Shown one piece after another: positions 1 to 64,000 of a DNA stretch of 64,000 nucleotides. The translations under genes were made by a program, and so were the position numbers. This DNA is from an uncultured bacterium (GTDB taxonomy: Bacteria; Bacteroidota; Ignavibacteria; Kapaibacteriales; UBA2268). A model generated the notes under the pieces. The model worked only from the letters and a program-made list of their open reading frames with translations, did not search any database and was not told the DNA's origin. How positions within the stretch are numbered: the first letter of the stretch is position 1; every line of letters begins with the position of its first letter. Location of the stretch: positions 3,197,166-3,261,165 of the forward strand of contig CALNXW010000016.1 in the NCBI GenBank assembly GCA_942490685.1, in the 5' to 3' direction.

Positions 1-357
1 GGAAAAAAGGTGAGTTCAATCAGCAAAGAAGCCTTGGCAGAATTGATAAACTATAATTTCCCTGGAAATATAAGAGAGTTACAAAATATTATACAAAGAG
101 CTGTTGTGCTTTCAAGAGACAATATGGTCAAGATTCAAGATTTACCTGAAGAGATAAATGGATATGCAAATTCAGAAAGCAAGGATTGTGACCATTTAAC
201 ACTTGGCAATCTAAATCTAAAAGTAGAAAATCTGGAGAAATCACTCATCAGAAAAGCACTTGCAGAATCAGGCGGAAACCAGGTAAAAGCTGCTGAATTG
301 CTGGAAATATCAGAAAGAACTCTTAGATATAAAATTTCTAAATATAAAATAAAATAG
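1..357 (+). CDS. C-terminal fragment of a sigma-54-dependent transcriptional activator (AAA+ C-terminus plus Fis-type HTH); the 5' end lies outside the window
   Basis: The reading frame is open from position 1. The translation has the conserved ...GNIRELQNIIQRAVVL... motif and a C-terminal Fis-like HTH (KVKAAELLEISERTLRYKISKYKI). Confidence 0.75.
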   Translation, partial: GKKVSSISKEALAELINYNFPGNIRELQNIIQRAVVLSRDNMVKIQDLPEEINGYANSESKDCDHLTLGNLNLKVENLEKSLIRKALAESGGNQVKAAELLEISERTLRYKISKYKIK

Positions 358-364
358 TATAATA

Positions 365-398
365 AAAGAGACTCCGAGGGTAGAGGGAGTCTCTTTTG
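365..398. terminator. Rho-independent terminator (bidirectional hairpin)
   Basis: AAAGAGACTCC-gagggtagag-GGAGTCTCTTT stem, followed by TTTT on + and preceded by an A-run usable from the minus strand. It lies between the convergent regulator fragment and hsp20. Confidence 0.6.
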
Positions 399-481
399 AT
401 TAAATTCCCGAACACTTATCGTGTACGACCTTTCCTTTTAAATACCATTTCCATTGCGCATTTTGCTAAGGGTCGGAAAAT

Positions 482-934
482 TTAGTCTATAGTTATTTCT
501 TTTTCGTTCGGTTTTTCCGGTTCTTTCTTCAGTATTTCCAGGTTCAACACACCATTTTCATATTTTGCCTTAATGCTTTCTTTGTCAACATTGTCCGGCA
601 AGATAAATGAGCGCGTAAAACTGCCGTAAGATCTTTCCGAGCGAACAAGTCGCTTATTATCTTCGCCTTCCTTCTCTTCAAATATTCTATGCTTTTCACC
701 AGAGATAATAAGCATGTTTTCGTCGTTTACTTTTACCTTTACATCTTCTTTCGCTATTCCGGGTAGTTCCGCAGAAATCCAATATCTATCTGCCTCTTCG
801 TGTACATCAATTTTAGGCATCCATACTGATGTATTAAACACCATACTTCTCTTGTTAAATCCGTCCATCCATCTGTCCATTCTGCGGATTACACTATCTA
901 CACCGGTAAATGGATCATATTTTACTAAAGTCAT
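482..934 (-). CDS. Small heat-shock protein, Hsp20/alpha-crystallin family (copy 1 of 3)
   Basis: 150 aa with an alpha-crystallin domain pattern (AELPGI..KEDVKV..ENMLIISGEK..YGSFTRSFILP..I.A.YENGVL). GGAGGTG RBS upstream. Confidence 0.9.
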   Translation of the reverse strand: MTLVKYDPFTGVDSVIRRMDRWMDGFNKRSMVFNTSVWMPKIDVHEEADRYWISAELPGIAKEDVKVKVNDENMLIISGEKHRIFEEKEGEDNKRLVRSERSYGSFTRSFILPDNVDKESIKAKYENGVLNLEILKKEPEKPNEKEITID

Positions 935-1020
935 AATACACCTCCGATTTGTTAGTTAAACTAAACTATTTGGTCAATTTGTTTTTGGGTAAAAAGCTTA
1001 AGATTCTTTATTCCTTACTG

Positions 1021-1039
1021 TTGTTCGAGACTCGAACAA
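1021..1039. promoter_or_regulatory. Perfect 8-3-8 palindrome TTGTTCGAG-ACT-CGAACAA between hsp20 copies 1 and 2
   Basis: Seen directly. It lies 20 bp downstream of the hsp20-2 stop and about 100 bp upstream of the hsp20-1 start. No U-tract follows on either strand, so an operator is more likely than a terminator. Confidence 0.4.
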
Positions 1040-1058
1040 AATACAATCAATTCATTTT

Positions 1059-1508
1059 TTAGTCTATCGATACTTCGACTTCTTTTGGTTTTACCGGCTC
1101 TTTTTTGTCCAGAGAAATATTAAGCACTCCGTTATCATACTTAGCACTTATTGAGTCGGTATTGATATTATCCGGTAATTGGAAAGAGCGGGAAAACTCG
1201 CCGAAACTTCTTTCTGCTCTGATATAAGCTTTTTCCTTACACTCGTCAGTTTCTTCCTCGCATCTTTTCTTTTCGCCTTTGATAATTAGCACTTTTTCTT
1301 CATTAACAGTGATTTTTACCTGCTCTTTCGGAATACCGGGAAGCTCAGCAAAGAGCTTCAAAGTTTTTTCATCTTCAACGATGTCAATCGTAGGGGCAAA
1401 TGAACCATACTCTACTCTAAATCCTTTTTCCATATCATCAACTAATTGCCCCATTCTCTTGTTTATTCTTTCAAATCCTCTAAAAGGATCAAATCTTACT
1501 ACTGCCAT
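1059..1508 (-). CDS. Small heat-shock protein, Hsp20 family (copy 2 of 3)
   Basis: 149-aa paralogue of the neighbouring Hsp20s (AELPGIPKEQVKITVNEEKVLIIKGEK...FGEFSRSFQLP...A.YDNGVL). Confidence 0.9.
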   Translation of the reverse strand: MAVVRFDPFRGFERINKRMGQLVDDMEKGFRVEYGSFAPTIDIVEDEKTLKLFAELPGIPKEQVKITVNEEKVLIIKGEKKRCEEETDECKEKAYIRAERSFGEFSRSFQLPDNINTDSISAKYDNGVLNISLDKKEPVKPKEVEVSID

Positions 1509-1797
1509 TTTTTTATCTCCTATTTTTTTGCTTTGTTTGTTTTTTTATTGCTAAAATTTTTCTATCTGTCCTACCACCCTTTTCCATTCCATATTTCTTT
1601 CAATCAACCTATTCATCATACATCACTTCCTACGGAAGCTTGCCTTAAAAGGCCGGGTGGTGTTTTTTTTAAAGAAGAGTCCGGTGTCTCATTGCTATTA
1701 TTCTGTTTCTTTAATATATGGTGCTATGAAAACGCTCTGTTTTTTTGGTCGCATACCTAAGCTATGGGATTCGTTTTCACACCGGACTCTTTCTAAA

Positions 1798-2235
1798 CTA
1801 TTCGATTGTAATATTAATCTCTTTTGGTTCTTCAGGTTCTTTCTTGCTTAAAGTCAATTCTAAAAGACCGTGCTTAAAGGAAGCTTTAATATTTTCTAAA
1901 TCGATATCTTCTGGAAGAACAAATGATCTTGAAAATTCTCCAAAAGAACGTTCCATTCGAATTTGAGATTCGCCTTCTTTTAGTTCAGGCTTTTTCTTCT
2001 CGCCTTTAATAGTCATAATTCTTTCTTCATTCACCGATACTTTTACTTCCTCTTTTGCCAAGCCTGGAACTTCAGCATATACAACCACTTTGTTGTCGTA
2101 TTCAGTAATGTCAACTCTCGGATTAAATCCACCTTTTTCGAACACAAAGCCTTTTTCAGCTTCATTAGCAAAACTTTGCATTTTGCGAGACATATTTTCA
2201 AAATGTCTTACCGGGTCGAATTTGATCATTGTCAT
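1798..2235 (-). CDS. Small heat-shock protein, Hsp20 family (copy 3 of 3)
   Basis: 145-aa paralogue. It shares a near-identical approximately 35-nt 5' leader (AAACAAACAAAGCAAAAAAA..AGGAGAT) with copy 2. Confidence 0.9.
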   Translation of the reverse strand: MTMIKFDPVRHFENMSRKMQSFANEAEKGFVFEKGGFNPRVDITEYDNKVVVYAEVPGLAKEEVKVSVNEERIMTIKGEKKKPELKEGESQIRMERSFGEFSRSFVLPEDIDLENIKASFKHGLLELTLSKKEPEEPKEINITIE

Positions 2236-2326
2236 TTTAAATCTCCTTATATTTTTTTTGCTTTGTTTGTTTCAATTTCGCTTACGTAATAGTGTATTAA
2301 CAAAACCGTGCCAAAATCAAAACCAA

Positions 2327-2358
2327 GCCATTATGGCATTTATTAACGCCATTATGGC
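2327..2358. promoter_or_regulatory. Two copies of the palindrome GCCATTATGGC spaced 21 bp centre-to-centre, in the divergent hsp20-3 / permease promoter region
   Basis: Seen directly at 2327-2337 and 2348-2358. Each copy is itself a 5-1-5 inverted repeat. The spacing equals two helical turns, as expected for a dimeric regulator. Confidence 0.45.
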
Positions 2359-2554
2359 ATCTTGCTAAATCACCGGCGTCATTTTGGCAGATTTAAGTCT
2401 GTCATTATTGCATCTATTTGCGCAATTTTGTCACACGCCGCTATATTGACAACTATCATTGATCTATCTGAAGACATTCGTACTTTTGGAATATCAGAAA
2501 CATTCCTTATATTCGTCTATAGGATTTTAGTCAAGACTAAGATGGAATTTTGAT

Positions 2555-3871
2555 ATGATTGATTTATTATATGAAATATGGACTCTTTTCCTGGAAATGG
2601 CTCCATATATGATATTTGGGTTGTTTTTTGTCGGCATATTGCATTTGTTTTTTACAAAGGCATTAGTGCTAAAGCACATAGGAAGCAATAGCATCTCTTC
2701 AGTATTCAAAGCTGCAATTTTCGGTATTCCTTTGCCTTTGTGTTCATGTGGTGTTATACCTACAGCCGTTTATATGAAAAAAAATGGTGCAGCTAGCTCC
2801 GCCACAACTTCATTCCTGATATCAACTCCTCAAACCGGTATAGACTCTATAGTAGCCACATACGGAATGATGGGGTGGGTGTTTGCAATCTTCAGACCCG
2901 TTGCAGCACTGATTATGGGTCTTGCCGGTGGTATGGCTGTTTCTTTATTTGACAAACCAAATCAGAAGCTTGAAGAAAAACCTAAAGAAATGAGTGGTTT
3001 GTTTAATATCATGGATCAGACTAGCATACAAACAGAAAAAGATAAGAGCTGTGATGGAGATTCTTGCGGATGTGGCGATGAAAAAGAAGAGAAGCTTGAA
3101 GGAAATAAAATCAAGCGAATGTTTAATTATGCATTTGTCGATTTTTTGGATGATATATCTGTCCAATTTATAGTTGGTGTTATTATATCAGGCTTCATTG
3201 CATTTTTTATCCCTGATAATTTCTTTGAAAATGAAGCCTTAAATAGTGGCATTTTAGGTATGCTACTTATGATTCTTGTAGGGGTGCCAATGTATATCTG
3301 CGCCACTGCTTCAATTCCAATTGCAGTAGCACTTATGCTAAAAGGATTTTCGCCGGGAGTAGCGTTTGTCTTTTTAGCTGTAGGACCGGCTACAAATGCA
3401 GCAAGCTTAACAATTTTAGTAAACACTTTAGGCAAAAAGATTGTTAGCATATACTTGGGGTCAGTGATATTACTATCTATCCTCATGGGATATTTACTTG
3501 ATTATGTTTTTTCAGTATTAGATGTATCACCCCATTTAATGATAATGGATCATGAGCACGAGCTATTGAGTTATGAATTGAAGCTTGTATCAGGAATTGT
3601 ATTTGGATTGATGCTTTTAGCATCTGTTTATAGAAAATATTTTAAAAAGAAAACTCAGGTTACTGTTATGGAAAAAACGCAAGAATATACAGTAGAAGGG
3701 ATGTCATGTAATCACTGTAAGAATAATGTAGAAAATGCTCTTAAAGAATTGCCCGGTGTAGATTCGGCTGTAGTTAATTTAGCAGACAAAAAAGCCGTTG
3801 TTTCCGGGGATGTAGATAAAAAAGCAGTGATAGATGCAATTGAAAAAGTAGGATATAAGGTTGTTGAATAG
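2555..3871 (+). CDS. COG0701/DUF318-type two-CxC permease fused to a C-terminal heavy-metal-associated (HMA) domain
   Basis: Multi-TM protein with LPLCSCGVIP and a later membrane repeat, a Cys/Asp-rich loop (DKSCDGDSCGCGDEKEE) and a C-terminal GMSCNHCK ferredoxin-like HMA motif. Confidence 0.75.
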   Translation: MIDLLYEIWTLFLEMAPYMIFGLFFVGILHLFFTKALVLKHIGSNSISSVFKAAIFGIPLPLCSCGVIPTAVYMKKNGAASSATTSFLISTPQTGIDSIVATYGMMGWVFAIFRPVAALIMGLAGGMAVSLFDKPNQKLEEKPKEMSGLFNIMDQTSIQTEKDKSCDGDSCGCGDEKEEKLEGNKIKRMFNYAFVDFLDDISVQFIVGVIISGFIAFFIPDNFFENEALNSGILGMLLMILVGVPMYICATASIPIAVALMLKGFSPGVAFVFLAVGPATNAASLTILVNTLGKKIVSIYLGSVILLSILMGYLLDYVFSVLDVSPHLMIMDHEHELLSYELKLVSGIVFGLMLLASVYRKYFKKKTQVTVMEKTQEYTVEGMSCNHCKNNVENALKELPGVDSAVVNLADKKAVVSGDVDKKAVIDAIEKVGYKVVE

Positions 3872-3912
3872 ATATAGATAGCCCATAAAAACTGCTTGGA
3901 AACATACTCTAA

Positions 3913-3948
3913 CAAAAAAAAACCGTGGATTGTTCCACGGTTTTTTTA
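3913..3948. terminator. Bidirectional rho-independent terminator
   Basis: A-run, then CCGTGGA-ttgt-TCCACGG, then T7, between the convergent permease and atpC. Confidence 0.8.
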
Positions 3949-3970
3949 ATTATATCAGTAATTCATTTAT

Positions 3971-4387
3971 CTATTTCATGCGCTTTGCAGCATCTAAACA
4001 CATAGTTGCAAATTTAGCATCTTTCTTTGCATTATTCCGCTCAGTCTCTCCAAGTTCTTTATTACCGATAATATCTAATGCCTTGTCAATATCAATTTGG
4101 CATTTATCAGCTTCAACTTCAGACCCTGGGACTGCATTTTCAACTAAAACAGATACTTTGTTATTACTTATTTCAGTAAAACCTGTAGAACAGGCATACC
4201 ATAAATCATTACCATTTTCTTCTTGAATTTTGATAAGACCAACATCCAAAGAAGAAACTATAGGTGCGTGATTAAACAATACCTGAAATGGAGATTTAGA
4301 ACCCGGCAAAGAAACAGATTCAGCTCTACCGCTGTAAATCTTTGCTTGCGGAGTAACTATTTCGATATCTAATAATTTATCAGCCAT
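3971..4387 (-). CDS. atpC: F0F1 ATP synthase epsilon subunit
   Basis: 138 aa directly downstream of atpD. N-terminal beta-sandwich pattern (IVTPQ..IYSG.A.SV.LPG..G.F.VL.NHAP). Confidence 0.85.
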   Translation of the reverse strand: MADKLLDIEIVTPQAKIYSGRAESVSLPGSKSPFQVLFNHAPIVSSLDVGLIKIQEENGNDLWYACSTGFTEISNNKVSVLVENAVPGSEVEADKCQIDIDKALDIIGNKELGETERNNAKKDAKFATMCLDAAKRMK

Positions 4388-4399
4388 CAGATAAGTCTC

Positions 4400-5842
<1,443 letters not shown>

Positions 5843-6196
5843 TTAATTTTCAAAAGCACGATCAGAAATATCTACATATTGATCATTATAAATGGCTTAT
5901 CTTGGATAAATTAAGCAATTTTATGTATATAGACAAAACATTTAGTCTAAACAAAAAAAAGAAATTTAATTTACAAAAGCCCAACATTGTTCGATATTAA
6001 TGAACAGGTAGTTTACCTAGCTAGAGTAGTGCAGGGTGTACCAAAGTCAACTTTGATAAAACTTGCACTTTCTAAGATAGTATAAAACGTTTATAATGCT
6101 TATTATTTTACGACTCAGAGAGATTTATTATCTATGAAAAACGACATATATGCTTCAACATCAGAAGGCATAAGAAGTACTAAAATTCAATTAATA

Positions 6197-7570
6197 CTAT
6201 ATTTTCTTAACAAATCTAACACCAAAAGATCCATCTACACCATGGATGTGCGAAAATGTCTGTAACATTCCATCTTTGCAATATCTTTCAGGTAAGTAGT
6301 TCTCAGCTGAATCTAATTCAAAATCAGGATGTGACTCCAGAAACCATGCAGCCACTTCAGTATTCTCTTCCGGTTCTATTGTGCAGGTAGAATATACCAA
6401 AGCACCACCAGGCTTAACAAGTTGTGCTGCATTATTTAAAATAGATTTTTGAAGATTTACTATTTTTTTCAAATCATCAATATCTCTAGCCCATTTGATA
6501 TCCGGTTTCTTAGCAATAATACCAAATCCTGAACAAGGCGCATCACAGATGACCACATCTGCTTTTTCTTCCGATACGAAGTTTTCAGCATCCGCTTCCA
6601 GAGTTTCTATGATATCAAATCCGAGTCTTTCTTTTCCTTTCTCAATAATTGAGAGTTTTGATTCGTATTTATCACAAGAAATAACTCGCCCTTGATTTTT
6701 CATCATTTCAGCAATATAAAATGATTTACCTCCGGGTGCTGCACACAAATCATAAACAAGATCACCCGGTTTGGCATTGGTAAGTTTTGAAGCAAGGGTA
6801 GCACTTGGGTCTTGTATAGAAATCTTTCCTGTGTTATATAAGTCAGTCGAAGTTATATCAAACTTAGTATTATATAAATATAGAGAACACTCCATATCAG
6901 GTACTCTTTGATATTCCAGATTGTGCACATCGAAAAGCTCAAGGATATCATTTACATCTGCCTTTAAGGTGTTTACCCTTACTGAAACAGGAGGATGCTC
7001 ATTATTTCTTTCCAGAAGAGCATCTATATTCTCTTCTCCGAATCTTTCCATCCATCTTTTAACCATCCATTTTTGATGCGAATGCATAATGGCATAATAA
7101 TAAGTTCGGTCGTCTTCGATTTTCGGATATCGAATGTTATGGATATTTCGAGCAATATTTCTAAGTACCCCATTTACAATAGCTGCAGTTTTTTCACCTT
7201 GTATTCTTTTAACTATTTCCACAGATTCGAATATTGCAGCCGGGATAGGAATACGATCCATAAAAAGGATCTGATATAAACCAACCCTCATTGCATTCTT
7301 GATTATATTGAGACACTTTTGGTACTCACCGTGATAAAAACCGATTAAAATCCAATCAAGCTTCGCTTTCCATCTGACAATTCCATTTACAAGTTCTGTC
7401 AGTAATGCTTTGTCTCTAGGCTCTAAGCCCCCACTTCTCAATTCGTTATTAAGAAGTTTATCAATATAAGCATCACTTCGTTCGTACCTATTTAAAATCT
7501 TTACCGCTTTGTATCGTGCAGTCTTTTTATAACTACTTGGTGAATTATTTTGCTCGTTAGTTGTAACCAT
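6197..7570 (-). CDS. rsmB: 16S rRNA (cytosine967-C5)-methyltransferase RsmB/Sun (NusB-like N-terminus plus SAM methyltransferase)
   Basis: 457 aa with the methyltransferase motifs DLCAAPGGKS and DAPCSGFGIIAKKPDIKW. Confidence 0.85.
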   Translation of the reverse strand: MVTTNEQNNSPSSYKKTARYKAVKILNRYERSDAYIDKLLNNELRSGGLEPRDKALLTELVNGIVRWKAKLDWILIGFYHGEYQKCLNIIKNAMRVGLYQILFMDRIPIPAAIFESVEIVKRIQGEKTAAIVNGVLRNIARNIHNIRYPKIEDDRTYYYAIMHSHQKWMVKRWMERFGEENIDALLERNNEHPPVSVRVNTLKADVNDILELFDVHNLEYQRVPDMECSLYLYNTKFDITSTDLYNTGKISIQDPSATLASKLTNAKPGDLVYDLCAAPGGKSFYIAEMMKNQGRVISCDKYESKLSIIEKGKERLGFDIIETLEADAENFVSEEKADVVICDAPCSGFGIIAKKPDIKWARDIDDLKKIVNLQKSILNNAAQLVKPGGALVYSTCTIEPEENTEVAAWFLESHPDFELDSAENYLPERYCKDGMLQTFSHIHGVDGSFGVRFVKKI

Positions 7571-7679
7571 TTTTGAAGTTATTTGTATATTTATAAATAT
7601 GATTTCAAATCTAAATATTTTTGTGCAAAGATTTATACTTTGAGGTAAAAATAATAGTAATTACTTAACGGAAATAATT

Positions 7680-8474
7680 ATGCGTTTATTGTCTTTTATT
7701 ATAGCTTTTTTGTTAGTTGGAGATTTTCTTTTTGCTCAAGGTAGAGAAGATGTCGATTTGAAACTTACCCCACTAACAAGAAAAGACACAAGAGCTCAAA
7801 AGGATTATGGCTTTATTTTAGGTTTAGGCCAAAATGACCAGGGTGGGAAACAATATGTTTTATGCCCTGACTGCATTTTTGAAGGCGGAGCTGGTTTTTC
7901 ATTTTCTCTAGGAATGCTATATGAGCAGGAATTATTTAGAAATTTCCGCTTAGGTGGACAAGTTATTTACAACGACTTTAGTTTTACTTCAAGATTCAGT
8001 GTTGATGAAATTCATCAAGATCCGGAATCTGGCACATACATTCCAATAAAATTCTCTCACGAAGCAAGATTTACATTAAATTCTCTTACAGCTGCTCCAT
8101 ACATAAAATTCTACCCTTGGAATTTTATGTATTTCAGACTTGGAATGCCTATCGCATATATGTTCAATAACAATGTGAGACACGACAAAGATCTAGAAAG
8201 CAATAGCGTTACCATAGGTGGAATGGAATATAAAATTGAGGGCAACAACTCTACAGTTGAAGATGGTCCAATAACTAATTTTAATCAGTTACAATTATTC
8301 CTGTCTCCTGTTATCGGTTTTGATTTCAGGCTATCAAGAAATATGTATCTTTCACCACTTTTTGAATACTACATTCCGTTAACTGAACTTAGTCAATTTG
8401 GAGATGCTTCTAAAGTTCGCAACTGGAAATTAGTGTTTGAATTGAGAGTAGCTCTTAAAGAAAGTTCAAGGTAA
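7680..8474 (+). CDS. Hypothetical secreted or outer-membrane beta-barrel-like protein
   Basis: Signal peptide MRLLSFIIAFLLVGDFLFAQ. Alternating hydrophobic pattern and aromatic-rich C-terminus. No recognisable family. Confidence 0.5.
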   Translation: MRLLSFIIAFLLVGDFLFAQGREDVDLKLTPLTRKDTRAQKDYGFILGLGQNDQGGKQYVLCPDCIFEGGAGFSFSLGMLYEQELFRNFRLGGQVIYNDFSFTSRFSVDEIHQDPESGTYIPIKFSHEARFTLNSLTAAPYIKFYPWNFMYFRLGMPIAYMFNNNVRHDKDLESNSVTIGGMEYKIEGNNSTVEDGPITNFNQLQLFLSPVIGFDFRLSRNMYLSPLFEYYIPLTELSQFGDASKVRNWKLVFELRVALKESSR

Positions 8475-8861
8475 TTCTAATAAGACAGACAAAAAACTTG
8501 CCTATTAAGTAGTTATTATATAAATTAATTGAGATTAAAGTGCAAAGCACTGGCTATGCGCTTTTCTACTTATATATTCTTTACCTTATTTTTACTATTT
8601 TTTTTTTTTAGTGAAAATATTTATGTAAATTATACTAATAAGTATATAATATACTTTATGAAATATCTTTCTATAATCTAAGGAGTGTTGAATAGAGAAT
8701 TTGTTACGCATTTCAATTTTATTTTTATTCTTATGTTATGAGCTGTCTGCTAAGAGTCTGCTTATTATCAAATTCTGCAACACACCTGATTATTCTATAC
8801 TGAAACTTATAGTTGAAATAGATAATAATTTAAATATTAAAAACAAAATGGGTAGGAACTT

Positions 8862-11495
8862 ATGCGAGGTTTATTTACAAACTCCGTTTTTGCAATTCTT
8901 TTGATTGCTCTTTTTGGATTGCAAAGTTACGATGCCAATGCTGCTAAGAATTCTACTTCTTCTGCCAATATTTATTGCATTTCACTTGACAATACTCAAG
9001 CTGAAGAAGAAGAAGGTGATATTTTTACTAACAAGAATATCAGAATTATCAACTTGGGTAAAGCTGTTAACTCTGAAGAGTTTGATTATGCTCCAACAAT
9101 AAGTGCTGATGGCAAAACACTTTATTTTGTATCTAACAGGGATGGCTCAAGAACTGCATTTAATGATGATGATTATCCCACACATGATTTCTGGGCAGTT
9201 ACTAAAAAGCACAGAAATGACACTCTATTTTCTAAACCTTATAATATCGATCCAAAATCTGAATACGGCAATCAGGGCGTAAATACGCAAAGACACGAAG
9301 GCGTAGCTTCAATTGCTGCAGATGGCCAAACTTTATATTTTACTGCATCTGAAAGATCAGACGGTTTAGGTGAATTGGATATCTATTTATCCCGTATTGA
9401 AGGTGATAAATGGACTAGACCTGTAAATCTTGGTAAAAATGTAAATACCAAATACTCAGAAACTATGCCTTCTATAGCTCCTGATCAGTCTAGATTATAT
9501 TTTGTATCTGATAGACCAATACCTGGGGATGAAGATAAAGCTGACAATTATAACCTTTGGTACTGCGATTATGACTTTGATATGGAAGAATGGCTTCCTG
9601 CCAAATTTATGACTGAATTGAATACTGAAGGGGAAGATGAATCTCCATTTATAGCTGCAGACAACCAGTCTTTATTTTTTGTGTCTGACGGAAGAGAAGA
9701 CACAAAAGGTGGTAGAGATTTCTATTTGACTAAATGGGATCCTGTTACTAAAAAATGGTCTACTCCGAGAAATTTAGGTGAACCTATTAACTCTGAAGGT
9801 GAAGAGAGATTTATCACTATGCCAGCTTCAGGTGATATTATATACTTTACTTCAGACAGAGAAGATTACCCTGGTTTTCAAGGCAAACTAGATAACTTCA
9901 TGGCTTTTGTACCTACTTTCTTTAGAAATGTTTCTGTTACAGGTACAGTTGCAGATGAGTGTTCTGATGAATTTATTCCTGCTTATATAGCTGTTAAAAA
10001 CCCTATCACAGGTAGAATCTTTAAAGACAGTTTGAATGAATCTCATTCTGAATTCTCTATGGTTGTTACTAATGATGCATTTGGTGACCCAAGAGATTCT
10101 ATCAGATTTATTGATTTTGAAATAACTGCGACTCACCCTAAATACGGTTCAAGAACTATAGTACAAAGAGTTGAAAAACCTTCTAAAACACAAGATCAGG
10201 CTAAAGCTGGTGAAGTTGTAGAAACTTACCCAACTAAAGTTACTCTTGGTCAGAGACCAGTAGTTGCTTCTGAAATTGACGAAGCTGAATACATTGCACA
10301 GATTAAAGCTAACCAGCCTGAATTTGCTAACTGGCGCGGCCTAGTGATGTCTGAAGTTCTTTCTTGGAACTTATATCCGCTTCTTAATTATGTATTTTTT
10401 GATGAAGGTAGTGCAGAACTTCCTGACAGATACAAAACTTTATCAAAAGCTCAAACAGGTATGTTCACAGATACTACTATCCCTGGTGCTACTTTAGACA
10501 AGTATTACCATATCTTAAATATCTATGGCTTCCGTATGAATATGCATCCTGAAGCTAAGCTTACTGTTTTAGGTACTAATGATAATAAATCAGCAAAAGA
10601 AAAAGGTAATCAAGAACTTTCTAAACAACGTGCTACTTTAGTTTATAACTATTTGAGAGATGTTTGGGGCATAAGCGAAGACAGAATGAAGTTAGAATTT
10701 ACTAACCTTTCTCCTAATGCTTCTAAAACACGTGTCAGAGAAGATAGTGGCCTAGCTGATGAAGAAAATAGACGCGTTGAGCTTCTTACTGACGAATGGG
10801 AAGTTAAAAAGCCTGTATTCGAAACAGATCCAAAAATCTATCCGCAACCTGAGTTTATGAAATTTAAACTTGAAAATGGTATTGAAGATGCTATCGTTGC
10901 TGAAAGAAGATTAGAAGTTACTCGTGATGGTAAGGTTTGGAACACTTTCACTGATATTGGTACTACTGAAGGCGAATATATCTGGAACTGGCAAAATGCT
11001 GATTTAGATTACCCTACAGATGAAGTGCCTTTCACAGCTCAGTTGATTGTAACTACTAAATCAGGTGCTGAATGTAAATCTGATCCTATTACTATACCTG
11101 TTAAACAAGTATCTTCTCGCGAACGTATCGTAAGTACGGGTTCTGACTCAACTGATGAGAAATATTCACTGATTCTATTCCCGTTCAACAGATTCGATGC
11201 TGGTCCGTTTAACGAAAGAATTTTGAAAGACTACGTTTACAACCGCGTTACTTCTGAATCTAAAGTAACTGTTATTGGTCATACCGACGTTGTTGGTCTT
11301 GAAAAACACAATAAGAGATTATCAGAAAGACGTGCAAATACTGTAACTACAGGTATTAAATCAAAAACTAAAAAAGTTGGTGAACTTAACACAGTTGGTG
11401 TTGGTGAAGAAGATCCACTTTATCCTAATGAATTACCTGAAGGTCGTTTGTACAACCGTACAATCCAAGTGTTGATTAAAACTCCTCTTAAATAA
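8862..11495 (+). CDS. Large PD40/TolB-like beta-propeller repeat protein with two OmpA-like peptidoglycan-binding domains
   Basis: Signal peptide. Repeated ...ADG.TLYF.S.R.. (PD40) units. Two OmpA-like modules (NQELSKQRA...RRVEL and LEKHNKRLSERRANTV...NRTIQV). Confidence 0.75.
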   Translation: MRGLFTNSVFAILLIALFGLQSYDANAAKNSTSSANIYCISLDNTQAEEEEGDIFTNKNIRIINLGKAVNSEEFDYAPTISADGKTLYFVSNRDGSRTAFNDDDYPTHDFWAVTKKHRNDTLFSKPYNIDPKSEYGNQGVNTQRHEGVASIAADGQTLYFTASERSDGLGELDIYLSRIEGDKWTRPVNLGKNVNTKYSETMPSIAPDQSRLYFVSDRPIPGDEDKADNYNLWYCDYDFDMEEWLPAKFMTELNTEGEDESPFIAADNQSLFFVSDGREDTKGGRDFYLTKWDPVTKKWSTPRNLGEPINSEGEERFITMPASGDIIYFTSDREDYPGFQGKLDNFMAFVPTFFRNVSVTGTVADECSDEFIPAYIAVKNPITGRIFKDSLNESHSEFSMVVTNDAFGDPRDSIRFIDFEITATHPKYGSRTIVQRVEKPSKTQDQAKAGEVVETYPTKVTLGQRPVVASEIDEAEYIAQIKANQPEFANWRGLVMSEVLSWNLYPLLNYVFFDEGSAELPDRYKTLSKAQTGMFTDTTIPGATLDKYYHILNIYGFRMNMHPEAKLTVLGTNDNKSAKEKGNQELSKQRATLVYNYLRDVWGISEDRMKLEFTNLSPNASKTRVREDSGLADEENRRVELLTDEWEVKKPVFETDPKIYPQPEFMKFKLENGIEDAIVAERRLEVTRDGKVWNTFTDIGTTEGEYIWNWQNADLDYPTDEVPFTAQLIVTTKSGAECKSDPITIPVKQVSSRERIVSTGSDSTDEKYSLILFPFNRFDAGPFNERILKDYVYNRVTSESKVTVIGHTDVVGLEKHNKRLSERRANTVTTGIKSKTKKVGELNTVGVGEEDPLYPNELPEGRLYNRTIQVLIKTPLK

Positions 11496-11518
11496 ACCTA
11501 AGAGGGATATATTTAGCG

Positions 11519-11556
11519 GAAGCGCTCTGTTAGAAATGGCAGGGCGCTTTTTTTAT
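11519..11556 (+). terminator. Rho-independent terminator
   Basis: GCGCTCTG-ttagaaatgg-CAGGGCGC followed by T7. Confidence 0.65.
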
Positions 11557-11626
11557 ATTCTTTATTTGATGGTTTTATTTGTTATTTTTGTATCGAATAG
11601 CCTTAAAAAACTAAAATCTAAACCTT

Positions 11627-12226
11627 ATGAAAATAGATACTATAATTGATATAAATAAACCTATTGTCCTGGCTTCACAATCTCCTCGTAGAAAATTTCT
11701 ACTAGAAATGCTTGGGCTTGAATTCGATATTTTTCCTGCTAGCATAGATGAAGTAAATTCCAATAACTTGCCCCCTGCTGAGTACGTTATGCATCTAGCT
11801 GCTGAGAAGGCTCGAATGTCTGCTTCTCTGACTGACAAGAAAGCTCTTTTTATTGGTTCAGACACAATTGTAGTAAAAGGTGATGTCGTTCTGGAAAAAC
11901 CTATTGACAACACTGATGCTGTTAAAATGCTAAAAACTCTTAGCAATTCTACTCATACTGTTTATACTGGAATTGCTCTTTTTGATAATGAAAAAGAAGA
12001 TATTACTATCGATTATGAAGCTACTGAAGTAAGCTTCAGAGAACTAAATGATAGAGAAATACAAGCCTATGTAGCAACAGGCTCACCGCTGGACAAAGCA
12101 GGAGCTTACGGAATCCAAGATGATTTTGGTGCTGTATTTGTAAATAAAATTGTAGGTTGCTATTATAATATTGTAGGGCTTCCGCTTCAATTACTCTATA
12201 AAATGCTAATGGAGAAGTTTAAATAG
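11627..12226 (+). CDS. maf: Maf-like nucleoside triphosphate pyrophosphatase
   Basis: 199 aa with LASQSPRR..L...G..F......DE and GSDT(IV) motifs. Confidence 0.85.
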   Translation: MKIDTIIDINKPIVLASQSPRRKFLLEMLGLEFDIFPASIDEVNSNNLPPAEYVMHLAAEKARMSASLTDKKALFIGSDTIVVKGDVVLEKPIDNTDAVKMLKTLSNSTHTVYTGIALFDNEKEDITIDYEATEVSFRELNDREIQAYVATGSPLDKAGAYGIQDDFGAVFVNKIVGCYYNIVGLPLQLLYKMLMEKFK

Positions 12227-13099
12227 ATGATCAATATAAGGTCCAAAATAAACACACTTATTATGCTATTGCCATGGATTATTACATTCTTGATGTTTTG
12301 GTTATACCCATTGGCTTATTCTGCTTATATGAGTATGACCGAATACAATGCTTTGACGGGTGAAGCTTTTTGGGTTGGACTTGATAATTATGTATTTATG
12401 CTCTCAGATGATCTTTTCTGGAAAGCTCTGACAAACACAGCTATATTTACTTTGGGCAGCGTGCCTGTAACAACAGCATTAGCTCTGTTTATGGCAAATA
12501 TGCTAAATAAAAAATTTGTACGACTAAAAGAATTTTTCCGAGCTGCTTACTTTATGCCTTCAGTAACTGCCTTAGTAGTGATATCACTAATCTTTACAAA
12601 TCTTTACTCTATCGATGGATATGTTAATGCAATAGTACAAATGCTTGGATTTGAAGGAACTGATAAAGGCTGGCTAGCTGAACCCTCAACAGCTTTGATG
12701 TCTATCATGGCAATGGATATATGGATGGCTGCAGGCTATTACATGGTCTTGTTTTTAGCAGGTATGCAAACAATTTCAAATGATTTGTATGAAGCTGCTG
12801 AATTGAATGGCGCTTCTCCCTGGAGGCAGTTCTGGGAGATTACTTTCCCATTGCTAAGGCCTACTCTAATGTTTGTAGTTGTCATAAACTCCATAAAGTC
12901 ATTTCAGGTATTTGTAGAAGTCTTTGTTATGACAAAAGGAGGACCTCTACATTCCACAACTACTCTGGTATATCAAGTATACGAAAATGCTTTTAAAGAG
13001 TCTGATCTGATGGGCTATGCTTCAGCCATTGCTTATACTTTATTTATGATTCTGATAATCTTCTCCTTAATTCAAATGAAAGTACTAAAAGAGAAGTAA
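12227..13099 (+). CDS. ABC transporter permease, MalF/UgpA-type (carbohydrate uptake family)
   Basis: Six TM segments and an EAA-like loop (EAAELNGASPWRQFWEITFPLLRP). Its start abuts the maf stop. No cognate SBP or ATPase in the window. Confidence 0.75.
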   Translation: MINIRSKINTLIMLLPWIITFLMFWLYPLAYSAYMSMTEYNALTGEAFWVGLDNYVFMLSDDLFWKALTNTAIFTLGSVPVTTALALFMANMLNKKFVRLKEFFRAAYFMPSVTALVVISLIFTNLYSIDGYVNAIVQMLGFEGTDKGWLAEPSTALMSIMAMDIWMAAGYYMVLFLAGMQTISNDLYEAAELNGASPWRQFWEITFPLLRPTLMFVVVINSIKSFQVFVEVFVMTKGGPLHSTTTLVYQVYENAFKESDLMGYASAIAYTLFMILIIFSLIQMKVLKEK

Positions 13100-13102
13100 A
13101 AC

Positions 13103-13768
13103 TTACTCTTTCCATACAAAATCAAAAAGAAGATAAGACACAGAAACAATTAAACCGCTATATGCCAGCATTAGTCTAAAATTACCCTCTCCTCCGCTTG
13201 CTCCACCATCCATAGTATATCTGAATGACTCTATACCTAGCAGTATGAGAGGTACTAAAATTGGAAATGCAAGCACCGGAAATAATGCATTTTTGCTATT
13301 CCCTTTAGCTATCAAAGCAGATATAATAGTTGTAGCACCGGCCAGTCCCACTGAAGCAAGAAACATACTAAAAAGGAATTCGCCAAAAAAGTGTATACTT
13401 AAGTAATCATTGAAAAGGAAAAAAAGTGCAACCCCGAAAGCATTTAGAACTAAAGCCAAAAGTATATTAAATAAAAGCTTTCCAAAAAATACTGATGCAG
13501 AGTCCGTGCTGATTTGCAAAAGCAAACCCGTGCCTCTCTCTTCTTCGCTAATAAATGATTTTGCTAATCCCGTCATCGCCGAAAAGAACATGATGATCCA
13601 AAGAACACCCGATGCTGTCTCTGTTTCCAGCTTTATACCTGCTGTGGCAAAAGTTATCATAATTATCGTTGTAAAAATAAAAAGCAATATCGCTGATACT
13701 GCATATCTTGTTTTAAGTTCACTCTTCAATTCTTTCTTGAAAACTGCAATTATTTTCTTAATATTCAA
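13103..13768 (-). CDS. CcmB-like ABC-2 family membrane protein (heme exporter B-like)
   Basis: 221 aa, about 6 TM, with overall CcmB-like organisation (…ERGTGLLLQIS…). Family assignment is from pattern only. Confidence 0.4.
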   Translation of the reverse strand: MNIKKIIAVFKKELKSELKTRYAVSAILLFIFTTIIMITFATAGIKLETETASGVLWIIMFFSAMTGLAKSFISEEERGTGLLLQISTDSASVFFGKLLFNILLALVLNAFGVALFFLFNDYLSIHFFGEFLFSMFLASVGLAGATTIISALIAKGNSKNALFPVLAFPILVPLILLGIESFRYTMDGGASGGEGNFRLMLAYSGLIVSVSYLLFDFVWKE

Positions 13769-13887
13769 GACTCTATCCTTTAATTATCATAAGCCACAAT
13801 ATAAAGAATATCTTATATTGCGCCAAAGCAGTATTTAGTTATTTCAAATATATAATTGCATGCCCCATTTGGCTTATATGCTTAAAC

Positions 13888-13926
13888 TCAAAAAAAGAGC
13901 CACACTAACATATAATGTGACTCTTA
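13888..13926 (-). terminator. Rho-independent terminator downstream of trxA
   Basis: Minus strand reads AAGAGTCACA-ttatatgttag-TGTGGCTCTT followed by T7. Confidence 0.7.
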
Positions 13927-13954
13927 AATATAAAGACCAATCAGAGACAAAGGA

Positions 13955-14281
13955 TTAACCAATATGTCTATCCAATTTTTCTGCAATTTGCTGTTTTGGT
14001 ACAGCGCCAACGATTGTATCAACTACTTCGCCGCCTTTGAAGATTAAAATAGTAGGAATAGAACGGATACCATAATTCATTGCGATTTGCTGGTTATTGT
14101 CTACATCTACTTTACATATTTTTGCTTTACCTTCATATTCGCCTGCCAATTCGTCTACTATCGGAGCTATCATTCTGCAAGGTCCGCACCAAGTTGCCCA
14201 AAAATCAATAAGCACTGGCACGTCTGAATTTTTTACATCTGCATCAAAGCTCGCATCCGTTACGTGTAAAGGCTCTGCCAT
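13955..14281 (-). CDS. trxA: Thioredoxin
   Basis: WCGPC active site. The start is placed at the internal ATG (MAEPLHVTDASF...) which has an AGGAGAG RBS. The longer ORF in the track (to 14350) has a hydrophobic junk N-terminus. Confidence 0.85.
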   Translation of the reverse strand: MAEPLHVTDASFDADVKNSDVPVLIDFWATWCGPCRMIAPIVDELAGEYEGKAKICKVDVDNNQQIAMNYGIRSIPTILIFKGGEVVDTIVGAVPKQQIAEKLDRHIG

Positions 14282-14417
14282 TTTATCTCTCCTAAGTATA
14301 TATATCCTAAAAACAATAATAACGTTGTACGATAAAAAATAATATAGCACTCGATTTGATAAAAAACAAATCTAAAAATTTCTCTGAGTAATATTATAAC
14401 TGTGTATTTATAATTAA

Positions 14418-14984
14418 CTAATTAGATCGCACTGTAAAAAACAATATCACTGTAAGCGCTGCTGAACCAACTAATATTGCAGGCTCTAAAGCTTCGTCAA
14501 GCCATGACTTGTTTTGCTCCGGCACAGGAGATTTGCTAAATGGATAAGCTGAAGATTCTATAATTGCTAAATCTTTTTCAGCGACGCTATCCCTAAATAT
14601 ATACTCTTTGCCATCATGCGGTTTAGTTATACCATTGTCGTATAACACAGCTTCGTATTTTATTTTTACCTCTCTTTCCAGCGAATCATTATTGAGCCTG
14701 GTATACCTAACTCCAAATTCTGACAATAGTACAGATAGCTTTGGCACAGAGTCAGAATCTACAATTTTAAATAACTTAGAGTTGACAATTTTTTGCTCAA
14801 TAAACCAAGCATTTGGATGCTTGTTAAAATCTAACTTCACTTCAGAAACATCTGCAAAATCTGCCTTTATATTTTTAGGCAGCTCGCTTGTTAAGGAATC
14901 TAATAATTGCATATTTGTTGGAGTCTCAGCAAAAAGTGAAACTGTATACAGAGAGAAAACAAATATGTAAATGATATATTTCAT
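14418..14984 (-). CDS. Hypothetical exported protein (signal peptide plus C-terminal TM anchor)
   Basis: 188 aa. Its start overlaps the upstream gene's stop (TAATG), implying translational coupling. Confidence 0.5.
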   Translation of the reverse strand: MKYIIYIFVFSLYTVSLFAETPTNMQLLDSLTSELPKNIKADFADVSEVKLDFNKHPNAWFIEQKIVNSKLFKIVDSDSVPKLSVLLSEFGVRYTRLNNDSLEREVKIKYEAVLYDNGITKPHDGKEYIFRDSVAEKDLAIIESSAYPFSKSPVPEQNKSWLDEALEPAILVGSAALTVILFFTVRSN

Positions 14985-15451
14985 TAGCTATTTAAGTCAG
15001 ATTTTAGATTTTTCAAACTTTCTATAAGCTCTTCAGGTTCATAAAAAAATGAAGGCCTGATTCGCAACATTCTTTTTCTCGAATTCAGTCTTATTCTAAT
15101 CAAGGGATAGAGATTTTTCACTTGCACAAGACCATCTTTTCCAAGTGAAATATGTTCGATCTCATCATCAGTATACACCTTTTCGCCGAATCGGTTCTTG
15201 AAAATCAATTTATTTTTTTCTATAATAACCGCTCTCCTCCTAAAAGAGGCGAATGAAAGTCCAACCAAAGCGATAAGTATAAACAACCCCATTAGCAAAA
15301 GCAAAGGATCATTATAGTCAAAAGTGATACTGCCACTTTCTATTGTGCCTCTGAGCAGCACATAAACTATCAGCACTACAGAATATGCTGATAAGCTCTG
15401 CCAGTAAAAATCTAATCGCTGTTTAAACTCTTTTCTTACTTCTTTACTCAT
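14984..15451 (-). CDS. Hypothetical membrane protein (2 TM plus a bacterial PH-like C-terminal region)
   Basis: 155 aa, coupled to the downstream gene. No confident family. Confidence 0.45.
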   Translation of the reverse strand: MSKEVRKEFKQRLDFYWQSLSAYSVVLIVYVLLRGTIESGSITFDYNDPLLLLMGLFILIALVGLSFASFRRRAVIIEKNKLIFKNRFGEKVYTDDEIEHISLGKDGLVQVKNLYPLIRIRLNSRKRMLRIRPSFFYEPEELIESLKNLKSDLNS

Positions 15452-15490
15452 TATTCAATCACCTATCCGATTTAAGAAATTCTCCGAAAG

Positions 15491-15514
15491 CAATACTCTT
15501 ATCTGCTATAACGG
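15491..15514 (+). repeat. Short fragment of repeat module X (tail portion CAAT.CTCTTATCTGCTATAA.CG)
   Basis: 21 of 23 positions match the 3' part of X2 (27911-27933). Confidence 0.45.
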
Positions 15515-15658
15515 ACAACTTAATATACAATTTTCAAATGAATATCTGTAATAAAAAAAAGGCAGACTGCGGCATTAATGCAACTTGTTTTTACTTAGTT
15601 TGTTAGCTATATTAAAACTAGATTATAAACTGAAAAGCAGTCGAATTTAAATCTGGTT

Positions 15659-15799
15659 TATGCCGGACAGGTTCGCCAATGAAATAGACGCAAAACCACG
15701 GTACTGCATCTCAACGCGCTTTCTCTCGCTCGATAACCAAGGGAAGATGAGATTGCGGGATTGGGGAATAGCCTGAATTTTGGTGCTAGGCAGTATGAT
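15659..15799 (+). repeat. Repeat module Y, copy 1 (non-coding, about 140 bp), upstream leader of a small two-gene cassette
   Basis: Left flank (ATGCCGGACAGGTTCGCCAATGAA) and right flank (GGGAAGATGA.ATTGCGGG..TGGGGAATAGCCTGA.TTTTG.TG.AGGCAGTATGAT) are collinear with the reverse complement of 27640-27792. The core (15699-15742) matches the other copy only after inversion. Confidence 0.7.
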
Positions 15800-15855
15800 A
15801 GTAGAATAGCGAGATTTAACTCTCTTGACAGTTATAGAAGCAAATATACTTCTCA

Positions 15856-16192
15856 ATGTCAGTGATGCTAACTGAGGGGCCAGAAGCCGCTGGTAAAACT
15901 GCTGCAAAAATTGATGCTATAATAAAAAAGATGTCAGAAGCTGAAGTGCAAATGGGTATTGATCAGGGAAAGGCTACTGTAAACGTGATTGCTGAGTTGG
16001 TTCGTTATTTGGTCCAGCTGGAACTGCAACTGGAGCACTTATAGGAGGTATTTCTGATTCATTATTTGGAGGAGTAACAGGTTATTTTGTTGGACAAGAA
16101 GTTGCAACTACAGCATATGATTATATCACAACTAAAGGTCTCAAAATGGAAGATGTAAAGAATAGTAATGAGGGAGAAAAAAATGCACCATA
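15856..16192 (+). pseudogene. Frameshifted glycine-zipper (GxxxG-rich) small protein gene
   Basis: Frame A gives MSVMLTEGPEAAGKTAAKIDAIIKK...NVIAELV. Frame +1 continues as GSLFGPAGTATGALIGGISDSLFGGVTGYFVGQEV...EGEKNAP*. A single-nucleotide indel near 15995-16010 would join the two frames. Confidence 0.4.
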
Positions 16193-16572
16193 AATTTGAT
16201 AAGATTTTTTGGCGAATAGAAAACGAAACATATTTGCATGCTCTTTTTGTAAATAGTCGTTCAAATGAAATAGTGCATTTTAAACATGGAACATTTGAAT
16301 TGCAATCGACAAATATTATAAAAGGAAGTCATAACTGGGAAGAAATCCTTTATGATAATGCTATAGTTGAGATTAGAGTTAATGAAGAGTCGAATATATT
16401 TATTATGTTTTCAGACGCAGCTCTGGGAGTGATTATGTATTGTCCATATTTTGATGGAGCGGAGGTAGAAGTAATACAGGAACTTAATATTTATAACAAA
16501 GAGGATAAAGAGGCGTATATTTCTTTTTTGGAAGATTATGATAGCTGTGATATCGAACTAGAGATAAGTTAG
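16168..16572 (+). CDS. Hypothetical 134-aa cytoplasmic protein overlapping the end of the glycine-zipper ORF (possibly an immunity-like partner)
   Basis: The ORF overlaps the upstream stop (…AATGCACCATAA…). No signal peptide. No recognisable family. Confidence 0.45.
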   Translation: MREKKMHHKFDKIFWRIENETYLHALFVNSRSNEIVHFKHGTFELQSTNIIKGSHNWEEILYDNAIVEIRVNEESNIFIMFSDAALGVIMYCPYFDGAEVEVIQELNIYNKEDKEAYISFLEDYDSCDIELEIS

Positions 16573-16716
16573 AAAATATTGTGATTCTATAAGTTTTACA
16601 AATCCCTGCGCCAAATAGACCACAAAAAATACGAACTTACTGACTAACCTCAATCACAAAAAAAGAGGCTACTCTTTTTCAGAATAACCTCTTGATATTA
16701 TTTATTGCAAAAAGAC

Positions 16717-18192
16717 TTAGTATTTATATAAACTGCCTTGTCTGTCTTCTGCTTTTTTATCCCATTCTTTTGCAACTGTTTCTAATAGTTTAATCTTATC
16801 AGCTCTGAGTTTTTCAATATCCAGACCGATAAATTTCTGAGCTTTTTCTTTTGTAGAGATATCCGGAAGTTGTACCGGAATTTCAACTCCGTGTTTTACA
16901 AATATAGTTGCTAAAACACCTCTTGCTTTCTCTGCTTTTGCTATAGAAGTTCCCATAACTCTCATTGCTTCTACAGGAGAGTGGAAGCCAACTCCGTTAG
17001 CCGCAGCTACCCAATCCCATCTCCACTGTGCGTGACGGATAAGAGTAAGTACAGGAGCCATTTCTTCTTCTGTTGCACCTGCATCCCATGCAAGTCCGGC
17101 TTCAATGTGAGCTTTTGCTAAGGCATCTTCTGCAAGACCGCGCAATTCTAATAATTTATCTTGTCTTTCATAAACATCTTTCAATAATTGCTCTTCGCTT
17201 TCTTTGTGGCAAGTCTGGCAGGCATTTGCCATATTTGCAAGAGGCGATTGGATGTGGTGATCAGTAAATTTCACTCCGCCTTCCACTTTATAAGGCATGT
17301 GGCAATCAGCACATGAAACGCCGCGCTTAGCATGAATACCGGTCATAAATAGTTCGTAATCAGGGTGCTGAGCTTTCAGCATTGGCGTACGGCTGATCTT
17401 ATGAGTCCAGTCAGTAAATTCTATATTATCATAATACTCTTCCATATCATCTGCAGAGAAACCTTTATCCCAAGGGAATGTCAAATATGCACCCGGTTTC
17501 TGGAAATAATATTCTACGTGACACTGAGCACACACTAAAGAGCGCATTTCATTATGAGTAAAGTCTTCAATTTTCTTACCTTGTCTCTCAAATGCTTCTA
17601 CAAGAGCAGGTCTTGTAATTGTTAAATCCATAGTGTTCGGATCATGGCAGTCAGCACATCCGATAGGATTTACAATTTCTTTACCTTTTTCTATCCATTT
17701 TCCACTATAAAATTCTTTAGGCCCTACTTCTTTCATCATTCTCACAACATCTGTACTTTTGCAAGACCAGCATGTAGCAGGCATAGGACTTGTTTCAACA
17801 CCACCAGTTCGAAGAGTGTTTCTAATATCTTTAACAGCCATTGCATGGCCTCTTCCCTGGTTATAGTCTTTAGAAAAACCGTAACCTGCCCACATAACTA
17901 TTAAATTAGGAAATTCTTCTAAATAGTCACGCATAGAGGAGCCGCCATGTTTTGAGCGGAAATTAGTATCTCTTGTATTCAAATAAGTATCAAATTCTCT
18001 AGGGAAGTTTTTACCCCATATTTCATTTCTATATTCATTTTCGCCAATTGGTTCAACCATTTGCATTTTAGCAACTTTTTCCTGGCGACGTTCCATAATG
18101 CTGCTAGCCAGCATAACTCCAAGAACAACAATAATAACTGTAGCTAAGAAAAGCCCCCAATAGAGCCACTTACTTGATTTTTCATTAGCCAT
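16717..18192 (-). CDS. nrfA: Cytochrome c nitrite reductase, pentaheme catalytic subunit NrfA
   Basis: N-terminal TM or signal segment. CWSCK (lysine-ligated active-site heme) plus four CxxCH motifs (CADCH, CAQCH, CADCH, CQTCH). Confidence 0.92.
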   Translation of the reverse strand: MANEKSSKWLYWGLFLATVIIVVLGVMLASSIMERRQEKVAKMQMVEPIGENEYRNEIWGKNFPREFDTYLNTRDTNFRSKHGGSSMRDYLEEFPNLIVMWAGYGFSKDYNQGRGHAMAVKDIRNTLRTGGVETSPMPATCWSCKSTDVVRMMKEVGPKEFYSGKWIEKGKEIVNPIGCADCHDPNTMDLTITRPALVEAFERQGKKIEDFTHNEMRSLVCAQCHVEYYFQKPGAYLTFPWDKGFSADDMEEYYDNIEFTDWTHKISRTPMLKAQHPDYELFMTGIHAKRGVSCADCHMPYKVEGGVKFTDHHIQSPLANMANACQTCHKESEEQLLKDVYERQDKLLELRGLAEDALAKAHIEAGLAWDAGATEEEMAPVLTLIRHAQWRWDWVAAANGVGFHSPVEAMRVMGTSIAKAEKARGVLATIFVKHGVEIPVQLPDISTKEKAQKFIGLDIEKLRADKIKLLETVAKEWDKKAEDRQGSLYKY

Positions 18193-18211
18193 GATAAACC
18201 TCTAATATAAA

Positions 18212-18838
18212 TTAATCTAACATTTTTTCTAACCATTCGGGCACAGCGCGTTTCATGGAAGGAACGCGAGCATAAGGAGTTGACGCCTGACTGGAAACCC
18301 TTCCGTGAGGTACCTCTCGGTGGCAGTCCCAGCAAAGTTTCCCTTCACCGTGTTTATAATTATGTCCTGTAACATTTGCAGCAGAAACAGGGTTCACCTG
18401 CTGGTAGTGACAGCGCATGCAATTGTCTTGGACCACCGCTTTTCCGGCTTCTTTGATTCTAATTACCTGAGGTTCAGTCCTAGTAGTAAATACATAGGCA
18501 TGCCTCATGCCGTCCTGTGCTTTAAAGAGATACTTGCGAAATGGATTATCATGAGGTACATGGCAATCGTTGCAGGTAGTCCATTCTCTATGACTACTGT
18601 GATTCCACGTAGCATATTGCGGCACCATCACATGACAATTAACGCAAGTTTCAGGATCATCAGAAAGGTAAGAAGCTGCATTCGATATATAAAAAGTACC
18701 GATAGCCAGCCCGAATATAACTCCGGTAAGGATGGTAGCCACTAGTCGCCACCCGGGAGGAGGTATAAGCCTTCTGATTAATGATTGATTGTTTACCATA
18801 GTATCTCTATAGTTAGTGGATACAAAATCTATTTGCAT
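18212..18838 (-). CDS. nrfH: NrfH (NapC/NirT-family tetraheme membrane cytochrome c, quinol oxidase partner of NrfA)
   Basis: One TM helix and four CxxCH motifs (CVNCH, CNDCH, CMRCH, CWDCH), immediately upstream of nrfA. The true start may be the internal Met near 18799. Confidence 0.88.
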   Translation of the reverse strand: MQIDFVSTNYRDTMVNNQSLIRRLIPPPGWRLVATILTGVIFGLAIGTFYISNAASYLSDDPETCVNCHVMVPQYATWNHSSHREWTTCNDCHVPHDNPFRKYLFKAQDGMRHAYVFTTRTEPQVIRIKEAGKAVVQDNCMRCHYQQVNPVSAANVTGHNYKHGEGKLCWDCHREVPHGRVSSQASTPYARVPSMKRAVPEWLEKMLD

Positions 18839-19106
18839 AATAAGAATAAATTGTCTTAAATCAAAACAATATTTATCCCTTCAGAGATTTTATTTTTATG
18901 GCTCATTTATAATACACGTAAAATACTGCAGAAAAGTATTATGGATTTGATATAAAGATTAGGAATAAAAAATGTAACAAAATTAGATTCAAGTTGTATA
19001 TAGTATAGCAGTAACTTATTTATTTTGATATCTTTGTAATATGACAAAATGCAGTCTTCTTTTGCTCGTTTTGGCATAAATGGAATTATAATATCCGAGG
19101 GAAAAA

Positions 19107-20387
19107 ATGAGATTAATATACTTCACTTGCTTAATATTTATTTTTACTTTTGCATACTCTTTTGCAGATACTGATAATATAGAATTGGGCAATACAGAGC
19201 CTTTTTACTTCGATGCGATTATATCCAAAGGGCAAATCCAAGATTCTGCTCGAATGGACATATTTGTTTTGGTCCCTTATGAGTTTTTGATGTTTAATAA
19301 CAATAACAACAAAGTGTATGGTGCTAAATACAGTCTTGTAGTTTCTATATTTGATGAGAACGGTCGGAAAGTCTTTACAGATAAAAAAGAAGAAACTATA
19401 GTCACAGATGATTACTTTAAAGCCCAGGGAAGAGATGCTGATTTTGATGCAAATCAACTTCTGGTCAATCTTTCTCCCGGCAACTACACTATCAAATTAG
19501 TTCTTAGAGACGAAATCAGTAAAAATGAAAAAGAAAAAAGCAGAAACATGACAGTCCTTGATTTTGCTAAGTATCCTTTTTCGCTTAGTGGCATTATGCT
19601 GGTAAGCGCAATTGAAGAAAATCAGGGAAGTTTCACTGCGACTCCCCACGTAAGTGATGATATTGGGGCTCTCACAGATGGATTTTTTGCATTTTTTGAA
19701 GTATACAACACAAAAGACCTTAGTTCTGTTGATTTATATTATGAAATAAAAGATGCTGACGATAGAATTATTGCTGAAAGTGGTGCAATTACAAAAGAAC
19801 TTAAAGGGCAACACACTCAGCAATATGTAAAGATCCCCCGTCAAAAGGATATGGTAACAGGCAAGTATGCTTTAAAGCTTATTGCTAAACATAATGATGA
19901 TACTCTTGCCGTAGCTAAACGTTCTATCAAATTCTCTCAAACAATCGGCGGAATGGTCTTAAAAGATATCGATGAATCTATAAGACAATTAAGATATGTA
20001 GCGAAATCTGAAGAGCAAGAATTGATGGAAGATGCTCCGGATGAAGCATCTAAGCAAAAATTGTTTAAAGAATTTTGGCAAAAGCTTGACCCAACTCCTG
20101 CAACCGAAAGAAATGAAGCTTTCCAGGAATATTACTCTCGAATTGCTTTTGCAAACAGAAGATTCAAGTCACACAGGGAAGGATGGCTATCTGATATGGG
20201 AATGGTATATGTTATATTCGGCAATCCGCGCAACGTAGAACGTGGCTCCAGATACGGTGATTCGAGTGTCTATGAAATTTGGTCTTATGGTAATAACAGA
20301 CAATTTGTTTTCAGAGATAATTCCGGAATGAATGATTTTAGGCTAGTGTCACCTATGGGTATAACTGAAAAATATAAATACGAATAA
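19107..20387 (+). CDS. GWxTD-domain protein (secreted)
   Basis: Signal peptide. C-terminal region with GWLSDMG...YGNPR (GWxTD signature). Confidence 0.7.
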   Translation: MRLIYFTCLIFIFTFAYSFADTDNIELGNTEPFYFDAIISKGQIQDSARMDIFVLVPYEFLMFNNNNNKVYGAKYSLVVSIFDENGRKVFTDKKEETIVTDDYFKAQGRDADFDANQLLVNLSPGNYTIKLVLRDEISKNEKEKSRNMTVLDFAKYPFSLSGIMLVSAIEENQGSFTATPHVSDDIGALTDGFFAFFEVYNTKDLSSVDLYYEIKDADDRIIAESGAITKELKGQHTQQYVKIPRQKDMVTGKYALKLIAKHNDDTLAVAKRSIKFSQTIGGMVLKDIDESIRQLRYVAKSEEQELMEDAPDEASKQKLFKEFWQKLDPTPATERNEAFQEYYSRIAFANRRFKSHREGWLSDMGMVYVIFGNPRNVERGSRYGDSSVYEIWSYGNNRQFVFRDNSGMNDFRLVSPMGITEKYKYE

Positions 20388-20489
20388 TAGTGAACCTTTC
20401 TCTTTTTTTGTTCGTAAATTGTTTTAAATATCGTGATTTTTTATTTTTGTAGTTAAAATAACGTAGTGAACCATAGTTAATTTGAACTC

Positions 20490-21545
20490 GTGGGAGGTTT
20501 ATTAATGTTTCGGTTTGAACATGTAGAACTATTATGGCTATTGGCAGTGCTTCCCGCTTTCTATTTCTTATACGTATTATTTAGATGGAAGCGCAAAAAA
20601 ACTCTTGAGAAATTTGGCGACTTGGAAACTGTAGCTCGCCTTATGCCTAACACATCAAAATATAAGCCGACTGTAAAGATGATACTTTTCCTTTTTGCCT
20701 CGGCTTTATTCATCGTAGGGATGGCAAACCCTCAATTTGGAACTAAACTCCAGGAAGTAAAACGTCAGGGCGTGGAAGTAATGATCGCTCTCGACGTTTC
20801 AAACTCTATGCTTGCAGAGGATTTAAAACCTAACAGACTCCAAAGAGCAAAACAAGCTGTCAGCAGACTTATTGACAAATTAGAAACTGACAGAATAGGC
20901 ATCGTTGTTTTTGCAGGTGACGCATATTTACAGCTGCCTTTAACAACTGACTATGCTGCCGCTAAACTTCTTCTTTCCAGTATCACAACTGATATGATTG
21001 AAACTCAGGGAACAGCCCTCGGAGCTGCAATCGAAATGTCAATGGATTCGTTTTCTGAAGATAATAAAAAACAGAAGGCGCTCATTATCATCTCCGATGG
21101 AGAGAATCATGAAGATGATGCATTAAGCATGGCAAAAAATGCTTTAGAAAATAATATTATCATCCATACCATAGGCATGGGACTTGAAGACGGAGCTCCA
21201 ATTCCAATATACAGGAATGGTGATATCGCTTCTTATTATAAAGACAGCGATGGTAATACTGTAATTTCTAAATTGAATGCCGGGATGCTATCTCAATTGG
21301 CTGAAGTTGCAGGCGGTAGATTTACCCGTGCAACACTGGCAAATATGGAATTATCAGAATTGCTTGATGAAATTGCAGGCATGGAAAAACAGGAATTTGG
21401 AACAAAAGAATATACAGATTATGTTAGCAGATATATGTATTTCATACTTCCTGCACTTTTAATATTTATTTTTGAATTTATGCTTTCTGAGTCAAAAAAC
21501 AGACTTCTTACTTCTATGAATCTATTTGGAGGAGAAGGAAAATGA
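20490..21545 (+). CDS. batA: BatA/BatB-like von Willebrand factor A domain membrane protein
   Basis: N-terminal TM segments. VWA domain with MIALDVSNSM (MIDAS-type DxSxS). Confidence 0.85.
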   Translation: MGGLLMFRFEHVELLWLLAVLPAFYFLYVLFRWKRKKTLEKFGDLETVARLMPNTSKYKPTVKMILFLFASALFIVGMANPQFGTKLQEVKRQGVEVMIALDVSNSMLAEDLKPNRLQRAKQAVSRLIDKLETDRIGIVVFAGDAYLQLPLTTDYAAAKLLLSSITTDMIETQGTALGAAIEMSMDSFSEDNKKQKALIIISDGENHEDDALSMAKNALENNIIIHTIGMGLEDGAPIPIYRNGDIASYYKDSDGNTVISKLNAGMLSQLAEVAGGRFTRATLANMELSELLDEIAGMEKQEFGTKEYTDYVSRYMYFILPALLIFIFEFMLSESKNRLLTSMNLFGGEGK

Positions 21546-22456
21546 GACTAAATACAATCCTTAAAAATACATTTGTTATTACATCTATATTTTTTGCTTC
21601 TTTTTGTGCAACTTTTGCGGATAAAACCGAACATACTCATTTAGAAAAGGGTAATAAACTCTATGAAGAACAGAAGTATGAAGATGCAGAAATGGAGTAC
21701 AGAAAAGCTAAAGAAGCCAAACACGAATCGCAAATGGCAAAATTCAATATAGGTGATGCTCTTTATAAACAAGAAAAATATAAAGAAGCTGCTGAGATTT
21801 TTGAGAATCTAACTAATGAAGACCTGGATGATCAAACAAAAGCCTCTGCTTTTCACAATCTTGGTAATTCTCTTTTGAAACAACAGGATTTCAACACGAG
21901 TATTGATGCTTATAAAAAAGCATTAAAACTTAACCCGGATGACGATGAAGCAAGGTATAATCTTGAATATGCTAAAGCAATGTTAAAACAACAGCAACAA
22001 CAACAGCAACAAAATCAAGATAACAAAGACCAGAAAGATAAAGACAAACAAGATCAACAAAACAAAGATCAAAAGGATAAAGATAAACAGGAACAGGATA
22101 AAAAAGACCAAAACGAACAAGATAAGAAGAATCAACAAAAGCAGGATCAGCAAAACAAAGATCAGAAGGATAAAGACAAAAAAGATCAGCAAAAGCAAGA
22201 CCAACAAAACAAAGACAAAAACGAACAGGATAAGCAGGAACAAGATAAAAAAGATCAACAGCAAGGCGAACAAAATAAAGACCAGAAAGGAAATAAAGAG
22301 CAACAAAAACCACAACGTAAGAAAAATGAGCTTTCAAAAGAAGACGCCGAGCGTATGCTTAAAGCCTTAGAGAATGAAGAAAAGAAAATTCAGAAGAAAA
22401 TACAATTCAAAAAAGGCAAAAAAGGCGAAGAAACAAATATAGAGAAGAATTGGTAA
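21542..22456 (+). CDS. batC: BatC-like TPR protein with a long Q/K/D-rich low-complexity tail
   Basis: TPR-like N-terminal half, then about 100 aa of (QDKKDQQNK)-like imperfect repeats. Overlaps the batA stop by 4 nt. Confidence 0.75.
   Translation: MRLNTILKNTFVITSIFFASFCATFADKTEHTHLEKGNKLYEEQKYEDAEMEYRKAKEAKHESQMAKFNIGDALYKQEKYKEAAEIFENLTNEDLDDQTKASAFHNLGNSLLKQQDFNTSIDAYKKALKLNPDDDEARYNLEYAKAMLKQQQQQQQQNQDNKDQKDKDKQDQQNKDQKDKDKQEQDKKDQNEQDKKNQQKQDQQNKDQKDKDKKDQQKQDQQNKDKNEQDKQEQDKKDQQQGEQNKDQKGNKEQQKPQRKKNELSKEDAERMLKALENEEKKIQKKIQFKKGKKGEETNIEKNW
21990..22290 (+). repeat. Imperfect tandem codon repeats encoding the Q/K/D-rich tail of BatC
   Basis: Seen directly: reiterated CAAGATAA/CAAAGATCA/AAGGATAAAGA units of about 27 nt. 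Confidence 0.7.
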
Positions 22457-22496
22457 GTCAATTTATGGGTTTGGAAACAAATTAATTTGAAGTGCG

Positions 22497-24311
22497 ATGA
22501 AAAAGTTAAGTAGTTACATAGTTGTTTTTATGATGATGCTGACTGCTGCATACTCAGCAGATTTTAAAGCATCTCTAAACCAGAATCCGGTTACACAAGG
22601 TGAAAGATTTACTGTATCTTTCTCTATAGATGAACAAGCTTCGAACTTTCGCAATCCGGATTTTAGAGGTCTGCAAATTGTATCTGGACCAAATACAAGC
22701 AGACAAAAACAGATAATCAATGGGGTTCTGTCTCTATCTTATACTTTCACTTATTACTTAGTTGCTCCGAAAGAAGGAACTTATAACATAAGCCCGGCTT
22801 CTATAAGAGTGAAAGGTGAAACGATTAAGTCTAATAGCTTAACCGTAAAAGTAGTACCTCCCTCTGAAGCTGAACAGCAAAGAAGGCAGGCTGCCAAAAA
22901 CAGAGAATCTCAGATAAGTCAGCAGGCTCGAGATTTCCTCAAAAAGAATATTTTTATTAGAGCCAATTTCAGCAAAAACTCAGTTTACATTGGTGAGGCT
23001 ATTAATGTAAGCTACAAGCTTTATATACATCCTCAAGTAAACATCATCGGAAGTGACGAGCCTCAAATTGGATTTGATGGTTTCTGGGTTGAAGATTTAG
23101 ATCCGTCTCAAAGAAATGCCGAGATCTTTAATGGCGTCAGATATGATGTATATGAATTAAAAAAATCTGTTTTATATCCTCAAAAAACAGGGAAAATAAC
23201 GATAGACCCAATGGAGATGATGATTAAAGCACGACTCAGAATACAAAGCAACAACCAACGCAGAAGAAGCCTATTTGATGACTTCTTTAGCAGAGGAGAA
23301 TATAGAGATTTTGAATACAATGCTAAATCTTCAGCGGTAACAGTTGACATTAAAGATACACCTGACGGCGCTCCTCTTGGTTTTTCCGGTGCAGCGGGCG
23401 ACTTCAAAATGGAAGCTTGGTTCGATAACACAGAAGGTTCTACAAACGAACCAATGTCAATGAAAGTAAAAATCAGCGGCAAAGGGAATATGAAGATGAT
23501 AGAGCCTTTGGATATAAATTTCCCGCCTGATTTTGAAGCTTATGATCCGAAAACATCTGACAACACTAAACCTGGGCTTGGCGGAACTACCGGTAATAAA
23601 GTATTCGAATACTTAATTATTCCAAGGAATCCTGGTGAATTCAAAGTTGGACCAATTGAATTTAGCTATTTTGATTTAAGTGACAAATCTTATAAAACTA
23701 TAAAATCAGATCAATTTGCTTTAAAAATTGCAAAAGGAAAAGATTCTCCTGCGGGTAGTTCTGTTTCAGGAGTAAATAAAGAAGATATTCAATATTTAGG
23801 TAAAGATATCAGATTTATCAAAACGGATGCAGTGTTACATAAAGAATCAGAAAGCTTCTTTGGAACAACATTCTTCTATGTCTTGCTCATTGCTCCGATT
23901 GGATTTGTATTCGTAGTGCTTGTTGCTAAAAAGAAAAACGACGAACTCTCTCAGGATAAAATGGCAATGAAAAATAAATTTGCCAGTAAAATTGTAAAAA
24001 AACGACTTGCATTGGCTAAAAAATGCTTAGATGCTGACGATAAAAATGGCTTTTACGAAGAAATGGTAAGAGCTCTATGGGGCTATTTAGGAGATAAACT
24101 CTCTATACCTACAGCAGAGCTTACAAAAGACAAAGCAGCAGAGGCTTTGGCAAAATTGAATATCAATCAGGAATTATCCGATAGATATCTTAATGTAATT
24201 GAAAGTTGCGAATTTGCCAGATATGCACCTGCAGGAATGGCAAGTGACATGAAGACACTATATGATGATGCGGCCAAAGCGATTACGGATTTGGAAGGAG
24301 GTCTGAAATGA
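22497..24311 (+). CDS. batD: BatD-like protein
   Basis: 604 aa. Signal peptide and a C-proximal TM segment. Positioned between batC and batE. Confidence 0.75.
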   Translation: MKKLSSYIVVFMMMLTAAYSADFKASLNQNPVTQGERFTVSFSIDEQASNFRNPDFRGLQIVSGPNTSRQKQIINGVLSLSYTFTYYLVAPKEGTYNISPASIRVKGETIKSNSLTVKVVPPSEAEQQRRQAAKNRESQISQQARDFLKKNIFIRANFSKNSVYIGEAINVSYKLYIHPQVNIIGSDEPQIGFDGFWVEDLDPSQRNAEIFNGVRYDVYELKKSVLYPQKTGKITIDPMEMMIKARLRIQSNNQRRRSLFDDFFSRGEYRDFEYNAKSSAVTVDIKDTPDGAPLGFSGAAGDFKMEAWFDNTEGSTNEPMSMKVKISGKGNMKMIEPLDINFPPDFEAYDPKTSDNTKPGLGGTTGNKVFEYLIIPRNPGEFKVGPIEFSYFDLSDKSYKTIKSDQFALKIAKGKDSPAGSSVSGVNKEDIQYLGKDIRFIKTDAVLHKESESFFGTTFFYVLLIAPIGFVFVVLVAKKKNDELSQDKMAMKNKFASKIVKKRLALAKKCLDADDKNGFYEEMVRALWGYLGDKLSIPTAELTKDKAAEALAKLNINQELSDRYLNVIESCEFARYAPAGMASDMKTLYDDAAKAITDLEGGLK

Positions 24312-25066
24312 GAAAATTAGTTTTAATACTCGGATTGATATTTGCAATTTCTTCACATCTATTAGCAGATGCTTCTGAAGATCTTTTCAAAAAAGCAAAC
24401 GATCACTATATGAAAGAAGAGTTTTCTACTGCAATAGATATTTATGAAGACCTTACAGAGCAAGGCTACCAGTCTGCAGAATTATATTATAACCTGGGAA
24501 ATGCTTATTTCAAGTCTAACTTAATTCCTTCGGCGATATTAAATTTTGAAAGAGCTAAAAGGCTTGCTCCTGGCGATGAAGACATAAACTTCAACTTGAA
24601 GATTGCAAACCTGCAAACTGTTGACAAAATAGAAGTGATGCCGGCTCCATTTTTTGCAGAGTGGTGGCATGGAATTCGAAGTGTGTTTTCTTCCGGCATG
24701 TGGGCAGGTATTTCTATTTTAGCCTTCTGGCTTGCAGCTGCAGCCTTTATTGCTTTCTTGTACATAAGAAGTCCCGGCACAAAGAAAATCAGTTTTACAG
24801 CCGCTTCTGCTCTTGTAATGATAACACTAGTTTGTTTTGTCTTCGCGATGCAGAGCTACGACGAAGAAACAAACAGAAAAGAAGCAATAGTTTTTTCTGA
24901 AAGCTCTTATGTTAAAACCTCGCCTGACGAAGATTCTACAGATTTAGTAATATTACATGAAGGCACAAAGCTAGAAGTAATGGACGAATTGGGTGAGTGG
25001 AGAAAAATCAGATTAGCAGACGGAAATGTTGGCTGGATTTTGAAAACAGATATTGAAATAATATAG
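24308..25066 (+). CDS. batE: BatE-like TPR plus SH3b protein
   Basis: TPR repeats, two TM segments, and a C-terminal SH3b-like region (GEWRKIRLADGNVGWI). Overlaps the batD stop. Confidence 0.75.
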   Translation: MRKLVLILGLIFAISSHLLADASEDLFKKANDHYMKEEFSTAIDIYEDLTEQGYQSAELYYNLGNAYFKSNLIPSAILNFERAKRLAPGDEDINFNLKIANLQTVDKIEVMPAPFFAEWWHGIRSVFSSGMWAGISILAFWLAAAAFIAFLYIRSPGTKKISFTAASALVMITLVCFVFAMQSYDEETNRKEAIVFSESSYVKTSPDEDSTDLVILHEGTKLEVMDELGEWRKIRLADGNVGWILKTDIEII

Positions 25067-25089
25067 TTCTACTCTCTATAATGTCATTT

Positions 25090-25136
25090 AAAGGCTCCGG
25101 CTTATCAATAAGTTGGAGCTTTTCTTGTATGTATTA
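25090..25136 (+). terminator. Rho-independent terminator after the bat operon
   Basis: AAGGCTCC-ggcttatcaataagtt-GGAGCTTT followed by a T-rich run. Confidence 0.55.
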
Positions 25137-25208
25137 TGATGAAGCTTTAGAATATCGGATTTGTCATTAGCTGATAGCATTTTCTAAAATCAGTGACTTT
25201 AAAACGCT

Positions 25209-25236
25209 GTTTTGCGACTATTTCATTGGCGCATCG
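25209..25236 (-). repeat. Fragment of repeat module Y (left-flank portion only)
   Basis: GTTTTGCGACTATTTCATTGGCGCATCG matches the reverse complement of Y1 15666-15694 (CGCCAATGAAATAGACGCAAAAC). Confidence 0.5.
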
Positions 25237-25279
25237 TATCTATAGTCTTTATAAAAGGTTTCTTACTTTTTATCTTAAA

Positions 25280-25386
25280 GGATTCCGAATCAAGTTCGGA
25301 ATGACAGTGCTGGTCATTGCGGACTTGACCCGCAATCCCTTAATCTGCTATAAGCGTGCCACGCGCCCTGCTGCCTTTTGCCTGGG
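25280..25386 (+). repeat. Repeat module X, copy 1 (about 105 bp; the first 60 nt fold as a tRNA-like cloverleaf)
   Basis: Closing stem GGATT/AATCC encloses three hairpins (CCGAA-tcaag-TTCGG, AATGAC-agtgctg-GTCATT, GCGGA-cttga-CCCGC). About 90% identical to 27856-27958 in direct orientation. A T-G wobble change in X2 preserves hairpin 1. Confidence 0.7.
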
Positions 25387-25472
25387 ATAATGGAAAAAAT
25401 AAATTTTCAAAGAACTTGAAAAAACCTTAATTAAAAGCATCATAAATGCAAAAACAATATTTATGTATTATC

Positions 25473-26123
25473 TTAACTATTTCTTACCGGCACCAAATCA
25501 TCCCATTTATTTTGCTTGTCTTCTAATAAGATATTTTTCAACTCATTATTCACATATATTTTATTATATGAAACCCAATTTATTCCATAAGTCTCTGCTG
25601 ATCTTACTATTGGAAGAGTGACTTCTTCTTTAAATGCCGGAATAAAATCATCACGAATAGGATTGAATTTCTTTGTCCCACATACATCACAAGTTTCTTC
25701 CACATATTTATCAATGTCAATTGGATATCTTAATCTTGGAATTCCCAGCTGTAATATCTCATCAAATGGAGTGTCTTTTTTATGATTTATAACTTCACGG
25801 TTACCAATACCTAGTGGTTCTAATCTTTTTAAGTAATATTCTTTCTCCACAAAAAGCGTATCAGATTCCCATGTTGCAGAAAAAAACTTATTCTTTTTCA
25901 ACGAAGGTATTTTTGACAATCTAAAAGGGTTAATTTGATGTTTACTGGATTTACAGTTTGGACAAAGACTTTTATCAAATACATTTTTTTCATATTCATA
26001 ATCTCCATCAGGCATAGGAAAACCACATTCTCTATAACGCCAAAACCATACATAATTAGCTTCTAATACTTCTTTTTTAGAAAACTCTGCAATAACCCTT
26101 ATATAAGAGTCTTTACCTGTCAT
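25473..26123 (-). CDS. Hypothetical 216-aa protein with two CxxC pairs (CPNC...CDVC, zinc-ribbon-like)
   Basis: The ATG at 26123-26121 overlaps (TGATG) the reconstructed end of the upstream 46-aa ORF. No recognisable family. Confidence 0.55.
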   Translation of the reverse strand: MTGKDSYIRVIAEFSKKEVLEANYVWFWRYRECGFPMPDGDYEYEKNVFDKSLCPNCKSSKHQINPFRLSKIPSLKKNKFFSATWESDTLFVEKEYYLKRLEPLGIGNREVINHKKDTPFDEILQLGIPRLRYPIDIDKYVEETCDVCGTKKFNPIRDDFIPAFKEEVTLPIVRSAETYGINWVSYNKIYVNNELKNILLEDKQNKWDDLVPVRNS

Positions 26124-26164
26124 CAAGTTATCTTTATGTAACGTCCTAAAATAAGTTGACAGAT

Positions 26165-27028
26165 TTAATTATCAAAATAATCCCTGGTAAAATTTTTATC
26201 GGGGATTTTATGTATATAATCTGGAGTCATCATTTTTAAAGCTAAATGAGGTCTATAAGAATTATAAAGTTCAATAGCTTCTCTTACAATGTATTCCGCC
26301 TGCAAGATTGATTTGAGTTTACCATCTAAATAAAATTCTTCCTTGATAGTTCTATTCATTCTTTCTGCAAGTGCATTCTCATATGGATCGTACTGCTCTG
26401 TCATGCTGATTTTGATATTGTTTCTTTTCGCTGTTTCAGTATAGTCATGGCTGCAAAATTGCAACCCTCTATCAGAATGGTGTATCAAGGTTCTATTTTG
26501 ATAACAACGGTTCTGAATAGCCATTTTAAGAGCTTTCAGAGATTCTTCAGCTCTCATATTGTCTGCTAAATTAAATCCCATTATTCGCCTTGAAAATGCA
26601 TCTGTTATAAGAGTTAAATAGCAATTTCCCTCATCTGTTTTCAAGTATGTTATATCACTTACCCAAACCTGTTCAGGAGCTGTCGCATTCATATCTTTTA
26701 CAATATTTGGATACTTTCTTAACCAGTGCTTGGACATAGTAGTCTGAATGTATCTTTTTCGAGCTCTAATAAGTAAATTTGCATCACGTAATATGCTAAA
26801 CAGCTTGTCTCTTCCACACTTTATACCAAGTTCATCTAGTTTAGGACTTATAAGAAAATATAGCTTTCTTGTGCCTATACGCGGCAGTATCTTACGATGT
26901 TTACATACCTCCGCTACTATCTTTGAATACTCTTGCTTCTTAGATTGTTGATGTAATTGCTTATAATAATTTTGTCTGCTATAGCCTAATATCGTACATA
27001 CTTTACTTACTGTTGTTCTTGCTGTTTT
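26165..27028 (-). CDS. IS3 transposase OrfB (DDE/rve integrase core), expressed by a -1 frameshift from orfA
   Basis: The -1 frame is open from the GAAGAAAAAC slippery run (...YQRRKTARTTVSKVCTILGYSRQNYYKQ...) and continues into the 190-aa ORF MSKHWLRKYPN...HHSDRGLQFCS...E with the rve catalytic region. Confidence 0.8.
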   Translation of the reverse strand, partial: KTARTTVSKVCTILGYSRQNYYKQLHQQSKKQEYSKIVAEVCKHRKILPRIGTRKLYFLISPKLDELGIKCGRDKLFSILRDANLLIRARKRYIQTTMSKHWLRKYPNIVKDMNATAPEQVWVSDITYLKTDEGNCYLTLITDAFSRRIMGFNLADNMRAEESLKALKMAIQNRCYQNRTLIHHSDRGLQFCSHDYTETAKRNNIKISMTEQYDPYENALAERMNRTIKEEFYLDGKLKSILQAEYIVREAIELYNSYRPHLALKMMTPDYIHKIPDKNFTRDYFDN

Positions 27029-27426
27029 TCTTCTTTGATAATCTTGTACGATTCGGCTAAGTACTTTTTTCTAATATTCGTATCAAACATTTCGTCGGCT
27101 ACATCTATGGCCTTGTTTAAGATTTCCTTGTCTAACTCTAATTCCTTTATACGCTTTTCTAGAGCTTTTATCTGCTTATTAGGTACAGGTTTCTTTTTCA
27201 TATTGACCTCTGCTTGCCAGTTTAATCTACCGTGCTTTCTTAACCATACTAAAACAGTTGCACGACCTTGAATGCCGTATTTCCGTTGAGCTTGTTTGTA
27301 GGTTAAGTAGCCTTTTTCTACTTCATCTACTACCTGCAATTTGAAAGCCAAACTATAATCTTTTTGAGTACGCTTGATTTTTACTGCGTTTTGTTGTGAT
27401 TCCATTATACCATCCTTTTGTGTCAA
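27007..27426 (-). CDS. IS3 transposase OrfA (HTH)
   Basis: HTH region YSLAFKLQVVDEVEKGYLTYKQAQRKYGIQ, followed by a leucine-zipper-like KALEKRIKELELDKEIL. The probable real start is MESQQN. Confidence 0.85.
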   Translation of the reverse strand: MTQKDGIMESQQNAVKIKRTQKDYSLAFKLQVVDEVEKGYLTYKQAQRKYGIQGRATVLVWLRKHGRLNWQAEVNMKKKPVPNKQIKALEKRIKELELDKEILNKAIDVADEMFDTNIRKKYLAESYKIIKEEKQQEQQ

Positions 27427-27448
27427 CTCTTTTTAGGACGGGGCATTA

Positions 27449-27576
27449 TGCTCTTTAAAAAAATCTAAAGGAACTTTGATTGAAGAGTCTTTTTTTAGTT
27501 TGATACCATGAGATTTAATATATTCTTTTTTTTCATCAATCTCATGGCGAGTATATACTATTACCAATTTTTCCAT
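27449..27576 (-). pseudogene. Small ORF (46 aa before insertion) whose 3' end is cut by the IS3 insertion
   Basis: MEKLVIVYTRHEIDEKKEYIKSHGIKLKKDSSIKVPLDFFKEH, then it reads into the IS IRR. Removing the IS and one TTA copy restores ...KEHKIT* with its TGA overlapping the ATG of the 216-aa gene. Confidence 0.55.
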
Positions 27577-27639
27577 TTTTACATTCCTATTTTATCAAGA
27601 TTAGCAAATATAATCTTTGATGATTTTGGCAGTAACGCG

Positions 27640-27792
27640 ATCATACTGCCTTACAGCAAAAATCAGGCTATTCCCCAGCCCCGCAATTTCATCTTCCCGC
27701 TCCATGCCGTTACACTTCGACTCGCTTTGCTCGCTCAGTGACCTTGAAGCGTGGTCTGGCGTATTCTTCATTGGCGAACCTGTCCGGCATGA
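27640..27792 (-). repeat. Repeat module Y, copy 2 (reverse orientation), immediately 5' of the 46-aa ORF
   Basis: See Y1. Its own conserved right flank contains a GGCAGTA-tgatcgcgt-TACTGCC hairpin. The core (27698-27754) is inverted relative to Y1. Confidence 0.7.
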
Positions 27793-27855
27793 GCATACCA
27801 AAGAGGCGCGCCTCATGGGGAAGTAGTTGTTACGTGAAAGAACTTTTAGCCTGAA

Positions 27856-27958
27856 GGATTTCGAATCAAGTTCGGAATGACAGTGCTGGTCATTGCGGGC
27901 TTGACCCGCAATCTCTTATCTGCTATAAGCGTACACGCCCTGTGCTGCCTTTTGCCTG
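27856..27958 (+). repeat. Repeat module X, copy 2
   Basis: Direct repeat of 25280-25386. Confidence 0.7.
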
Positions 27959-27985
27959 AGCTATTTGGGAAATACAGTTTAAAAT

Positions 27986-28037
27986 ACAAAAAAAAGGATG
28001 TGATTCAAAAATAGTTATATCTTTAAAAATCACATCC
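27986..28037 (-). terminator. Rho-independent terminator downstream of the TonB-dependent receptor
   Basis: Minus strand reads GGATGTGATT-(loop)-AATCACATCC followed by T8. Confidence 0.7.
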
Positions 28038-28125
28038 TGATATTTTTTCTATTGAAACAAATGAAGCAGAGTTTATTCTATCTTACTGTTTCTTTTGTAT
28101 AAGTTTTAAAACAAAAACTACATTT

Positions 28126-30513
28126 CTACAATCCTAACTGAAAACCGATAAAGACACTTCTCTCTGCAGCAGGGAAAAAGAATCTTCCTTCTGCGCCGGC
28201 TGCATAAAGTTTGTTAAACAAGTTTACAACCTGAGTATGTATTTTGAAGCTTTCTGCACCTAGAATATCTTCGAATGTATATGCTACATCCAGATTAAAG
28301 ACCATAAAAGCGTCTAAAGTATTATCAATATAAAACTCTGAGCTTTCCTTTAAGTCTTTCATTATCACTTCGTCAGTAGTCAGCATATCTCCGTAGTTAT
28401 CAGTTTTCGAATCACCCAAGTATCTGCCTGACAGATTAAAGTATAAGTTTTTATATTCATAAATAAAACCAAAATTTGCCATCAAGCTAGGGAATCCTGC
28501 AATATCATTTCCCTCAAGAGATGTTTTATCGCCATTTTCAGCTAAGTAATCCCATTCCAGTATTTCATTTTTAGAAAATGTAGCATTTGCATATGGTTTT
28601 ATACTTCCCGGTATACCATCTTTAATCAGATAAGATGCCTGCAATTCTATGCCGGAGTGGCGGGTTCTCGGAGCATTGCCGTCCACAGGCAAACCAAATA
28701 TATCTAACTCACCTGTTTTCACAAGTTCATCAAAATATTCCATCCAGTACCCATTGATACTGAAGTGCACATTTTCATCTCTGTATGTCCAGCCAAGTTC
28801 AACATCCAGCATTTTCTCAGGAGTAACCGTAGGATTTTCAAAATCATAATAAATATTATCACCATCTTTTCTGGCTTCAAACAAAGGATGAGAACCTGAG
28901 AAAGAGGAAGAAGCATCATATAAGTTCTTCATGCGGGGTTCGCGAGTTGTATATGAAACTGAACCAAACATAGTTTGATTATCATCTATATTCCATGTAG
29001 CTCCCACTCTTGGATTTACAAAGAAATAGTTTATGTCAAATAACTTATCACCATTCCCAATTGTATTACCATCTTTGTCTAAGTAAGTGGAATATACTCC
29101 GCCAAACTTTTCATTGTCGATAGAGTATTTATTATATACAAATTGAGCTTCCGCACTTAGCAGCAAATCTTCTGTTGCCTGATATTGTTCACGGAAGAAG
29201 ACAGACATAATGTCTCTAATTCCGTTGTATTCATAGACTTTATAATCCGGATCAAAACCTTCCGGAAGATTCTCAGCAAAAAGTATTTTCATCCAGTGAT
29301 CGGATCTGTGGCTTCTTATTTCAGCTCCCAGAGTAAACTGATGGTCTCCATGACTCCATATCAATCTCGGGATCCAGCCCCCATGTCTGTTCCCAACATA
29401 CCATCTAGCAATTGGATTTCTAGGAACCTCTTCATCTGCATAGCCATTTGCTTCATTGAAGTTAAAGTAAGACAAATCGTACATCCAGGTGCTCAACTCA
29501 TCAAATTGGCCATCCCCTGTATAGTAAAACAGCGAAGACTTGAGTGAAAGATCATCTGAGATTTGCCAGTCATTCAACAATTCATAGTGAGGCTGAGAAA
29601 AAGCTTCTACATCATGTTTGCTTCTCTCTGTAGGCCACTGAACTACTTTTCCGGTAGAATCGTAATTCCACCAGCTATAGTTTTTAAGCCTCAAGTCTTT
29701 ATCTTCAATATGAGCTTTAGGTATCCCCTGATAGACTAACCCATCAGTTAAAGGTCCACCAAAGATATTAATCTGAGTAGTAAGGTTTTCATCAAATCTG
29801 GCTGCACTAAGGAAAAAGCTATTAAGCTTAGCCCATGAGTGATTTCTATATCCATTTGAGTTAATTCTGGATAAACGACCATAAAATGCATATTTGCCGT
29901 CAACCAAACCTGAAGAGGCTTCCATAGAGAATTTGCTTAAGCTCTGAAGTGTGTTTTTCGACTCACTTCCGTATTCCTGGTAGCCAATCCCTGAATAAAG
30001 CTTAATACCGGGATTGTTTACAAAGTTTGAAGTAACCAGATTTATGCTTCCTCCAATTGCTGCTGCACCATAATTCATCATACCTGCGCCACGCTGCACT
30101 TGGATATTTTCAAGATTTGACTGAATATCAGGAAAATCAATCCAGTATACATTATGATCTTCAGGATCATTTTGAGGAATACCATTGATCAAAACTGAAA
30201 TTCTTCTTTGGTCAAATCCCCTCATAGATAAATTAGAGTAGCCAACTCCATTACCGGATTGGGAATAAGTATGCACAGAAGGCATAGCGTTTAGGAACAT
30301 CGGAAGATCCGCAACTGTGTGCGTCATTTCTATTTCCTGTCTGTCTATTTCTGAGAATGCAACAGGCGTTATTCTTTCTACTGCACGAGTAGAAGTAACA
30401 GTAACGCTTGGCGTTCGGTATACTTTTATAGTATCAGATGTTTGTTTTTGAGCAAAAAGGCTTATAGAAAAGCAGCTTAAAGCTGCAGCGGCTATAAACA
30501 ATCTTTTTAGCAT
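28126..30513 (-). CDS. TonB-dependent outer-membrane receptor
   Basis: Signal peptide MLKRLFIAAAALSCFSISLFA (start placed at this Met). Plug-domain motifs and a C-terminal beta-barrel ending in an aromatic residue. Confidence 0.85.
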   Translation of the reverse strand: MLKRLFIAAAALSCFSISLFAQKQTSDTIKVYRTPSVTVTSTRAVERITPVAFSEIDRQEIEMTHTVADLPMFLNAMPSVHTYSQSGNGVGYSNLSMRGFDQRRISVLINGIPQNDPEDHNVYWIDFPDIQSNLENIQVQRGAGMMNYGAAAIGGSINLVTSNFVNNPGIKLYSGIGYQEYGSESKNTLQSLSKFSMEASSGLVDGKYAFYGRLSRINSNGYRNHSWAKLNSFFLSAARFDENLTTQINIFGGPLTDGLVYQGIPKAHIEDKDLRLKNYSWWNYDSTGKVVQWPTERSKHDVEAFSQPHYELLNDWQISDDLSLKSSLFYYTGDGQFDELSTWMYDLSYFNFNEANGYADEEVPRNPIARWYVGNRHGGWIPRLIWSHGDHQFTLGAEIRSHRSDHWMKILFAENLPEGFDPDYKVYEYNGIRDIMSVFFREQYQATEDLLLSAEAQFVYNKYSIDNEKFGGVYSTYLDKDGNTIGNGDKLFDINYFFVNPRVGATWNIDDNQTMFGSVSYTTREPRMKNLYDASSSFSGSHPLFEARKDGDNIYYDFENPTVTPEKMLDVELGWTYRDENVHFSINGYWMEYFDELVKTGELDIFGLPVDGNAPRTRHSGIELQASYLIKDGIPGSIKPYANATFSKNEILEWDYLAENGDKTSLEGNDIAGFPSLMANFGFIYEYKNLYFNLSGRYLGDSKTDNYGDMLTTDEVIMKDLKESSEFYIDNTLDAFMVFNLDVAYTFEDILGAESFKIHTQVVNLFNKLYAAGAEGRFFFPAAERSVFIGFQLGL

Positions 30514-30831
30514 GGAAAAATCCTTGAATTTAATGATACAAAAGATTTTCCAATTGGGGATATGAAAAGAGAGAGCAAAAAAGCACAATAAATGAAGTGC
30601 CTTCCGTATTCCCTACGCCGGTATGATCCGGATCAGGTTCCAAGAGTGTTCTCTCAGGGGCATATTTGCCCCACCTCCAACGGAAATTGTTGCAATATAC
30701 GTAGTATTACTCTAATTATTTTGTTTATGAGTATATTCTATTGCAGGCAAGCCAAGTAAATGAGTTTTATGTAATAAAAAAGGGTAGAAAAATCTTCTTT
30801 CCCTACCCTCTCTTGATTCTATTTTTATTTT

Positions 30832-32718
30832 TTATTCTATCACTATTACCACAGATCTGCTCAATTGACGCTTAAGCGGGCCTATTTGGTTGATCTCAAA
30901 ATCATAGTCATAATCAATTATCAAATTACCTTCTTTGGTGTCTATGAGTTTTTCAGCAGCAATTGCTCTCGCTTTAGAAAGGCTTTGATTATATTCATCA
31001 GTTCCCAGCTTATCCGTAAGTGGAATTATGCGAACTGTTTTATTCTCTTTAAGGGCAGCTCTGGCTCTTTCAAGAGCAAAATTATCAGTAGAAATAAATT
31101 TCTTACCATCGAAATCAAAGAAGCCTAGATAATAATACTGAGCCCCTTTTCTAATGTTATTGATAGAAGTTGAAACATCTCGTCTGATATAGTTTAAGTT
31201 GATTTTGATATTATCACTTTTTTCTCTCTTAGCAGCATCTTTTATGTAGCCATGAACAGTAATATTTTTTGGCATATTTCCCAATGCCGGTTTAAATATG
31301 TTAGCACCCCCTAGACTATACATTTTAGGACCATTTTCCTTAGAAAGCTGATACATATACTCTTCTGAATATGGTCTGGCATCTACAATTATATTCGATT
31401 CGATTCTAAATTCAGGAGTTTCAACTTCATTTAGTTCTCTGGTCAGGACTTCATAAGCAAAAGAGTTTTTCCTTGGGTTTACCACTTCAATGTATTCTAG
31501 CTCTTCGAACAATTCTTTATATCTTAAATCACTTGTATCTTTTTGTTCAAATCTGCTATTAATCACTAAATCAGAATTGAAAGACTTAAAGACATTTTCA
31601 ACTTTTTCGAGTCTCTTTTCTGCAGTCTCTTTAGATGTTTTATTTGAATAAGAAACTATCAGTTCAATCTCTTCGTTTTGCGCAAGACTATTAACAACAA
31701 TATCGTCTATGCTTTTCGGATAGTAATAATCAGTTCCACTATTTTTGAAATATATTTTTGCAGCAGGCAGAGATATATAGTCAACATTCCTATATACATC
31801 ATAGTAGACATCTGCATCAGCACCATGCTCATAGTTGTTATCTGCAATAAATAAATCTATATCATATTCCAGTTTTTCAGGTACCGGAGGTCTTTCCGGC
31901 AATAGCATTGGAGGCATTGGAGCCTGTTTTGCAGTTAGCTTTTCGTAAGCCACAGGCAAGTAGTAACTAACAGCAAGGTTCGCAGCAAAATTATTTATTT
32001 TCCAGTCATTGGAACTGGTCACTTTAGTTAAAGCATAATTATAAGCCAGTTCCGGAACTAAAAAGAGATCGTCTGATATCTTATATTCATAACGTACTCC
32101 TAGCTTTAGTGCTGCATATAGTCCGGTTGCATCAGGAATATCTTCATTTAATGGATTAAATATTTTAGATTTATCTCCAAAAGTTACATCAGCAGGGCTG
32201 ATAATCTCTTCTTTCGACTCGAAACTTTTGCTCATAGGAATGCCGATACCCACCCCGGTTAACAATGATAATGGTATATCATCAAACAGATATGTGGCTA
32301 TGGCATGCTGTGTAAGCAAAACTGAATATGAAGTAGATAAACTTCTTTCTACACTAACTAATCTTGCTTCTTCATCATTTATAGCATATGCAAATGGAGC
32401 TTCTTTTGAGAATTCTCCTGATAAATTGCTTATCCCCAATGTAAAAACATATCTTATTTTTTTTCCTAGAAGAGTTTCGTCCAATTTATACTCACCACCT
32501 ACAAAAGCCGACCATGAAGTCCCACTACCCTTACCATAATCTATGTTTCCATCATGATAAAGAGGAAATCCATAAAATCGCTCAGGAGAATAAGAATTAA
32601 AATTAACTCCACCACCCACAGACATCACATACTTAGTATGCTCTTTTGAATGCAAATCTGTATATGTCACAAATAAGCATACAAACAATACCCAAGCTAA
32701 TAGTCTACTACAAATCAT
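30832..32718 (-). CDS. Outer-membrane protein with a C-terminal OmpA-like domain
   Basis: Signal peptide, beta-rich N-terminal part, and a C-terminal ...LGTDEYNQSLSKARA... OmpA-like motif. Confidence 0.6.
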   Translation of the reverse strand: MICSRLLAWVLFVCLFVTYTDLHSKEHTKYVMSVGGGVNFNSYSPERFYGFPLYHDGNIDYGKGSGTSWSAFVGGEYKLDETLLGKKIRYVFTLGISNLSGEFSKEAPFAYAINDEEARLVSVERSLSTSYSVLLTQHAIATYLFDDIPLSLLTGVGIGIPMSKSFESKEEIISPADVTFGDKSKIFNPLNEDIPDATGLYAALKLGVRYEYKISDDLFLVPELAYNYALTKVTSSNDWKINNFAANLAVSYYLPVAYEKLTAKQAPMPPMLLPERPPVPEKLEYDIDLFIADNNYEHGADADVYYDVYRNVDYISLPAAKIYFKNSGTDYYYPKSIDDIVVNSLAQNEEIELIVSYSNKTSKETAEKRLEKVENVFKSFNSDLVINSRFEQKDTSDLRYKELFEELEYIEVVNPRKNSFAYEVLTRELNEVETPEFRIESNIIVDARPYSEEYMYQLSKENGPKMYSLGGANIFKPALGNMPKNITVHGYIKDAAKREKSDNIKINLNYIRRDVSTSINNIRKGAQYYYLGFFDFDGKKFISTDNFALERARAALKENKTVRIIPLTDKLGTDEYNQSLSKARAIAAEKLIDTKEGNLIIDYDYDFEINQIGPLKRQLSRSVVIVIE

Positions 32719-32739
32719 CTATCTAATTCCCGTTTAGAG

Positions 32740-35700
32740 TTATCTTATAATTATTAATTGTTTGCTTGCAACATGCTCATTTGCTTTTAAAACTGCGGTA
32801 TAATTACCTTGCGGCAATTGGCTACAGTCTATCTTAATTGAGTTATTATCAGATTTCGAATATACTGTTGGAGGCATCAAAAGAACTTCCTGCCCCAAAT
32901 TATCTAATATTTGAAGACTCAGCTGCATTTCAATTTTATTCTCGAAGTCGATTTCAATAATATCAGATCCCGGATTTGGAGTAATTTTATTTATAGTTAC
33001 CATATTATCAGGGGTCAAAAGTCTTCTATCGCCAACACCAATTATAGTCAAACTACCGGAAGTCAAGCTACCTTCTGTATTGGCACCCCACTGAGGAGCG
33101 TCTTCCGAAAAGGCTACTTCAGTTTCAATTACATCTGCAACTCCTGGATAGCCCACAATATTTGCAGCTACACCGCTCGTGGTATCAAAATCTCCGTGTA
33201 CCTTCACTTTTATATATCTGAAGTATTCATCAGTTTTTTCTTCTAATATTGAAGCCTCGCCAAAATCGGAGCTAACCGACTCCGGTTTGAATAATCTCTT
33301 ATAAAGCTTAATCTCTGAAATAAAATCACGCTTGCCTTTGTATCTGGAATTTTGAGTAAAAGTATATTCCAAAGGAATAGTAACTTTCTGCAATGGTCCG
33401 GTCTCTATAGCAGGGATACTTAGTTTATAGTTAGATTTAAATTGTAGCAACTCTACGCTGGATTTAAGCAGACAAGGTTCTGCATCCCAACTTAATTGCG
33501 CTCTATCTAAATAGTCCCCATTCCATCTAATTCTAACTACCTGAGTATCTCCGGGTGCTATAGTAATAGGCAAAGCAGTCAGAACTTCGTAAGAATTTTC
33601 AGGTTCCAAATACCAATCCTGAATAGAAAATGCAGTTGCACCAGTATTGATTATTTGCAACTCTCTTTCAGGTAATTCAGGTACAAAAGGAAGTCTTGAA
33701 TGAGAATATTCCACAAAAGCGCCTATGCCTGTACCTTGTATACCAAGAGGTATGTAATAAGGTTCAGCATCAGAGTGAATAATTTTAACACTATCTGCAT
33801 TTATCCCCAATTCTGAAGGTGTGAACTGAATCTCAACAGTCAGAGATTGCCCCGGATTAATTATTGTATCAATTATCAGAGGACTTATTACTTCATAATT
33901 TGATGGGTATTTTACAAAGTCAATATCATTTATTTTAATTGGAATCGGATCTAAGTTTGTAAACAATTTGAATGTTTGAGTATATGAATCTCCGACACAT
34001 ACTTCCTCTGCCATAACGATAGGCTCATTATCAAAACCTAGATGTCTGTTTTGGGATTCTACTACAAACGGGATTTTAATTTCACTCTCGCAGTATGTAA
34101 AGATAAGTGTATCATTTAACAACCCGACATCTTTAGGATTAACAATTATTTTATAGCTGAGGCATTCACCCGGATAAACAGTATCGCCGGCAAAATCTTC
34201 AACTAAGCTGAAATGTCTTCCTGATTGGAAATATGCATCTGAGATAAAAAGTTTTGTTTGACCTTTATTGCAGAAATCAGAATAAGAATACTCTCTTTCT
34301 TCAGCAATCAAATGCATAGGTATATCTTTTTTATTTGTCCCATCAAATTCGGGCATTCTAATAGCAAAGTAATTATCTGACTCATCGTATTCAGGATATT
34401 CAAAGAATGTCACATTAATATGAGATTTACTCTTCATGCTGGAAACAATAGAATGACCATCAGGAGCAAACTGAAAATCAAAAACACTAGCTCCACCGAT
34501 AGACATTGAATTTCCTAGCACAGCATTTAATTTCAAGTCAAAAAATGACACTTGCGGTACACCTGAAGTTGCAATAGCTGCTGTTGTTGATAGCGGATTA
34601 AATTGGATCTCGTTTATCCTGGCATAATTATGCTCAGTAAATCCGACTATATCTCCATTATTCAAATTCATCAAATCATTGAAATAAGGGCCGGAAGCTC
34701 TTTCTGCTTTTTCTTTTGCCAGGAATGCAAATCTTCCATTAGGACTGATATTTATTTCATAGCTTATAGGCATATCATCCTTTTTGAAGGATTCGCTGAC
34801 AGTAAAATCAGGTAGAGAATAAATATTTACTTCGTTGTTCAAATTATGTACAATTACTTTGTTTTCTTTGCGGCTTACTTCCATTGAAATAATTGGATGT
34901 TTCAAATCCATCTCTTTGATAAAACTACCAGTTTCAAGATTGAATACCATAACGGTTGAAGACATATTTGATCTGAAGATCGCATATTTAGAAGTATTGT
35001 CTTTATACATTTCATCAGCATTAAAGTTTCTACCCATTGCTACAGTGTAATCCGGCTCTTCTTTTCCCATAGTGAAGCGACTAAAATATGTATTGCTTCC
35101 GTCTACTTGATTGTTAGCATCATTATAAGCCACTACAAAACTGTTATTATCATCTGTAAATCCGGCACCTAGTATGGTATATCGATAAGTTAGATCATCC
35201 TCTGCACCTAAATATTTACTTTCAATCAATGTTTTACTGACCAAATCATATATGTTTATTTTACCGGCCCTGGCAATTGATACAATTTTAGAAGAAGAAT
35301 TGTCATAAGCCAGCGTCCAATCTTTGTAGGGATAATCTTCCAATAGAAGTGGGTATTGGTTGCTAAATTCTTGATGAACTTTTAAAAGAACTGTTTCAGA
35401 AATAATATTCGGCACTTTCCAGATATAAGTACTGTCCACTACTTTACCTGCAAACTGCCATGTGCTTCCGCCATCAGTTGAATATGATACATGGACAGGT
35501 AAATGTTTTATATGTCCTTTCCATTTCACTTCGACTTCTTCACAAGGAGCAAAGACCTCATTGCCATTTGGTTTAAGTAAATTCAAAGTTGTCTTTACCT
35601 CTAAATCCAACTTATTAGCTACAATCAAATAGCTTTTCTTTATACCAGGCTCATAATGAAAAACCAACTCGGTACTGATATTATTATAATCAACAGGAGT

Positions 35701-36366
35701 AACGGAAAGCTTTATTATATAGCGCTCGTTAGTAACATGTATGGGCAATGGGCGCTGGTCAGTCCTTGTACCCAGCCATTCAACTTTAAATAAATCATTA
35801 TCCACAGTTATAGAATCAAGCATAAAAGGATCAGTATCTGAAGTTGCAGAATCCAGAGGAACTCTCACATCTATGCAGAAATAATAATTATGTCTTGTGA
35901 TAGGTTCAATTTCACCTAAGTAAATCGCCCCGTTTATGGAGCCTTCAGATTTACCATTGCCCATGTTATACTTGGACATGATGAAAGAACCTACTTGTGG
36001 AGCATAATACCCAGCCTGGACTTTTTTTGTCTGGCTTCCATACTTGACATATATGTCTGCAGATTCAATGCCAATGAACTCTATTTGCTTTGTTGACCAT
36101 GTGATTTCATAAAAATCATCTTCAACTTTTTTAATTTCAAATGGTCGAGATGCATAAGTATCTTCAACTATGTAGAAATTATCCAGATCTAGATTAAGTA
36201 GTTTCCCGTTATCATAAGCTTTAATCTTAGCTGAAAGATTTGGGAAATCGGTAGTATCTATAGACACTCCCTGGTCGTCAGAATAAAGCTGAACAAATAA
36301 AGCTGAATGCGAATAAGAAAAGCTCACAAGCAGCAAAAATAATATAGTTAGAGGCAATCTATTCAT
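32740..36366 (-). CDS. Very large secreted beta-propeller-like surface protein with a T9SS C-terminal sorting domain
   Basis: 1208 aa with a signal peptide. The C-terminal approximately 80 aa match a Por/T9SS-type sorting domain (...ITPNPGSDIIEIDFEN...LQILDNLGQEV...GNYTAVLK...). It lies 22 bp upstream of the OmpA-like gene. Confidence 0.7.
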   Translation of the reverse strand: MNRLPLTILFLLLVSFSYSHSALFVQLYSDDQGVSIDTTDFPNLSAKIKAYDNGKLLNLDLDNFYIVEDTYASRPFEIKKVEDDFYEITWSTKQIEFIGIESADIYVKYGSQTKKVQAGYYAPQVGSFIMSKYNMGNGKSEGSINGAIYLGEIEPITRHNYYFCIDVRVPLDSATSDTDPFMLDSITVDNDLFKVEWLGTRTDQRPLPIHVTNERYIIKLSVTPVDYNNISTELVFHYEPGIKKSYLIVANKLDLEVKTTLNLLKPNGNEVFAPCEEVEVKWKGHIKHLPVHVSYSTDGGSTWQFAGKVVDSTYIWKVPNIISETVLLKVHQEFSNQYPLLLEDYPYKDWTLAYDNSSSKIVSIARAGKINIYDLVSKTLIESKYLGAEDDLTYRYTILGAGFTDDNNSFVVAYNDANNQVDGSNTYFSRFTMGKEEPDYTVAMGRNFNADEMYKDNTSKYAIFRSNMSSTVMVFNLETGSFIKEMDLKHPIISMEVSRKENKVIVHNLNNEVNIYSLPDFTVSESFKKDDMPISYEINISPNGRFAFLAKEKAERASGPYFNDLMNLNNGDIVGFTEHNYARINEIQFNPLSTTAAIATSGVPQVSFFDLKLNAVLGNSMSIGGASVFDFQFAPDGHSIVSSMKSKSHINVTFFEYPEYDESDNYFAIRMPEFDGTNKKDIPMHLIAEEREYSYSDFCNKGQTKLFISDAYFQSGRHFSLVEDFAGDTVYPGECLSYKIIVNPKDVGLLNDTLIFTYCESEIKIPFVVESQNRHLGFDNEPIVMAEEVCVGDSYTQTFKLFTNLDPIPIKINDIDFVKYPSNYEVISPLIIDTIINPGQSLTVEIQFTPSELGINADSVKIIHSDAEPYYIPLGIQGTGIGAFVEYSHSRLPFVPELPERELQIINTGATAFSIQDWYLEPENSYEVLTALPITIAPGDTQVVRIRWNGDYLDRAQLSWDAEPCLLKSSVELLQFKSNYKLSIPAIETGPLQKVTIPLEYTFTQNSRYKGKRDFISEIKLYKRLFKPESVSSDFGEASILEEKTDEYFRYIKVKVHGDFDTTSGVAANIVGYPGVADVIETEVAFSEDAPQWGANTEGSLTSGSLTIIGVGDRRLLTPDNMVTINKITPNPGSDIIEIDFENKIEMQLSLQILDNLGQEVLLMPPTVYSKSDNNSIKIDCSQLPQGNYTAVLKANEHVASKQLIIIR

Positions 36367-36638
36367 GGTTGTTTTCCCTTTTGGTCCTTCTTTACCTACT
36401 TAAAAAACACATTAGCGCATACAAAGGTTACACTATAGGCAAAAATAATGATAAACAAGCTAACATTAAACCCCTGATTACCCTAATTATATATGGACAA
36501 CTAAAAACTTCAAATAGTTTAATTCAAAATTGACATTTTCTGATCCGGGAGCTCAAAAATAAGAATAGTTTAAACTAAATAATTAGCTGCTTCAAACGTA
36601 ATTTTAAGAATAACAACAATTAAGATTAGGAGTATAGA

Positions 36639-37079
36639 ATGAAGATTAAAGATTTACTCAAAAAGAAAGGACCTGAAGTTTTTACTATCGGATTAGACAA
36701 ATCCCTTAAAGAGGCTATAAGCACATTAGTAAATAACAATATCGGTTCTTTATTAGTGATTAATTCCGAAGGAAAAATTGAAGGCATACTTACAGAAAGA
36801 GATATTTTGAGACAAAGCAACAAAGACCCTCATTCTTTCCAGGAAATCTCTGTTAAAGAAAGTATGACTACAAACATCATCTTTATTGAAGATGAAGATA
36901 CAATAGAATATGCTCAGGGAATAATAAGCAACAACAGAATCCGACACTTACCTGTGTTAAATAAAAGCAAAGTACTTGTAGGTTTGATTTCCATTGGTGA
37001 CATCACTCATACTCAAGCTCAGATGGTAAAAGCTGAAAACAAATATCTAAGAGACTATATCGAAGGCAATGTAAAATAA
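36639..37079 (+). CDS. CBS-domain pair protein
   Basis: 146 aa with two CBS motifs (GSLLVINSEGKIEGILTERDIL and HLPVLNKSKVLVGLISIGDI). Confidence 0.8.
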   Translation: MKIKDLLKKKGPEVFTIGLDKSLKEAISTLVNNNIGSLLVINSEGKIEGILTERDILRQSNKDPHSFQEISVKESMTTNIIFIEDEDTIEYAQGIISNNRIRHLPVLNKSKVLVGLISIGDITHTQAQMVKAENKYLRDYIEGNVK

Positions 37080-37097
37080 GAAGGATTATATTATTAT

Positions 37098-37622
37098 ATG
37101 AATGATATAGCGCTGAATATAAATGGTAAAGAATTTAAAGCCGAGTTTGACAAAGATGATTTCAGGATTATAAGAATCAACGGCAAGGCTTTTGAAATAG
37201 AGCTACTAAAAAAGTTTGGTAATAATTTGTTCTCTTTTGCTGTTAACCAGCAGCTCAAGCAAGTAGAACTTGCTATGGAGACAGGTAAAATTGTTGACAT
37301 TATATATGATGGCATGGTTTACGAAGTGGAGGTAAAAGACTCAACTCAAAAACTACTGGAAAAGTATATAAAAGATTCCTCTATTTCAGGAAAAAACGGC
37401 AATAACTCACTCAAGTCTCCAATGCCGGGGCTATTAGTTAAATATTACGTGCAGCCCGGTGATTTTGTTGAAAAAGGAGATAAACTTTGTGCATTAGAAG
37501 CTATGAAAATGGAAAATATTATTAAATCTAGTTTCGCAGGCACGGTAAAGCGCATTGCTGTTAAAGAGGGTACTCCTGTTGAAAAAAATGCAATTTTAAT
37601 CGAATTTGACATGAACCAATAG
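37098..37622 (+). CDS. Biotin carboxyl carrier protein (biotinyl/lipoyl domain subunit)
   Basis: C-terminal EAMKM biotinylation motif in CALEAMKMENIIKSSFAGTV. Confidence 0.8.
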   Translation: MNDIALNINGKEFKAEFDKDDFRIIRINGKAFEIELLKKFGNNLFSFAVNQQLKQVELAMETGKIVDIIYDGMVYEVEVKDSTQKLLEKYIKDSSISGKNGNNSLKSPMPGLLVKYYVQPGDFVEKGDKLCALEAMKMENIIKSSFAGTVKRIAVKEGTPVEKNAILIEFDMNQ

Positions 37623-37631
37623 AGATATATT

Positions 37632-39188
37632 ATGGACAAAATTACTCAGTCTAAAATTGAGTCTATGCATAAAATAAAAGAAAAAGCACAGTTAGGAGGA
37701 GGTCAGAAACGACTAGATGCGCAACATGCAAAAGGAAAACTGTCCGCTCGTGAAAGAATAGATATATTATGTGATCCCGGTACTTTCAGAGAAATAGATG
37801 CCTTGGCACACCACCACTCCAGTGGCTTCGGTCAGGATGCAAACATTGCTTTAGGAGATGGTGTAGTTGTAGGGCATGCAGAAGTTGGAGGAGATAAAGT
37901 TTATCTCTTTTCTCAGGACTTTACCGTACTTGGCGGTTCTCTTGCTGAACAGCACGGCAAAAAAATCTGTAAGATCATGGATTTAGCAATGAAAAGTGGC
38001 TACCCGGTGATTGGAATTAATGACTCGGGTGGTGCCAGAGTGCAGGAAGGGGTGATTTCTTTAGGAGCATACGCAGATATATTCCTAAGAAATACTTTAG
38101 CCTCCGGTGTTGTACCTCAAATTTCAGTAATTATGGGCCCTTGTGCCGGTGGTGCTGTTTACTCTCCTGCAATTACAGACTTTATAATTATGGTGCGGAA
38201 AACATCTTATATGTTTGTTACCGGCCCCAAAGTAGTAAAAACTGTTACCCATGAAGAACTCTCTGCCGAGGAACTTGGAGGAGCTGAGGTGCATGCCGCT
38301 AAGAGTGGTGTTGCTCATTTCATTGCTGAAAATGACATGACAGCTATGGAAATTATTCGCAGCCTGCTTAGATTTATCCCTCAAAATAATGCAGAGGAAC
38401 CCCCATTTATTCCAAATGATGATCCTATTGATCGTGAAGATGAAAGATTAAATGAAATTATACCTGCATCCCCAAATCAGCCTTATGATATGAAGGACAT
38501 TATTTTGAGCCTAACAGATAATTCCGAGTTTCTGGAAGTACATAAAGATTATGCTACTAATATTATTGTTGGATTTATTCGCCTAGGCGGCAGATCCATC
38601 GGTGTAGTTGCAAATCAGCCTATGGAGATGGCAGGGGTACTTGATATCAATTCTTCAAAAAAAGCAGGTAGATTTGTTAGATTCTGTGATGCATTTAATA
38701 TTCCAATATTGACTTTAGTAGACGTTCCCGGTTTCATGCCGGGCTCTGATCAGGAATGGAATGCCATTATAACAAATGGAGCAAAACTACTTTATGCTTT
38801 TGCAGAAGCAACAGTCCCTAAAGTTACTCTTATTACAAGAAAAGCTTATGGTGGTGCTTATGACGTAATGAGCAGTAAACACATTCGCGGAGATTTTAAC
38901 TTTGCATGGCCAACTGCCGAGCTTGCTGTGATGGGTGCAAAAGGAGCTGTTGAAATTATATTTAAAAAAGAAATTGAATCTTCTGAAGATCCTGGCGCAA
39001 AAGAACAGGAACTAATAGATATGTATAATGAAAAATTTGCGAATCCATATATTGCAGCATCTTATGGATATATTGACGATGTCATCGAACCAAGGAGTTC
39101 GAGACAAAGACTTATTGAATCCTTTGCTATGCTGGAAAACAAGGTCGATAAAAATCCACCTAAAAAGCATGGGAATATTCCTTTGTAG
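37632..39188 (+). CDS. Acyl-CoA carboxyltransferase subunit (propionyl-CoA carboxylase beta / methylmalonyl-CoA decarboxylase alpha family)
   Basis: 518 aa with the duplicated crotonase-like carboxyltransferase fold (…GGARVQEG…, …AYGGAYDVM…). Confidence 0.85.
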   Translation: MDKITQSKIESMHKIKEKAQLGGGQKRLDAQHAKGKLSARERIDILCDPGTFREIDALAHHHSSGFGQDANIALGDGVVVGHAEVGGDKVYLFSQDFTVLGGSLAEQHGKKICKIMDLAMKSGYPVIGINDSGGARVQEGVISLGAYADIFLRNTLASGVVPQISVIMGPCAGGAVYSPAITDFIIMVRKTSYMFVTGPKVVKTVTHEELSAEELGGAEVHAAKSGVAHFIAENDMTAMEIIRSLLRFIPQNNAEEPPFIPNDDPIDREDERLNEIIPASPNQPYDMKDIILSLTDNSEFLEVHKDYATNIIVGFIRLGGRSIGVVANQPMEMAGVLDINSSKKAGRFVRFCDAFNIPILTLVDVPGFMPGSDQEWNAIITNGAKLLYAFAEATVPKVTLITRKAYGGAYDVMSSKHIRGDFNFAWPTAELAVMGAKGAVEIIFKKEIESSEDPGAKEQELIDMYNEKFANPYIAASYGYIDDVIEPRSSRQRLIESFAMLENKVDKNPPKKHGNIPL

Positions 39189-39198
39189 ATATCAATCT

Positions 39199-39237
39199 AA
39201 AAAGCTGCACCTCACATAAGTGAAGTGCAGCTTTTTT
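39199..39237. terminator. Bidirectional rho-independent terminator
   Basis: AAAAAGCTGCAC-ctcacataagtgaa-GTGCAGCTTTTTT between the convergent carboxyltransferase and aconitase. Confidence 0.8.
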
Positions 39238-39250
39238 ATCTTTACGCATA

Positions 39251-41551
39251 TCAAACTTTCTGCTGCTTAATCAAGTTCAATGCAGAACCTGCTTTGAACC
39301 AAGCTATTTGAGAATCATTATAAGTATGATTTGTCATGATTTCGTCCTTGCTGCCATCAGCATGGTTTAAGACAACTTTTACCTGTTTGCCAGGAGCAAA
39401 GTCAGCAATCATCACATCAATAGAGTCATCCTCTAAAATCTTATTATAATCTTCTTTATTGTCAAAAGTCAAACCTAACATACCTTGTTTTTTAAGGTTT
39501 GTCTCATGAATTCTGGCAAAAGACTTAGTCAGAACAACCTTTACACCTAAGTGACGAGGTTCCATAGCAGCATGTTCACGTGAAGAACCTTCACCATAGT
39601 TTTCATCTCCAACCACTATTGATCCTATGCCTTGAGCTTTATATGCTCTCTGCACTTTAGGAACTTCATCGTAATTTCCATCAAGCTGATTTTTTACATT
39701 GTTTGTTTCTTCATTATAGAAGTTTACAGCACCAGTCAGCATATTGTCAGAAATATTATCCAGATGACCTCTGAATCTCAACCAAGGCCCTGCCATTGAA
39801 ATATGGTCAGTAGTACATTTACCTTTAGCCTTAATTAAGAGCTTCAAGCCTTTAAAGTCTTTTCCGTCCCAAGGTTCAAATGGTGTCAATAATTGCAGCC
39901 TTTTAGATTCAGGGTTAACAATCACATTAACGTTAGAACCATCTTCAGCAGGTGCCTGATATCCGGGATCTGCAACATCAAATCCTTTAGTTGGAAGTTC
40001 ATCTCCGGTAGGAGCATCAAGCATCACTTCCTGCCCGTCTTCATTTATAAGTTTATCCGTCATAGGATTAAAGCTCATTTTCCCTGCGATAGCTAATGCT
40101 GTTACTATTTCAGGAGAAGCAACAAACCCATGTGTATTCGGATTACCATCATTACGTTTAGCAAAATTTCTATTGAAAGAAGTAATAATAGAGTTTTTCT
40201 CTTTCTTTTCAGCACCATGGCGAGCCCACTGTCCAATGCAAGGTCCGCACGCATTAGCAAGCACCACACCGCCAATTTTTTCAAAATCATCAATAAATCC
40301 GTCGCGCTCGATTGTATATCGCACAATTTCAGAGCCGGGAGTAATAGTATATTCAGATTTTACTTTTAAGTTTTTGGCAACTGCCTGCTGAGCAAGAGAA
40401 GCCGCTCTTGAAATATCCTCATAAGAAGAGTTCGTACAAGAACCAATCAAACCAACTTCCAGCTTCTCAGGCCAGTCATTTTCTTTTACAGCTTCAGCCA
40501 TTTTGCTTATAGGAGTAGCTAAATCCGGTGTGAATGGGCCATTGATATGCGGTTCTAATTCAGAAAGATTAATTTCAATCACCTGATCGAAGTATTTCGC
40601 AGGATCAGCATATACTTCTGCATCACCGGTTAAAAACTCAGCATTAGCTTTAGCCATGTCAGCTACTTCTTTTCTTCCTGTAGCTGCAAGGTAATCATAC
40701 ATTTTTTGATCAAAACCAAAGGTAGAAGTAGTAGCTCCGATTTCAGCACCCATGTTGCAAATTGTGCCTTTACCTGTACATGAAATAGACTGAGCACCGT
40801 CACCAAAGTATTCAACTATTGCTCCTGTGCCGCCTTTAACTGTCAACAGACCGGCAACTTTCAAGATAACATCTTTAGCAGAAGTCCAACCGCTCATTTT
40901 GCCAGTGAGCTTTACACCAATAAGTTTAGGATATTTTAGTTCCCAAGGCATTCCTGCCATCACATCTACAGCATCAGCTCCGCCTACACCAATTGCAACC
41001 ATACCCAAACCACCTGCATTAGGCGTATGAGAGTCAGTTCCAATCATCATTCCACCCGGGAATGCATAGTTTTCAAGCACAACTTGGTGAATAATTCCTG
41101 CGCCTGGCTTCCAAAAACCAATTCCATATTTATTTGATACAGAAGCAAGAAAATCATACACTTCTTTATTTGTATCAATTGCTACTTCCAAATCTTTATC
41201 TGCACCCACTTTCGCCTGAATTAAGTGGTCGCAGTGAACTGTGGAAGGAACAGCAGTATTATCCTTACCTGCCTGCATAAACTGAAGCAAAGCCATTTGA
41301 GCAGTTGCATCTTGCATTGCAACTCTGTCAGGGCTAAAATTAACATAATCTTCGCCACGTTTAAAATCTTTAAGCTCATTCTGGTCGTAAAGATGAGCAA
41401 GTAGAATTTTTTCCGCTAAGGCAAGCGGTCTACCGGTTACTTCTTTTGCTTTGTTCACTTTCTCTGCAAAAGAAGCATAGTGCTTTTTAAGCATCTCAAG
41501 ATCAAAAATCATTACATTGCACCTATATATTGTAGTAAGAAAGACATTCAA
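39251..41551 (-). CDS. acn: Aconitate hydratase (aconitase A family)
   Basis: About 750 aa with a 4Fe-4S cluster cysteine context (…GSCTNSS…, …[10 protein letters not shown]…). The real start may be the Met 13 codons in. Confidence 0.85.
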
Positions 41552-41700
41552 TATTAGTTTTATTCTGCTCTAAATATTAATTCGAACTTAGAATATGAAT
41601 TTCATTCCCAGTTAGCACACACTTAACACTAAAAGCTTAACTTATGCCCTAAATCATTGGGATCCAAACATCAGTTGTTTCATTATTTATCGGAGCAGTA

Positions 41701-44169
41701 ATGTCTAAACTCCGTCTTAATTTATTTAGCAAAGTTTTTGGCTTTGCCACGCTTTTAGAACTTATCATGGTTGTAATTGTGCTTTTTTCAGTATTTGCAT
41801 TCAACACACAAAAAGAGCGCGATGATTTTAGAAAAATCCAATCTCTTATGTTGGAAGCCAACCATCAGCGTAGCGAGTTCTCAAAATACAGAGATTCTTC
41901 TTCCGTAGCAAAATTCTACGGCAAACTAAATTCAATTGATAATATTTTACTGGACTATACAGACGACAATACCATTGCTTCATTTCTTTTCAAAAAGAAA
42001 GATTACAAAAAAATATTCGATTCTTATAGAGAAGAGATGTTAAAAAGAGGTCTAAATGAAGAGTCCGGAATTGAAGGCAAATTTCGAAGATCTGTACATG
42101 AATTAGAATCTAAACTAAAAGATATTGATTCTAAAGATATGCTAATTTATATGCTTCAGGCTCGAAGAAGTGAAAAAGATTATCTTATGAGAAAGAATGA
42201 TAAGTATGTGCAGAAAGTAAAAACTGCAATTTCTGCTGTAATCAAATATGCCTCTCAATCAAATCTCACAGATGAGGAATACAATACTATAGCTAAACTT
42301 TCAGAAAATTATTTGACTAGCTTCGCTTCTACAGTTGATATTTTCAGAAAACTGGAAGATCTGGAGTCTAAGATTATTGAAGACGAAACAGAGATTATCT
42401 CCCTAATCAAAGACATCTGTCTGGCTAAAACAGATAAAGCTGAGTTGATGAAAAATGTACAGTATCTTGCTGCAGGTATATCAATTTTGCTTGGCTTATT
42501 TCTGTCTTATATCATTGCAAAAAGCATCACAAAACCAATAAACAGTTTGCAGCAACTTGCAAACCAAATAAGAGAAGGCGACTTCACAATTCCTGAAAAA
42601 GTACACTCCGATGACGAAATAGGTGAACTTCACAATTCTTTTACTGATATGAGCACTGTCCTGTCATCTCTGATTTCTGACATTAACAGTATAACTCACG
42701 CCGCCAGGGAAGGGAAATTAAGCATTAGGGGCAACTCTTCTGAATATCAGGGGGGCTACCGAGAAATAATCGACGGATTAAATCGCACAATGGACAATTT
42801 ACTAGATCCTATGAATATCACTGCTGAGTATATTGACAGAATATCCAAAGGTGATATACCTCCAAAAATTGAAAAAGAATTTACCGGCGACTTTAAAGAA
42901 TTAAAAAAGAACATGAATACCTGTATCGATGCCATTAATATGCTAATCAAAGATACTGATATGTTAGCCAGTGCTGCTCAAACAGGCAATCTGAGCACAA
43001 GAGCAGACGCTTCTCTACATAAAGGAGATTTCAAAAAAATTGTACAAGGTGTAAATCATGCTTTGGATGGAATAATAGATCCGATAACAGAAGCAGGAGA
43101 AATTCTCAAAGACTTAGCTAATGGCGACCTTACAGTGCAAATGTCCGGATCATATCAGGGAAGAATGGATCTGCTTAAAAATGATATTAATAGTTTATCC
43201 AATACTTTTAGAGCCTTAATCAAACAAGTATCTAATTCAGTATCATCTGCAGTAACCGGTTCGCATCAGATAAGAATGTCAACAGACGAGTTTCTGGTAG
43301 CTTCAAAAGAAACTGAACAGCAAACAAATATTGTTGCAAATTCTATTGATGAGATGAGCCGAACTTTAACTGAAAATGCTCAAAGCACACATCAAGCTAC
43401 AGATATGGCAGAGAATAACCGTGAAATAGCGACTACAGGTTTTGAAATTGTTGGTAAAACAGTTAATAAAATGCGCGATATTGCTGCTTTAGTAAGAAAT
43501 TCTGCAGAAGAAATAGAAAAGTTGGGTGACTCCTCCAAGAAAATTGGAGAGATAATTTCTGTGATTGATGAAATTGCTGACCAAACAAATCTTCTAGCAC
43601 TAAATGCAGCAATTGAAGCAGCAAGAGCCGGAGAACAAGGAAGAGGCTTTGCTGTAGTGGCCGATGAAGTCAGGAAACTTGCCGAAAGAACTACAGACGC
43701 TACTAAGAGCATAACTTATATGATCAAAGGAATTCAGCAAGAAACACAAAAGGCTGTAAATGAAATGGTAAGAGGCACTTCTGAAGTCACTATCGGGATA
43801 GAACTTGCTGATCAGGCAGGCGACTCACTCAACAGAGTAGTCAGCAGTTCTGAAGAAGTTCTTGATATGATAAACCAAATATCAGCATCTAATGTAGAAC
43901 TTTCTGCCACTGGTGATGAAATTGCAAAACATGTCATATCTATTTCTCAAATGACTAGAGAATCGGTAAAAAGCCTGCAGGAAATCTCAGACTCAGCCAA
44001 TAATCTGGATAAATTGAACAGTAAAACAAGCAAATTTATGGGTAATTTTAAAATCCATGCACATAATGGATTATCTACTAATTCAGATATGTTCGAAGCA
44101 GGAATAGAACGCGATGTATACGAAGAAAATAATGAAACGATGGCTCTGAGTGAATATAATTATATCTAA
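41701..44169 (+). CDS. Methyl-accepting chemotaxis protein with an N-terminal sensor region, a TM helix, multiple HAMP-like repeats and an MCP signalling domain
   Basis: Highly conserved signalling-domain block ([39 protein letters not shown]) preceded by reiterated HAMP-like units. Confidence 0.85.
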
Positions 44170-44235
44170 AACAAGCTCTTTCTTGATTTGAAATATAGAT
44201 GAGGTATCACTCTTAAGAGCGATACCTCACTTAGT

Positions 44236-44913
44236 TTAGTACAGTTCATATTGATAGAGTTTTTCTATATGATAAGTACTGTCTGACTCATCATTCGAGT
44301 AGTGAGAAATATATCCGATGCCGGGTATTATCACTTCTACTTTTGAATACTCCTGACTTTCACTTATCAGAGTTAATTCCCATGCTTCATATAACAAACC
44401 GTTCAAGTCATATTCAATGAGTCGAACATCATACTCGCTGTGATCAATTGTAGTAATTCCTTCATGTTTTATGTATAATGGTACTATATCAGAGACATGC
44501 TGAATATTTTGACCATCCACTGAATGTTCTGATGTACCATAAAGAGAATCTCCAAACTCAAAATAGTATTCACCTAAATAGAACTTAGTTGAATCTTCTA
44601 CACTACCTAATTTTATTTGAAACACATTTACAGAATTGCCTTTATAAAAAAATCGACCTTTACTTATATACTTCCAATATTGTTTATATCTTTCAATAGG
44701 AAAATCTTCTGAGACCTTCTTGTCTACATCATAGTACCAGATATTTCTATCATTCAGAGTTATAATTTTTGCATCCCTTTTTATTTTGTAAGCTCCGTTC
44801 TCATTTACAGGATTTATAACCGAATCGCTATCCTCTCCACAAGAAAGAATAAACAGCATCAAGAGCAAAATTGAAGATATTTTCAACATAAAATCTATCC
44901 AATGTTTGAGCAA
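44236..44913 (-). CDS. Hypothetical lipoprotein
   Basis: Lipobox LFILSCGE after a hydrophobic leader. No family recognised. Confidence 0.45.
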   Translation of the reverse strand: MLKHWIDFMLKISSILLLMLFILSCGEDSDSVINPVNENGAYKIKRDAKIITLNDRNIWYYDVDKKVSEDFPIERYKQYWKYISKGRFFYKGNSVNVFQIKLGSVEDSTKFYLGEYYFEFGDSLYGTSEHSVDGQNIQHVSDIVPLYIKHEGITTIDHSEYDVRLIEYDLNGLLYEAWELTLISESQEYSKVEVIIPGIGYISHYSNDESDSTYHIEKLYQYELY

Positions 44914-45066
44914 TATAAACTAATATACACTATTATAATTTAATATAAACACAAAAGCAGATACTATTATCATTCCTTAATCATGTGTGACATTTTTGTA
45001 TATTGCACAGAAAATGATATGGTTTATAAACTTTTTGTTCTTGAAGCTATAATAACAGAGGTCGAA

Positions 45067-46050
45067 ATGAAAATCAAAATTTTTCTCTTTTTTGTCTTAC
45101 TTACTATCGGATTTTCCAATATAAGATTATCTGCTCAAACGCCCATTTTAACTACTCAGGTAGAAAAGATTGTTAATTACTATAACAGTGAGAAGTCTGA
45201 TAGTCTGTTTTATATGTTTAATGAAGCAATGCAGAAAGCCTTGCCTCTTGAGCAAACAGAGCAGTTTTTAAAACAAACCAAAATACAACTCGGTAAGATC
45301 AATAAGTATGAGTTTGGAACTTATATCAATAACAACCGGAATATGGCTATTTATGACGCTACATTTGAAAATGGCCTTTTTGATATTATAGTTGTGCTGG
45401 AAAATGATTTAATCTCAGGCTTTTCCATAAAACCTCACAAAAATAGAGATATTGAGATTATTGAAAGAAACTCTACTGAAATGATTCTGCCCTTCAATGA
45501 CAAGTGGTATGTAGTATGGGGCGGAGACACTGAAAAATTGAACTATCATGTAATTTCAGATGCACAAAAAAACGCGTTTGATTTTGTAATAATTGGTAAA
45601 GAAGGTAAGTCTTTTTCTAATGGAGGAAGTAAAAATGAAGACTATTATTGCTTCGGTAAAGAACTTTTTGCCCCTTGCGATGGTGTTGTTCTCATGACAG
45701 TTGACGGTATAAAAGACAATCAACCAGGCAAAATGAATAACTCATTTCCAATGGGAAATACAGTAATTCTGAAAGCCGAGAATGGTAAGGAGTTTATTTA
45801 TCTCTGCCACTTCAAACAGTTCTCCATAAAAGTAAAAGAAGGACAAAAAGTAAAACAGGGCGAACTACTTGGATTATGCGGGAACTCCGGTAGATCTTCA
45901 GAAGCGCATCTACATTTCCATCTGCAAAACACAGATGATGATGCAAATGCCACAGGCATCAAATGCTATTTCAAAGAGATTTTAGTAGATGAGGTCGCAA
46001 AGAAAGACTATTCTCCAATTCAGGCAGAAGTAGTTGAACAAAAGAAATAG
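45067..46050 (+). CDS. M23-family metallopeptidase with an N-terminal accessory domain
   Basis: Start placed at the Met with a signal peptide (MKIKIFLFFVLL) and an AGAGG RBS. C-terminal LLGLCGNSGRSSEAHLHFHL (HxH motif). Confidence 0.75.
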   Translation: MKIKIFLFFVLLTIGFSNIRLSAQTPILTTQVEKIVNYYNSEKSDSLFYMFNEAMQKALPLEQTEQFLKQTKIQLGKINKYEFGTYINNNRNMAIYDATFENGLFDIIVVLENDLISGFSIKPHKNRDIEIIERNSTEMILPFNDKWYVVWGGDTEKLNYHVISDAQKNAFDFVIIGKEGKSFSNGGSKNEDYYCFGKELFAPCDGVVLMTVDGIKDNQPGKMNNSFPMGNTVILKAENGKEFIYLCHFKQFSIKVKEGQKVKQGELLGLCGNSGRSSEAHLHFHLQNTDDDANATGIKCYFKEILVDEVAKKDYSPIQAEVVEQKK

Positions 46051-46094
46051 TAAGACATACAATTTGATACATCATACTTCTTTATATAAGAATT

Positions 46095-46127
46095 AAGCCG
46101 CAGAGTACATTGTACCTGCGGCTTTTC
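46095..46127 (+). terminator. Rho-independent terminator
   Basis: GCCGCAG-agtacattgtacct-CTGCGGC followed by TTTT. Confidence 0.55.
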
Positions 46128-46195
46128 TAGTGCATTTGTTCTATGATCTTTAAGGAAAATAAAAAAAGCTAACTTGATTGCAAGTTAGCTTTGTG

Positions 46196-46267
46196 TGATC
46201 CTAGGGGGATTCGAACCCCCACTGCCAGCGTGAAAGGCTGGTGACCTAACCGTTAGTCGATAGGACC
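46196..46267 (-). tRNA. tRNA-Glu (anticodon TTC), copy 1
   Basis: Cloverleaf read by hand: acceptor GGTCCTA/TAGGATC, D-arm GAC-TAACGGTTAG-GTC, anticodon arm CCAGC-CTTTCAC-GCTGG, T-arm GGGGG-TTCGAAT-CCCCC, discriminator A. CCA is not encoded. Followed by the hairpin GCTAACTTG-caat-CAAGTTAGC and a T-run. Confidence 0.85.
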
Positions 46268-46397
46268 ATTTTGTCTGCTGTGTGTCTCTAAAAGAGAGTT
46301 CAAAAATAAGGAGTTTGTTTTAAACTTCCAAATCTTTTTTTACCTATTTACAAGGTTTTCAAAAACAAAGCTAACTTGAAATCAAGTTAGCCCTTGG

Positions 46398-46469
46398 TGA
46401 TCCTAGGGGGATTCGAACCCCCACTGCCAGCGTGAAAGGCTGGTGACCTAACCGTTAGTCGATAGGACC
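46398..46469 (-). tRNA. tRNA-Glu (anticodon TTC), copy 2
   Basis: Identical to copy 1, with its own terminator hairpin (GCTAACTTGA-tt-TCAAGTTAGC followed by Ts). Confidence 0.85.
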
Positions 46470-46678
46470 ATTTAACTGTTGTGCGTCTCTAAAAGAGAGT
46501 TCAAAAATAAGGAGTTTGTTTTAAACTTCCAAATCTTTTTTTTCAAAGAATACAATAAATCTGATATTTTAACGAAACCAATCGACCTAAGAAATTTCTT
46601 ATTTGTTGAAAATCAAGATTTTAGAAACCTCCAAAAAACAGAAGTATTCTGATAAAGCAAACAGTCAAAAGGGATAGA

Positions 46679-46714
46679 TAAAAAAAGACCTCTGCGTATT
46701 ATAACACAGAGGTT
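46679..46714 (-). terminator. Rho-independent terminator downstream of the lipoprotein gene
   Basis: Minus strand reads AACCTCTG-tgttataatacg-CAGAGGTC followed by T8. Confidence 0.7.
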
Positions 46715-46742
46715 TCAAATAATCTAACTATATAATTTTCTA

Positions 46743-47336
46743 TTATATACCGATTCCTGATTTAGTTGCTTTGAAATAGTAAGGAATAGTGATTACATCA
46801 TCTTTATTTGCTTTGTTAGTAAAGATTAGCTCACCGGTTACAACACCAGCTTGTCCTGCAGGTTGGAAGTGAATTGAGATATATGTATCATCAGTGATTA
46901 CATTTGGTTGAATTTCTATATCTTTTTTGTCGTATACGTGCATACCTGTTTTAGAAAAGCCCGGCAAACATTGAGCACCACCGCTACCATTGCCCAAGCA
47001 AGCAGCAACAACTAAAACATCATCGTTAGTATTCGAGTCTATCTTAATTTCCAATTGGATTTTAACATCAGCATTACCCTTATTTAAAATCTCAGGTATA
47101 ATAACTGATTCAGTTGCTCCATTATCAGAGATCTGAAGTTCTGCAATAATGGAATCAGCTCTAACACCATCTACAGTTTTAAGTTCTAACACTTTTTCTA
47201 CTGGAGTTGGAGTTGGCGTAACAGGACTGTCATCGTCATCATCAGAGCATGAAGTAACGAAAACCATAAGAGCGAGGAAAGGCAAAAGTGCCAATAATTT
47301 TTTCATAACAAAAAACCTTTGTGTATAGTAGAACAA
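46743..47336 (-). CDS. Hypothetical lipoprotein
   Basis: Signal peptide with lipobox VTSCSDDDDDS and a Pro/Thr linker. Confidence 0.5.
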   Translation of the reverse strand: MFYYTQRFFVMKKLLALLPFLALMVFVTSCSDDDDDSPVTPTPTPVEKVLELKTVDGVRADSIIAELQISDNGATESVIIPEILNKGNADVKIQLEIKIDSNTNDDVLVVAACLGNGSGGAQCLPGFSKTGMHVYDKKDIEIQPNVITDDTYISIHFQPAGQAGVVTGELIFTNKANKDDVITIPYYFKATKSGIGI

Positions 47337-47445
47337 TTTTCTTAATTTAGCGTAGCTTATGATATATAAACACGTTACATAGCAATAAAGTTACATAAAA
47401 AAATTCAAAAAATCTATATTAATCTAATACAATAGGGTGTTAATT

Positions 47446-47952
47446 ATGAAAAAATTTCTGCTTGTCCTCCCAATCCTCTTGCTTGCATTTGCTGTGCAAA
47501 CTGTAAGTACTGCTACAGATGCTTCTAAAGTGCCTTCTGTGAAAGTTAAAGATATAAAAGGTAACGTTATAGATACCAAAGACTTGTCAAACGACGGCAA
47601 ACCTTTCATTATTAATTTCTGGGCTACTTGGTGCAAACCTTGTATCCTTGAATTAAATAATATCTCAGAAGTATACCCTGACTGGGTAGAAGAAACAGGT
47701 GTTAAAATCTATGCTGTGTCAATCGACGATTCTCGTAACAGTCGCCGTGTTGCTCCTTTTGTTAAAGGAAGAGGCTGGAAATACGAAGTCTTATTAGACG
47801 AAAACAAAGATTTCTCTCGCAAAATGAATGTAAACAATCCTCCTCACACCTTCCTATGTAACGGAAAAGGTGAAATCGTTTGGCAGCACAACGGTTATGC
47901 TCCAGGAGATGAAGAAGAGCTATACGAAGAAATCCTAAAGTTAGTTAAATAA
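47446..47952 (+). CDS. TlpA/ResA-like periplasmic thiol-disulfide oxidoreductase (thioredoxin fold)
   Basis: Signal peptide. WATWCKPC active site. The start is placed at the ATG with an AGGG RBS rather than the upstream GTG in the ORF track. Followed by an AGGTGCTG-ctatt-CAGCACCT plus T9 terminator. Confidence 0.8.
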   Translation: MKKFLLVLPILLLAFAVQTVSTATDASKVPSVKVKDIKGNVIDTKDLSNDGKPFIINFWATWCKPCILELNNISEVYPDWVEETGVKIYAVSIDDSRNSRRVAPFVKGRGWKYEVLLDENKDFSRKMNVNNPPHTFLCNGKGEIVWQHNGYAPGDEEELYEEILKLVK

Positions 47953-48247
47953 CAAACGAAATATATTTGATTAAAGGTGCTGCTATTCAGCACCTTTTTT
48001 TTTATATATCACTTATTACATTCTGTAAAAATATGTAACCTATTCTCTTGTATCGAGTATAATATCTATAAAGAACTGCATTTCTAAGCCATTATGCCAA
48101 ATAATATTTAATATTTAGATTGAAATAAGTTATTTTGCATATAATGAGCAAGAAGTAAACTAAAAGTGTAACTAAGACTTACACTTTTTGACTCACTCAG
48201 CGTCTTAGTACTATTTGCTTGTGAAAAACAAACTGAGGATTTAAATT

Positions 48248-49546
48248 ATGATAAAAGTTTACAAGAATACACTTATGATTTTAATGGCTGTCTTAGCCAT
48301 TTTCTCCTGCACTCCTGAATCTGCTGAATTACCGCCTACTCCTGAGGCACAGTTAGTAAGTATCAGAGTGATGAATGCGGATCTTAATCATCAAAATATG
48401 TCAGTACGTGTAAATGGAGCAGAGGTACACTCCAACCTTGCTTATGGTAGTTTATCTGCTTACAATAAATATGATCCGCCTGGTATTTCTTTAACTCTTT
48501 TTGATGCTGGTGAGCCATACTTTTCAACAGATATAAAAATCAATGAAAGATTAGATTTTACTCTCATTCCTTTCAAAGTAAATGACACTACCTCTCAGAT
48601 GTTGAGAATATATGATTTGAAAAATACAGATCCTAACAAAGCAGATCTAAAATGTTTCAATTTCAACTTTACAGATAGTCAATATGATTTAAGAATCGGT
48701 GGACCAGCCGGGGAAATCATCATTGATTCTCTTACTTATTCCAATCTTGAACCAAATGGAGCAACCAGGAACAGGTCTTTTCCTCTAGATGAAGGAAACT
48801 ATACCTTTGCTTTTACAAACACTGCTGACGGTAGTTTGGCTCATGAGTTTGAACCGGTATTTTTAGAAGGTGGAAAGGTTTATTACCTTACTATCTTTGG
48901 AGACGGTAATCAAACATTTACAAAAGCTTTTGAGTCTAATGGCTTATCAGGAAGCTTTATTGAACTGAAAGAACCTGCCCCTAAAGTTATGTTTGTAAAT
49001 ATGCTCAAACCTGATGAAGAGGTAGATGTATATTTAAATGGCACAAAAGGAGCCGTTTTAGCATATAGTGAAAACTCAGATTATTTGATTGGAAATAACA
49101 ACAGTAATTCCATTACTGTTATGGAAGCAAATACAACAAATCAATTGTTATCTCTTGATTTTGACCTGGAAGAAAAGTTAAGAAAAACTGTTATCGGATA
49201 TAAAACGCAAGAAAGTTATGATTATAAAGTTTTTGAAGATTCAACTTCACTTACCGCAATAGGGAAAACAAAAATTAGATTTATCAACATGACTGATCTG
49301 CCTGGTTTAAGTTTAAAAAATGACGGTAGCAGCCTGTTAGATAATATTGCAAGCAGAGAGAGCTCAGAATTTTTGGAAATTGAATCAGAAAACTACAAAT
49401 TTGAGATATATAATGAAGCAGGAGTTGCCATTTCCAAAGTAAGAGAAATTGAAGTACCTGCAAACAAAATAATTACGTTCATTGCTTATAAGTTAGCTAC
49501 TAAAGATGGTGAATTCGAATATGCTTTGAAACGAATTGATTACTAA
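48248..49546 (+). CDS. Hypothetical lipoprotein, beta-rich
   Basis: Lipobox AIFSCTPES. No family recognised. Confidence 0.45.
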   Translation: MIKVYKNTLMILMAVLAIFSCTPESAELPPTPEAQLVSIRVMNADLNHQNMSVRVNGAEVHSNLAYGSLSAYNKYDPPGISLTLFDAGEPYFSTDIKINERLDFTLIPFKVNDTTSQMLRIYDLKNTDPNKADLKCFNFNFTDSQYDLRIGGPAGEIIIDSLTYSNLEPNGATRNRSFPLDEGNYTFAFTNTADGSLAHEFEPVFLEGGKVYYLTIFGDGNQTFTKAFESNGLSGSFIELKEPAPKVMFVNMLKPDEEVDVYLNGTKGAVLAYSENSDYLIGNNNSNSITVMEANTTNQLLSLDFDLEEKLRKTVIGYKTQESYDYKVFEDSTSLTAIGKTKIRFINMTDLPGLSLKNDGSSLLDNIASRESSEFLEIESENYKFEIYNEAGVAISKVREIEVPANKIITFIAYKLATKDGEFEYALKRIDY

Positions 49547-49600
49547 TAGAATATGATCAACATTTAGATATAAAAGACAGCAAATAGCAAAAGGTGTAAA

Positions 49601-52090
49601 ATGTCAGAAAAAGAAGATTTATTGAACAACTTGGATATTACGGACAAGGATAATACGAGTATACCGGAAAAGCTTACGGTGCTGCCTTTGAGGGACATTA
49701 TCATTTTCCCAAATATGATTTTCCCCGTACTAATAGGTAGAAATTCCTCTCTAAAAGCTGTTGCAGAGGCAGTCGAAAGAGATAAATTTATTTTTGTTAC
49801 ATCGCAAATGGATCCGCAAGTTGAAGATGCAGGATTTGACGACGTATATCAATACGGAACAACCTGCAAAATAATTCAAGTACTAAGATTGCCTAATAAT
49901 CTGCTAAAGGTACTTGTAGAAGGTGTATTTCAAGGTAAAATTGAACGAAAATATAAAAATGAAGAGTATTTAGAAGCAAAGATTAAAAGAGTTGATGTAA
50001 AGTACAGTGATAAAAATAAAGAGCTGCTGGCTCTTATGAGACATACTTCAGACTTGTTCGAAGATTATGTTAAAACAAACAAGAATATGCCTCCTGAAAT
50101 CATCACTGCTTTTGAAAATATAGACGATCCTGTAAGAAAGTTATATTATGCAGCAGCTAACATTAAAGCAAAAATTGCTGTTAAGCAAGAAATACTGGAA
50201 GAGAGATTTCTAAAGAAACAGTATTTCAAACTTGCTTCCATCCTTAGTTCAGAGCTTGAACTTCTTGAATTGGAAGACGAAATCGATACAAAGATACACG
50301 ATACAATTCAGAAGACTCAAAAGAAGTTTTATATTCAAGAGCAGATCCGAGCTTTGCAAAATGAGCTAGGCGAAGACGAAGAAGTAATTCCTGAACTGGC
50401 AGGCATAAAAGACCTCCTTGAAAAAGCAGGCATGCCTGAAGAAGTAAAAGCAAAGGCTTTCGAAGAATTCGAAAAACTTAAAAAAACTCCAACTATGTCT
50501 CCTGAATATTCAGTAAATCGTACATATTTGGAAATTCTTGCTGCTTTGCCTTGGCATACAAAAACAGATGATAATTTAGATATAGACCACGTAAAATCTA
50601 TACTAAACGAAGACCACTATGCTTTAGATAAACCTAAAGACAGAATTTTAGAATACATTGCTATACTAAATCTTGTAGGCAATTTGAAGAAACAAATTCT
50701 ATGCTTTGTGGGCCCTCCGGGCGTTGGTAAGACTTCATTGGCAAAATCAATTGCCAGAGCTTTAGGCCGAAAATTCGTAAGATTTTCACTGGGCGGAGTA
50801 AGAGACGAAGCAGAAATTCGCGGTCACAGACGTACTTATATCGGAGCAATGCCGGGTAAAATCATGCAATCCATGAAAAAAGCAAGTACAGTAAACCCCG
50901 TAATCCTTTTAGACGAAATTGATAAAATGGCAATGGATTTCAGAGGCGATCCAACCTCCGCACTTTTAGAGGTACTTGATCCTGAGCAAAACGTCAACTT
51001 CAATGATCACTATGTTGAAGTAGATTATGATTTATCAAACGTCTTATTCATTACTACTGCAAATGTGAAGTACGACATTCCACTGCCATTACTTGACAGA
51101 ATGGAAATTATTGAACTTCATAGCTATCTGGAACCGGAAAAACTTGAAATTGCTAAAAGACACATAATTCCAAAAGTTATAAAAGAATATGGTCTTGAAA
51201 ACTTTAACATTGACTTCCGAGATGAGGCAATTTTAAAAGTGATAAATCAATATACAAGAGAAGCCGGTGTTCGTAATCTGGAAAGAGAACTCAGCGGAGT
51301 GCTCCGTAAATTTGCAAAAGGTGTTATCAGCGACTTTGAGACTCAGCCTAAAAAGGATGAAAATATTGAACGTGTTGCCCTAAAAGACAATAAAGACTTC
51401 CAAAAAATGATTAAGAAGTCTAAATATGTAATAGATGAAAACAAGATAGAAGAATATCTAAAAGCTCCTAAGTTCAAAAATAAAAGAGAGAACCTTGCAG
51501 ATAAAGTGGGTGTTGCTACAGGCTTGGCTTGGACTAGTGTAGGCGGAGACATTTTGCCTATAGAAGTCAATATTATGCCTGGAGCTGAAAGACTCACTCT
51601 GACAGGTAAACTGGGCGAAGTCATGAAAGAATCCGGCATGGCAGCTCTTTCTTATATCCGAGCAAATCATAAAGCATTTGGGATCAAAGGTGGATTTAAT
51701 TCCAAGAAAGAAATCCACATTCACGTGCCTGAAGGAGCTATCCCTAAAGACGGTCCTTCTGCAGGGATCACAATGACTTTAGCACTAATTTCGGCAGTCA
51801 CAGGCAAAGCCTTGAGAGGCGATGTGGCTATGACTGGCGAGGTTACTCTAAGAGGCAATGTGCTTCCTATCGGTGGTTTGAAAGAAAAACTTCTGGCAGC
51901 TAAACGTATGGGAATAAAGAAAGTCCTTGTTCCTGAAGACAATATGCGCGATGTAGAAGATATAGCAACTGAAATAAAAGAAGGCTTAGAAATAGTGGCT
52001 GTTAAAATGATTGCAGACGCGCTTCCTCACGCTTTTGTGGAATGGACAAAAGAGGAAGCTCCTATTTTCAAAGCTAAGACAAAAGAATAA
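49601..52090 (+). CDS. lon: ATP-dependent Lon protease (LonA)
   Basis: N-terminal LON domain, AAA+ Walker A GPPGVGKTS, and the C-terminal protease catalytic Ser context PKDGPSAGITM. Confidence 0.95.
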   Translation: MSEKEDLLNNLDITDKDNTSIPEKLTVLPLRDIIIFPNMIFPVLIGRNSSLKAVAEAVERDKFIFVTSQMDPQVEDAGFDDVYQYGTTCKIIQVLRLPNNLLKVLVEGVFQGKIERKYKNEEYLEAKIKRVDVKYSDKNKELLALMRHTSDLFEDYVKTNKNMPPEIITAFENIDDPVRKLYYAAANIKAKIAVKQEILEERFLKKQYFKLASILSSELELLELEDEIDTKIHDTIQKTQKKFYIQEQIRALQNELGEDEEVIPELAGIKDLLEKAGMPEEVKAKAFEEFEKLKKTPTMSPEYSVNRTYLEILAALPWHTKTDDNLDIDHVKSILNEDHYALDKPKDRILEYIAILNLVGNLKKQILCFVGPPGVGKTSLAKSIARALGRKFVRFSLGGVRDEAEIRGHRRTYIGAMPGKIMQSMKKASTVNPVILLDEIDKMAMDFRGDPTSALLEVLDPEQNVNFNDHYVEVDYDLSNVLFITTANVKYDIPLPLLDRMEIIELHSYLEPEKLEIAKRHIIPKVIKEYGLENFNIDFRDEAILKVINQYTREAGVRNLERELSGVLRKFAKGVISDFETQPKKDENIERVALKDNKDFQKMIKKSKYVIDENKIEEYLKAPKFKNKRENLADKVGVATGLAWTSVGGDILPIEVNIMPGAERLTLTGKLGEVMKESGMAALSYIRANHKAFGIKGGFNSKKEIHIHVPEGAIPKDGPSAGITMTLALISAVTGKALRGDVAMTGEVTLRGNVLPIGGLKEKLLAAKRMGIKKVLVPEDNMRDVEDIATEIKEGLEIVAVKMIADALPHAFVEWTKEEAPIFKAKTKE

Positions 52091-52112
52091 ATATCTATTT
52101 TTACCTTAAGAC

Positions 52113-52147
52113 AAGCCCGCTCATATTGATTTAGCGGGCTTTTTTTA
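52113..52147 (+). terminator. Rho-independent terminator after lon
   Basis: AAGCCCGCT-catattgattt-AGCGGGCTT followed by T7. Confidence 0.8.
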
Positions 52148-52317
52148 TATTTATTGGAATTTTCAATTCCTTTTACCAATGAAAGATAAATTGATTATTT
52201 ATACAACCTTCACTGAGCTGAGAGATCTCAATAATTAAGTCCTTTTGTATTTAAAACACAAAATATATATATGCCATGGCGTCTACTAAGCTATATACAG
52301 TATAAAAATATTGAACT

Positions 52318-53592
52318 ATGAAATATATTATTCTTATCTTACTTCTTGCCGCAGCTTTACATGCTGACTATTACTTCCCCCCGACTGATACTGATGAATG
52401 GGAAAGCATTCCAATAGAACAACTTAATTGGGATGCATCTGCCAAAGACAATTTAATAGATAGTCTAAAAAGTTGGAATTCTAAAGCTTTTATTGTCCTC
52501 AAGGACGGCAAAATTGTTATCGAAGAATATATGAATGGTTTTCAGAAAGATAGTATTTGGTACTGGGCATCCGCCGGAAAATCTCTTACTGCTTTTTTAG
52601 TAGGTCTTGCTCAAGAACAAAACTATCTCGACATTAATGACAAAACCAGTACCTACTTGGGTACAAACTGGACTTCATTAGACAAAGAACAAGAAGAGTT
52701 AATTACTATCCGCCACCAACTCACTATGACCACAGGCCTAGATTATAGTGCCGATCTAGACTGTACAGACCCCGAATGTCTGAAATATTTTGCTCCTGCC
52801 GGAAGCTCCTGGTATTATCATAACGCTCCATATACATTACTTCATCCGGTAATAGAAGCTGCAACGAAACAAAAAATAAACCTCTTTTTATATGAGAATA
52901 TTTCCAAAAAGACAGGAATAGAAGGTGCTTTTTTTGAAACAGGTTATAATTCTTTATTCCTCAGCAAAGCGAGATCTATGGCAAGATTTGGCTCCTTGAT
53001 GCTCAATAATGGAACTTGGAATCAGCATCAGATAATGCAAGACACAGCATATCTTCAAGAGATGATCAATACATCGCAAAACTTAAATAAATCCTATGGA
53101 TACCTTTGGTGGTTAAATGGAAAGTCAGAGTGTATGCTCCCAGGTTCTGACCATGTTTTTAATACTGACATATTCCAAGGCCTGCCATTAGACTCATACG
53201 CAGCCCTAGGAAAAAATGGTCAGATATTACTTATAGTTCCAAGCATGAACTTAGTACTGGTCAGAATGGGAGAGTCAAACGACAAAGCCCTGGTTTCAAT
53301 AGGTCTGGTCAATGATATATGGAGAGAAATGACTAAGCTTTTTGGACAATCTTCCCTAAAAATTGAAAAAGAAAATAAACCCAATGTTTTTCTATTTGAT
53401 TCTCAACTAGTTCTCGATAATCTTGATCATTATTCCAAAATAGAAGTATACAATGCTATCGGGCAGCTGCTGATGAAAGACAAAAGTGGAGTTACAGGCA
53501 GTTTAGAGCTTAACTTCAAAGACAAAATATTTTTTGTAAGAGTAGTTTCAAAGTCAAACTCATTTTGGTTTAATTTTATTCGCACTGATTAA
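52318..53592 (+). CDS. Beta-lactamase-fold serine hydrolase with a T9SS C-terminal sorting domain
   Basis: Signal peptide. SAGKS (SxxK) nucleophile motif. The final approximately 70 aa are T9SS-CTD-like (…KIEVYNAIGQLLMKDKS…FFVRVVS…). Confidence 0.65.
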   Translation: MKYIILILLLAAALHADYYFPPTDTDEWESIPIEQLNWDASAKDNLIDSLKSWNSKAFIVLKDGKIVIEEYMNGFQKDSIWYWASAGKSLTAFLVGLAQEQNYLDINDKTSTYLGTNWTSLDKEQEELITIRHQLTMTTGLDYSADLDCTDPECLKYFAPAGSSWYYHNAPYTLLHPVIEAATKQKINLFLYENISKKTGIEGAFFETGYNSLFLSKARSMARFGSLMLNNGTWNQHQIMQDTAYLQEMINTSQNLNKSYGYLWWLNGKSECMLPGSDHVFNTDIFQGLPLDSYAALGKNGQILLIVPSMNLVLVRMGESNDKALVSIGLVNDIWREMTKLFGQSSLKIEKENKPNVFLFDSQLVLDNLDHYSKIEVYNAIGQLLMKDKSGVTGSLELNFKDKIFFVRVVSKSNSFWFNFIRTD

Positions 53593-53790
53593 TAGTAATT
53601 TGCTCCGAATATTTTAACGCAATACGAATCATTTTCATAATCTATATCTTCATCTGCCGGTGTTAATTCTATCTCTCTTAAAATAATATCACAATTTATC
53701 CCTCGAAATACTTATAGGCATAGAGCCTCTTTCCATTATCAAAATGATCATCTTAAGAATATTATTATATTCACAATATAGATTCCGCTT

Positions 53791-55977
53791 ATGAAAGAAA
53801 CCCATCAACTGGACACTATAGCAATCACGGTTAAGTCCCACAGATTGCTGAAAAAATTGCTCAAAGAAAATCCTTTGCTCGAAGAAATATTAGTAAACTC
53901 AAAAAATGAAACAGAGGCCTTGGTTGGAGTTAGGAACTGGGCTCTTGAGGAATTAAAAAACAATCCTATTGCTTATAAATTTTATAAAAAGGAAGCAATG
54001 GATCGCCAAACTTTTGAGAAGTTGGGATGGAAAGATTTCGCTAATATCAGAATCCTGGATTATATTGATAATGCAGGCAGAGCTTACGTTGATCCTAATC
54101 TGCATAACGACAAAGCTGTTAATAACCCAATCAAACTGCTTTGGTTGGCAGTGAGATATGGAACCGGAGGCGCGAAGCCATTTTTCTTTGAGGATATGCT
54201 GCACCTCTTCCGCCAATTCAGTGGTACGGAAAAACGCACTATGCCGACCAAAAATCAAATTCTGGAATGGATGGATAGATTCCCTACCGGTCTTGATCCA
54301 CGAATAGTCCAACTCAGAGAGGAAAACAAAACAAGAATTATAGAAATATTGATAGAAAAAATTGATTCCGGCGAAATTTCTGACAGTAAGTACAAATTCA
54401 CAGAGAAGATGTCACACGAGCAAAAATATATGCAAATGCTTGAGTGGTGGAATGAAAGTCAGTTCCATCTTCGATTTGCAGTCAGAAGCCCTAAACTTCT
54501 CAATGAATTGCTCGGCAATTCTCTTGATCCCGACACAATGGAGTTGCTTTATAGAGCAGAAGAAAGAGGCATCCCATTTTTTGTAAATCCTTATTACTTA
54601 TCTCTATTGCATGTTCGTGTACCTTACTTTGCAATTGGTGCAGACCTTGCAATAAGATATTACGTAATTTACAGCCGTGAACTGATAAACGAATACGGCT
54701 CAATAGTGGCTTGGGAAAAAGAGGATATTGTTGAGCCCGGGAAACCAAATGCAGCCGGCTGGATACTTCCTTCGCATAACAATGTTCACAGAAGATATCC
54801 TGAAGTTGCCATTTTGATACCCGACACTGTTGGCAGAGCCTGCGGTGGTTTATGTGCCTCTTGCCAGAGGATGTATGATTTCCAAAGAGGTAATCTGAAT
54901 TTCAATCTAGACAAGCTCAAAGAGAAAGAGACTTGGTCGGACAAGTTAAAAAAACTAATGGATTATTTTGAAAATGATTCGCAGCTAAGAGACATTCTTA
55001 TCACAGGTGGCGATGCCCTTATGAGTACCGACAAGTCGTTGAAAAAAATACTTGATGCTATTTACGACATGGCTCTAAGAAAAAAAGAAGCCAACAAAAG
55101 CCGCCCTGAAGGTCAGAAATATGCTGAATTCCAGAGAGTTCGTTTGGGTTCAAGACTTCCGGTTTACCTGCCTCAGAGAATTACTCCTGAATTGCAGGAA
55201 ATACTTGCTGACTTCAAGAAAAAAGCATCTGCTATCGGCATTAAACAATTCATACTTCAAACGCACTTCGAATCTCCAATGGAAGTGACTCCTGTAGCTA
55301 AAGCAGGAATCAGAAGATTTATAGAAGCCGGCTGGACAGTCACAAATCAGCATGTTTTTACGGCGGCTTCTTCTCGTCGTGGGCATACTAACAAATTAAG
55401 AAAGATATTAAATGATATCGGAGTATTGACATATTACACTTTCAGTGTAAAAGGCTATATGGAAAACCACTTTAACTTTGCTACCAATGAAAGGGCTTTG
55501 CAAGAGCAAATAGAAGAAAAAATAATTGGCAGCATACCTGAACAATATTTTGAAGAGATAAAAGAATTTCCTTCAGACGCAGAGAATATGGTTGAACACA
55601 TTGCTGCAATGAAAGAAAAAACAAACTTGCCATTCTTAGCAACTGACCGCAATGTACTTAATCTGCCCGGTGTGGGAAAATCTCTTTCATTCCGAACGAT
55701 AGGCATAACCCGTTACGGTCGCCGAATCTTAGAATTTGGATTTGATGCTACCAGAAATCACAGCCCATTAGTACATGATATGGATAATGTGATTATTATA
55801 GAATCAAAATCCATCGCTGAGTATCTGCAACAGTTAACTGACTTGGGCGAAGAGCGAGAGGAATATGCCGACATCTGGGGCTACTCTCTAGGAGAAACTG
55901 AGCCAAGAATTCCAATATACGAATACCCTGAATATGATTTCGAGGTGAGCGAAGAGGTTACTAATCTAGGAGATTAG
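53791..55977 (+). CDS. KamA-family (lysine-2,3-aminomutase-like) radical-SAM protein with an approximately 330-aa N-terminal extension
   Basis: CGGLCASC (CX3CX2C) radical-SAM motif at about residue 350, followed by ITGGDAL (compare the SGGDPL of KamA). The N-terminal third has no match I recognise. Confidence 0.6.
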   Translation: MKETHQLDTIAITVKSHRLLKKLLKENPLLEEILVNSKNETEALVGVRNWALEELKNNPIAYKFYKKEAMDRQTFEKLGWKDFANIRILDYIDNAGRAYVDPNLHNDKAVNNPIKLLWLAVRYGTGGAKPFFFEDMLHLFRQFSGTEKRTMPTKNQILEWMDRFPTGLDPRIVQLREENKTRIIEILIEKIDSGEISDSKYKFTEKMSHEQKYMQMLEWWNESQFHLRFAVRSPKLLNELLGNSLDPDTMELLYRAEERGIPFFVNPYYLSLLHVRVPYFAIGADLAIRYYVIYSRELINEYGSIVAWEKEDIVEPGKPNAAGWILPSHNNVHRRYPEVAILIPDTVGRACGGLCASCQRMYDFQRGNLNFNLDKLKEKETWSDKLKKLMDYFENDSQLRDILITGGDALMSTDKSLKKILDAIYDMALRKKEANKSRPEGQKYAEFQRVRLGSRLPVYLPQRITPELQEILADFKKKASAIGIKQFILQTHFESPMEVTPVAKAGIRRFIEAGWTVTNQHVFTAASSRRGHTNKLRKILNDIGVLTYYTFSVKGYMENHFNFATNERALQEQIEEKIIGSIPEQYFEEIKEFPSDAENMVEHIAAMKEKTNLPFLATDRNVLNLPGVGKSLSFRTIGITRYGRRILEFGFDATRNHSPLVHDMDNVIIIESKSIAEYLQQLTDLGEEREEYADIWGYSLGETEPRIPIYEYPEYDFEVSEEVTNLGD

Positions 55978-56002
55978 AGACATAGATTTATTTGAACATA
56001 AA

Positions 56003-56047
56003 AAATCCGCATCAGGTCCCAAAACACCCAATGCGGATTATTTTTTA
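56003..56047. terminator. Bidirectional rho-independent terminator
   Basis: AAAAATCCGCAT-(loop)-ATGCGGATT followed by T7, between convergent genes. Confidence 0.75.
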
Positions 56048-56066
56048 TCTTGTATGTCTGTAAGTC

Positions 56067-57572
56067 TTATTTGTCGCAGATATAGTCGTTCCAGTTAACG
56101 CCTCTCATGTCTCCGTCTTTTTGGAATTTGATGTGCATACCAAATGCAGCAGCCAAATCAGTTGGTGTGTGAGTATGATCACCTGTCAATTTAACATAAT
56201 CCCAGAGTTGCTCTCTGTAATCAGGGTGAACACAATTTTCTATAATAGCTCTCATTTTTTCTTTTGGAGACTTAGATCTTAAGTCAGCAATACCTTGCTC
56301 AGTGATGATAATTTGTACTGAGTGCTCATTATGATCTACGTGAGAAACCATAGGAACAAAAGCACTGATTTTACCACCTTTAGCTACTGAAGGGCAAGTA
56401 AAAATAGAGATATAAGCGTTACGAGTAAAGTCACCTGAACCGCCAATCCCGTTCATCATTTTAGAACCAAGAACCTGAGTACTGTTTACGTGACCGAATA
56501 AATCGCATTCCAAAGCAGTATTGATAGAAATAATACCAATTCTTCTTGCGATTTCAGGGTTATTAGAAATTTCCTGAGGTCTAAGAACTACTTTATCTTT
56601 AAAGAAATCAAGATTTTCGTAGATTTTTAGTAACTGATCATCAGATACAGTCAATGAACAGCCGGAAGCAAATTTAATTCTGCCTTCGAACATCAAGTCA
56701 ATAACTGAATCCTGGATAACTTCAGTGTACATTTCAAAATTTGGAATATCTTTATCTTTACCCAATGCACCTAAAACTGCATTAGCAATATTACCAACAC
56801 CGGATTGGATAGGCAAGAAAGATTCAGGGATTCTTCCGTCTTTCAATTCTTTTGCTAAAAATGCTGCTACGTTTCTACCGATTTGGTTAGTAACTTCATC
56901 TGTAGCAGAGAAAGCACCAACGCCATCAGGAGCATTAGTTTTTACAACACCAACGATTTTTGCAGGGTCAACTTTAATTACTGCACTTCCTGCTCTGTCA
57001 CTTGCACTGTAAACAGGGATTTCTCTTCTATGTGGAGGATCTAAAGGCACATGTATGTCGTGTAATCCTCTTAGAGCTTTTGGATGATATTCGTTTAGCT
57101 CGATCAAAATTTTGTCTGCTACCTGGCAAATAGAAGGAGAAATACCAACACCAGTAGTAAGTACTATTTCACCATCTTCAGTCACATCACAAGCTTCGAT
57201 GACGCCCCATTTCATTTTACCTAAAAATCCGTAACGTAAGTTTTGTGCAACTACAGAAAGGTGAGAATCAAAATACTCAGCTTTACCGCTATTAATTGCA
57301 TTTCTCAAATCTTTGTTAGATTGGTAAGGGGTTCTGAAAGCAACAGCATCTGCTCTTGCTAAAGCACCATCAAGGTCATCGCCTGTTGAAGCACCTGTGA
57401 TAACACCAATTTTAAATGGGTTACCATCAGCATGAATTTTTTTTGCCATTTCACCTATTGCTGTAGGAATTGCTTTCGCTGCTCCGGCAGGAGTAAAACC
57501 GCTAAATCCAACTATATCGCCATGCTCAATATGAGAAGCAGCTTCTTCTGCAGAAATAAAATTCAGAGCCAT
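56067..57572 (-). CDS. Acetyl-CoA hydrolase/transferase family protein (succinyl-CoA:acetate/propionate CoA-transferase-like)
   Basis: Collinear with YgfH/ScpC-type proteins (…VGFSGFTPAGAAKAIPTAI…, …GIGGSGDF…). The start is placed at MALNF, which has a GAAGGA RBS. Confidence 0.85.
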   Translation of the reverse strand: MALNFISAEEAASHIEHGDIVGFSGFTPAGAAKAIPTAIGEMAKKIHADGNPFKIGVITGASTGDDLDGALARADAVAFRTPYQSNKDLRNAINSGKAEYFDSHLSVVAQNLRYGFLGKMKWGVIEACDVTEDGEIVLTTGVGISPSICQVADKILIELNEYHPKALRGLHDIHVPLDPPHRREIPVYSASDRAGSAVIKVDPAKIVGVVKTNAPDGVGAFSATDEVTNQIGRNVAAFLAKELKDGRIPESFLPIQSGVGNIANAVLGALGKDKDIPNFEMYTEVIQDSVIDLMFEGRIKFASGCSLTVSDDQLLKIYENLDFFKDKVVLRPQEISNNPEIARRIGIISINTALECDLFGHVNSTQVLGSKMMNGIGGSGDFTRNAYISIFTCPSVAKGGKISAFVPMVSHVDHNEHSVQIIITEQGIADLRSKSPKEKMRAIIENCVHPDYREQLWDYVKLTGDHTHTPTDLAAAFGMHIKFQKDGDMRGVNWNDYICDK

Positions 57573-58002
57573 ATCTAAAATCCTTCTTTTACTTTTAAAA
57601 GCTCTAAACATATAAGAGACTTATGTTTAGATATTTCAACCGTACAAATTTAAAATTTTTGTGCATAAGGAGACAATTTAATTTACCCCTATATTAACAG
57701 TGGATTAATAGACGCATTGTATAGAGGAAATATATTATTTGTCGAATATTACATTTCTACTTGCAATTATACATATTTAGCATCTATAATTTGAATCGTT
57801 AATGTTGGTATTTTTACCGGGCATCAATACTGACATAGATAGGCTTGCAAAAGAAATCAAGACACAGTTTATATTTAAGTAAAATGTCTAGATTTTAAAT
57901 ATCACTACTAAGTAGTGTAGTTTGTTGTTTATTGATTTTTTCTAACTGTGAAAATTTTATCGAATAACAAGAATTAATATTTTACTAAACAAACAATATT
58001 GA

Positions 58003-59145
58003 TTATTGTAATCCATTGATATAATATGAGTTATCAAAAAAGCTATTGTATTCTGCCAATAGACTTTTATTCCGCTCTATTGCAAATCGTTTATATTTTT
58101 CTATTTCTTTGTCCAAATTATAAAAATATCCAAGGTAGGGATCTATATGATATACATCAGCAATTTTTGATTTATATTTATCAAAATATTCCGGTATATG
58201 AGGCATGCAATTTTTAAGTTGATATAAAAACTCTTTAGCATATTCTATTCGAATCTCTTTACTTTTTAGAAGAGTAGCTATTATTTCGTTATCAGCATAA
58301 AATCTGAAATTTGCAATATTGCTTAGAAGGTTATCTAAATCCCAAGGTATAAACTTAATTGGCCCGCCTAATCTCTCTGTATACATTAGTATATTGTTTC
58401 TCTGCGCATCATGATTAGCAAGGATCGTCATTGCAACGTGGAATTTCAAAAAGCTATCAATATCAATATATTCCTTTGACCTCTCATAAATCTGTTCTGG
58501 CGGTGTGTGATCTAAAAACTCGAAGAACTTTGTTAAGGTAGTTAAACTGTTTCCATCAGGATATTCCCTGCGAAAATAATTTTCAGGGAACGGGTTATTG
58601 ACATTGGTAAACTTTGCATTGAAGCCTCCTTCAAAAATCTCTGCTACAGGTTTATTTCTTCTGTCGAAATAAGACTTCTCAAATCTTTCTATTAAGGGAT
58701 AAAAAGAGATGTCACCATGATTAAGAGAAACAGCAACCGGATAAATATCATACATTTCAAACCCCAGGTTTGCAAAGTACTCTTTAGCTACTAAAGGCAA
58801 AAGTCCTGTTTTATCAATAATATTAGCTGATAAATTGAATTCTTTCAAACCTCTGAAATCACCTTCTTTCAGCTCAACTTTGTATCCCCATTTATTCATA
58901 TATCTGGAGCCGGCACCTAAAGCACGAATTCTACCCTGCAAATTATCATTCTCTTTTTTTAAGTACATTGGTACATAATAGTTTTTTATCTTATTTGATT
59001 TAAGCTGAATATAGTCTTCATGTTCAATACCAATTTCCAGATAGTCAATCTGCAAATTTTGCAATACTGGGTTTAGTGAATGATCTGAATTGCATCCTAA
59101 AAAGAAGCTTATTGCAATGAGTATGGATGAAAAATATCGCATCAA
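58003..59145 (-). CDS. CotH-kinase-family lipoprotein
   Basis: Lipobox FFLGCNS. CotH-like blocks including …IPWDLDNL… I am relying on recall of that family for the match. Confidence 0.5.
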   Translation of the reverse strand: MMRYFSSILIAISFFLGCNSDHSLNPVLQNLQIDYLEIGIEHEDYIQLKSNKIKNYYVPMYLKKENDNLQGRIRALGAGSRYMNKWGYKVELKEGDFRGLKEFNLSANIIDKTGLLPLVAKEYFANLGFEMYDIYPVAVSLNHGDISFYPLIERFEKSYFDRRNKPVAEIFEGGFNAKFTNVNNPFPENYFRREYPDGNSLTTLTKFFEFLDHTPPEQIYERSKEYIDIDSFLKFHVAMTILANHDAQRNNILMYTERLGGPIKFIPWDLDNLLSNIANFRFYADNEIIATLLKSKEIRIEYAKEFLYQLKNCMPHIPEYFDKYKSKIADVYHIDPYLGYFYNLDKEIEKYKRFAIERNKSLLAEYNSFFDNSYYINGLQ

Positions 59146-60212
59146 AATCTCGCCATAATCTGAATCAGAAACTGAGAAGCCTCTGAGTTATAATCATCTG
59201 AGTCTTTATTGGTCATAAACATCAGGTCTGCATTTAGGCGTACTATAACATCGTGATGAATATAGAAATTACATCCAATTAGAGATTGTAAGGCATGAGT
59301 TCCCTTTTCAGAAAACTCAGGGAAAAAAGATCCGATCATCATAATTGGCTGTATTTTTCTAAGAAACTTGTATGAGAAATTGAATTCATAAGCCGCATAT
59401 AATTTAGATCCACCTGAAAAGAATCTTTCATCAATATTGTTCCCGGTTTCAGTATTGAATTTAATTCTCCTCAATATTTCTTCCGGATTTTGCACAAATG
59501 CAAGCTCATAAGCAATAATGAAATTTTTCTTTTCATACTCTATCTCAAATCCAAGTCCATGTGTGCGAATCTTATCAGCTCCATACCTCGAAAGCAGCAT
59601 GTAGGAACCACCAATACTGAAGTCATCATCAGGATAGTAGAGTGCACGAGCTACACCGCCGGCATAAACACCGTTATTTCTAAATAAGGCAAGGTTGTAA
59701 GCAAAAGGAAAATCTGCTTCATCTTTATCATATTTGTGATATAACATAACAGAAGTATTTCTACCGCCATATCCCATTTCACTAATTTTTTGCTGATGGT
59801 ATGAGCGCTCTATTGTAAGTAAATCTTCTCTATTGATAAGGTATTCATATCCAAAAGGCTTCTTTAAATTGCCCACTTTCAGATTCATATAGTCATGTAA
59901 TCTCAATTTAAGAGAGAACTCCCTGAGTTCTACTATATTATCATAAGAATCACCACGAAAATCAATCTGAGCTTCTATATCCTCATTATATATCATTTCG
60001 CACTGGATTTTACCTTCGTAATAGGTGAGCTGTGTGTCGTGGTTAAAATATTCCATTGTGCTCACGTTAAATCCGGAAGCACCATATCCGGACACTTTAA
60101 CATCTGCTGCATTAGAATATAAGTAAGTGGATAAAACAAGAACTAATGAGAGTAGAAGAGTGCAAAGTTCATGCTTCGTAAGAACATTTAGCCGGGCACT
60201 CTTAAGATTCAT
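59142..60212 (-). CDS. Hypothetical outer-membrane beta-barrel protein
   Basis: Signal peptide, alternating beta pattern, C-terminal …ARF. Four-nt overlaps with both neighbours. Confidence 0.5.
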   Translation of the reverse strand: MNLKSARLNVLTKHELCTLLLSLVLVLSTYLYSNAADVKVSGYGASGFNVSTMEYFNHDTQLTYYEGKIQCEMIYNEDIEAQIDFRGDSYDNIVELREFSLKLRLHDYMNLKVGNLKKPFGYEYLINREDLLTIERSYHQQKISEMGYGGRNTSVMLYHKYDKDEADFPFAYNLALFRNNGVYAGGVARALYYPDDDFSIGGSYMLLSRYGADKIRTHGLGFEIEYEKKNFIIAYELAFVQNPEEILRRIKFNTETGNNIDERFFSGGSKLYAAYEFNFSYKFLRKIQPIMMIGSFFPEFSEKGTHALQSLIGCNFYIHHDVIVRLNADLMFMTNKDSDDYNSEASQFLIQIMARF

Positions 60213-60745
60213 CGGTTTATCTCCCTACGAGGAATCATAAGAAGCATAGCAAAAACAGACATGATTGTAGTATAAAGAGATATAGCAATGCCATATTGAG
60301 TAAATAAGGACCAGTAATCCATTTCACTCACTTTAATATAAAAGAAGAAATATATAATATTATGGATAACAGAAGCTAAAAACACAGTAAATAAAAATCT
60401 GATACTACCGATAGTCTGCTCCTGTTTGCCTTCTTTATAGAAATATCCTGCAATGAAAGCAACCACTGTTTTAGCCAGTGCGTTTGTACCTATCACGTCA
60501 TTTGTAGTCATATCAAACAATAGCCCGATACCAAAACCAAAAAAGAGCCCAACAAACTGACCTTCAGAAAGCGCAATCCAAACCACTAAAATCAGAAGCA
60601 AGTCAGGAGTAAGTCCGCCAATTTCGATAAACTCAATAAATAAAGCATTTGCAACTGAAAGCATAAGAGCTACAAGGCCATATATTACATAAGTAAGCCC
60701 CTTGGACTTTTTACCGGTATTTATTTGATCTAAATATGGGAACAT
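60209..60745 (-). CDS. mreD: Rod shape-determining protein MreD
   Basis: 178-aa polytopic membrane protein immediately downstream of mreC. Confidence 0.6.
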   Translation of the reverse strand: MFPYLDQINTGKKSKGLTYVIYGLVALMLSVANALFIEFIEIGGLTPDLLLILVVWIALSEGQFVGLFFGFGIGLLFDMTTNDVIGTNALAKTVVAFIAGYFYKEGKQEQTIGSIRFLFTVFLASVIHNIIYFFFYIKVSEMDYWSLFTQYGIAISLYTTIMSVFAMLLMIPRREINR

Positions 60746-61597
60746 TTATTTTTTCTTCCTTGCCATTAGTTTTTCTTCAAACTGCTTTATCAAATCCAGT
60801 CTTTCTTCATCCGGGATAAACTTCATAACAAATACCTGCTCTATAGTTGAGAAGTTTACAAACGGCTCTATTTCCACTCTGAAAAATAAAGATCCCTGTA
60901 CGTCTTTAATGCTTCTAACCTGTCCGATCGGTACATTTTTAGGATATTTATTTGTAAAGTTAGAAGTCAATACTACATCACCAACCTGAATATCAAATGA
61001 TGTTGGAATATTTTTTAGTAAGAGGTAATCGTCACCTTCCCAGGCAACAATACCATCAATATTTGTTCTTTGAATCTTTGCAGATATCCTGACATTCCTA
61101 TTGAAAATAGATTCAACAAGACTGTAATCTTCAGAAGCTGAGACAATCTGACCTACTATTCCTGCATCAGTTCTAACGCACATACCCTGCTCTATCTCAT
61201 CTTCTGCACCACGGTTTAGAGTCAAGGTGTTTCTCATCTCTATCGAGTTTTTACCAATTACCTCAGCACTAACAACCGGATAGTCAGAGGTATTTTTAAA
61301 CTCTATCATTTCACGCAGCCGCTTATTTTCAATCAGAGCGTGGCGCATACGTGTTATTTCAGCAGACTGACGGAGATTAAGCTCTCGCACTGCTCTGTTT
61401 TCACTTTTCAAAGCAGCAGGATTGGGAATCCATGCAAAGGCTTCCTGCATCCACCCCACAGTACCAATAATAACAGTTCGATATCCGCCCAGTTTTGAAA
61501 CATCTCCCATAGAAATAAGTGCAAGACATATAACTATTAGAGAAGCAAAAGTTATATACTCTTTAAAGCGAACTATGTAATTTATAAATCTCTGCAT
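60746..61597 (-). CDS. mreC: Rod shape-determining protein MreC
   Basis: N-terminal TM, coiled-coil segment, then beta domains with G.VG.V and …PKNVPIGQV… motifs. Confidence 0.75.
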   Translation of the reverse strand: MQRFINYIVRFKEYITFASLIVICLALISMGDVSKLGGYRTVIIGTVGWMQEAFAWIPNPAALKSENRAVRELNLRQSAEITRMRHALIENKRLREMIEFKNTSDYPVVSAEVIGKNSIEMRNTLTLNRGAEDEIEQGMCVRTDAGIVGQIVSASEDYSLVESIFNRNVRISAKIQRTNIDGIVAWEGDDYLLLKNIPTSFDIQVGDVVLTSNFTNKYPKNVPIGQVRSIKDVQGSLFFRVEIEPFVNFSTIEQVFVMKFIPDEERLDLIKQFEEKLMARKKK

Positions 61598-61710
61598 TCA
61601 ATTTTCTCAATCAATGAGGTTCTCAGAATTATATACAATTATATTATATATTCCACTAAGACACAAAAATAATAAGTTATTTTCTACTGTGCTAACTCAA
61701 AAAAGTATCA

Positions 61711-63558
61711 TTAGTCCAGAAATGAACCATAAGTCTGCTCTTCAGCTGTAGAAAGAGCGCCTCCCTTCTGCTTATATATGTTATAATATTTTTTTGTAGA
61801 ATCTTTATTTCCTAATACATAGTAAGAACCGGTTATGTATTTAAGTAAAGTTGTGTTAGTTTTATCAAGTTGATAAGCATATTGCCAAAAGTATATACTG
61901 GCATCTAGGGCTTGATTTTTGAAAGCATCTTTAGCAATTCCATCAAGCCTCTCTGATAATACTTTGTTTTGGAATTTATTTTCTACTATAACTTTGCCAT
62001 ACTTATCTATATTATCATAATCAAGATTCATTACACTTATATTGAATAACTCGAAATATGCTTCCGGCTCTTTTGGAAAAAGGTTAGTCATTCTTTCCCA
62101 TATCGACTGGGCACTATCCAAATATACAGCACTTACATAAGCTTGTGAAAGAGCAAACATTATTGGCTTCTCATCGGGTTGAAGCTCGAGAGCTTTTTTG
62201 TAATGTAAAATTGCTTTGCTATATTCCTGCTTCATCATAGAGACTTCACCCAACTGAAAATATCTCTTATAATAGCCTGATTGATTATTAGCTGCTTTTT
62301 CAAAATAGGTTTCAGCTTTGTCGATTTGTCCATTCTCAGCATAATAGTTACCAATTATCTGATAATAAAAAGCACGAGAGCTGTCCTGCTCTATAGCATT
62401 TTCATAGAACGACACAGGCGACTCATACGCATCCACATGGTCATAATTGATATAAGCAAAAAATACAATCGGAATTAAACCTATGCTCAAAAGCAATGTC
62501 TGATTCGCTTTCTCCAGTTTATTTTTCAGTAGAAAGGCAAACATAAAAAGAATACCTACAAGAGGTAAATATGAACGACAATAAAGGTAGTCATTCCATT
62601 CGTCAGCATTCCCTCTTTGAAATATCGTGGTAGGCAGCACTAGTAAAATGAACCACAACAGGCTCCATGCAAGCATCTTTTTATCTTTCTGAGTAGCCAC
62701 AAAGATAAGCCCTGTAAGAGCAAGTAATATCACACTTCCTATTATAGTAGCACTTGCAGAATAAGTAGGAAGCACTGAAAGATCTATCGGTATAAAAAAC
62801 TTACTGAGAAATTCGGGTAGCACTCGCAAATTTGATATAAATACATCAATTCCAAAAATATTTGCATTTTCCCCTTTTTCAGCTGTTGCTCTAAGCAAAA
62901 ACCATATTAATCCGACTCCAAACCAAGATCCGAATAGGATTTTTTTATCTTTGAGCGATTCCCCCTCACTTTTGTTTATATATGCATACAATAGGAAAAG
63001 TAAAGGCAAAATAGCCGCTGTTTCCTTTGTAAACAAAGCAAGTATCACAAAAAGGACATTTAAAAGTAAATCTTTATTAGCTCGTGACTTTAGATAATTA
63101 TCCAGATATAAAAAAGCAGCAAGACCGAAAATGCCAAGCATAAGGTCATTTCTTCCTGGTATCCAGGCAACTGCATTTGCAAATAGAGGATGCACTGAAT
63201 AAATCAATGCTGCCAAAAGAGCCATTGTCTCACTTCCGCTTAGCCTTCTTATAACAATAAAGAGAATCGAACAAAAAACTATATGCAATAATATGTTCAA
63301 CCTATGATATTTCGACGCATCAGTACCCCAGAGTGCGGCATCTATTCTAAAGCTTATATTTACCAGCGGGCGGTAATATGTTGTATTTAAATATGAATTC
63401 GAGAACTCTGAAAAAACTCCGGATTTTGTATTCACTGTTTTAGTGTAGTGATCTATAAGTCGTGTATCATCACATTTTACAGAGTCATAATCAAGAGAAG
63501 AACTGTATATGAAAATACCAACAATTGCAATAATTAGAAATTTTGCATAGGAAGACAT
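61711..63558 (-). CDS. Polytopic membrane protein with a C-terminal TPR repeat domain (PMT/ArnT-like glycosyltransferase topology)
   Basis: About 10 TM segments in the N-terminal 380 aa, then TPR-like repeats (…YFEKAANNQSGYYKRYFQLGEV…ILHYKKALELQPD…). Confidence 0.55.
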   Translation of the reverse strand: MSSYAKFLIIAIVGIFIYSSSLDYDSVKCDDTRLIDHYTKTVNTKSGVFSEFSNSYLNTTYYRPLVNISFRIDAALWGTDASKYHRLNILLHIVFCSILFIVIRRLSGSETMALLAALIYSVHPLFANAVAWIPGRNDLMLGIFGLAAFLYLDNYLKSRANKDLLLNVLFVILALFTKETAAILPLLFLLYAYINKSEGESLKDKKILFGSWFGVGLIWFLLRATAEKGENANIFGIDVFISNLRVLPEFLSKFFIPIDLSVLPTYSASATIIGSVILLALTGLIFVATQKDKKMLAWSLLWFILLVLPTTIFQRGNADEWNDYLYCRSYLPLVGILFMFAFLLKNKLEKANQTLLLSIGLIPIVFFAYINYDHVDAYESPVSFYENAIEQDSSRAFYYQIIGNYYAENGQIDKAETYFEKAANNQSGYYKRYFQLGEVSMMKQEYSKAILHYKKALELQPDEKPIMFALSQAYVSAVYLDSAQSIWERMTNLFPKEPEAYFELFNISVMNLDYDNIDKYGKVIVENKFQNKVLSERLDGIAKDAFKNQALDASIYFWQYAYQLDKTNTTLLKYITGSYYVLGNKDSTKKYYNIYKQKGGALSTAEEQTYGSFLD

Positions 63559-63732
63559 AGCTAATCCTTAGTTTGAAACAAGTTTATACACCTAGGCATA
63601 TTCCAAATTTACAAATTTGTAAGTTAAATCAATAAACTAATATATATTACTTTTATAAAGTCTTTCTTGCTAAATTCTTAAAGATAATAATTATATTAGC
63701 ATTATTTGATTTTAGCTATTGGAGAAATAAGT

Positions 63733-64000
63733 TGAGCGAATTAGTAAAAAGAATTAGTGTCGCGGCTTTAGGGATTCCACTTTTTATAGGTATGCTGTAC
63801 TTAGGAGAGTGGTGGTTCACAATTTTCGTTTTAGTACTGTCCGTAGGTGCTCTCATTGAGTTTTATAATATGTCTGAGCACAAAGACGCCAAAACTGTTT
63901 CAGTTCCATCAGTTATAATGGGAAGTTTGCTACCGGTTGCCTTTTATTATCAGCTGATTTCTGCCTCTCCCGTTAGTGCATTTATTCTTCTAATTGGGTT
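63733..64000 (+). CDS. cdsA: Phosphatidate cytidylyltransferase, N-terminal fragment running off the window
   Basis: TTG start after a GGAG RBS. Hydrophobic CdsA-like N-terminus (…RISVAALGIPLFIGMLYLGEWWF…). Confidence 0.55.

Follow-up and report, generated by a model that had tools for sequence, protein, structure and literature searches.

Introduction

Giant Rhs proteins carry a variable C-terminal toxin, and a small cognate immunity gene lies downstream of its coding sequence. Besides the complete genes, orphan rhs-CT/rhsI modules have been described which keep part of the core coding sequence, are usually devoid of initiation signals and undergo recombination with the main gene via the shared core homology (PMC3967940, PMC3150448). 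In Enterobacteriaceae, Dickeya and Salmonella they consist of a core piece, a variable toxin and an immunity ORF, arrayed behind the full-length gene, and are often fragments with stop codons and without proper starts that are associated with IS elements and rearrangements (PMC3150448, PMC3967940). Orphan cdiA-CT/cdiI modules have a similar organisation, with a conserved pre-toxin region (VENN), a variable tip and an immunity gene in tandem arrays and silent cassettes, but belong to a delivery family with CdiA haemagglutinin repeats instead of YD repeats (PMC3150448). In orphan immunity arrays, as reported for the Vibrio cholerae T6SS (PMC5361080) and Serratia Rhs (PMC10539506), the immunity gene outlives the toxin.

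Here, we analysed a 64,000-nt stretch of DNA (the window) from a Kapabacteria-like host (Chlorobiota/Bacteroidota-group), in which a repeated module, Y, had been proposed to act as a shared 5' leader of small two-gene cassettes. The comparisons presented below argue that Y is very probably the conserved 3'-terminal portion of the sequence coding for the Rhs (YD-repeat) core, kept 5' of orphan rhs-CT/immunity modules. The joint best explanation of the window is, in all likelihood, that two dispersed, pseudogenised modules, inverted relative to each other, flank the nrfHA-bat gene block (Table 1). The original prediction of a toxin/immunity-like family, with a conserved module before variable or orphan cassettes, was thus correct. 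As in the described orphan rhs-CT/rhsI systems, the order is core piece, variable toxin and immunity ORF, and the modules of related genomes are arrayed behind a full-length gene; the copies in the window differ in their host, their dispersal and pseudogenisation and the loss of the toxin boundary. Their core homology comprises ~200-250 nt interrupted by palindromic insertions, in contrast to 522 bp in Salmonella LT2. Since orphan toxin-immunity arrangements are well known in bacteria, the finding is an ordinary one.

Results and Discussion

Copies and Layout of the Repeat

Two full copies of Y are located at 15660-15800 on the forward strand (Y1) and 27790-27640 on the reverse strand (Y2), and a partial third copy (Y3) at 25235-25190 on the reverse strand, of which 25235-25209 was confirmed as repeat sequence. 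As originally noted, Y is repeated, inverted and upstream of ORFs in the same relative orientation, the two full copies showing 88% identity in each of two inverted pairs (15660-15700/27790-27750 and 15741-15799/27698-27640). The observed counts of two Y core motifs were reached in 0 of 100 shuffles. Y had also been described as ending 55-75 bp before an ATG. This holds for the conserved blocks, which end 56 nt before the ATG at 15856 (Y1) and 63 nt before the ATG at 27576 (Y2), but homology to the toxin genes of related genomes runs further. For Y1 it extends to 15857, reaching and crossing the ATG; in the case of Y2 it covers 27852-27601, with 27601-27577 corresponding to the final bases of the orthologous toxin gene.

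Table 1: Features of the two modules in the window.
Feature	Position	Strand	Evidence
Y1, probable Rhs core tip remnant	15660..15857	+	tblastn, blastn, TIGR03696
Decayed C-terminal (putative toxin) region, module 1	15853..16192	+	tblastn to P0007, DNA alignment
134-aa ORF, intact, immunity-gene position	16168..16572	+	position
Further probable Rhs core fragment, YKSLRQIDHKKYELTD*	16597..16647	+	blastn
X3 (25390-25268) and Y3 (25235-25190, ANEIVAKQRFKVTD…)	25190..25390	-	repeat and alignment comparison
Immunity-position gene, 263 aa, two CxxC pairs (exons 27576-27446 and 26133-25473)	25473..27576	-	
IS3-family insertion sequence, 1309 bp	26137..27445	-	Pfam; junctions vs intact L008 gene
Last bases of deleted putative toxin gene, just 5' of immunity-position ATG	27577..27600	-	match to L009
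Y2, probable Rhs core tip remnant (RLKVLSRNNYFP…FGMLMPDRFANEEYARPRF…NGMEREDEIAGLGNSLIFAVRQYD…)	27601..27852	-	blastn, tblastn
X2, ~110-nt element, hairpins ATTGCGGGTCAAGCCCGCAAT and GTCATTCCGAACTTGATTCGAAATCC	27853..27962	-	repeat comparison

Homology of Y to the Rhs Core

Relatives of the modules were compared in Candidatus Kapaibacterium/Kapabacteria MAGs (loci L008, L009 and L010). In these genomes the final ~65 codons of the Rhs core (…YFPFGMLMPDRFANE..PRFGFNGMEREDEIAGLGN…YDSRIARF..LD) are the equivalent of Y; the corresponding DNA is found both inside a 2705-aa YD-repeat gene (L010) and 5'-terminally in orphan toxin ORFs. Block B, the downstream one of the two conserved blocks A and B, matches together with its surroundings the 5' parts of four L009 ORFs and, in L010, one orphan as well as an internal part of the main gene. 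The 2705-aa gene matches YD_repeat_2x and, faintly, an RHS_repeat entry. Its canonical tip reads PRLKVLSRNNYFPFGMLMPDRFANEEDAKPRFGFNGMEREDEIAGLGN…YDSRTARRWNLDP, to which Y1 is 60-81% and Y2 45% identical.

The profile TIGR03696 (Rhs_assc_core; curated cut-off 32.5 bits) recognised the tip ORFs of the relatives together with P0007 and P0008, with scores of 39.1, 37.7, 33.9 and 34.7 bits. The Y1 peptide reached 17.6 bits as it stands (E 0.004) and 29.3 bits when repaired (E 9e-7), both below the cut-off, and the Y2 peptide did not match this profile. Because the peptides from the window score under the cut-off, their family assignment is transitive via the relatives. Y contains no VENN region, and its match is to TIGR03696, not to CdiA.

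When the 2705-aa protein was compared with the window by tblastn, residues 2375-2443 were the only part found; the YD-repeat/N-terminal delivery part is missing. A full-length rhs gene is absent from the 64-kb window (source genome 3.28 Mb), so that within it neither module is positioned 3' of such a gene. Any link between the modules and a full-length rhs gene in the remaining genome is hypothetical; the Y copies may have stayed alike by descent or by gene conversion from a resident rhs gene located there.

In the relatives, every intact tip continues for 292-363 aa to a stop, after which, at a distance of -67 to +28 nt, comes a same-strand ORF of 142-274 aa. The C-terminal regions behind the common tip are mutually unrelated in sequence; one of the downstream ORFs is an Imm26 member (Pfam, E 9.7e-9) and one toxin is weakly similar to Ntox44. 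The homologous orphan in L010 lies directly behind two ~2700-aa genes. The copies in the window share with such modules the core-tip homology, a small same-strand downstream ORF and the absence of a delivery part. Polymorphic C-terminal regions are evident through the relatives, the region of module 1 (CT1) being unique and that of module 2 (CT2) deleted. Boundary motifs such as NNPINFIDLNG (P0007) and NPVIYKDPGGD (331-aa ORF of L009) occur in the relatives, and a motif of this DPxGL type is lacking in both window copies, a loss which fits decay and is no argument for another family.

Module 1

Block A of Y1 (15660-15704) translates into MPDRFANEIDAKPRY and block B with its tail (15740-15857) into REDEIAGLGNSLNFGARQYDSRIARFNSLDSYRSKYTSQ; between them (~15705-15740) lies a diverged, inverted version of a 30-nt palindromic element discussed below. 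The 5' end of Y1 is truncated at the FGML|MPD position. In tblastn searches Y1 showed 79% identity to residues 25-63 of P0007 and 75% to a 375-aa ORF of L009; at the DNA level it was 83% identical to L010 10076-10151 and L009 3901-3975, and 75% identical to the main rhs gene at L010 8139-8206.

A separate cargo had been seen in the ORF that starts at 15856. This ORF instead continues the homology to P0007, since 15853-16011 matches residues 96-162 (37%, tblastn) in one hit set with Y1, and thus belongs to the same orphan toxin. This 62-aa ORF (15856-16044) runs on via a -1 frameshift in a TTGG|TCC run (~16009-16012) into a glycine-zipper-like frame. We accordingly found the frameshifted ORF 15856-16192 overlapping the 134-aa ORF as described, the overlap amounting to 25 nt. 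Approximately 100 nt were lost between Y1 and the toxin segment, including the boundary motif (P0007 residues 64-95). According to these alignments, a single former rhs-CT gene, broken by the deletion and the frameshift, comprises Y1 together with the 62-aa ORF and its glycine-zipper continuation. Glycine-zipper Pfam matches were weak (E 0.016-0.9), and CT1 had no homologue besides P0007.

The 134-aa ORF is shorter in the NCBI-derived annotation, with 129 aa (P0010). Searches with this protein yielded neither a family match nor a homologue, and its AF2 model was unusable (pLDDT 40.6); from its position, and by analogy with the ORFs behind the tips of the relatives, we consider it a putative immunity protein. 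The core fragment downstream of it is 82-88% identical to L010 7915-7962 (within the main rhs gene), 9824-9867 and 11998-12048, and likewise to L009 8771-8806 and 10887-10924, the matching main-gene peptide being YKSLRQIGHKEYELTDHLGNVR. This fragment, which borders on the nrfA terminator, is the truncated start of a further orphan module.

Module 2

Two insertions break Y2, a 14-nt GC palindrome (27816-27803) and the 30-nt palindromic element (27742-27713). Y2 is 79% identical over 213 nt to L010 9934-10132, 88% identical to L009 5504-5589 and 75% identical to the main gene at L010 8029-8120 (blastn), and in the representative search it matched the N-termini of P0007-9 (E 9e-13). Y2 ends near RQYD, and the toxin of this module is deleted after ~27620, with ~890 nt gone. 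The segment 27601-27449 is 81% identical to L009 9977-10128, beginning 23 nt before the stop of a 357-aa toxin ORF. In the window, the immunity-position gene begins 24 nt past the toxin remnant.

Downstream of Y2, two genes of 46/47 and 216/217 aa overlapping by TGATG had been proposed. They proved to be one 263-aa gene that is interrupted at codon 44 by an IS3-family element with TG…CA ends, orfA (HTH) and orfB (rve; Pfam rve 5e-24, HTH_28 8e-6), flanked by a 3-bp target duplication TAA (27448-27446 and 26136-26134). Removal of the element and one TAA copy in silico restored one open ORF, the product of which aligns gap-free with the 266-aa protein P0003 at 89% identity; of the fused query, 93-100% is covered by the homologues P0003-6 (248-267 aa). 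The L009 orthologue begins 2 nt past the 357-aa Rhs-tip ORF, and the L008 homologue stands alone, without Y. The contexts in the window, L009 and L008 represent three decay stages of one module. Module 2 and the lone L008 homologue both show the state reported for orphan immunity arrays, with the putative immunity gene kept after loss of its toxin. The 263-aa protein is a putative immunity protein as well; neither it nor the 134-aa protein matched an immunity family, and no usable structure model was obtained for either.

X2 is joined directly to the 5' edge of Y2. It is 92% identical to 25278-25384 and was not found in any other locus compared. X3 and Y3 form a third, nearly erased X-Y unit 3' of the immunity-position gene, adjoining the end of batE.

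Proposed Origin and Alternative Explanations

In such systems, spare toxin-tip/immunity pairs keep a short core stretch, and this stretch is the homology by which the pairs were displaced from, and can recombine into, full-length rhs. Module 1 in the window runs from core tip Y1 through a broken toxin tip and the 134-aa ORF to the start of another core fragment, and module 2 from X and Y2 through the deleted toxin and the IS3-split 263-aa ORF to the near-erased X-Y3. Toxin and immunity roles of the module proteins are putative, assigned by sequence and position. Both modules now appear to be relics, in which at most the 134-aa gene may still be useful as orphan immunity.

It appears extremely improbable that unrelated small two-gene cassettes are driven by Y as a shared, non-coding 5' leader (promoter, UTR or RNA element). 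Y does lie upstream of the downstream ORFs in the same orientation in both copies, and gene callers start the orphan ORFs of the relatives at an ATG within block A (MKKTLSHASRSLSEQSESKCNGMEREDEIAG), so that the Y region could supply a start codon. However, Y is contiguous coding sequence inside the intact 2705-aa gene, and a direct reading of the sequence shows that Y1 and Y2 differ in block B mostly by changes synonymous in the Rhs frame. The suggested RNA structure gained no support from Rfam, where no family matched, or from folding, with MFE z-scores of -0.02, 0.78, 0.07 and 1.16 against shuffles on either strand, and there is no sigma-70-like site in Y facing the cargo, the counts equalling those of shuffles. 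In addition, the first cargo ORF of module 1 and Y1 are parts of a single ORF, and the cargo of module 2 is one gene. Because Y is apparently the degraded remnant of a longer coding gene, the Rhs core 3' end, an outcome which the original prediction itself had set against a leader, that reading is unsupported. Very improbable, too, is that the whole of Y is a dispersed mobile repeat (a MITE-/REP-like mosaic) located upstream of ORFs by chance. The 30-nt palindromic element in Y also occurs between genes in related genomes (four of its nine exact copies), hairpin-rich X precedes Y2 and Y3, and the GC content of Y (44-48%) exceeds that of the window (36%). Blocks A and B, on the other hand, are Rhs coding sequence, dispersal is limited to the small palindromic insert, and copies of Y were absent from viral contigs, GTDB representative genomes and JGI metagenomes searched with two-core or single-block patterns.

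The modules might also be working silent cassettes, with Y as the homology patch by which the main rhs gene gains toxin tips. Such behaviour is established for orphan rhs-CT, as in the activation of an orphan Rhs in Salmonella (PMC3967940), and block B with its tail (~115 nt) and the core tips of the relatives share 75-83% identity. Against this stand the boundary-removing deletion and the frameshift in toxin 1, the deletion of toxin 2, the IS-split gene in its immunity position and the frame-breaking palindromic insertions in the core tips. As toxins, immunity gene and core tips are damaged, recombination could give only a defective rhs gene, and we regard working cassettes as improbable.

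Palindromic Insertions

Searched by exact match only, the 30-nt element has nine exact copies in three MAGs, four intergenic in AT-rich DNA and five inside Rhs tips. To our knowledge, no transposase is associated with it. It is located at FGFNG codons and the 14-nt GC palindrome at YFP|FGM. As a short imperfect palindrome occurring in intergenic and genic positions of several genomes, the element in Y2 may be comparable to REP and other small palindromic dispersed repeats (PMC3733652, PMC3116915). It is identical in the three genomes, whereas the flanking coding DNA is just 75-88% identical.

It is unlikely that the two insertions are a conserved functional 'orphan mark' of Kapabacteria rhs cassettes rather than incidental damage. 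If they were, they could act as terminator or insulator hairpins, bound recombination such that toxin-tip swapping is restricted to the final ~100 nt of the core, or allow independent translation of orphan toxins. In every case, the 30-nt element uncouples the core frame upstream of it and generates a new in-frame start (MKK…SRSLSEQSESKCNGMEREDEIAG), and the 14-nt palindrome varies between orthologous modules while remaining a perfect palindrome.

Results and Discussion

Repeat Y is the decayed tip of an Rhs core

Y is an inverted repeat: a repeat finder paired 15660-15700 with 27790-27750 and 15741-15799 with 27698-27640 (88% identity each), the two blocks being separated by a variable middle of 40-51 nt. 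A third copy, at 25235-25209, is partial and matches the first block. The observed counts of its two core motifs were reached in none of 100 shuffles. Repeat finder and ORF calls confirmed that Y stands in front of the ORFs described in the original prediction, which had taken it for a shared 5′ leader of small two-gene cassettes.

The nature of Y became apparent from related genomes. In locus L009, a Candidatus Kapabacteria MAG (OY761611.1), the orthologue of the 263-aa protein encoded behind Y2 lies 2 nt behind a 357-aa ORF. The array at this locus consists of four pairs of a large and a small ORF (381+151, 375+153, 331+155 and 357+267/274 aa), and Pfam assigns one small ORF to Imm26. BLASTN of the window against the locus placed Y block B in the 5′ portion of each of the four large ORFs, which start …DYYPFGMLVPDNYY..ARFGFNGMERDDEIAGVGNSLNFGARQYDSRIARF…. 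Compared with NCBIfam TIGR03696 (RHS repeat-associated core domain; cut-off 32.5 bits), two of the large ORFs scored 39.1 and 37.7 bits, and the two truncated ones 30.1 and 27.0 bits. In an independent full-sensitivity search, a 71-aa ORF spanning Y2 had three matches, to proteins of 254-364 aa, all confined to the N-terminal residues 1-50; two of these proteins pass TIGR03696. One of the three, the orphan tip protein P0007, is encoded in Candidatus Kapaibacterium sp. (locus L010, OZ223202.1) directly behind two genes of ~2700 aa and a 185-aa ORF, and is followed by a 238-aa ORF. The 2705-aa main gene of this locus matches YD_repeat_2x and reads YKSLRQIGHKEYELTDHLGNVRLTFSDYRLKTTSYNSPRLKVLSRNNYFPFGMLMPDRFANEEDAKPRFGFNGMEREDEIAGLGNMYTAKFWEYDSRTARRWNLDP at residues ~2340-2450. 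Y2 (27852-27640) is 79% identical to the 5′ region of the L010 orphan and 75% identical to the main gene; the respective values for Y1 are 83% and 75%. These tip-peptide and DNA alignments show that, in an intact rhs gene, blocks A and B of Y form one continuous stretch of coding sequence. The window's own Y peptides score below the TIGR03696 cut-off.

A tip-peptide scan of all fetched Kapabacteria/Chlorobiota loci demonstrated that every intact tip continues for 292-363 aa to its stop and is followed by a same-strand ORF of 142-274 aa at a spacing of -67 to +28 nt. The two tips of the window run into a stop after 41 and 36 codons. A further decayed Rhs tip (NGMKRDYEIADVGNGYTAKF, a stop and QFDSRTGR), followed by a 259-aa ORF, was observed in a Chlorobiota MAG (L013, 1361-1447) and is the same kind of relic as the window modules.

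Alternative readings of Y were evaluated in parallel. A structured RNA or riboswitch was ruled out, as the Rfam gathering scan of the whole window returned only a TPP riboswitch and two tRNAs, with no match near Y, and the minimum free energies of both copies on both strands resembled those of dinucleotide shuffles (z = -0.02, 0.78, 0.07 and 1.16; single-sequence folds). Promoter-like and terminator-like sites were not more frequent than in shuffles, and none inside Y faced the cargo. An integron-like (attC) cassette, prompted by the X-Y units flanking the cargo, was dropped once Y was shown to be coding. Y was not found in viral contigs (two scans) and its two-core pattern was not found in GTDB representative genomes, and the four matches to the pattern in JGI metagenomes were each judged to be due to chance on inspection. 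The original prediction had itself named descent from a longer degraded coding gene as evidence against a leader; because Y is such a remnant, the leader hypothesis is refuted. The orientation of Y is fixed relative to the downstream genes because Y belongs to the toxin gene. Thus, the speculative shared leader for cassettes of obscure content gives way to pseudogenised orphan Rhs toxin tips.

Features of the two modules (L009-L019, loci of other genomes)
Feature	Position	Strand	Description
Repeat Y	Y1 15660-15857; Y2 27852-27601; partial Y3 25235-25190	Y1 +; Y2 and Y3 -	blocks A and B
X element	27962-27853 (ahead of Y2); 25390-25268 (ahead of partial Y3)	-	~110-120 nt; 92% identity between copies
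IS3-family IS	26137-27445	-	1309 bp; TG…CA ends; HTH orfA and rve orfB; TAA target duplication; apparently intact
30-nt element	window 27742-27713; L009 5516-5545; L010 10030-10059; L011-L019	- in window	imperfect palindrome GTCACTGAGCGAGCAAAGCGAGTCGAAGTG
14-nt insertion	window 27816-27803; L009 about 8905-8918	- in window	frame-breaking; at codon boundary YFP/FGM in orthologous modules

Module 1: a frameshifted toxin remnant and its neighbour

Translated in the Rhs frame, Y1 reads REDEIAGLGNSLNFGARQYDSRIARFNSLDSYRSKYTSQ, which is 79% identical to residues 25-63 of P0007. The segment 15853-16011 of the adjacent 62-aa ORF matches P0007 residues 96-162 in a frame differing from that of Y1. Since both match the same protein, Y1 and this ORF were formerly one rhs-CT gene, and the 62-aa ORF is no separate cargo. 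Between the two parts ~100 nt are missing from the window copy, including the NNPINFIDLNG boundary motif. A -1 frameshift is located ahead of the glycine-rich tail in the run cgttatttgg/tcc (16003-16022), at which P0007 reads …HYLGPAG…. ORF calls bore out that the ORF starting at 15856 runs on in the other frame to 16192 and overlaps a 134-aa ORF. The latter is intact, shares 25 nt with the toxin remnant and, judged by its position, is a putative immunity gene.

Family searches were not informative for the cargo proteins, which gave only sub-threshold matches in Pfam, PADLOC and PDB sequences. In word-index homologue searches the 62-aa and 134-aa ORFs each matched only themselves, and the 134-aa ORF had no other match in any of the databases searched. 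Glycine-zipper matches of the glycine-rich tail were likewise sub-threshold, and no homologues of it were found. AlphaFold2 models were poor (pLDDT 40.6 for the 129-aa call of the 134-aa ORF and 41.9 for the 266-aa family of module 2).

Directly behind the 134-aa ORF, positions 16597-16647 encode YKSLRQIDHKKYELTD followed by a stop. This DNA is 82-88% identical to the part of the core that lies ~110 nt before the tip, both in the main gene and in several orphans; another orphan formerly started at this point. L008, a Candidatus Kapaibacterium relative, is syntenic with the window (nrfA, nrfH, GWxTD, batA and others) from exactly past module 1 (window 16652 onward, L008 15524 onward). The left flanks of window and L008 are unlike, so module 1 sits at a rearrangement breakpoint. 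Three short-read Logan contigs of the same organism (L006, L007 and L001; samples ERR9670067 and ERR9669565; 99.9-100% identical to the window) end at 15668, 15841 and 16682, the edges of module 1, suggesting either that repeats caused the breaks or that the module is present in only part of the population.

Module 2: a toxin-deleted module with an IS-split putative immunity gene

A 47-aa ORF and a 217-aa ORF behind Y2, fused and used as one query, retrieved four proteins (248-267 aa), and for three of them the match extends over 100% of the query. The IS3-family element between them carries orfA and orfB in the usual -1 frameshift arrangement, and its junctions were set by comparison with the intact gene of L008. 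Removal of the IS opened a 263-aa frame 89% identical, without gaps, to the 266-aa homologue P0003. Hence, the 46-aa and 216-aa genes once proposed to overlap by TGATG do not exist as such; there is no such overlap, and a single 263-aa gene has been split by the IS.

Y2 itself reads RLKVLSRNNYFP, the 14-nt insertion, FGMLMPDRFANEEYARPRF, the palindromic element and NGMEREDEIAGLGNSLIFAVRQYD. Compared with the orthologous L009 module, ~890 nt of toxin-coding DNA are absent, and all that survives is the final ~24-45 nt ahead of the immunity start. Therefore, what had been taken for a spacer of 55-75 bp between Y and the gene is toxin-gene debris. The putative immunity gene is followed by a nearly erased X3-Y3 unit. 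L008, which among the available genomes is the closest relative (80-91% DNA identity), has this gene on its own, without Y. One module thus appears at three stages: intact in L009, toxin-deleted in the window and reduced to the immunity gene in L008. Recombination between the inverted Y1 and Y2 would be one possible explanation for the different position of the L008 immunity gene relative to nrfA.

Palindromic inserts and the X element

The palindrome GTCACTGAGCGAGCAAAGCGAGTCGAAGTG breaks the frame in Y2. Orphan Rhs tips carry it at their FGFNG codons, whereas the main rhs gene lacks it. It is identical in the orphans of the window, L009 and L010, though their flanks differ by 12-25%. An exact-match scan of three MAGs detected nine copies, of which five lay in Rhs tips and the other four in AT-rich DNA between genes, which therefore points to a small dispersed element. 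Y1 (about 15705-15740) contains a diverged, inverted copy, with an equal score obtained in 0.5% of shuffles. Within the 14-nt insertion, 12 nt form a perfect GC palindrome, which reads GAGGCGCGCCTC in the window but GGGACGCGTCCC in L009, so that it is preserved although the arms differ. That such inserts serve as marks or insulators of orphan cassettes rather than being mere debris appears improbable.

The X element contains two hairpins, ATTGCGGGTCAAGCCCGCAAT and GTCATTCCGAACTTGATTCGGAATCC, and directly adjoins the core remnants at their 5′ edge; no copy was found in any of the related loci fetched. A 16-nt exact fragment of X was also observed near Y1 on the opposite strand (15496-15511; E 0.002).

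Comparison with known orphan modules

The organisation of orphan rhs-CT/rhsI modules has been described by Poole et al. 2011 (PMC3150448) and Koskiniemi et al. 2014 (PMC3967940). Orphan rhs-CT fragments keep part of the conserved core coding sequence, mostly have no initiation signals, sometimes contain in-frame stops and are followed by immunity genes. They form arrays of silent cassettes, which homologous recombination via the shared core stretch can join to the main gene again (PMC3150448, PMC3967940). The host lineage of the window is different, its two modules lie dispersed and its 64 kb contain no full rhs gene, and both modules are pseudogenised. The window holds pseudogenised orphan Rhs toxin tips, an IS3 element and two putative immunity genes, of which one is intact and the other disrupted by the IS. 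The orphan rhs-CT/immunity architecture is thereby extended to Kapabacteria-type genomes, with a three-stage decay series of one module from toxin plus immunity gene (L009) via the toxin-deleted window copy to a lone immunity gene (L008). When such genomes are annotated, the ORFs of 62 and 47 aa and those of 71-86 aa across Y should not be called genes. Apart from the new host lineage, the decay series and this advice, the biology is ordinary.

Other features of the window

The TPP riboswitch (30592-30688, minus strand, 70.1 bits) is located directly upstream of an 820-aa ORF (28126-30588), which from its sequence we take to be a putative TonB-dependent receptor; in that case the protein may be an outer-membrane transporter related to thiamine. 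A ~200-nt tandem duplication (46161-46542, minus strand; 93-94% identical) carries two identical tRNA-Glu(TTC) genes. A 304-aa ORF (21542-22456), situated between a BatA-like ORF (assigned by homology to L008) and the ORF 22497-24311, contains a 15-nt-periodic repeat (21948-22304, plus strand) encoding a long low-complexity stretch rich in K, D, Q and N.

What the first reader, a model, noticed from the sequence alone, without database searches (positions are those of the whole stretch)
25209..27962. A 2.7-kb segment bracketed by direct copies of a tRNA-like cloverleaf repeat (X), carrying the Y2 cassette and an IS3
X1 (25280-25386) and X2 (27856-27958) are about 90% identical direct repeats. 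Their first 60 nt fold into a four-stem cloverleaf (GGATT/AATCC closing stem plus three hairpins). A T·G wobble substitution in X2 keeps hairpin 1 paired, which argues that the structure, not just the sequence, is conserved. A partial Y lies just outside X1 (25209-25236), and a partial X tail lies near Y1 at 15491-15514. X and Y are therefore modular pieces that recombine in different arrangements at three loci. The bracketed segment looks like an inserted or duplicated cassette, possibly with X acting as an att-like site.
Basis: partly seen in the sequence, partly recalled or inferred. Interest (0 to 1): 0.7.

Follow-up and report, generated by a model that had tools for sequence, protein, structure and literature searches.

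The report
Paired hairpin repeats beside RHS-toxin remnants
The "tRNA-like cloverleaf" is two back-to-back copies of a short DNA hairpin repeat found in many unrelated bacteria (the kind Neisseria cuts with a small nuclease), duplicated here along with a dead fragment of an RHS toxin gene, so it is an ordinary repeat and not a tRNA-like integration site.

Summary
X1 and X2 are real direct repeats, 90.7% identical. They are neither tRNA-like nor att sites. The 60-nt "cloverleaf" is a head-to-head inverted pair of a 26-nt hairpin unit (GTCAT-T-stem-CTTGA-stem-A-ATCC). As a single strand it folds into one long hairpin (-28.5 kcal/mol); the cloverleaf scores only -9.3.

The same unit, including the exact X2 variant, occurs in more than 120 metagenome contigs (GC 26-71%), 22 viral contigs and Treponema plasmids. 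It lies mostly between genes and mostly in inverted pairs. Its stem covaries strongly, and its flanks YGTCA…TCCA are conserved. Those flanks match the Neisseria dRS3/NTS "Ssn-related motifs", which the GIY-YIG nuclease SsnA cuts as single-stranded DNA.

Y is a broken remnant of the RHS-toxin core domain. The repeated block is Y-part + spacer + X, about 205-235 nt, not X alone. On the minus strand the 2.7-kb segment reads X2', Y2', a 263-aa ORF, X1', Y-partial. An intact IS3 (1309 bp, TTA duplication) later split the ORF.

No integrase, empty site or partner nuclease gene was found. The hairpin function in this genome is inferred. Verdict: new member of a known kind, low interest.

The parts
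25280..25305 (-). X1 unit A: hairpin unit read on the minus strand, GTCATTCCGAACTTGATTCGGAATCC
   Evidence: Regex and sequence. The same 25-mer occurs in metagenome contigs.
25306..25312 (.). 7-nt spacer AGTGCTG between the two inverted units; it forms the loop of the long hairpin
25313..25338 (+). X1 unit B: GTCATTGCGGACTTGACCCGCAATCC. Relative to unit A it carries two compensatory stem changes (C7:G21 to G7:C21, A10:T18 to G10:C18).
25340..25392 (+). X1 tail, about 53 nt and GC-rich. It contains the small hairpin CTTA(A)TCTGCTATAAG and is 81% identical to the X2 tail. Found nowhere else.
25190..25236 (-). Partial Y: decayed RHS-core remnant (..RCANEIVAKQRFKVT..) that still keeps the first 11 nt of the Z insert
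27856..27881 (-). X2 unit A (GTCATTCCGAACTTGATTCGAAATCC on the minus strand)
27889..27914 (+). X2 unit B (GTCATTGCGGGCTTGACCCGCAATCT). Its first 25 nt are the commonest variant in the metagenome sample (59 of 135).
27916..27966 (+). X2 tail
27601..27850 (-). Y2: frameshifted remnant of the RHS repeat-associated core domain (LKVLSRNNYFP / FGMLMPDRFANE / NGMEREDEIAGLGNSLIFAVRQYD)
27713..27745 (-). Z: 33-nt GC-rich insert that interrupts Y2 and shifts its frame. A related copy lies in an intergenic spacer of relative L012.
25473..26136 (-). 3' part of a 263-aa ORF of unknown function, the cargo between the two repeat copies
27449..27577 (-). 5' part of the same 263-aa ORF. The frame is restored when the IS3 and one TTA copy are removed.
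26137..27445 (-). IS3-family insertion sequence, 1309 bp, with 25-nt terminal inverted repeats (TG..CA), orfA/orfB, an A6G slippery site, and TTA target duplication at 26134-26136 and 27446-27448
   Evidence: (I2).
15489..15517 (+). X remnant at locus 1. It runs from the last 5 nt of unit B into the tail; the hairpins are missing. It is inverted relative to Y1 compared with loci 2 and 3.
15647..15865 (+). Y1: RHS-core remnant (MPDRFANEIDAKPR.. / EDEIAGLGNSLNFGARQYDSRIARFNSLD) with the Z piece probably inverted
   Evidence: (I1, I2).
15856..16572 (+). Frameshifted toxin-like tail followed by a 134-aa ORF (16168-16572). This is the rest of a decayed orphan toxin/immunity-type module after Y1.
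   Evidence: The module reading is inferred; no family hit.

Best explanation
X is a mosaic extragenic repeat. Its 60-nt head is a head-to-head inverted pair of a 26-nt DNA hairpin unit: 5' flank YGTCA, a 7-bp covarying stem, loop CTTGA, 3' flank TCC. This unit belongs to the superfamily of Neisseria dRS3/NTS and "Ssn-related motifs". In that system each unit, on its own strand and as single-stranded DNA, forms a hairpin that a small GIY-YIG nuclease (SsnA) binds and cuts just upstream. I infer that the units here are recognition hairpins of that kind, or fossils of them. I do not think they encode an RNA or mark an attachment site.

X occurs twice because a block of about 205-235 nt was duplicated in direct orientation. 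The block is a broken RHS-core remnant (already carrying the Z insert), a spacer, the hairpin pair and a 50-nt tail. On the minus strand the region reads: X2' - Y2' (RHS-core remnant) - 263-aa ORF - X1' - Y-partial. That is two successive junctions of a decayed orphan RHS toxin/immunity array. An intact IS3 later inserted into the ORF.

Shown: the unit anatomy, family resemblance, covariation, wide distribution, the RHS identity of Y, the extent of the duplication, and the IS3 insertion.
Inferred: the single-stranded-DNA and nuclease mechanism in this genome, any role in recombination, and the order of events.
For: Anatomy. Both X heads split into two units in opposite orientation around a 7-nt spacer. 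The minimum-energy fold is a long hairpin at -28.5 kcal/mol against -9.3 for the cloverleaf.

Family.
- A 26-nt pattern for the unit hits 6 IMG/VR contigs.
The X2 unit B variant is the commonest (59/135), and the X1 unit A and unit B variants are also present.
- At the three stem pairs the pattern left free, complementarity is near-total: 135/135, 127/135 (+7 G·T) and 125/135 (+9 G·T). Fisher p = 3e-40, 1e-5 and 1e-19.
- A core-only scan that did not fix the flanks finds GTCA upstream in 35/38 occurrences and TCCA downstream in 33/38. Those are the flanks of NTS, CGTCATTCC...GGAATCYRG (PMC11893778).
- Units sit in open frames of at least 120 codons in 37% of cases, against an 86% background.
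- Host contigs range from 26 to 71% GC.
- Adjacent units are mostly inverted pairs: 48 tail-to-tail, 7 head-to-head, 6 direct.
- A named host is Treponema saccharophilum pTS2, where the units lie in an intergenic spacer.

Y is an RHS remnant.
- A profile of Y1, Y2 and P0001 finds 633 proteins.
- All 9 tested top hits carry TIGR03696 at the match position, 8 of them above the curated cut-off.
- A relative keeps the motif in frame, NDYYPFGMMMPD...RFGFNGMERDDE...FGARQYDSRIARW, after toxin-like and immunity-like ORFs.

Duplication. Homology runs 25190-25392 vs 27735-27966: Y-part 70%, head 95%, tail 81%.

IS3. Inverted repeats, TTA duplication, and the ORF frame restored on excision.

Assembly. 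Short-read contigs of the same organism break inside X1, exactly where a k=31 assembly graph would branch at a repeat.
Against: - The literal SRM search pattern published for Ssn-related motifs matches none of these units. They fail at the first loop base, C where the pattern needs a purine.
- No GIY-YIG gene lies in the window. A crude motif screen found none in 683 kb of unit-bearing metagenome loci. An all-against-all comparison of ORFs in 142 loci found only generic recurring families. The nuclease link therefore rests on sequence resemblance and a paper, not on a partner found here.
- The window holds only four units in 64 kb, and 52 kb from three relatives holds none. This lineage shows no repeat expansion, and the units may be inert.
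- Head-to-head pairs with a 7-nt spacer are the rarer arrangement.
- The X tail and the pair as a whole were found nowhere else.
- The cargo ORF has no known family, so calling the region an RHS cassette rests on Y alone.
Confidence: 0.72

Rival explanations
1. One reading: the 2.7-kb segment is an integrated cassette, and X1/X2 are the duplicated attachment site (attL/attR) of a site-specific recombinase that recognises a tRNA-like structure.
For: Direct repeats bracket a segment that holds a gene absent from two relatives at this position. There is a precedent for this repeat family serving as an integration target: the Ssn paper states that Neisseria dRS3 was identified as the target of a phage recombinase (PMC11893778).
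Against: - No integrase, IS110-type transposase or phage gene lies between or next to the copies. The only recombinase is an IS3 with its own inverted repeats and TTA duplication inside the cargo ORF.
- There is no tRNA or tmRNA signal.
- Homology continues outside X into a 70%-identical RHS remnant, with a 31-nt indel. That is not how att duplications look.
- A third, rearranged copy lies 10 kb away.
- The X units occur with unrelated flanks in many genomes.
Confidence: 0.04
2. X encodes a small structured RNA, or acts at the RNA level as a REP-like transcript stabiliser or terminator.
For: The 60-nt head folds much better than shuffles (z = -4.9 and -4.0). X is GC-rich (0.51-0.53) in a 0.36 genome. 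X1 lies between convergent genes. The scan lists the X2 unit B hairpin as terminator-like. From general knowledge, REP elements in E. coli are known to stabilise upstream mRNA.
Against: - No Rfam family matches, even at E<=10.
- Units occur in both orientations within one element and across loci. That fits a DNA-level signal read on either strand.
- The conserved asymmetric flanks are those of a motif shown to be bound as ssDNA and not as RNA (PMC11893778).
- The neighbouring genes have their own strong terminators: 25090-25123, and an inverted repeat followed by a T-run near 27990-28040.
Confidence: 0.1
3. X is a REPIN/MITE-like mobile pair. It was copied to each site independently by a trans-acting transposase (RAYT/IS200-like or other), so its position next to the RHS remnants is target choice.
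For: Inverted pairs are the usual form of this unit (55 of 61 adjacent pairs), as in REPINs. The head is far better conserved (95%) than its surroundings (30-81%). The unit is spread across contigs of 26-71% GC.
Against: - The flanks of X1 and X2 are themselves homologous on both sides: a 12-nt left flank, the Y-part, and the tail. The two copies therefore arose by duplication of a larger block.
- No target-site duplication is visible.
- No Y1-transposase or other candidate was found in the window or recurring near units.
- The exact pair centre is absent from 185,579 species genomes and from the metagenome collection.
Confidence: 0.1

Closest known systems
Neisseria dRS3 / NTS and Ssn-related motifs (SRM), targets of the GIY-YIG single-strand DNA nuclease SsnA (PMC11893778)
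   Same: Both are oriented hairpin repeats with the same outer sequence: NTS is CGTCATTCC-stem/loop-GGAATCYRG, and many family members here read CGTCATTCC-GGGCTTGACC-GGAATCCAG. The base after the palindrome is C, and GTC precedes it; these are the positions the paper found critical for binding and cutting. Both are extragenic, multi-copy, occur in both orientations, and are spread across phyla. In Neisseria they cluster near variable genes.
   Different: The inner stem and loop differ: a 7-bp stem with a conserved CTTGA loop here, against CCCGCG-MAV-CGCGGG in NTS. The published SRM search pattern does not match. No ssnA-type gene was found near any copy examined. The window has only four units, not hundreds.
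REP / BIME elements and REPINs (inverted REP pairs mobilised by RAYT transposases; from general knowledge, Bertels & Rainey 2011)
   Same: Short GC-rich extragenic palindromes with an orientation-giving flank, usually arranged as inverted pairs that can fold into one long hairpin. That is exactly the X head.
   Different: The consensus is different. No RAYT is nearby. X1 and X2 share homologous flanks, so they were not inserted independently.
Neisseria intergenic mosaic elements (NIMEs: dRS3 units alternating with other short repeat modules; from general knowledge, Parkhill et al. 2000)
   Same: A mosaic of hairpin units with other GC-rich modules. Here these are the X tail and the Z piece. 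The IMG/VR contigs L151 and L161 show arrays of units mixed with a Z-related module.
   Different: In the window the mosaic is minimal: one pair plus one tail per copy.
Orphan Rhs toxin/immunity modules preceded by a fragment of the rhs core (PMC3150448, PMC3967940)
   Same: Y is a core-end fragment (YYPFG ... FGAR.YD ... RF.S.D) placed upstream of small ORFs, repeated in tandem, and near a rearrangement-prone spot.
   Different: The core fragments are frameshifted and interrupted by Z. The toxin part is missing at locus 3 and frameshifted at locus 1. No full-length rhs gene lies in the window. The cargo ORFs have no known family.
tRNA genes as att sites of integrative elements
   Same: Only the picture of direct repeats bracketing a segment.
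   Different: There is no tRNA signal, no integrase, a 5-bp-stem 60-nt drawing that is not the stable fold, and homology that extends beyond the repeat.

Membership tests
NTS / Ssn-related motif (SRM) hairpin repeats | Oriented 5' flank (C)GTCA immediately before the palindrome | tested here: met
   All four window units start with GTCATT. In a scan that did not fix the flanks, 35/38 family members have GTCA upstream, with C or T before it.
NTS / Ssn-related motif (SRM) hairpin repeats | Semi-palindrome forming a hairpin, kept by compensatory change | tested here: met
   Three free stem pairs covary: Fisher p = 3e-40, 1e-5, 1e-19. Within X, units A and B differ by two compensatory pairs.
NTS / Ssn-related motif (SRM) hairpin repeats | Cytosine right after the palindrome (3' flank TCY) | tested here: met
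   The 3' flank is TCC in 33-34 of 38 unbiased occurrences. Window units end in AATCC or AATCT.
NTS / Ssn-related motif (SRM) hairpin repeats | Match to the published degenerate SRM search sequence HGTCWYN(0-2)YYVSBRHN(0-5)WNVSBRGN(0-2)RNCYNB | tested here: not met
   No match in the window or in ten loci of related, viral-contig and relative sequence. By hand parsing, the failure is at the first loop base (C instead of purine).
NTS / Ssn-related motif (SRM) hairpin repeats | A cd10448 GIY-YIG (ssnA) gene in the genome, often flanked by the motif | tested here: inconclusive
   None in the 64-kb window. A crude motif screen and ORF clustering found none in unit-bearing loci. The rest of the source genome could not be read.
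NTS / Ssn-related motif (SRM) hairpin repeats | Binding and cleavage as single-stranded DNA by the cognate nuclease | not testable with these tools
   Needs biochemistry.
REPIN (inverted REP pair mobilised by RAYT) | Two inverted copies of a palindromic unit, a short spacer, and a long-hairpin fold | tested here: met
REPIN (inverted REP pair mobilised by RAYT) | Many dispersed copies of the pair with unrelated flanks, plus a RAYT gene | tested here: not met
   The pair centre is absent from the genome and metagenome collections. X1 and X2 share their flanks. No transposase other than the IS3 is present.
tRNA / tRNA-like element | Cloverleaf recognised by tRNA or tmRNA models | tested here: not met
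   ARAGORN finds only two tRNA-Glu genes, at 46.2 and 46.4 kb. Rfam finds nothing at X, even at E<=10. The cloverleaf is 19-20 kcal/mol less stable than the minimum-energy fold.
Integrated element with att repeats | A site-specific recombinase inside or beside the bracketed segment, and repeats confined to the att core | tested here: not met
   The ORF inventory is given. Homology extends about 90 nt beyond X on one side.
RHS repeat-associated core domain (TIGR03696), for Y | Sequence match to the core-end motif | tested here: met
   Y1 alone scores E = 0.002-0.004, below the cut-off as expected for a fragment. The relative's intact fragment scores E = 1.2e-5. The profile search retrieves RHS-core proteins in 9/9 cases checked.
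IS3 family insertion sequence | orfA/orfB with a slippery site, DDE (rve) domain, TG..CA inverted repeats, 3-bp target duplication | tested here: met
   NF033516 scores 3.9e-57 and PF00665 5.2e-24.

The most novel reading that the evidence does not exclude
The CTTGA-loop hairpins are a distinct, undescribed branch of the Ssn-type motifs with their own partner protein. The published search pattern misses them, and no GIY-YIG gene was seen near them. On this reading, their placement as a pair exactly at the 5' edge of RHS-core homology is functional: nicking of the extruded or single-stranded hairpins would start recombination that swaps or duplicates toxin/immunity cassettes. This would parallel NTS/dRS3 around variable genes in Neisseria.
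Probability: 0.08. Interest if true: 0.55.

Novelty: new member of a known kind. Interest (0 to 1): 0.22.

Why it matters
The main value is as a correction. A striking "tRNA-like cloverleaf bracketing a cassette" turns out to be two inverted copies of a common extragenic hairpin repeat. Their conserved flanks, facing each other, create the extra stems.

Three smaller points follow:
- This hairpin family, with NTS-type flanks and a conserved CTTGA loop, is widespread. It occurs in contigs of 26-71% GC, in phage-like contigs, in Treponema plasmids and in an Ignavibacteria-like genome. The published SRM search pattern still misses it, so censuses of Ssn-related motifs probably undercount.
- Here it travels with a fossil RHS-core fragment, which echoes the association of such repeats with variable loci in Neisseria.
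- Short-read assemblies of this organism break exactly at X, a practical reason to annotate such repeats.

Tried and rejected
- Searching for other X copies by translating X: no candidates.
- Scanning 185,579 species genomes for TTCGGAATGAC-N7-GTCATTGCGG: only two chance hits, both inside coding sequence. The source genome is evidently not searchable there.
- Scanning metagenomes for the 21-nt pair centre: zero hits.
- Scanning viral contigs for head-to-head pairs: only simple palindromes, with no unit structure.
- Looking for an empty site. The two relatives found through the BatE-like protein (83% and 72% identity) share the nrfAH-Bat block but carry unrelated genes after it, so there is no comparable site.
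- An inversion of the nrf-Bat block between the inverted Y copies. The 155-aa neighbours in the window and in L012 are not homologous, so this has no support.
- A partner gene for the hairpins. There is no GIY-YIG ORF in the window. A motif screen of 120 loci found nothing. No ORF is sandwiched between units. ORF clustering over 872 kb gave only ABC ATPases, SDRs, HAD hydrolases and lysozymes.
- A general link between the hairpins and RHS genes: no RHS-core motif in the 120 metagenome loci. The link is local to this window.
- The function of the 263-aa ORF. There is no significant Pfam hit (one sub-threshold zf-UDP match, E = 0.006), no NCBIfam hit, no PDB hit, and one 27%-identical hypothetical protein on an Arthrobacter plasmid in an uninformative neighbourhood.
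- Rfam at a permissive threshold over 25100-28050: only two chance-level matches, both away from X.

Full report
**1. The observation**

A 43-nt core occurs twice in the window with at most one mismatch, and never in 100 shuffles. Alignment gives 97/107 identical columns (90.7%) for 25280-25386 against 27856-27960. The 60-nt head is 95% identical and the tail 81%. The partial Y next to X1 (I place it at 25190-25236), the partial X tail near Y1 (15489-15517) and the IS3 are all real.

The cloverleaf is not real.
- ViennaRNA folds the head into one long imperfect hairpin, at -28.5 kcal/mol for X1 and -25.6 for X2.
- The four-stem drawing evaluates to -9.3 and -5.5 kcal/mol, with an ensemble probability near 1e-14. 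DNA parameters give the same picture.
- ARAGORN and Rfam see no tRNA or known RNA family at X, even at E<=10.
- The three substitutions between the two heads fit both folds, so they cannot decide between them.

**2. What the X head is**

Read on the appropriate strand, each head contains two copies of one 26-nt unit in opposite orientation around a 7-nt spacer:
- unit A, minus strand: GTCATTCCGAACTTGATTCGGAATCC;
- unit B, plus strand: GTCATTGCGGACTTGACCCGCAATCC.

Each unit is a 7-bp hairpin with loop CTTGA, flanked by GTCA on the 5' side and TCC on the 3' side. "Hairpin 2" (ATGAC/GTCAT) and the "closing stem" (GGATT/AATCC) are simply the conserved flanks of two inverted units facing each other. 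Units A and B differ by two compensatory pairs, C:G to G:C and A:T to G:C.

**3. The unit is a widespread repeat**

Distribution:
- A 26-nt pattern found it in 6 IMG/VR contigs, often with further units nearby in alternating orientation.
- The commonest variant there (59 of 135) is identical to X2 unit B. The X1 unit B and unit A variants also occur.

Covariation: that pattern left three stem pairs free to mismatch, yet they are complementary in 135/135, 127/135 (+7 G·T) and 125/135 (+9 G·T) occurrences. Fisher p = 3e-40, 1e-5 and 1e-19.

Flanks: a core-only scan that did not fix the flanks shows GTCA upstream in 35/38 and TCCA downstream in 33/38.

Setting:
- Units are depleted from long open frames, 37% against an 86% background.
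- Their host contigs span 26-71% GC.
- Adjacent units are mostly inverted pairs: 48 tail-to-tail, 7 head-to-head as in X, and 6 direct.
- A named host is Treponema saccharophilum plasmid pTS2, where a tail-to-tail pair lies in an intergenic spacer.

Homology between X and all these loci stops at the unit, 27-40 nt. The pair centre and the 50-nt tail were found nowhere else.

**4. Closest known system**

A full-text search for the flank sequence led to Chenal et al. 2025 (PMC11893778).
- The Neisseria dRS3 repeat (ATTCCC-N8-GGGAAT) is part of a 28-nt oriented hairpin, NTS (CGTCATTCCCGCGMAVGCGGGAATCYRG).
- The 94-aa GIY-YIG nuclease SsnA binds NTS only as single-stranded DNA and cuts a few bases upstream.
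- The C after the palindrome is critical for binding, and the three bases before it for cutting.
- Related "Ssn-related motifs" occur across phyla.

Many members of the family found here read CGTCATTCC-GGGCTTGACC-GGAATCCAG. The outer nine bases on each side are the same as in NTS, and only the inner stem and loop differ.

The literal published SRM pattern does not match these units; by hand parsing they fail at the first loop base. I found no GIY-YIG gene in the window and none near units elsewhere. I also found no recurring neighbour gene of any specific kind. I therefore file the units as a new member of this known kind of repeat. The nuclease mechanism in this genome is inferred, not shown. 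REP/BIME/REPIN elements are the other close analogue: inverted pairs folding as one long hairpin.

**5. What Y is**

Translated on the minus strand, Y2 reads LKVLSRNNYFP / FGMLMPDRFANE / NGMEREDEIAGLGNSLIFAVRQYD across frameshifts. Y1, on the plus strand, reads EDEIAGLGNSLNFGARQYDSRIARFNSLD. Evidence that this is an RHS remnant:
- Y1 gives a weak, single hit to TIGR03696, the RHS repeat-associated core domain (E = 0.002-0.004).
- The one close database relative (P0001) lies in a related genome, in frame as NDYYPFGMMMPD...RFGFNGMERDDE...FGARQYDSRIARW. It follows a toxin-like and an immunity-like ORF and scores E = 1.2e-5 against the same model.
- A profile of the three fragments retrieved 633 proteins. 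All 9 top hits tested carry TIGR03696 exactly where the profile matches, either at the N-terminus of 200-400-aa proteins or near the C-terminus of 1,800-2,700-aa proteins.

Y is therefore a remnant of the RHS core end, the piece that precedes orphan toxin/immunity modules (PMC3150448, PMC3967940).

It is dead. A 33-nt GC-rich piece, Z, replaces five bases and shifts the frame in Y2. Z is probably inverted in Y1 (7/1000 shuffles reach the score). Its first 11 nt survive in the partial Y. All three Y copies thus descend from one already-broken remnant. Z-like sequence also occurs in an intergenic spacer of a relative (L012), and in viral-contig arrays that mix it with the hairpin units.

**6. 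What the 2.7-kb segment is**

The repeated block is not X alone. Homology runs from 25190 to 25392 against 27735 to 27966: Y-part 70%, spacer with a 31-nt indel, head 95%, tail 81%. On the minus strand the order is X2' - Y2' - 263-aa ORF - X1' - Y-partial.

The ORF is split by a 1309-bp IS3. The IS3 has 25-nt TG..CA inverted repeats, orfA/orfB with an A6G slippery site, and a TTA target duplication. Removing the IS3 and one TTA restores a 263-aa frame. The ORF matches no known family.

No integrase or phage gene is present. GC content is 0.51-0.53 in X and 0.50 in Y2, against 0.36 for the window and 0.30 for the cargo ORF. A GC-rich rhs core is a familiar pattern (general knowledge).

The best reading is a decayed tandem array of orphan RHS-type junctions, each headed by the hairpin pair, later hit by an IS3. 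Both neighbouring genes have their own terminators, so X is not needed for termination.

**7. Comparison with relatives**

The 100%-identical BatE-like protein sits on a 3.28-Mb NCBI contig that the tools do not expose. Homologues of this protein are named Ignavibacteria or Bacteroidota in the sources.

Relatives at 83% and 72% identity share the upstream Bat block, and L012 also shares nrfAH. Both have unrelated genes immediately after the BatE-like gene. The position is a synteny breakpoint, and no empty site can be scored.

Two short-read contigs of the same organism end inside X1. One ends at exactly the base where a k=31 assembly graph would branch because of X2.

**8. Verdict**

The repeats are real, but the tRNA-like and att-site interpretation is not supported. 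X is a pair of NTS/SRM-like extragenic hairpins plus a private tail. It was duplicated together with a fossil RHS-core fragment, and the IS3 is a later, independent insertion.

Novelty is modest: a CTTGA-loop branch of a known repeat superfamily that the published search pattern misses. The most novel reading still open is that the hairpin pair drives cassette exchange through single-strand nicking. It is possible but unsupported; I estimate its probability at about 0.08.

Noticed in passing
window 27713-27745 (minus strand); 15703-15737; 25190-25200; L012 19674-19707; L151 4500-4600: A second small GC-rich module, Z (AAGGTCACTGAGCGAGCAAAGCGAGTCGAAGTG), interrupts the RHS-core remnant. It recurs in an intergenic spacer of a related genome. 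Its 15-nt core also appears in viral-contig arrays that alternate it with the hairpin units. This looks like a NIME/BIME-type mosaic repertoire.
   Followed up: partly
L151 3858-6411; L161 1042-6072 with L156 869-935 (one IMG/VR contig, 3300003667_000196): Two IMG/VR contigs carry 6 or more direct copies each of the hairpin unit (CGTCATTCCGGGCTTGACCCGGAATCCA), spaced about 30-2,200 nt apart. The copies are embedded in long open frames that translate as PRHSGLDPES / HVIPGLTRNP repeats.
   Followed up: no
window 26137-27445: The IS3-family element looks intact: orfA, orfB, A6G frameshift site, 25-nt inverted repeats, TTA duplication. It is probably a recent, active insertion.
   Followed up: yes
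window 15856-16572: After Y1 comes a frameshifted toxin-like tail with a glycine-zipper-like stretch (GALIGGISDSLFGGVTGYFVG), then a 134-aa ORF with no family. This is probably a decayed orphan toxin/immunity pair.
   Followed up: partly
window 30592-30688 (minus strand) with 28126-30588: A TPP riboswitch (70 bits) lies directly upstream of a TonB-dependent receptor gene, which suggests thiamine-regulated uptake.
   Followed up: no
window 46161-46542: Two tRNA-Glu(TTC) genes lie in a tandem duplication of about 201 nt (93-94% identical), including about 70 nt next to each tRNA gene.
   Followed up: no
window 21948-22304: A coding repeat with spacings that are multiples of 3 nt (9, 15, 24, 39) lies inside the ORF 21542-22456 of the Bat operon (13 overlapping copies at 61-71% identity).
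   Followed up: no
window 15660-15800 vs 27640-27790 and 25190-25236: Y1 is inverted relative to Y2 and the partial Y, and the nrfAH-GWxTD-BatA-E block lies between Y1 and the partial Y. These inverted repeats could mediate inversion of about 9.5 kb. The one test tried, neighbour homology with L012, gave no support.
   Followed up: partly
L162 1430-1530 (Treponema saccharophilum pTS2, 301.7 kb): An intergenic tail-to-tail pair of the same hairpin family. One unit carries a nested extra hairpin in its loop. The two T. saccharophilum plasmids together hold 9 matches.
   Followed up: partly
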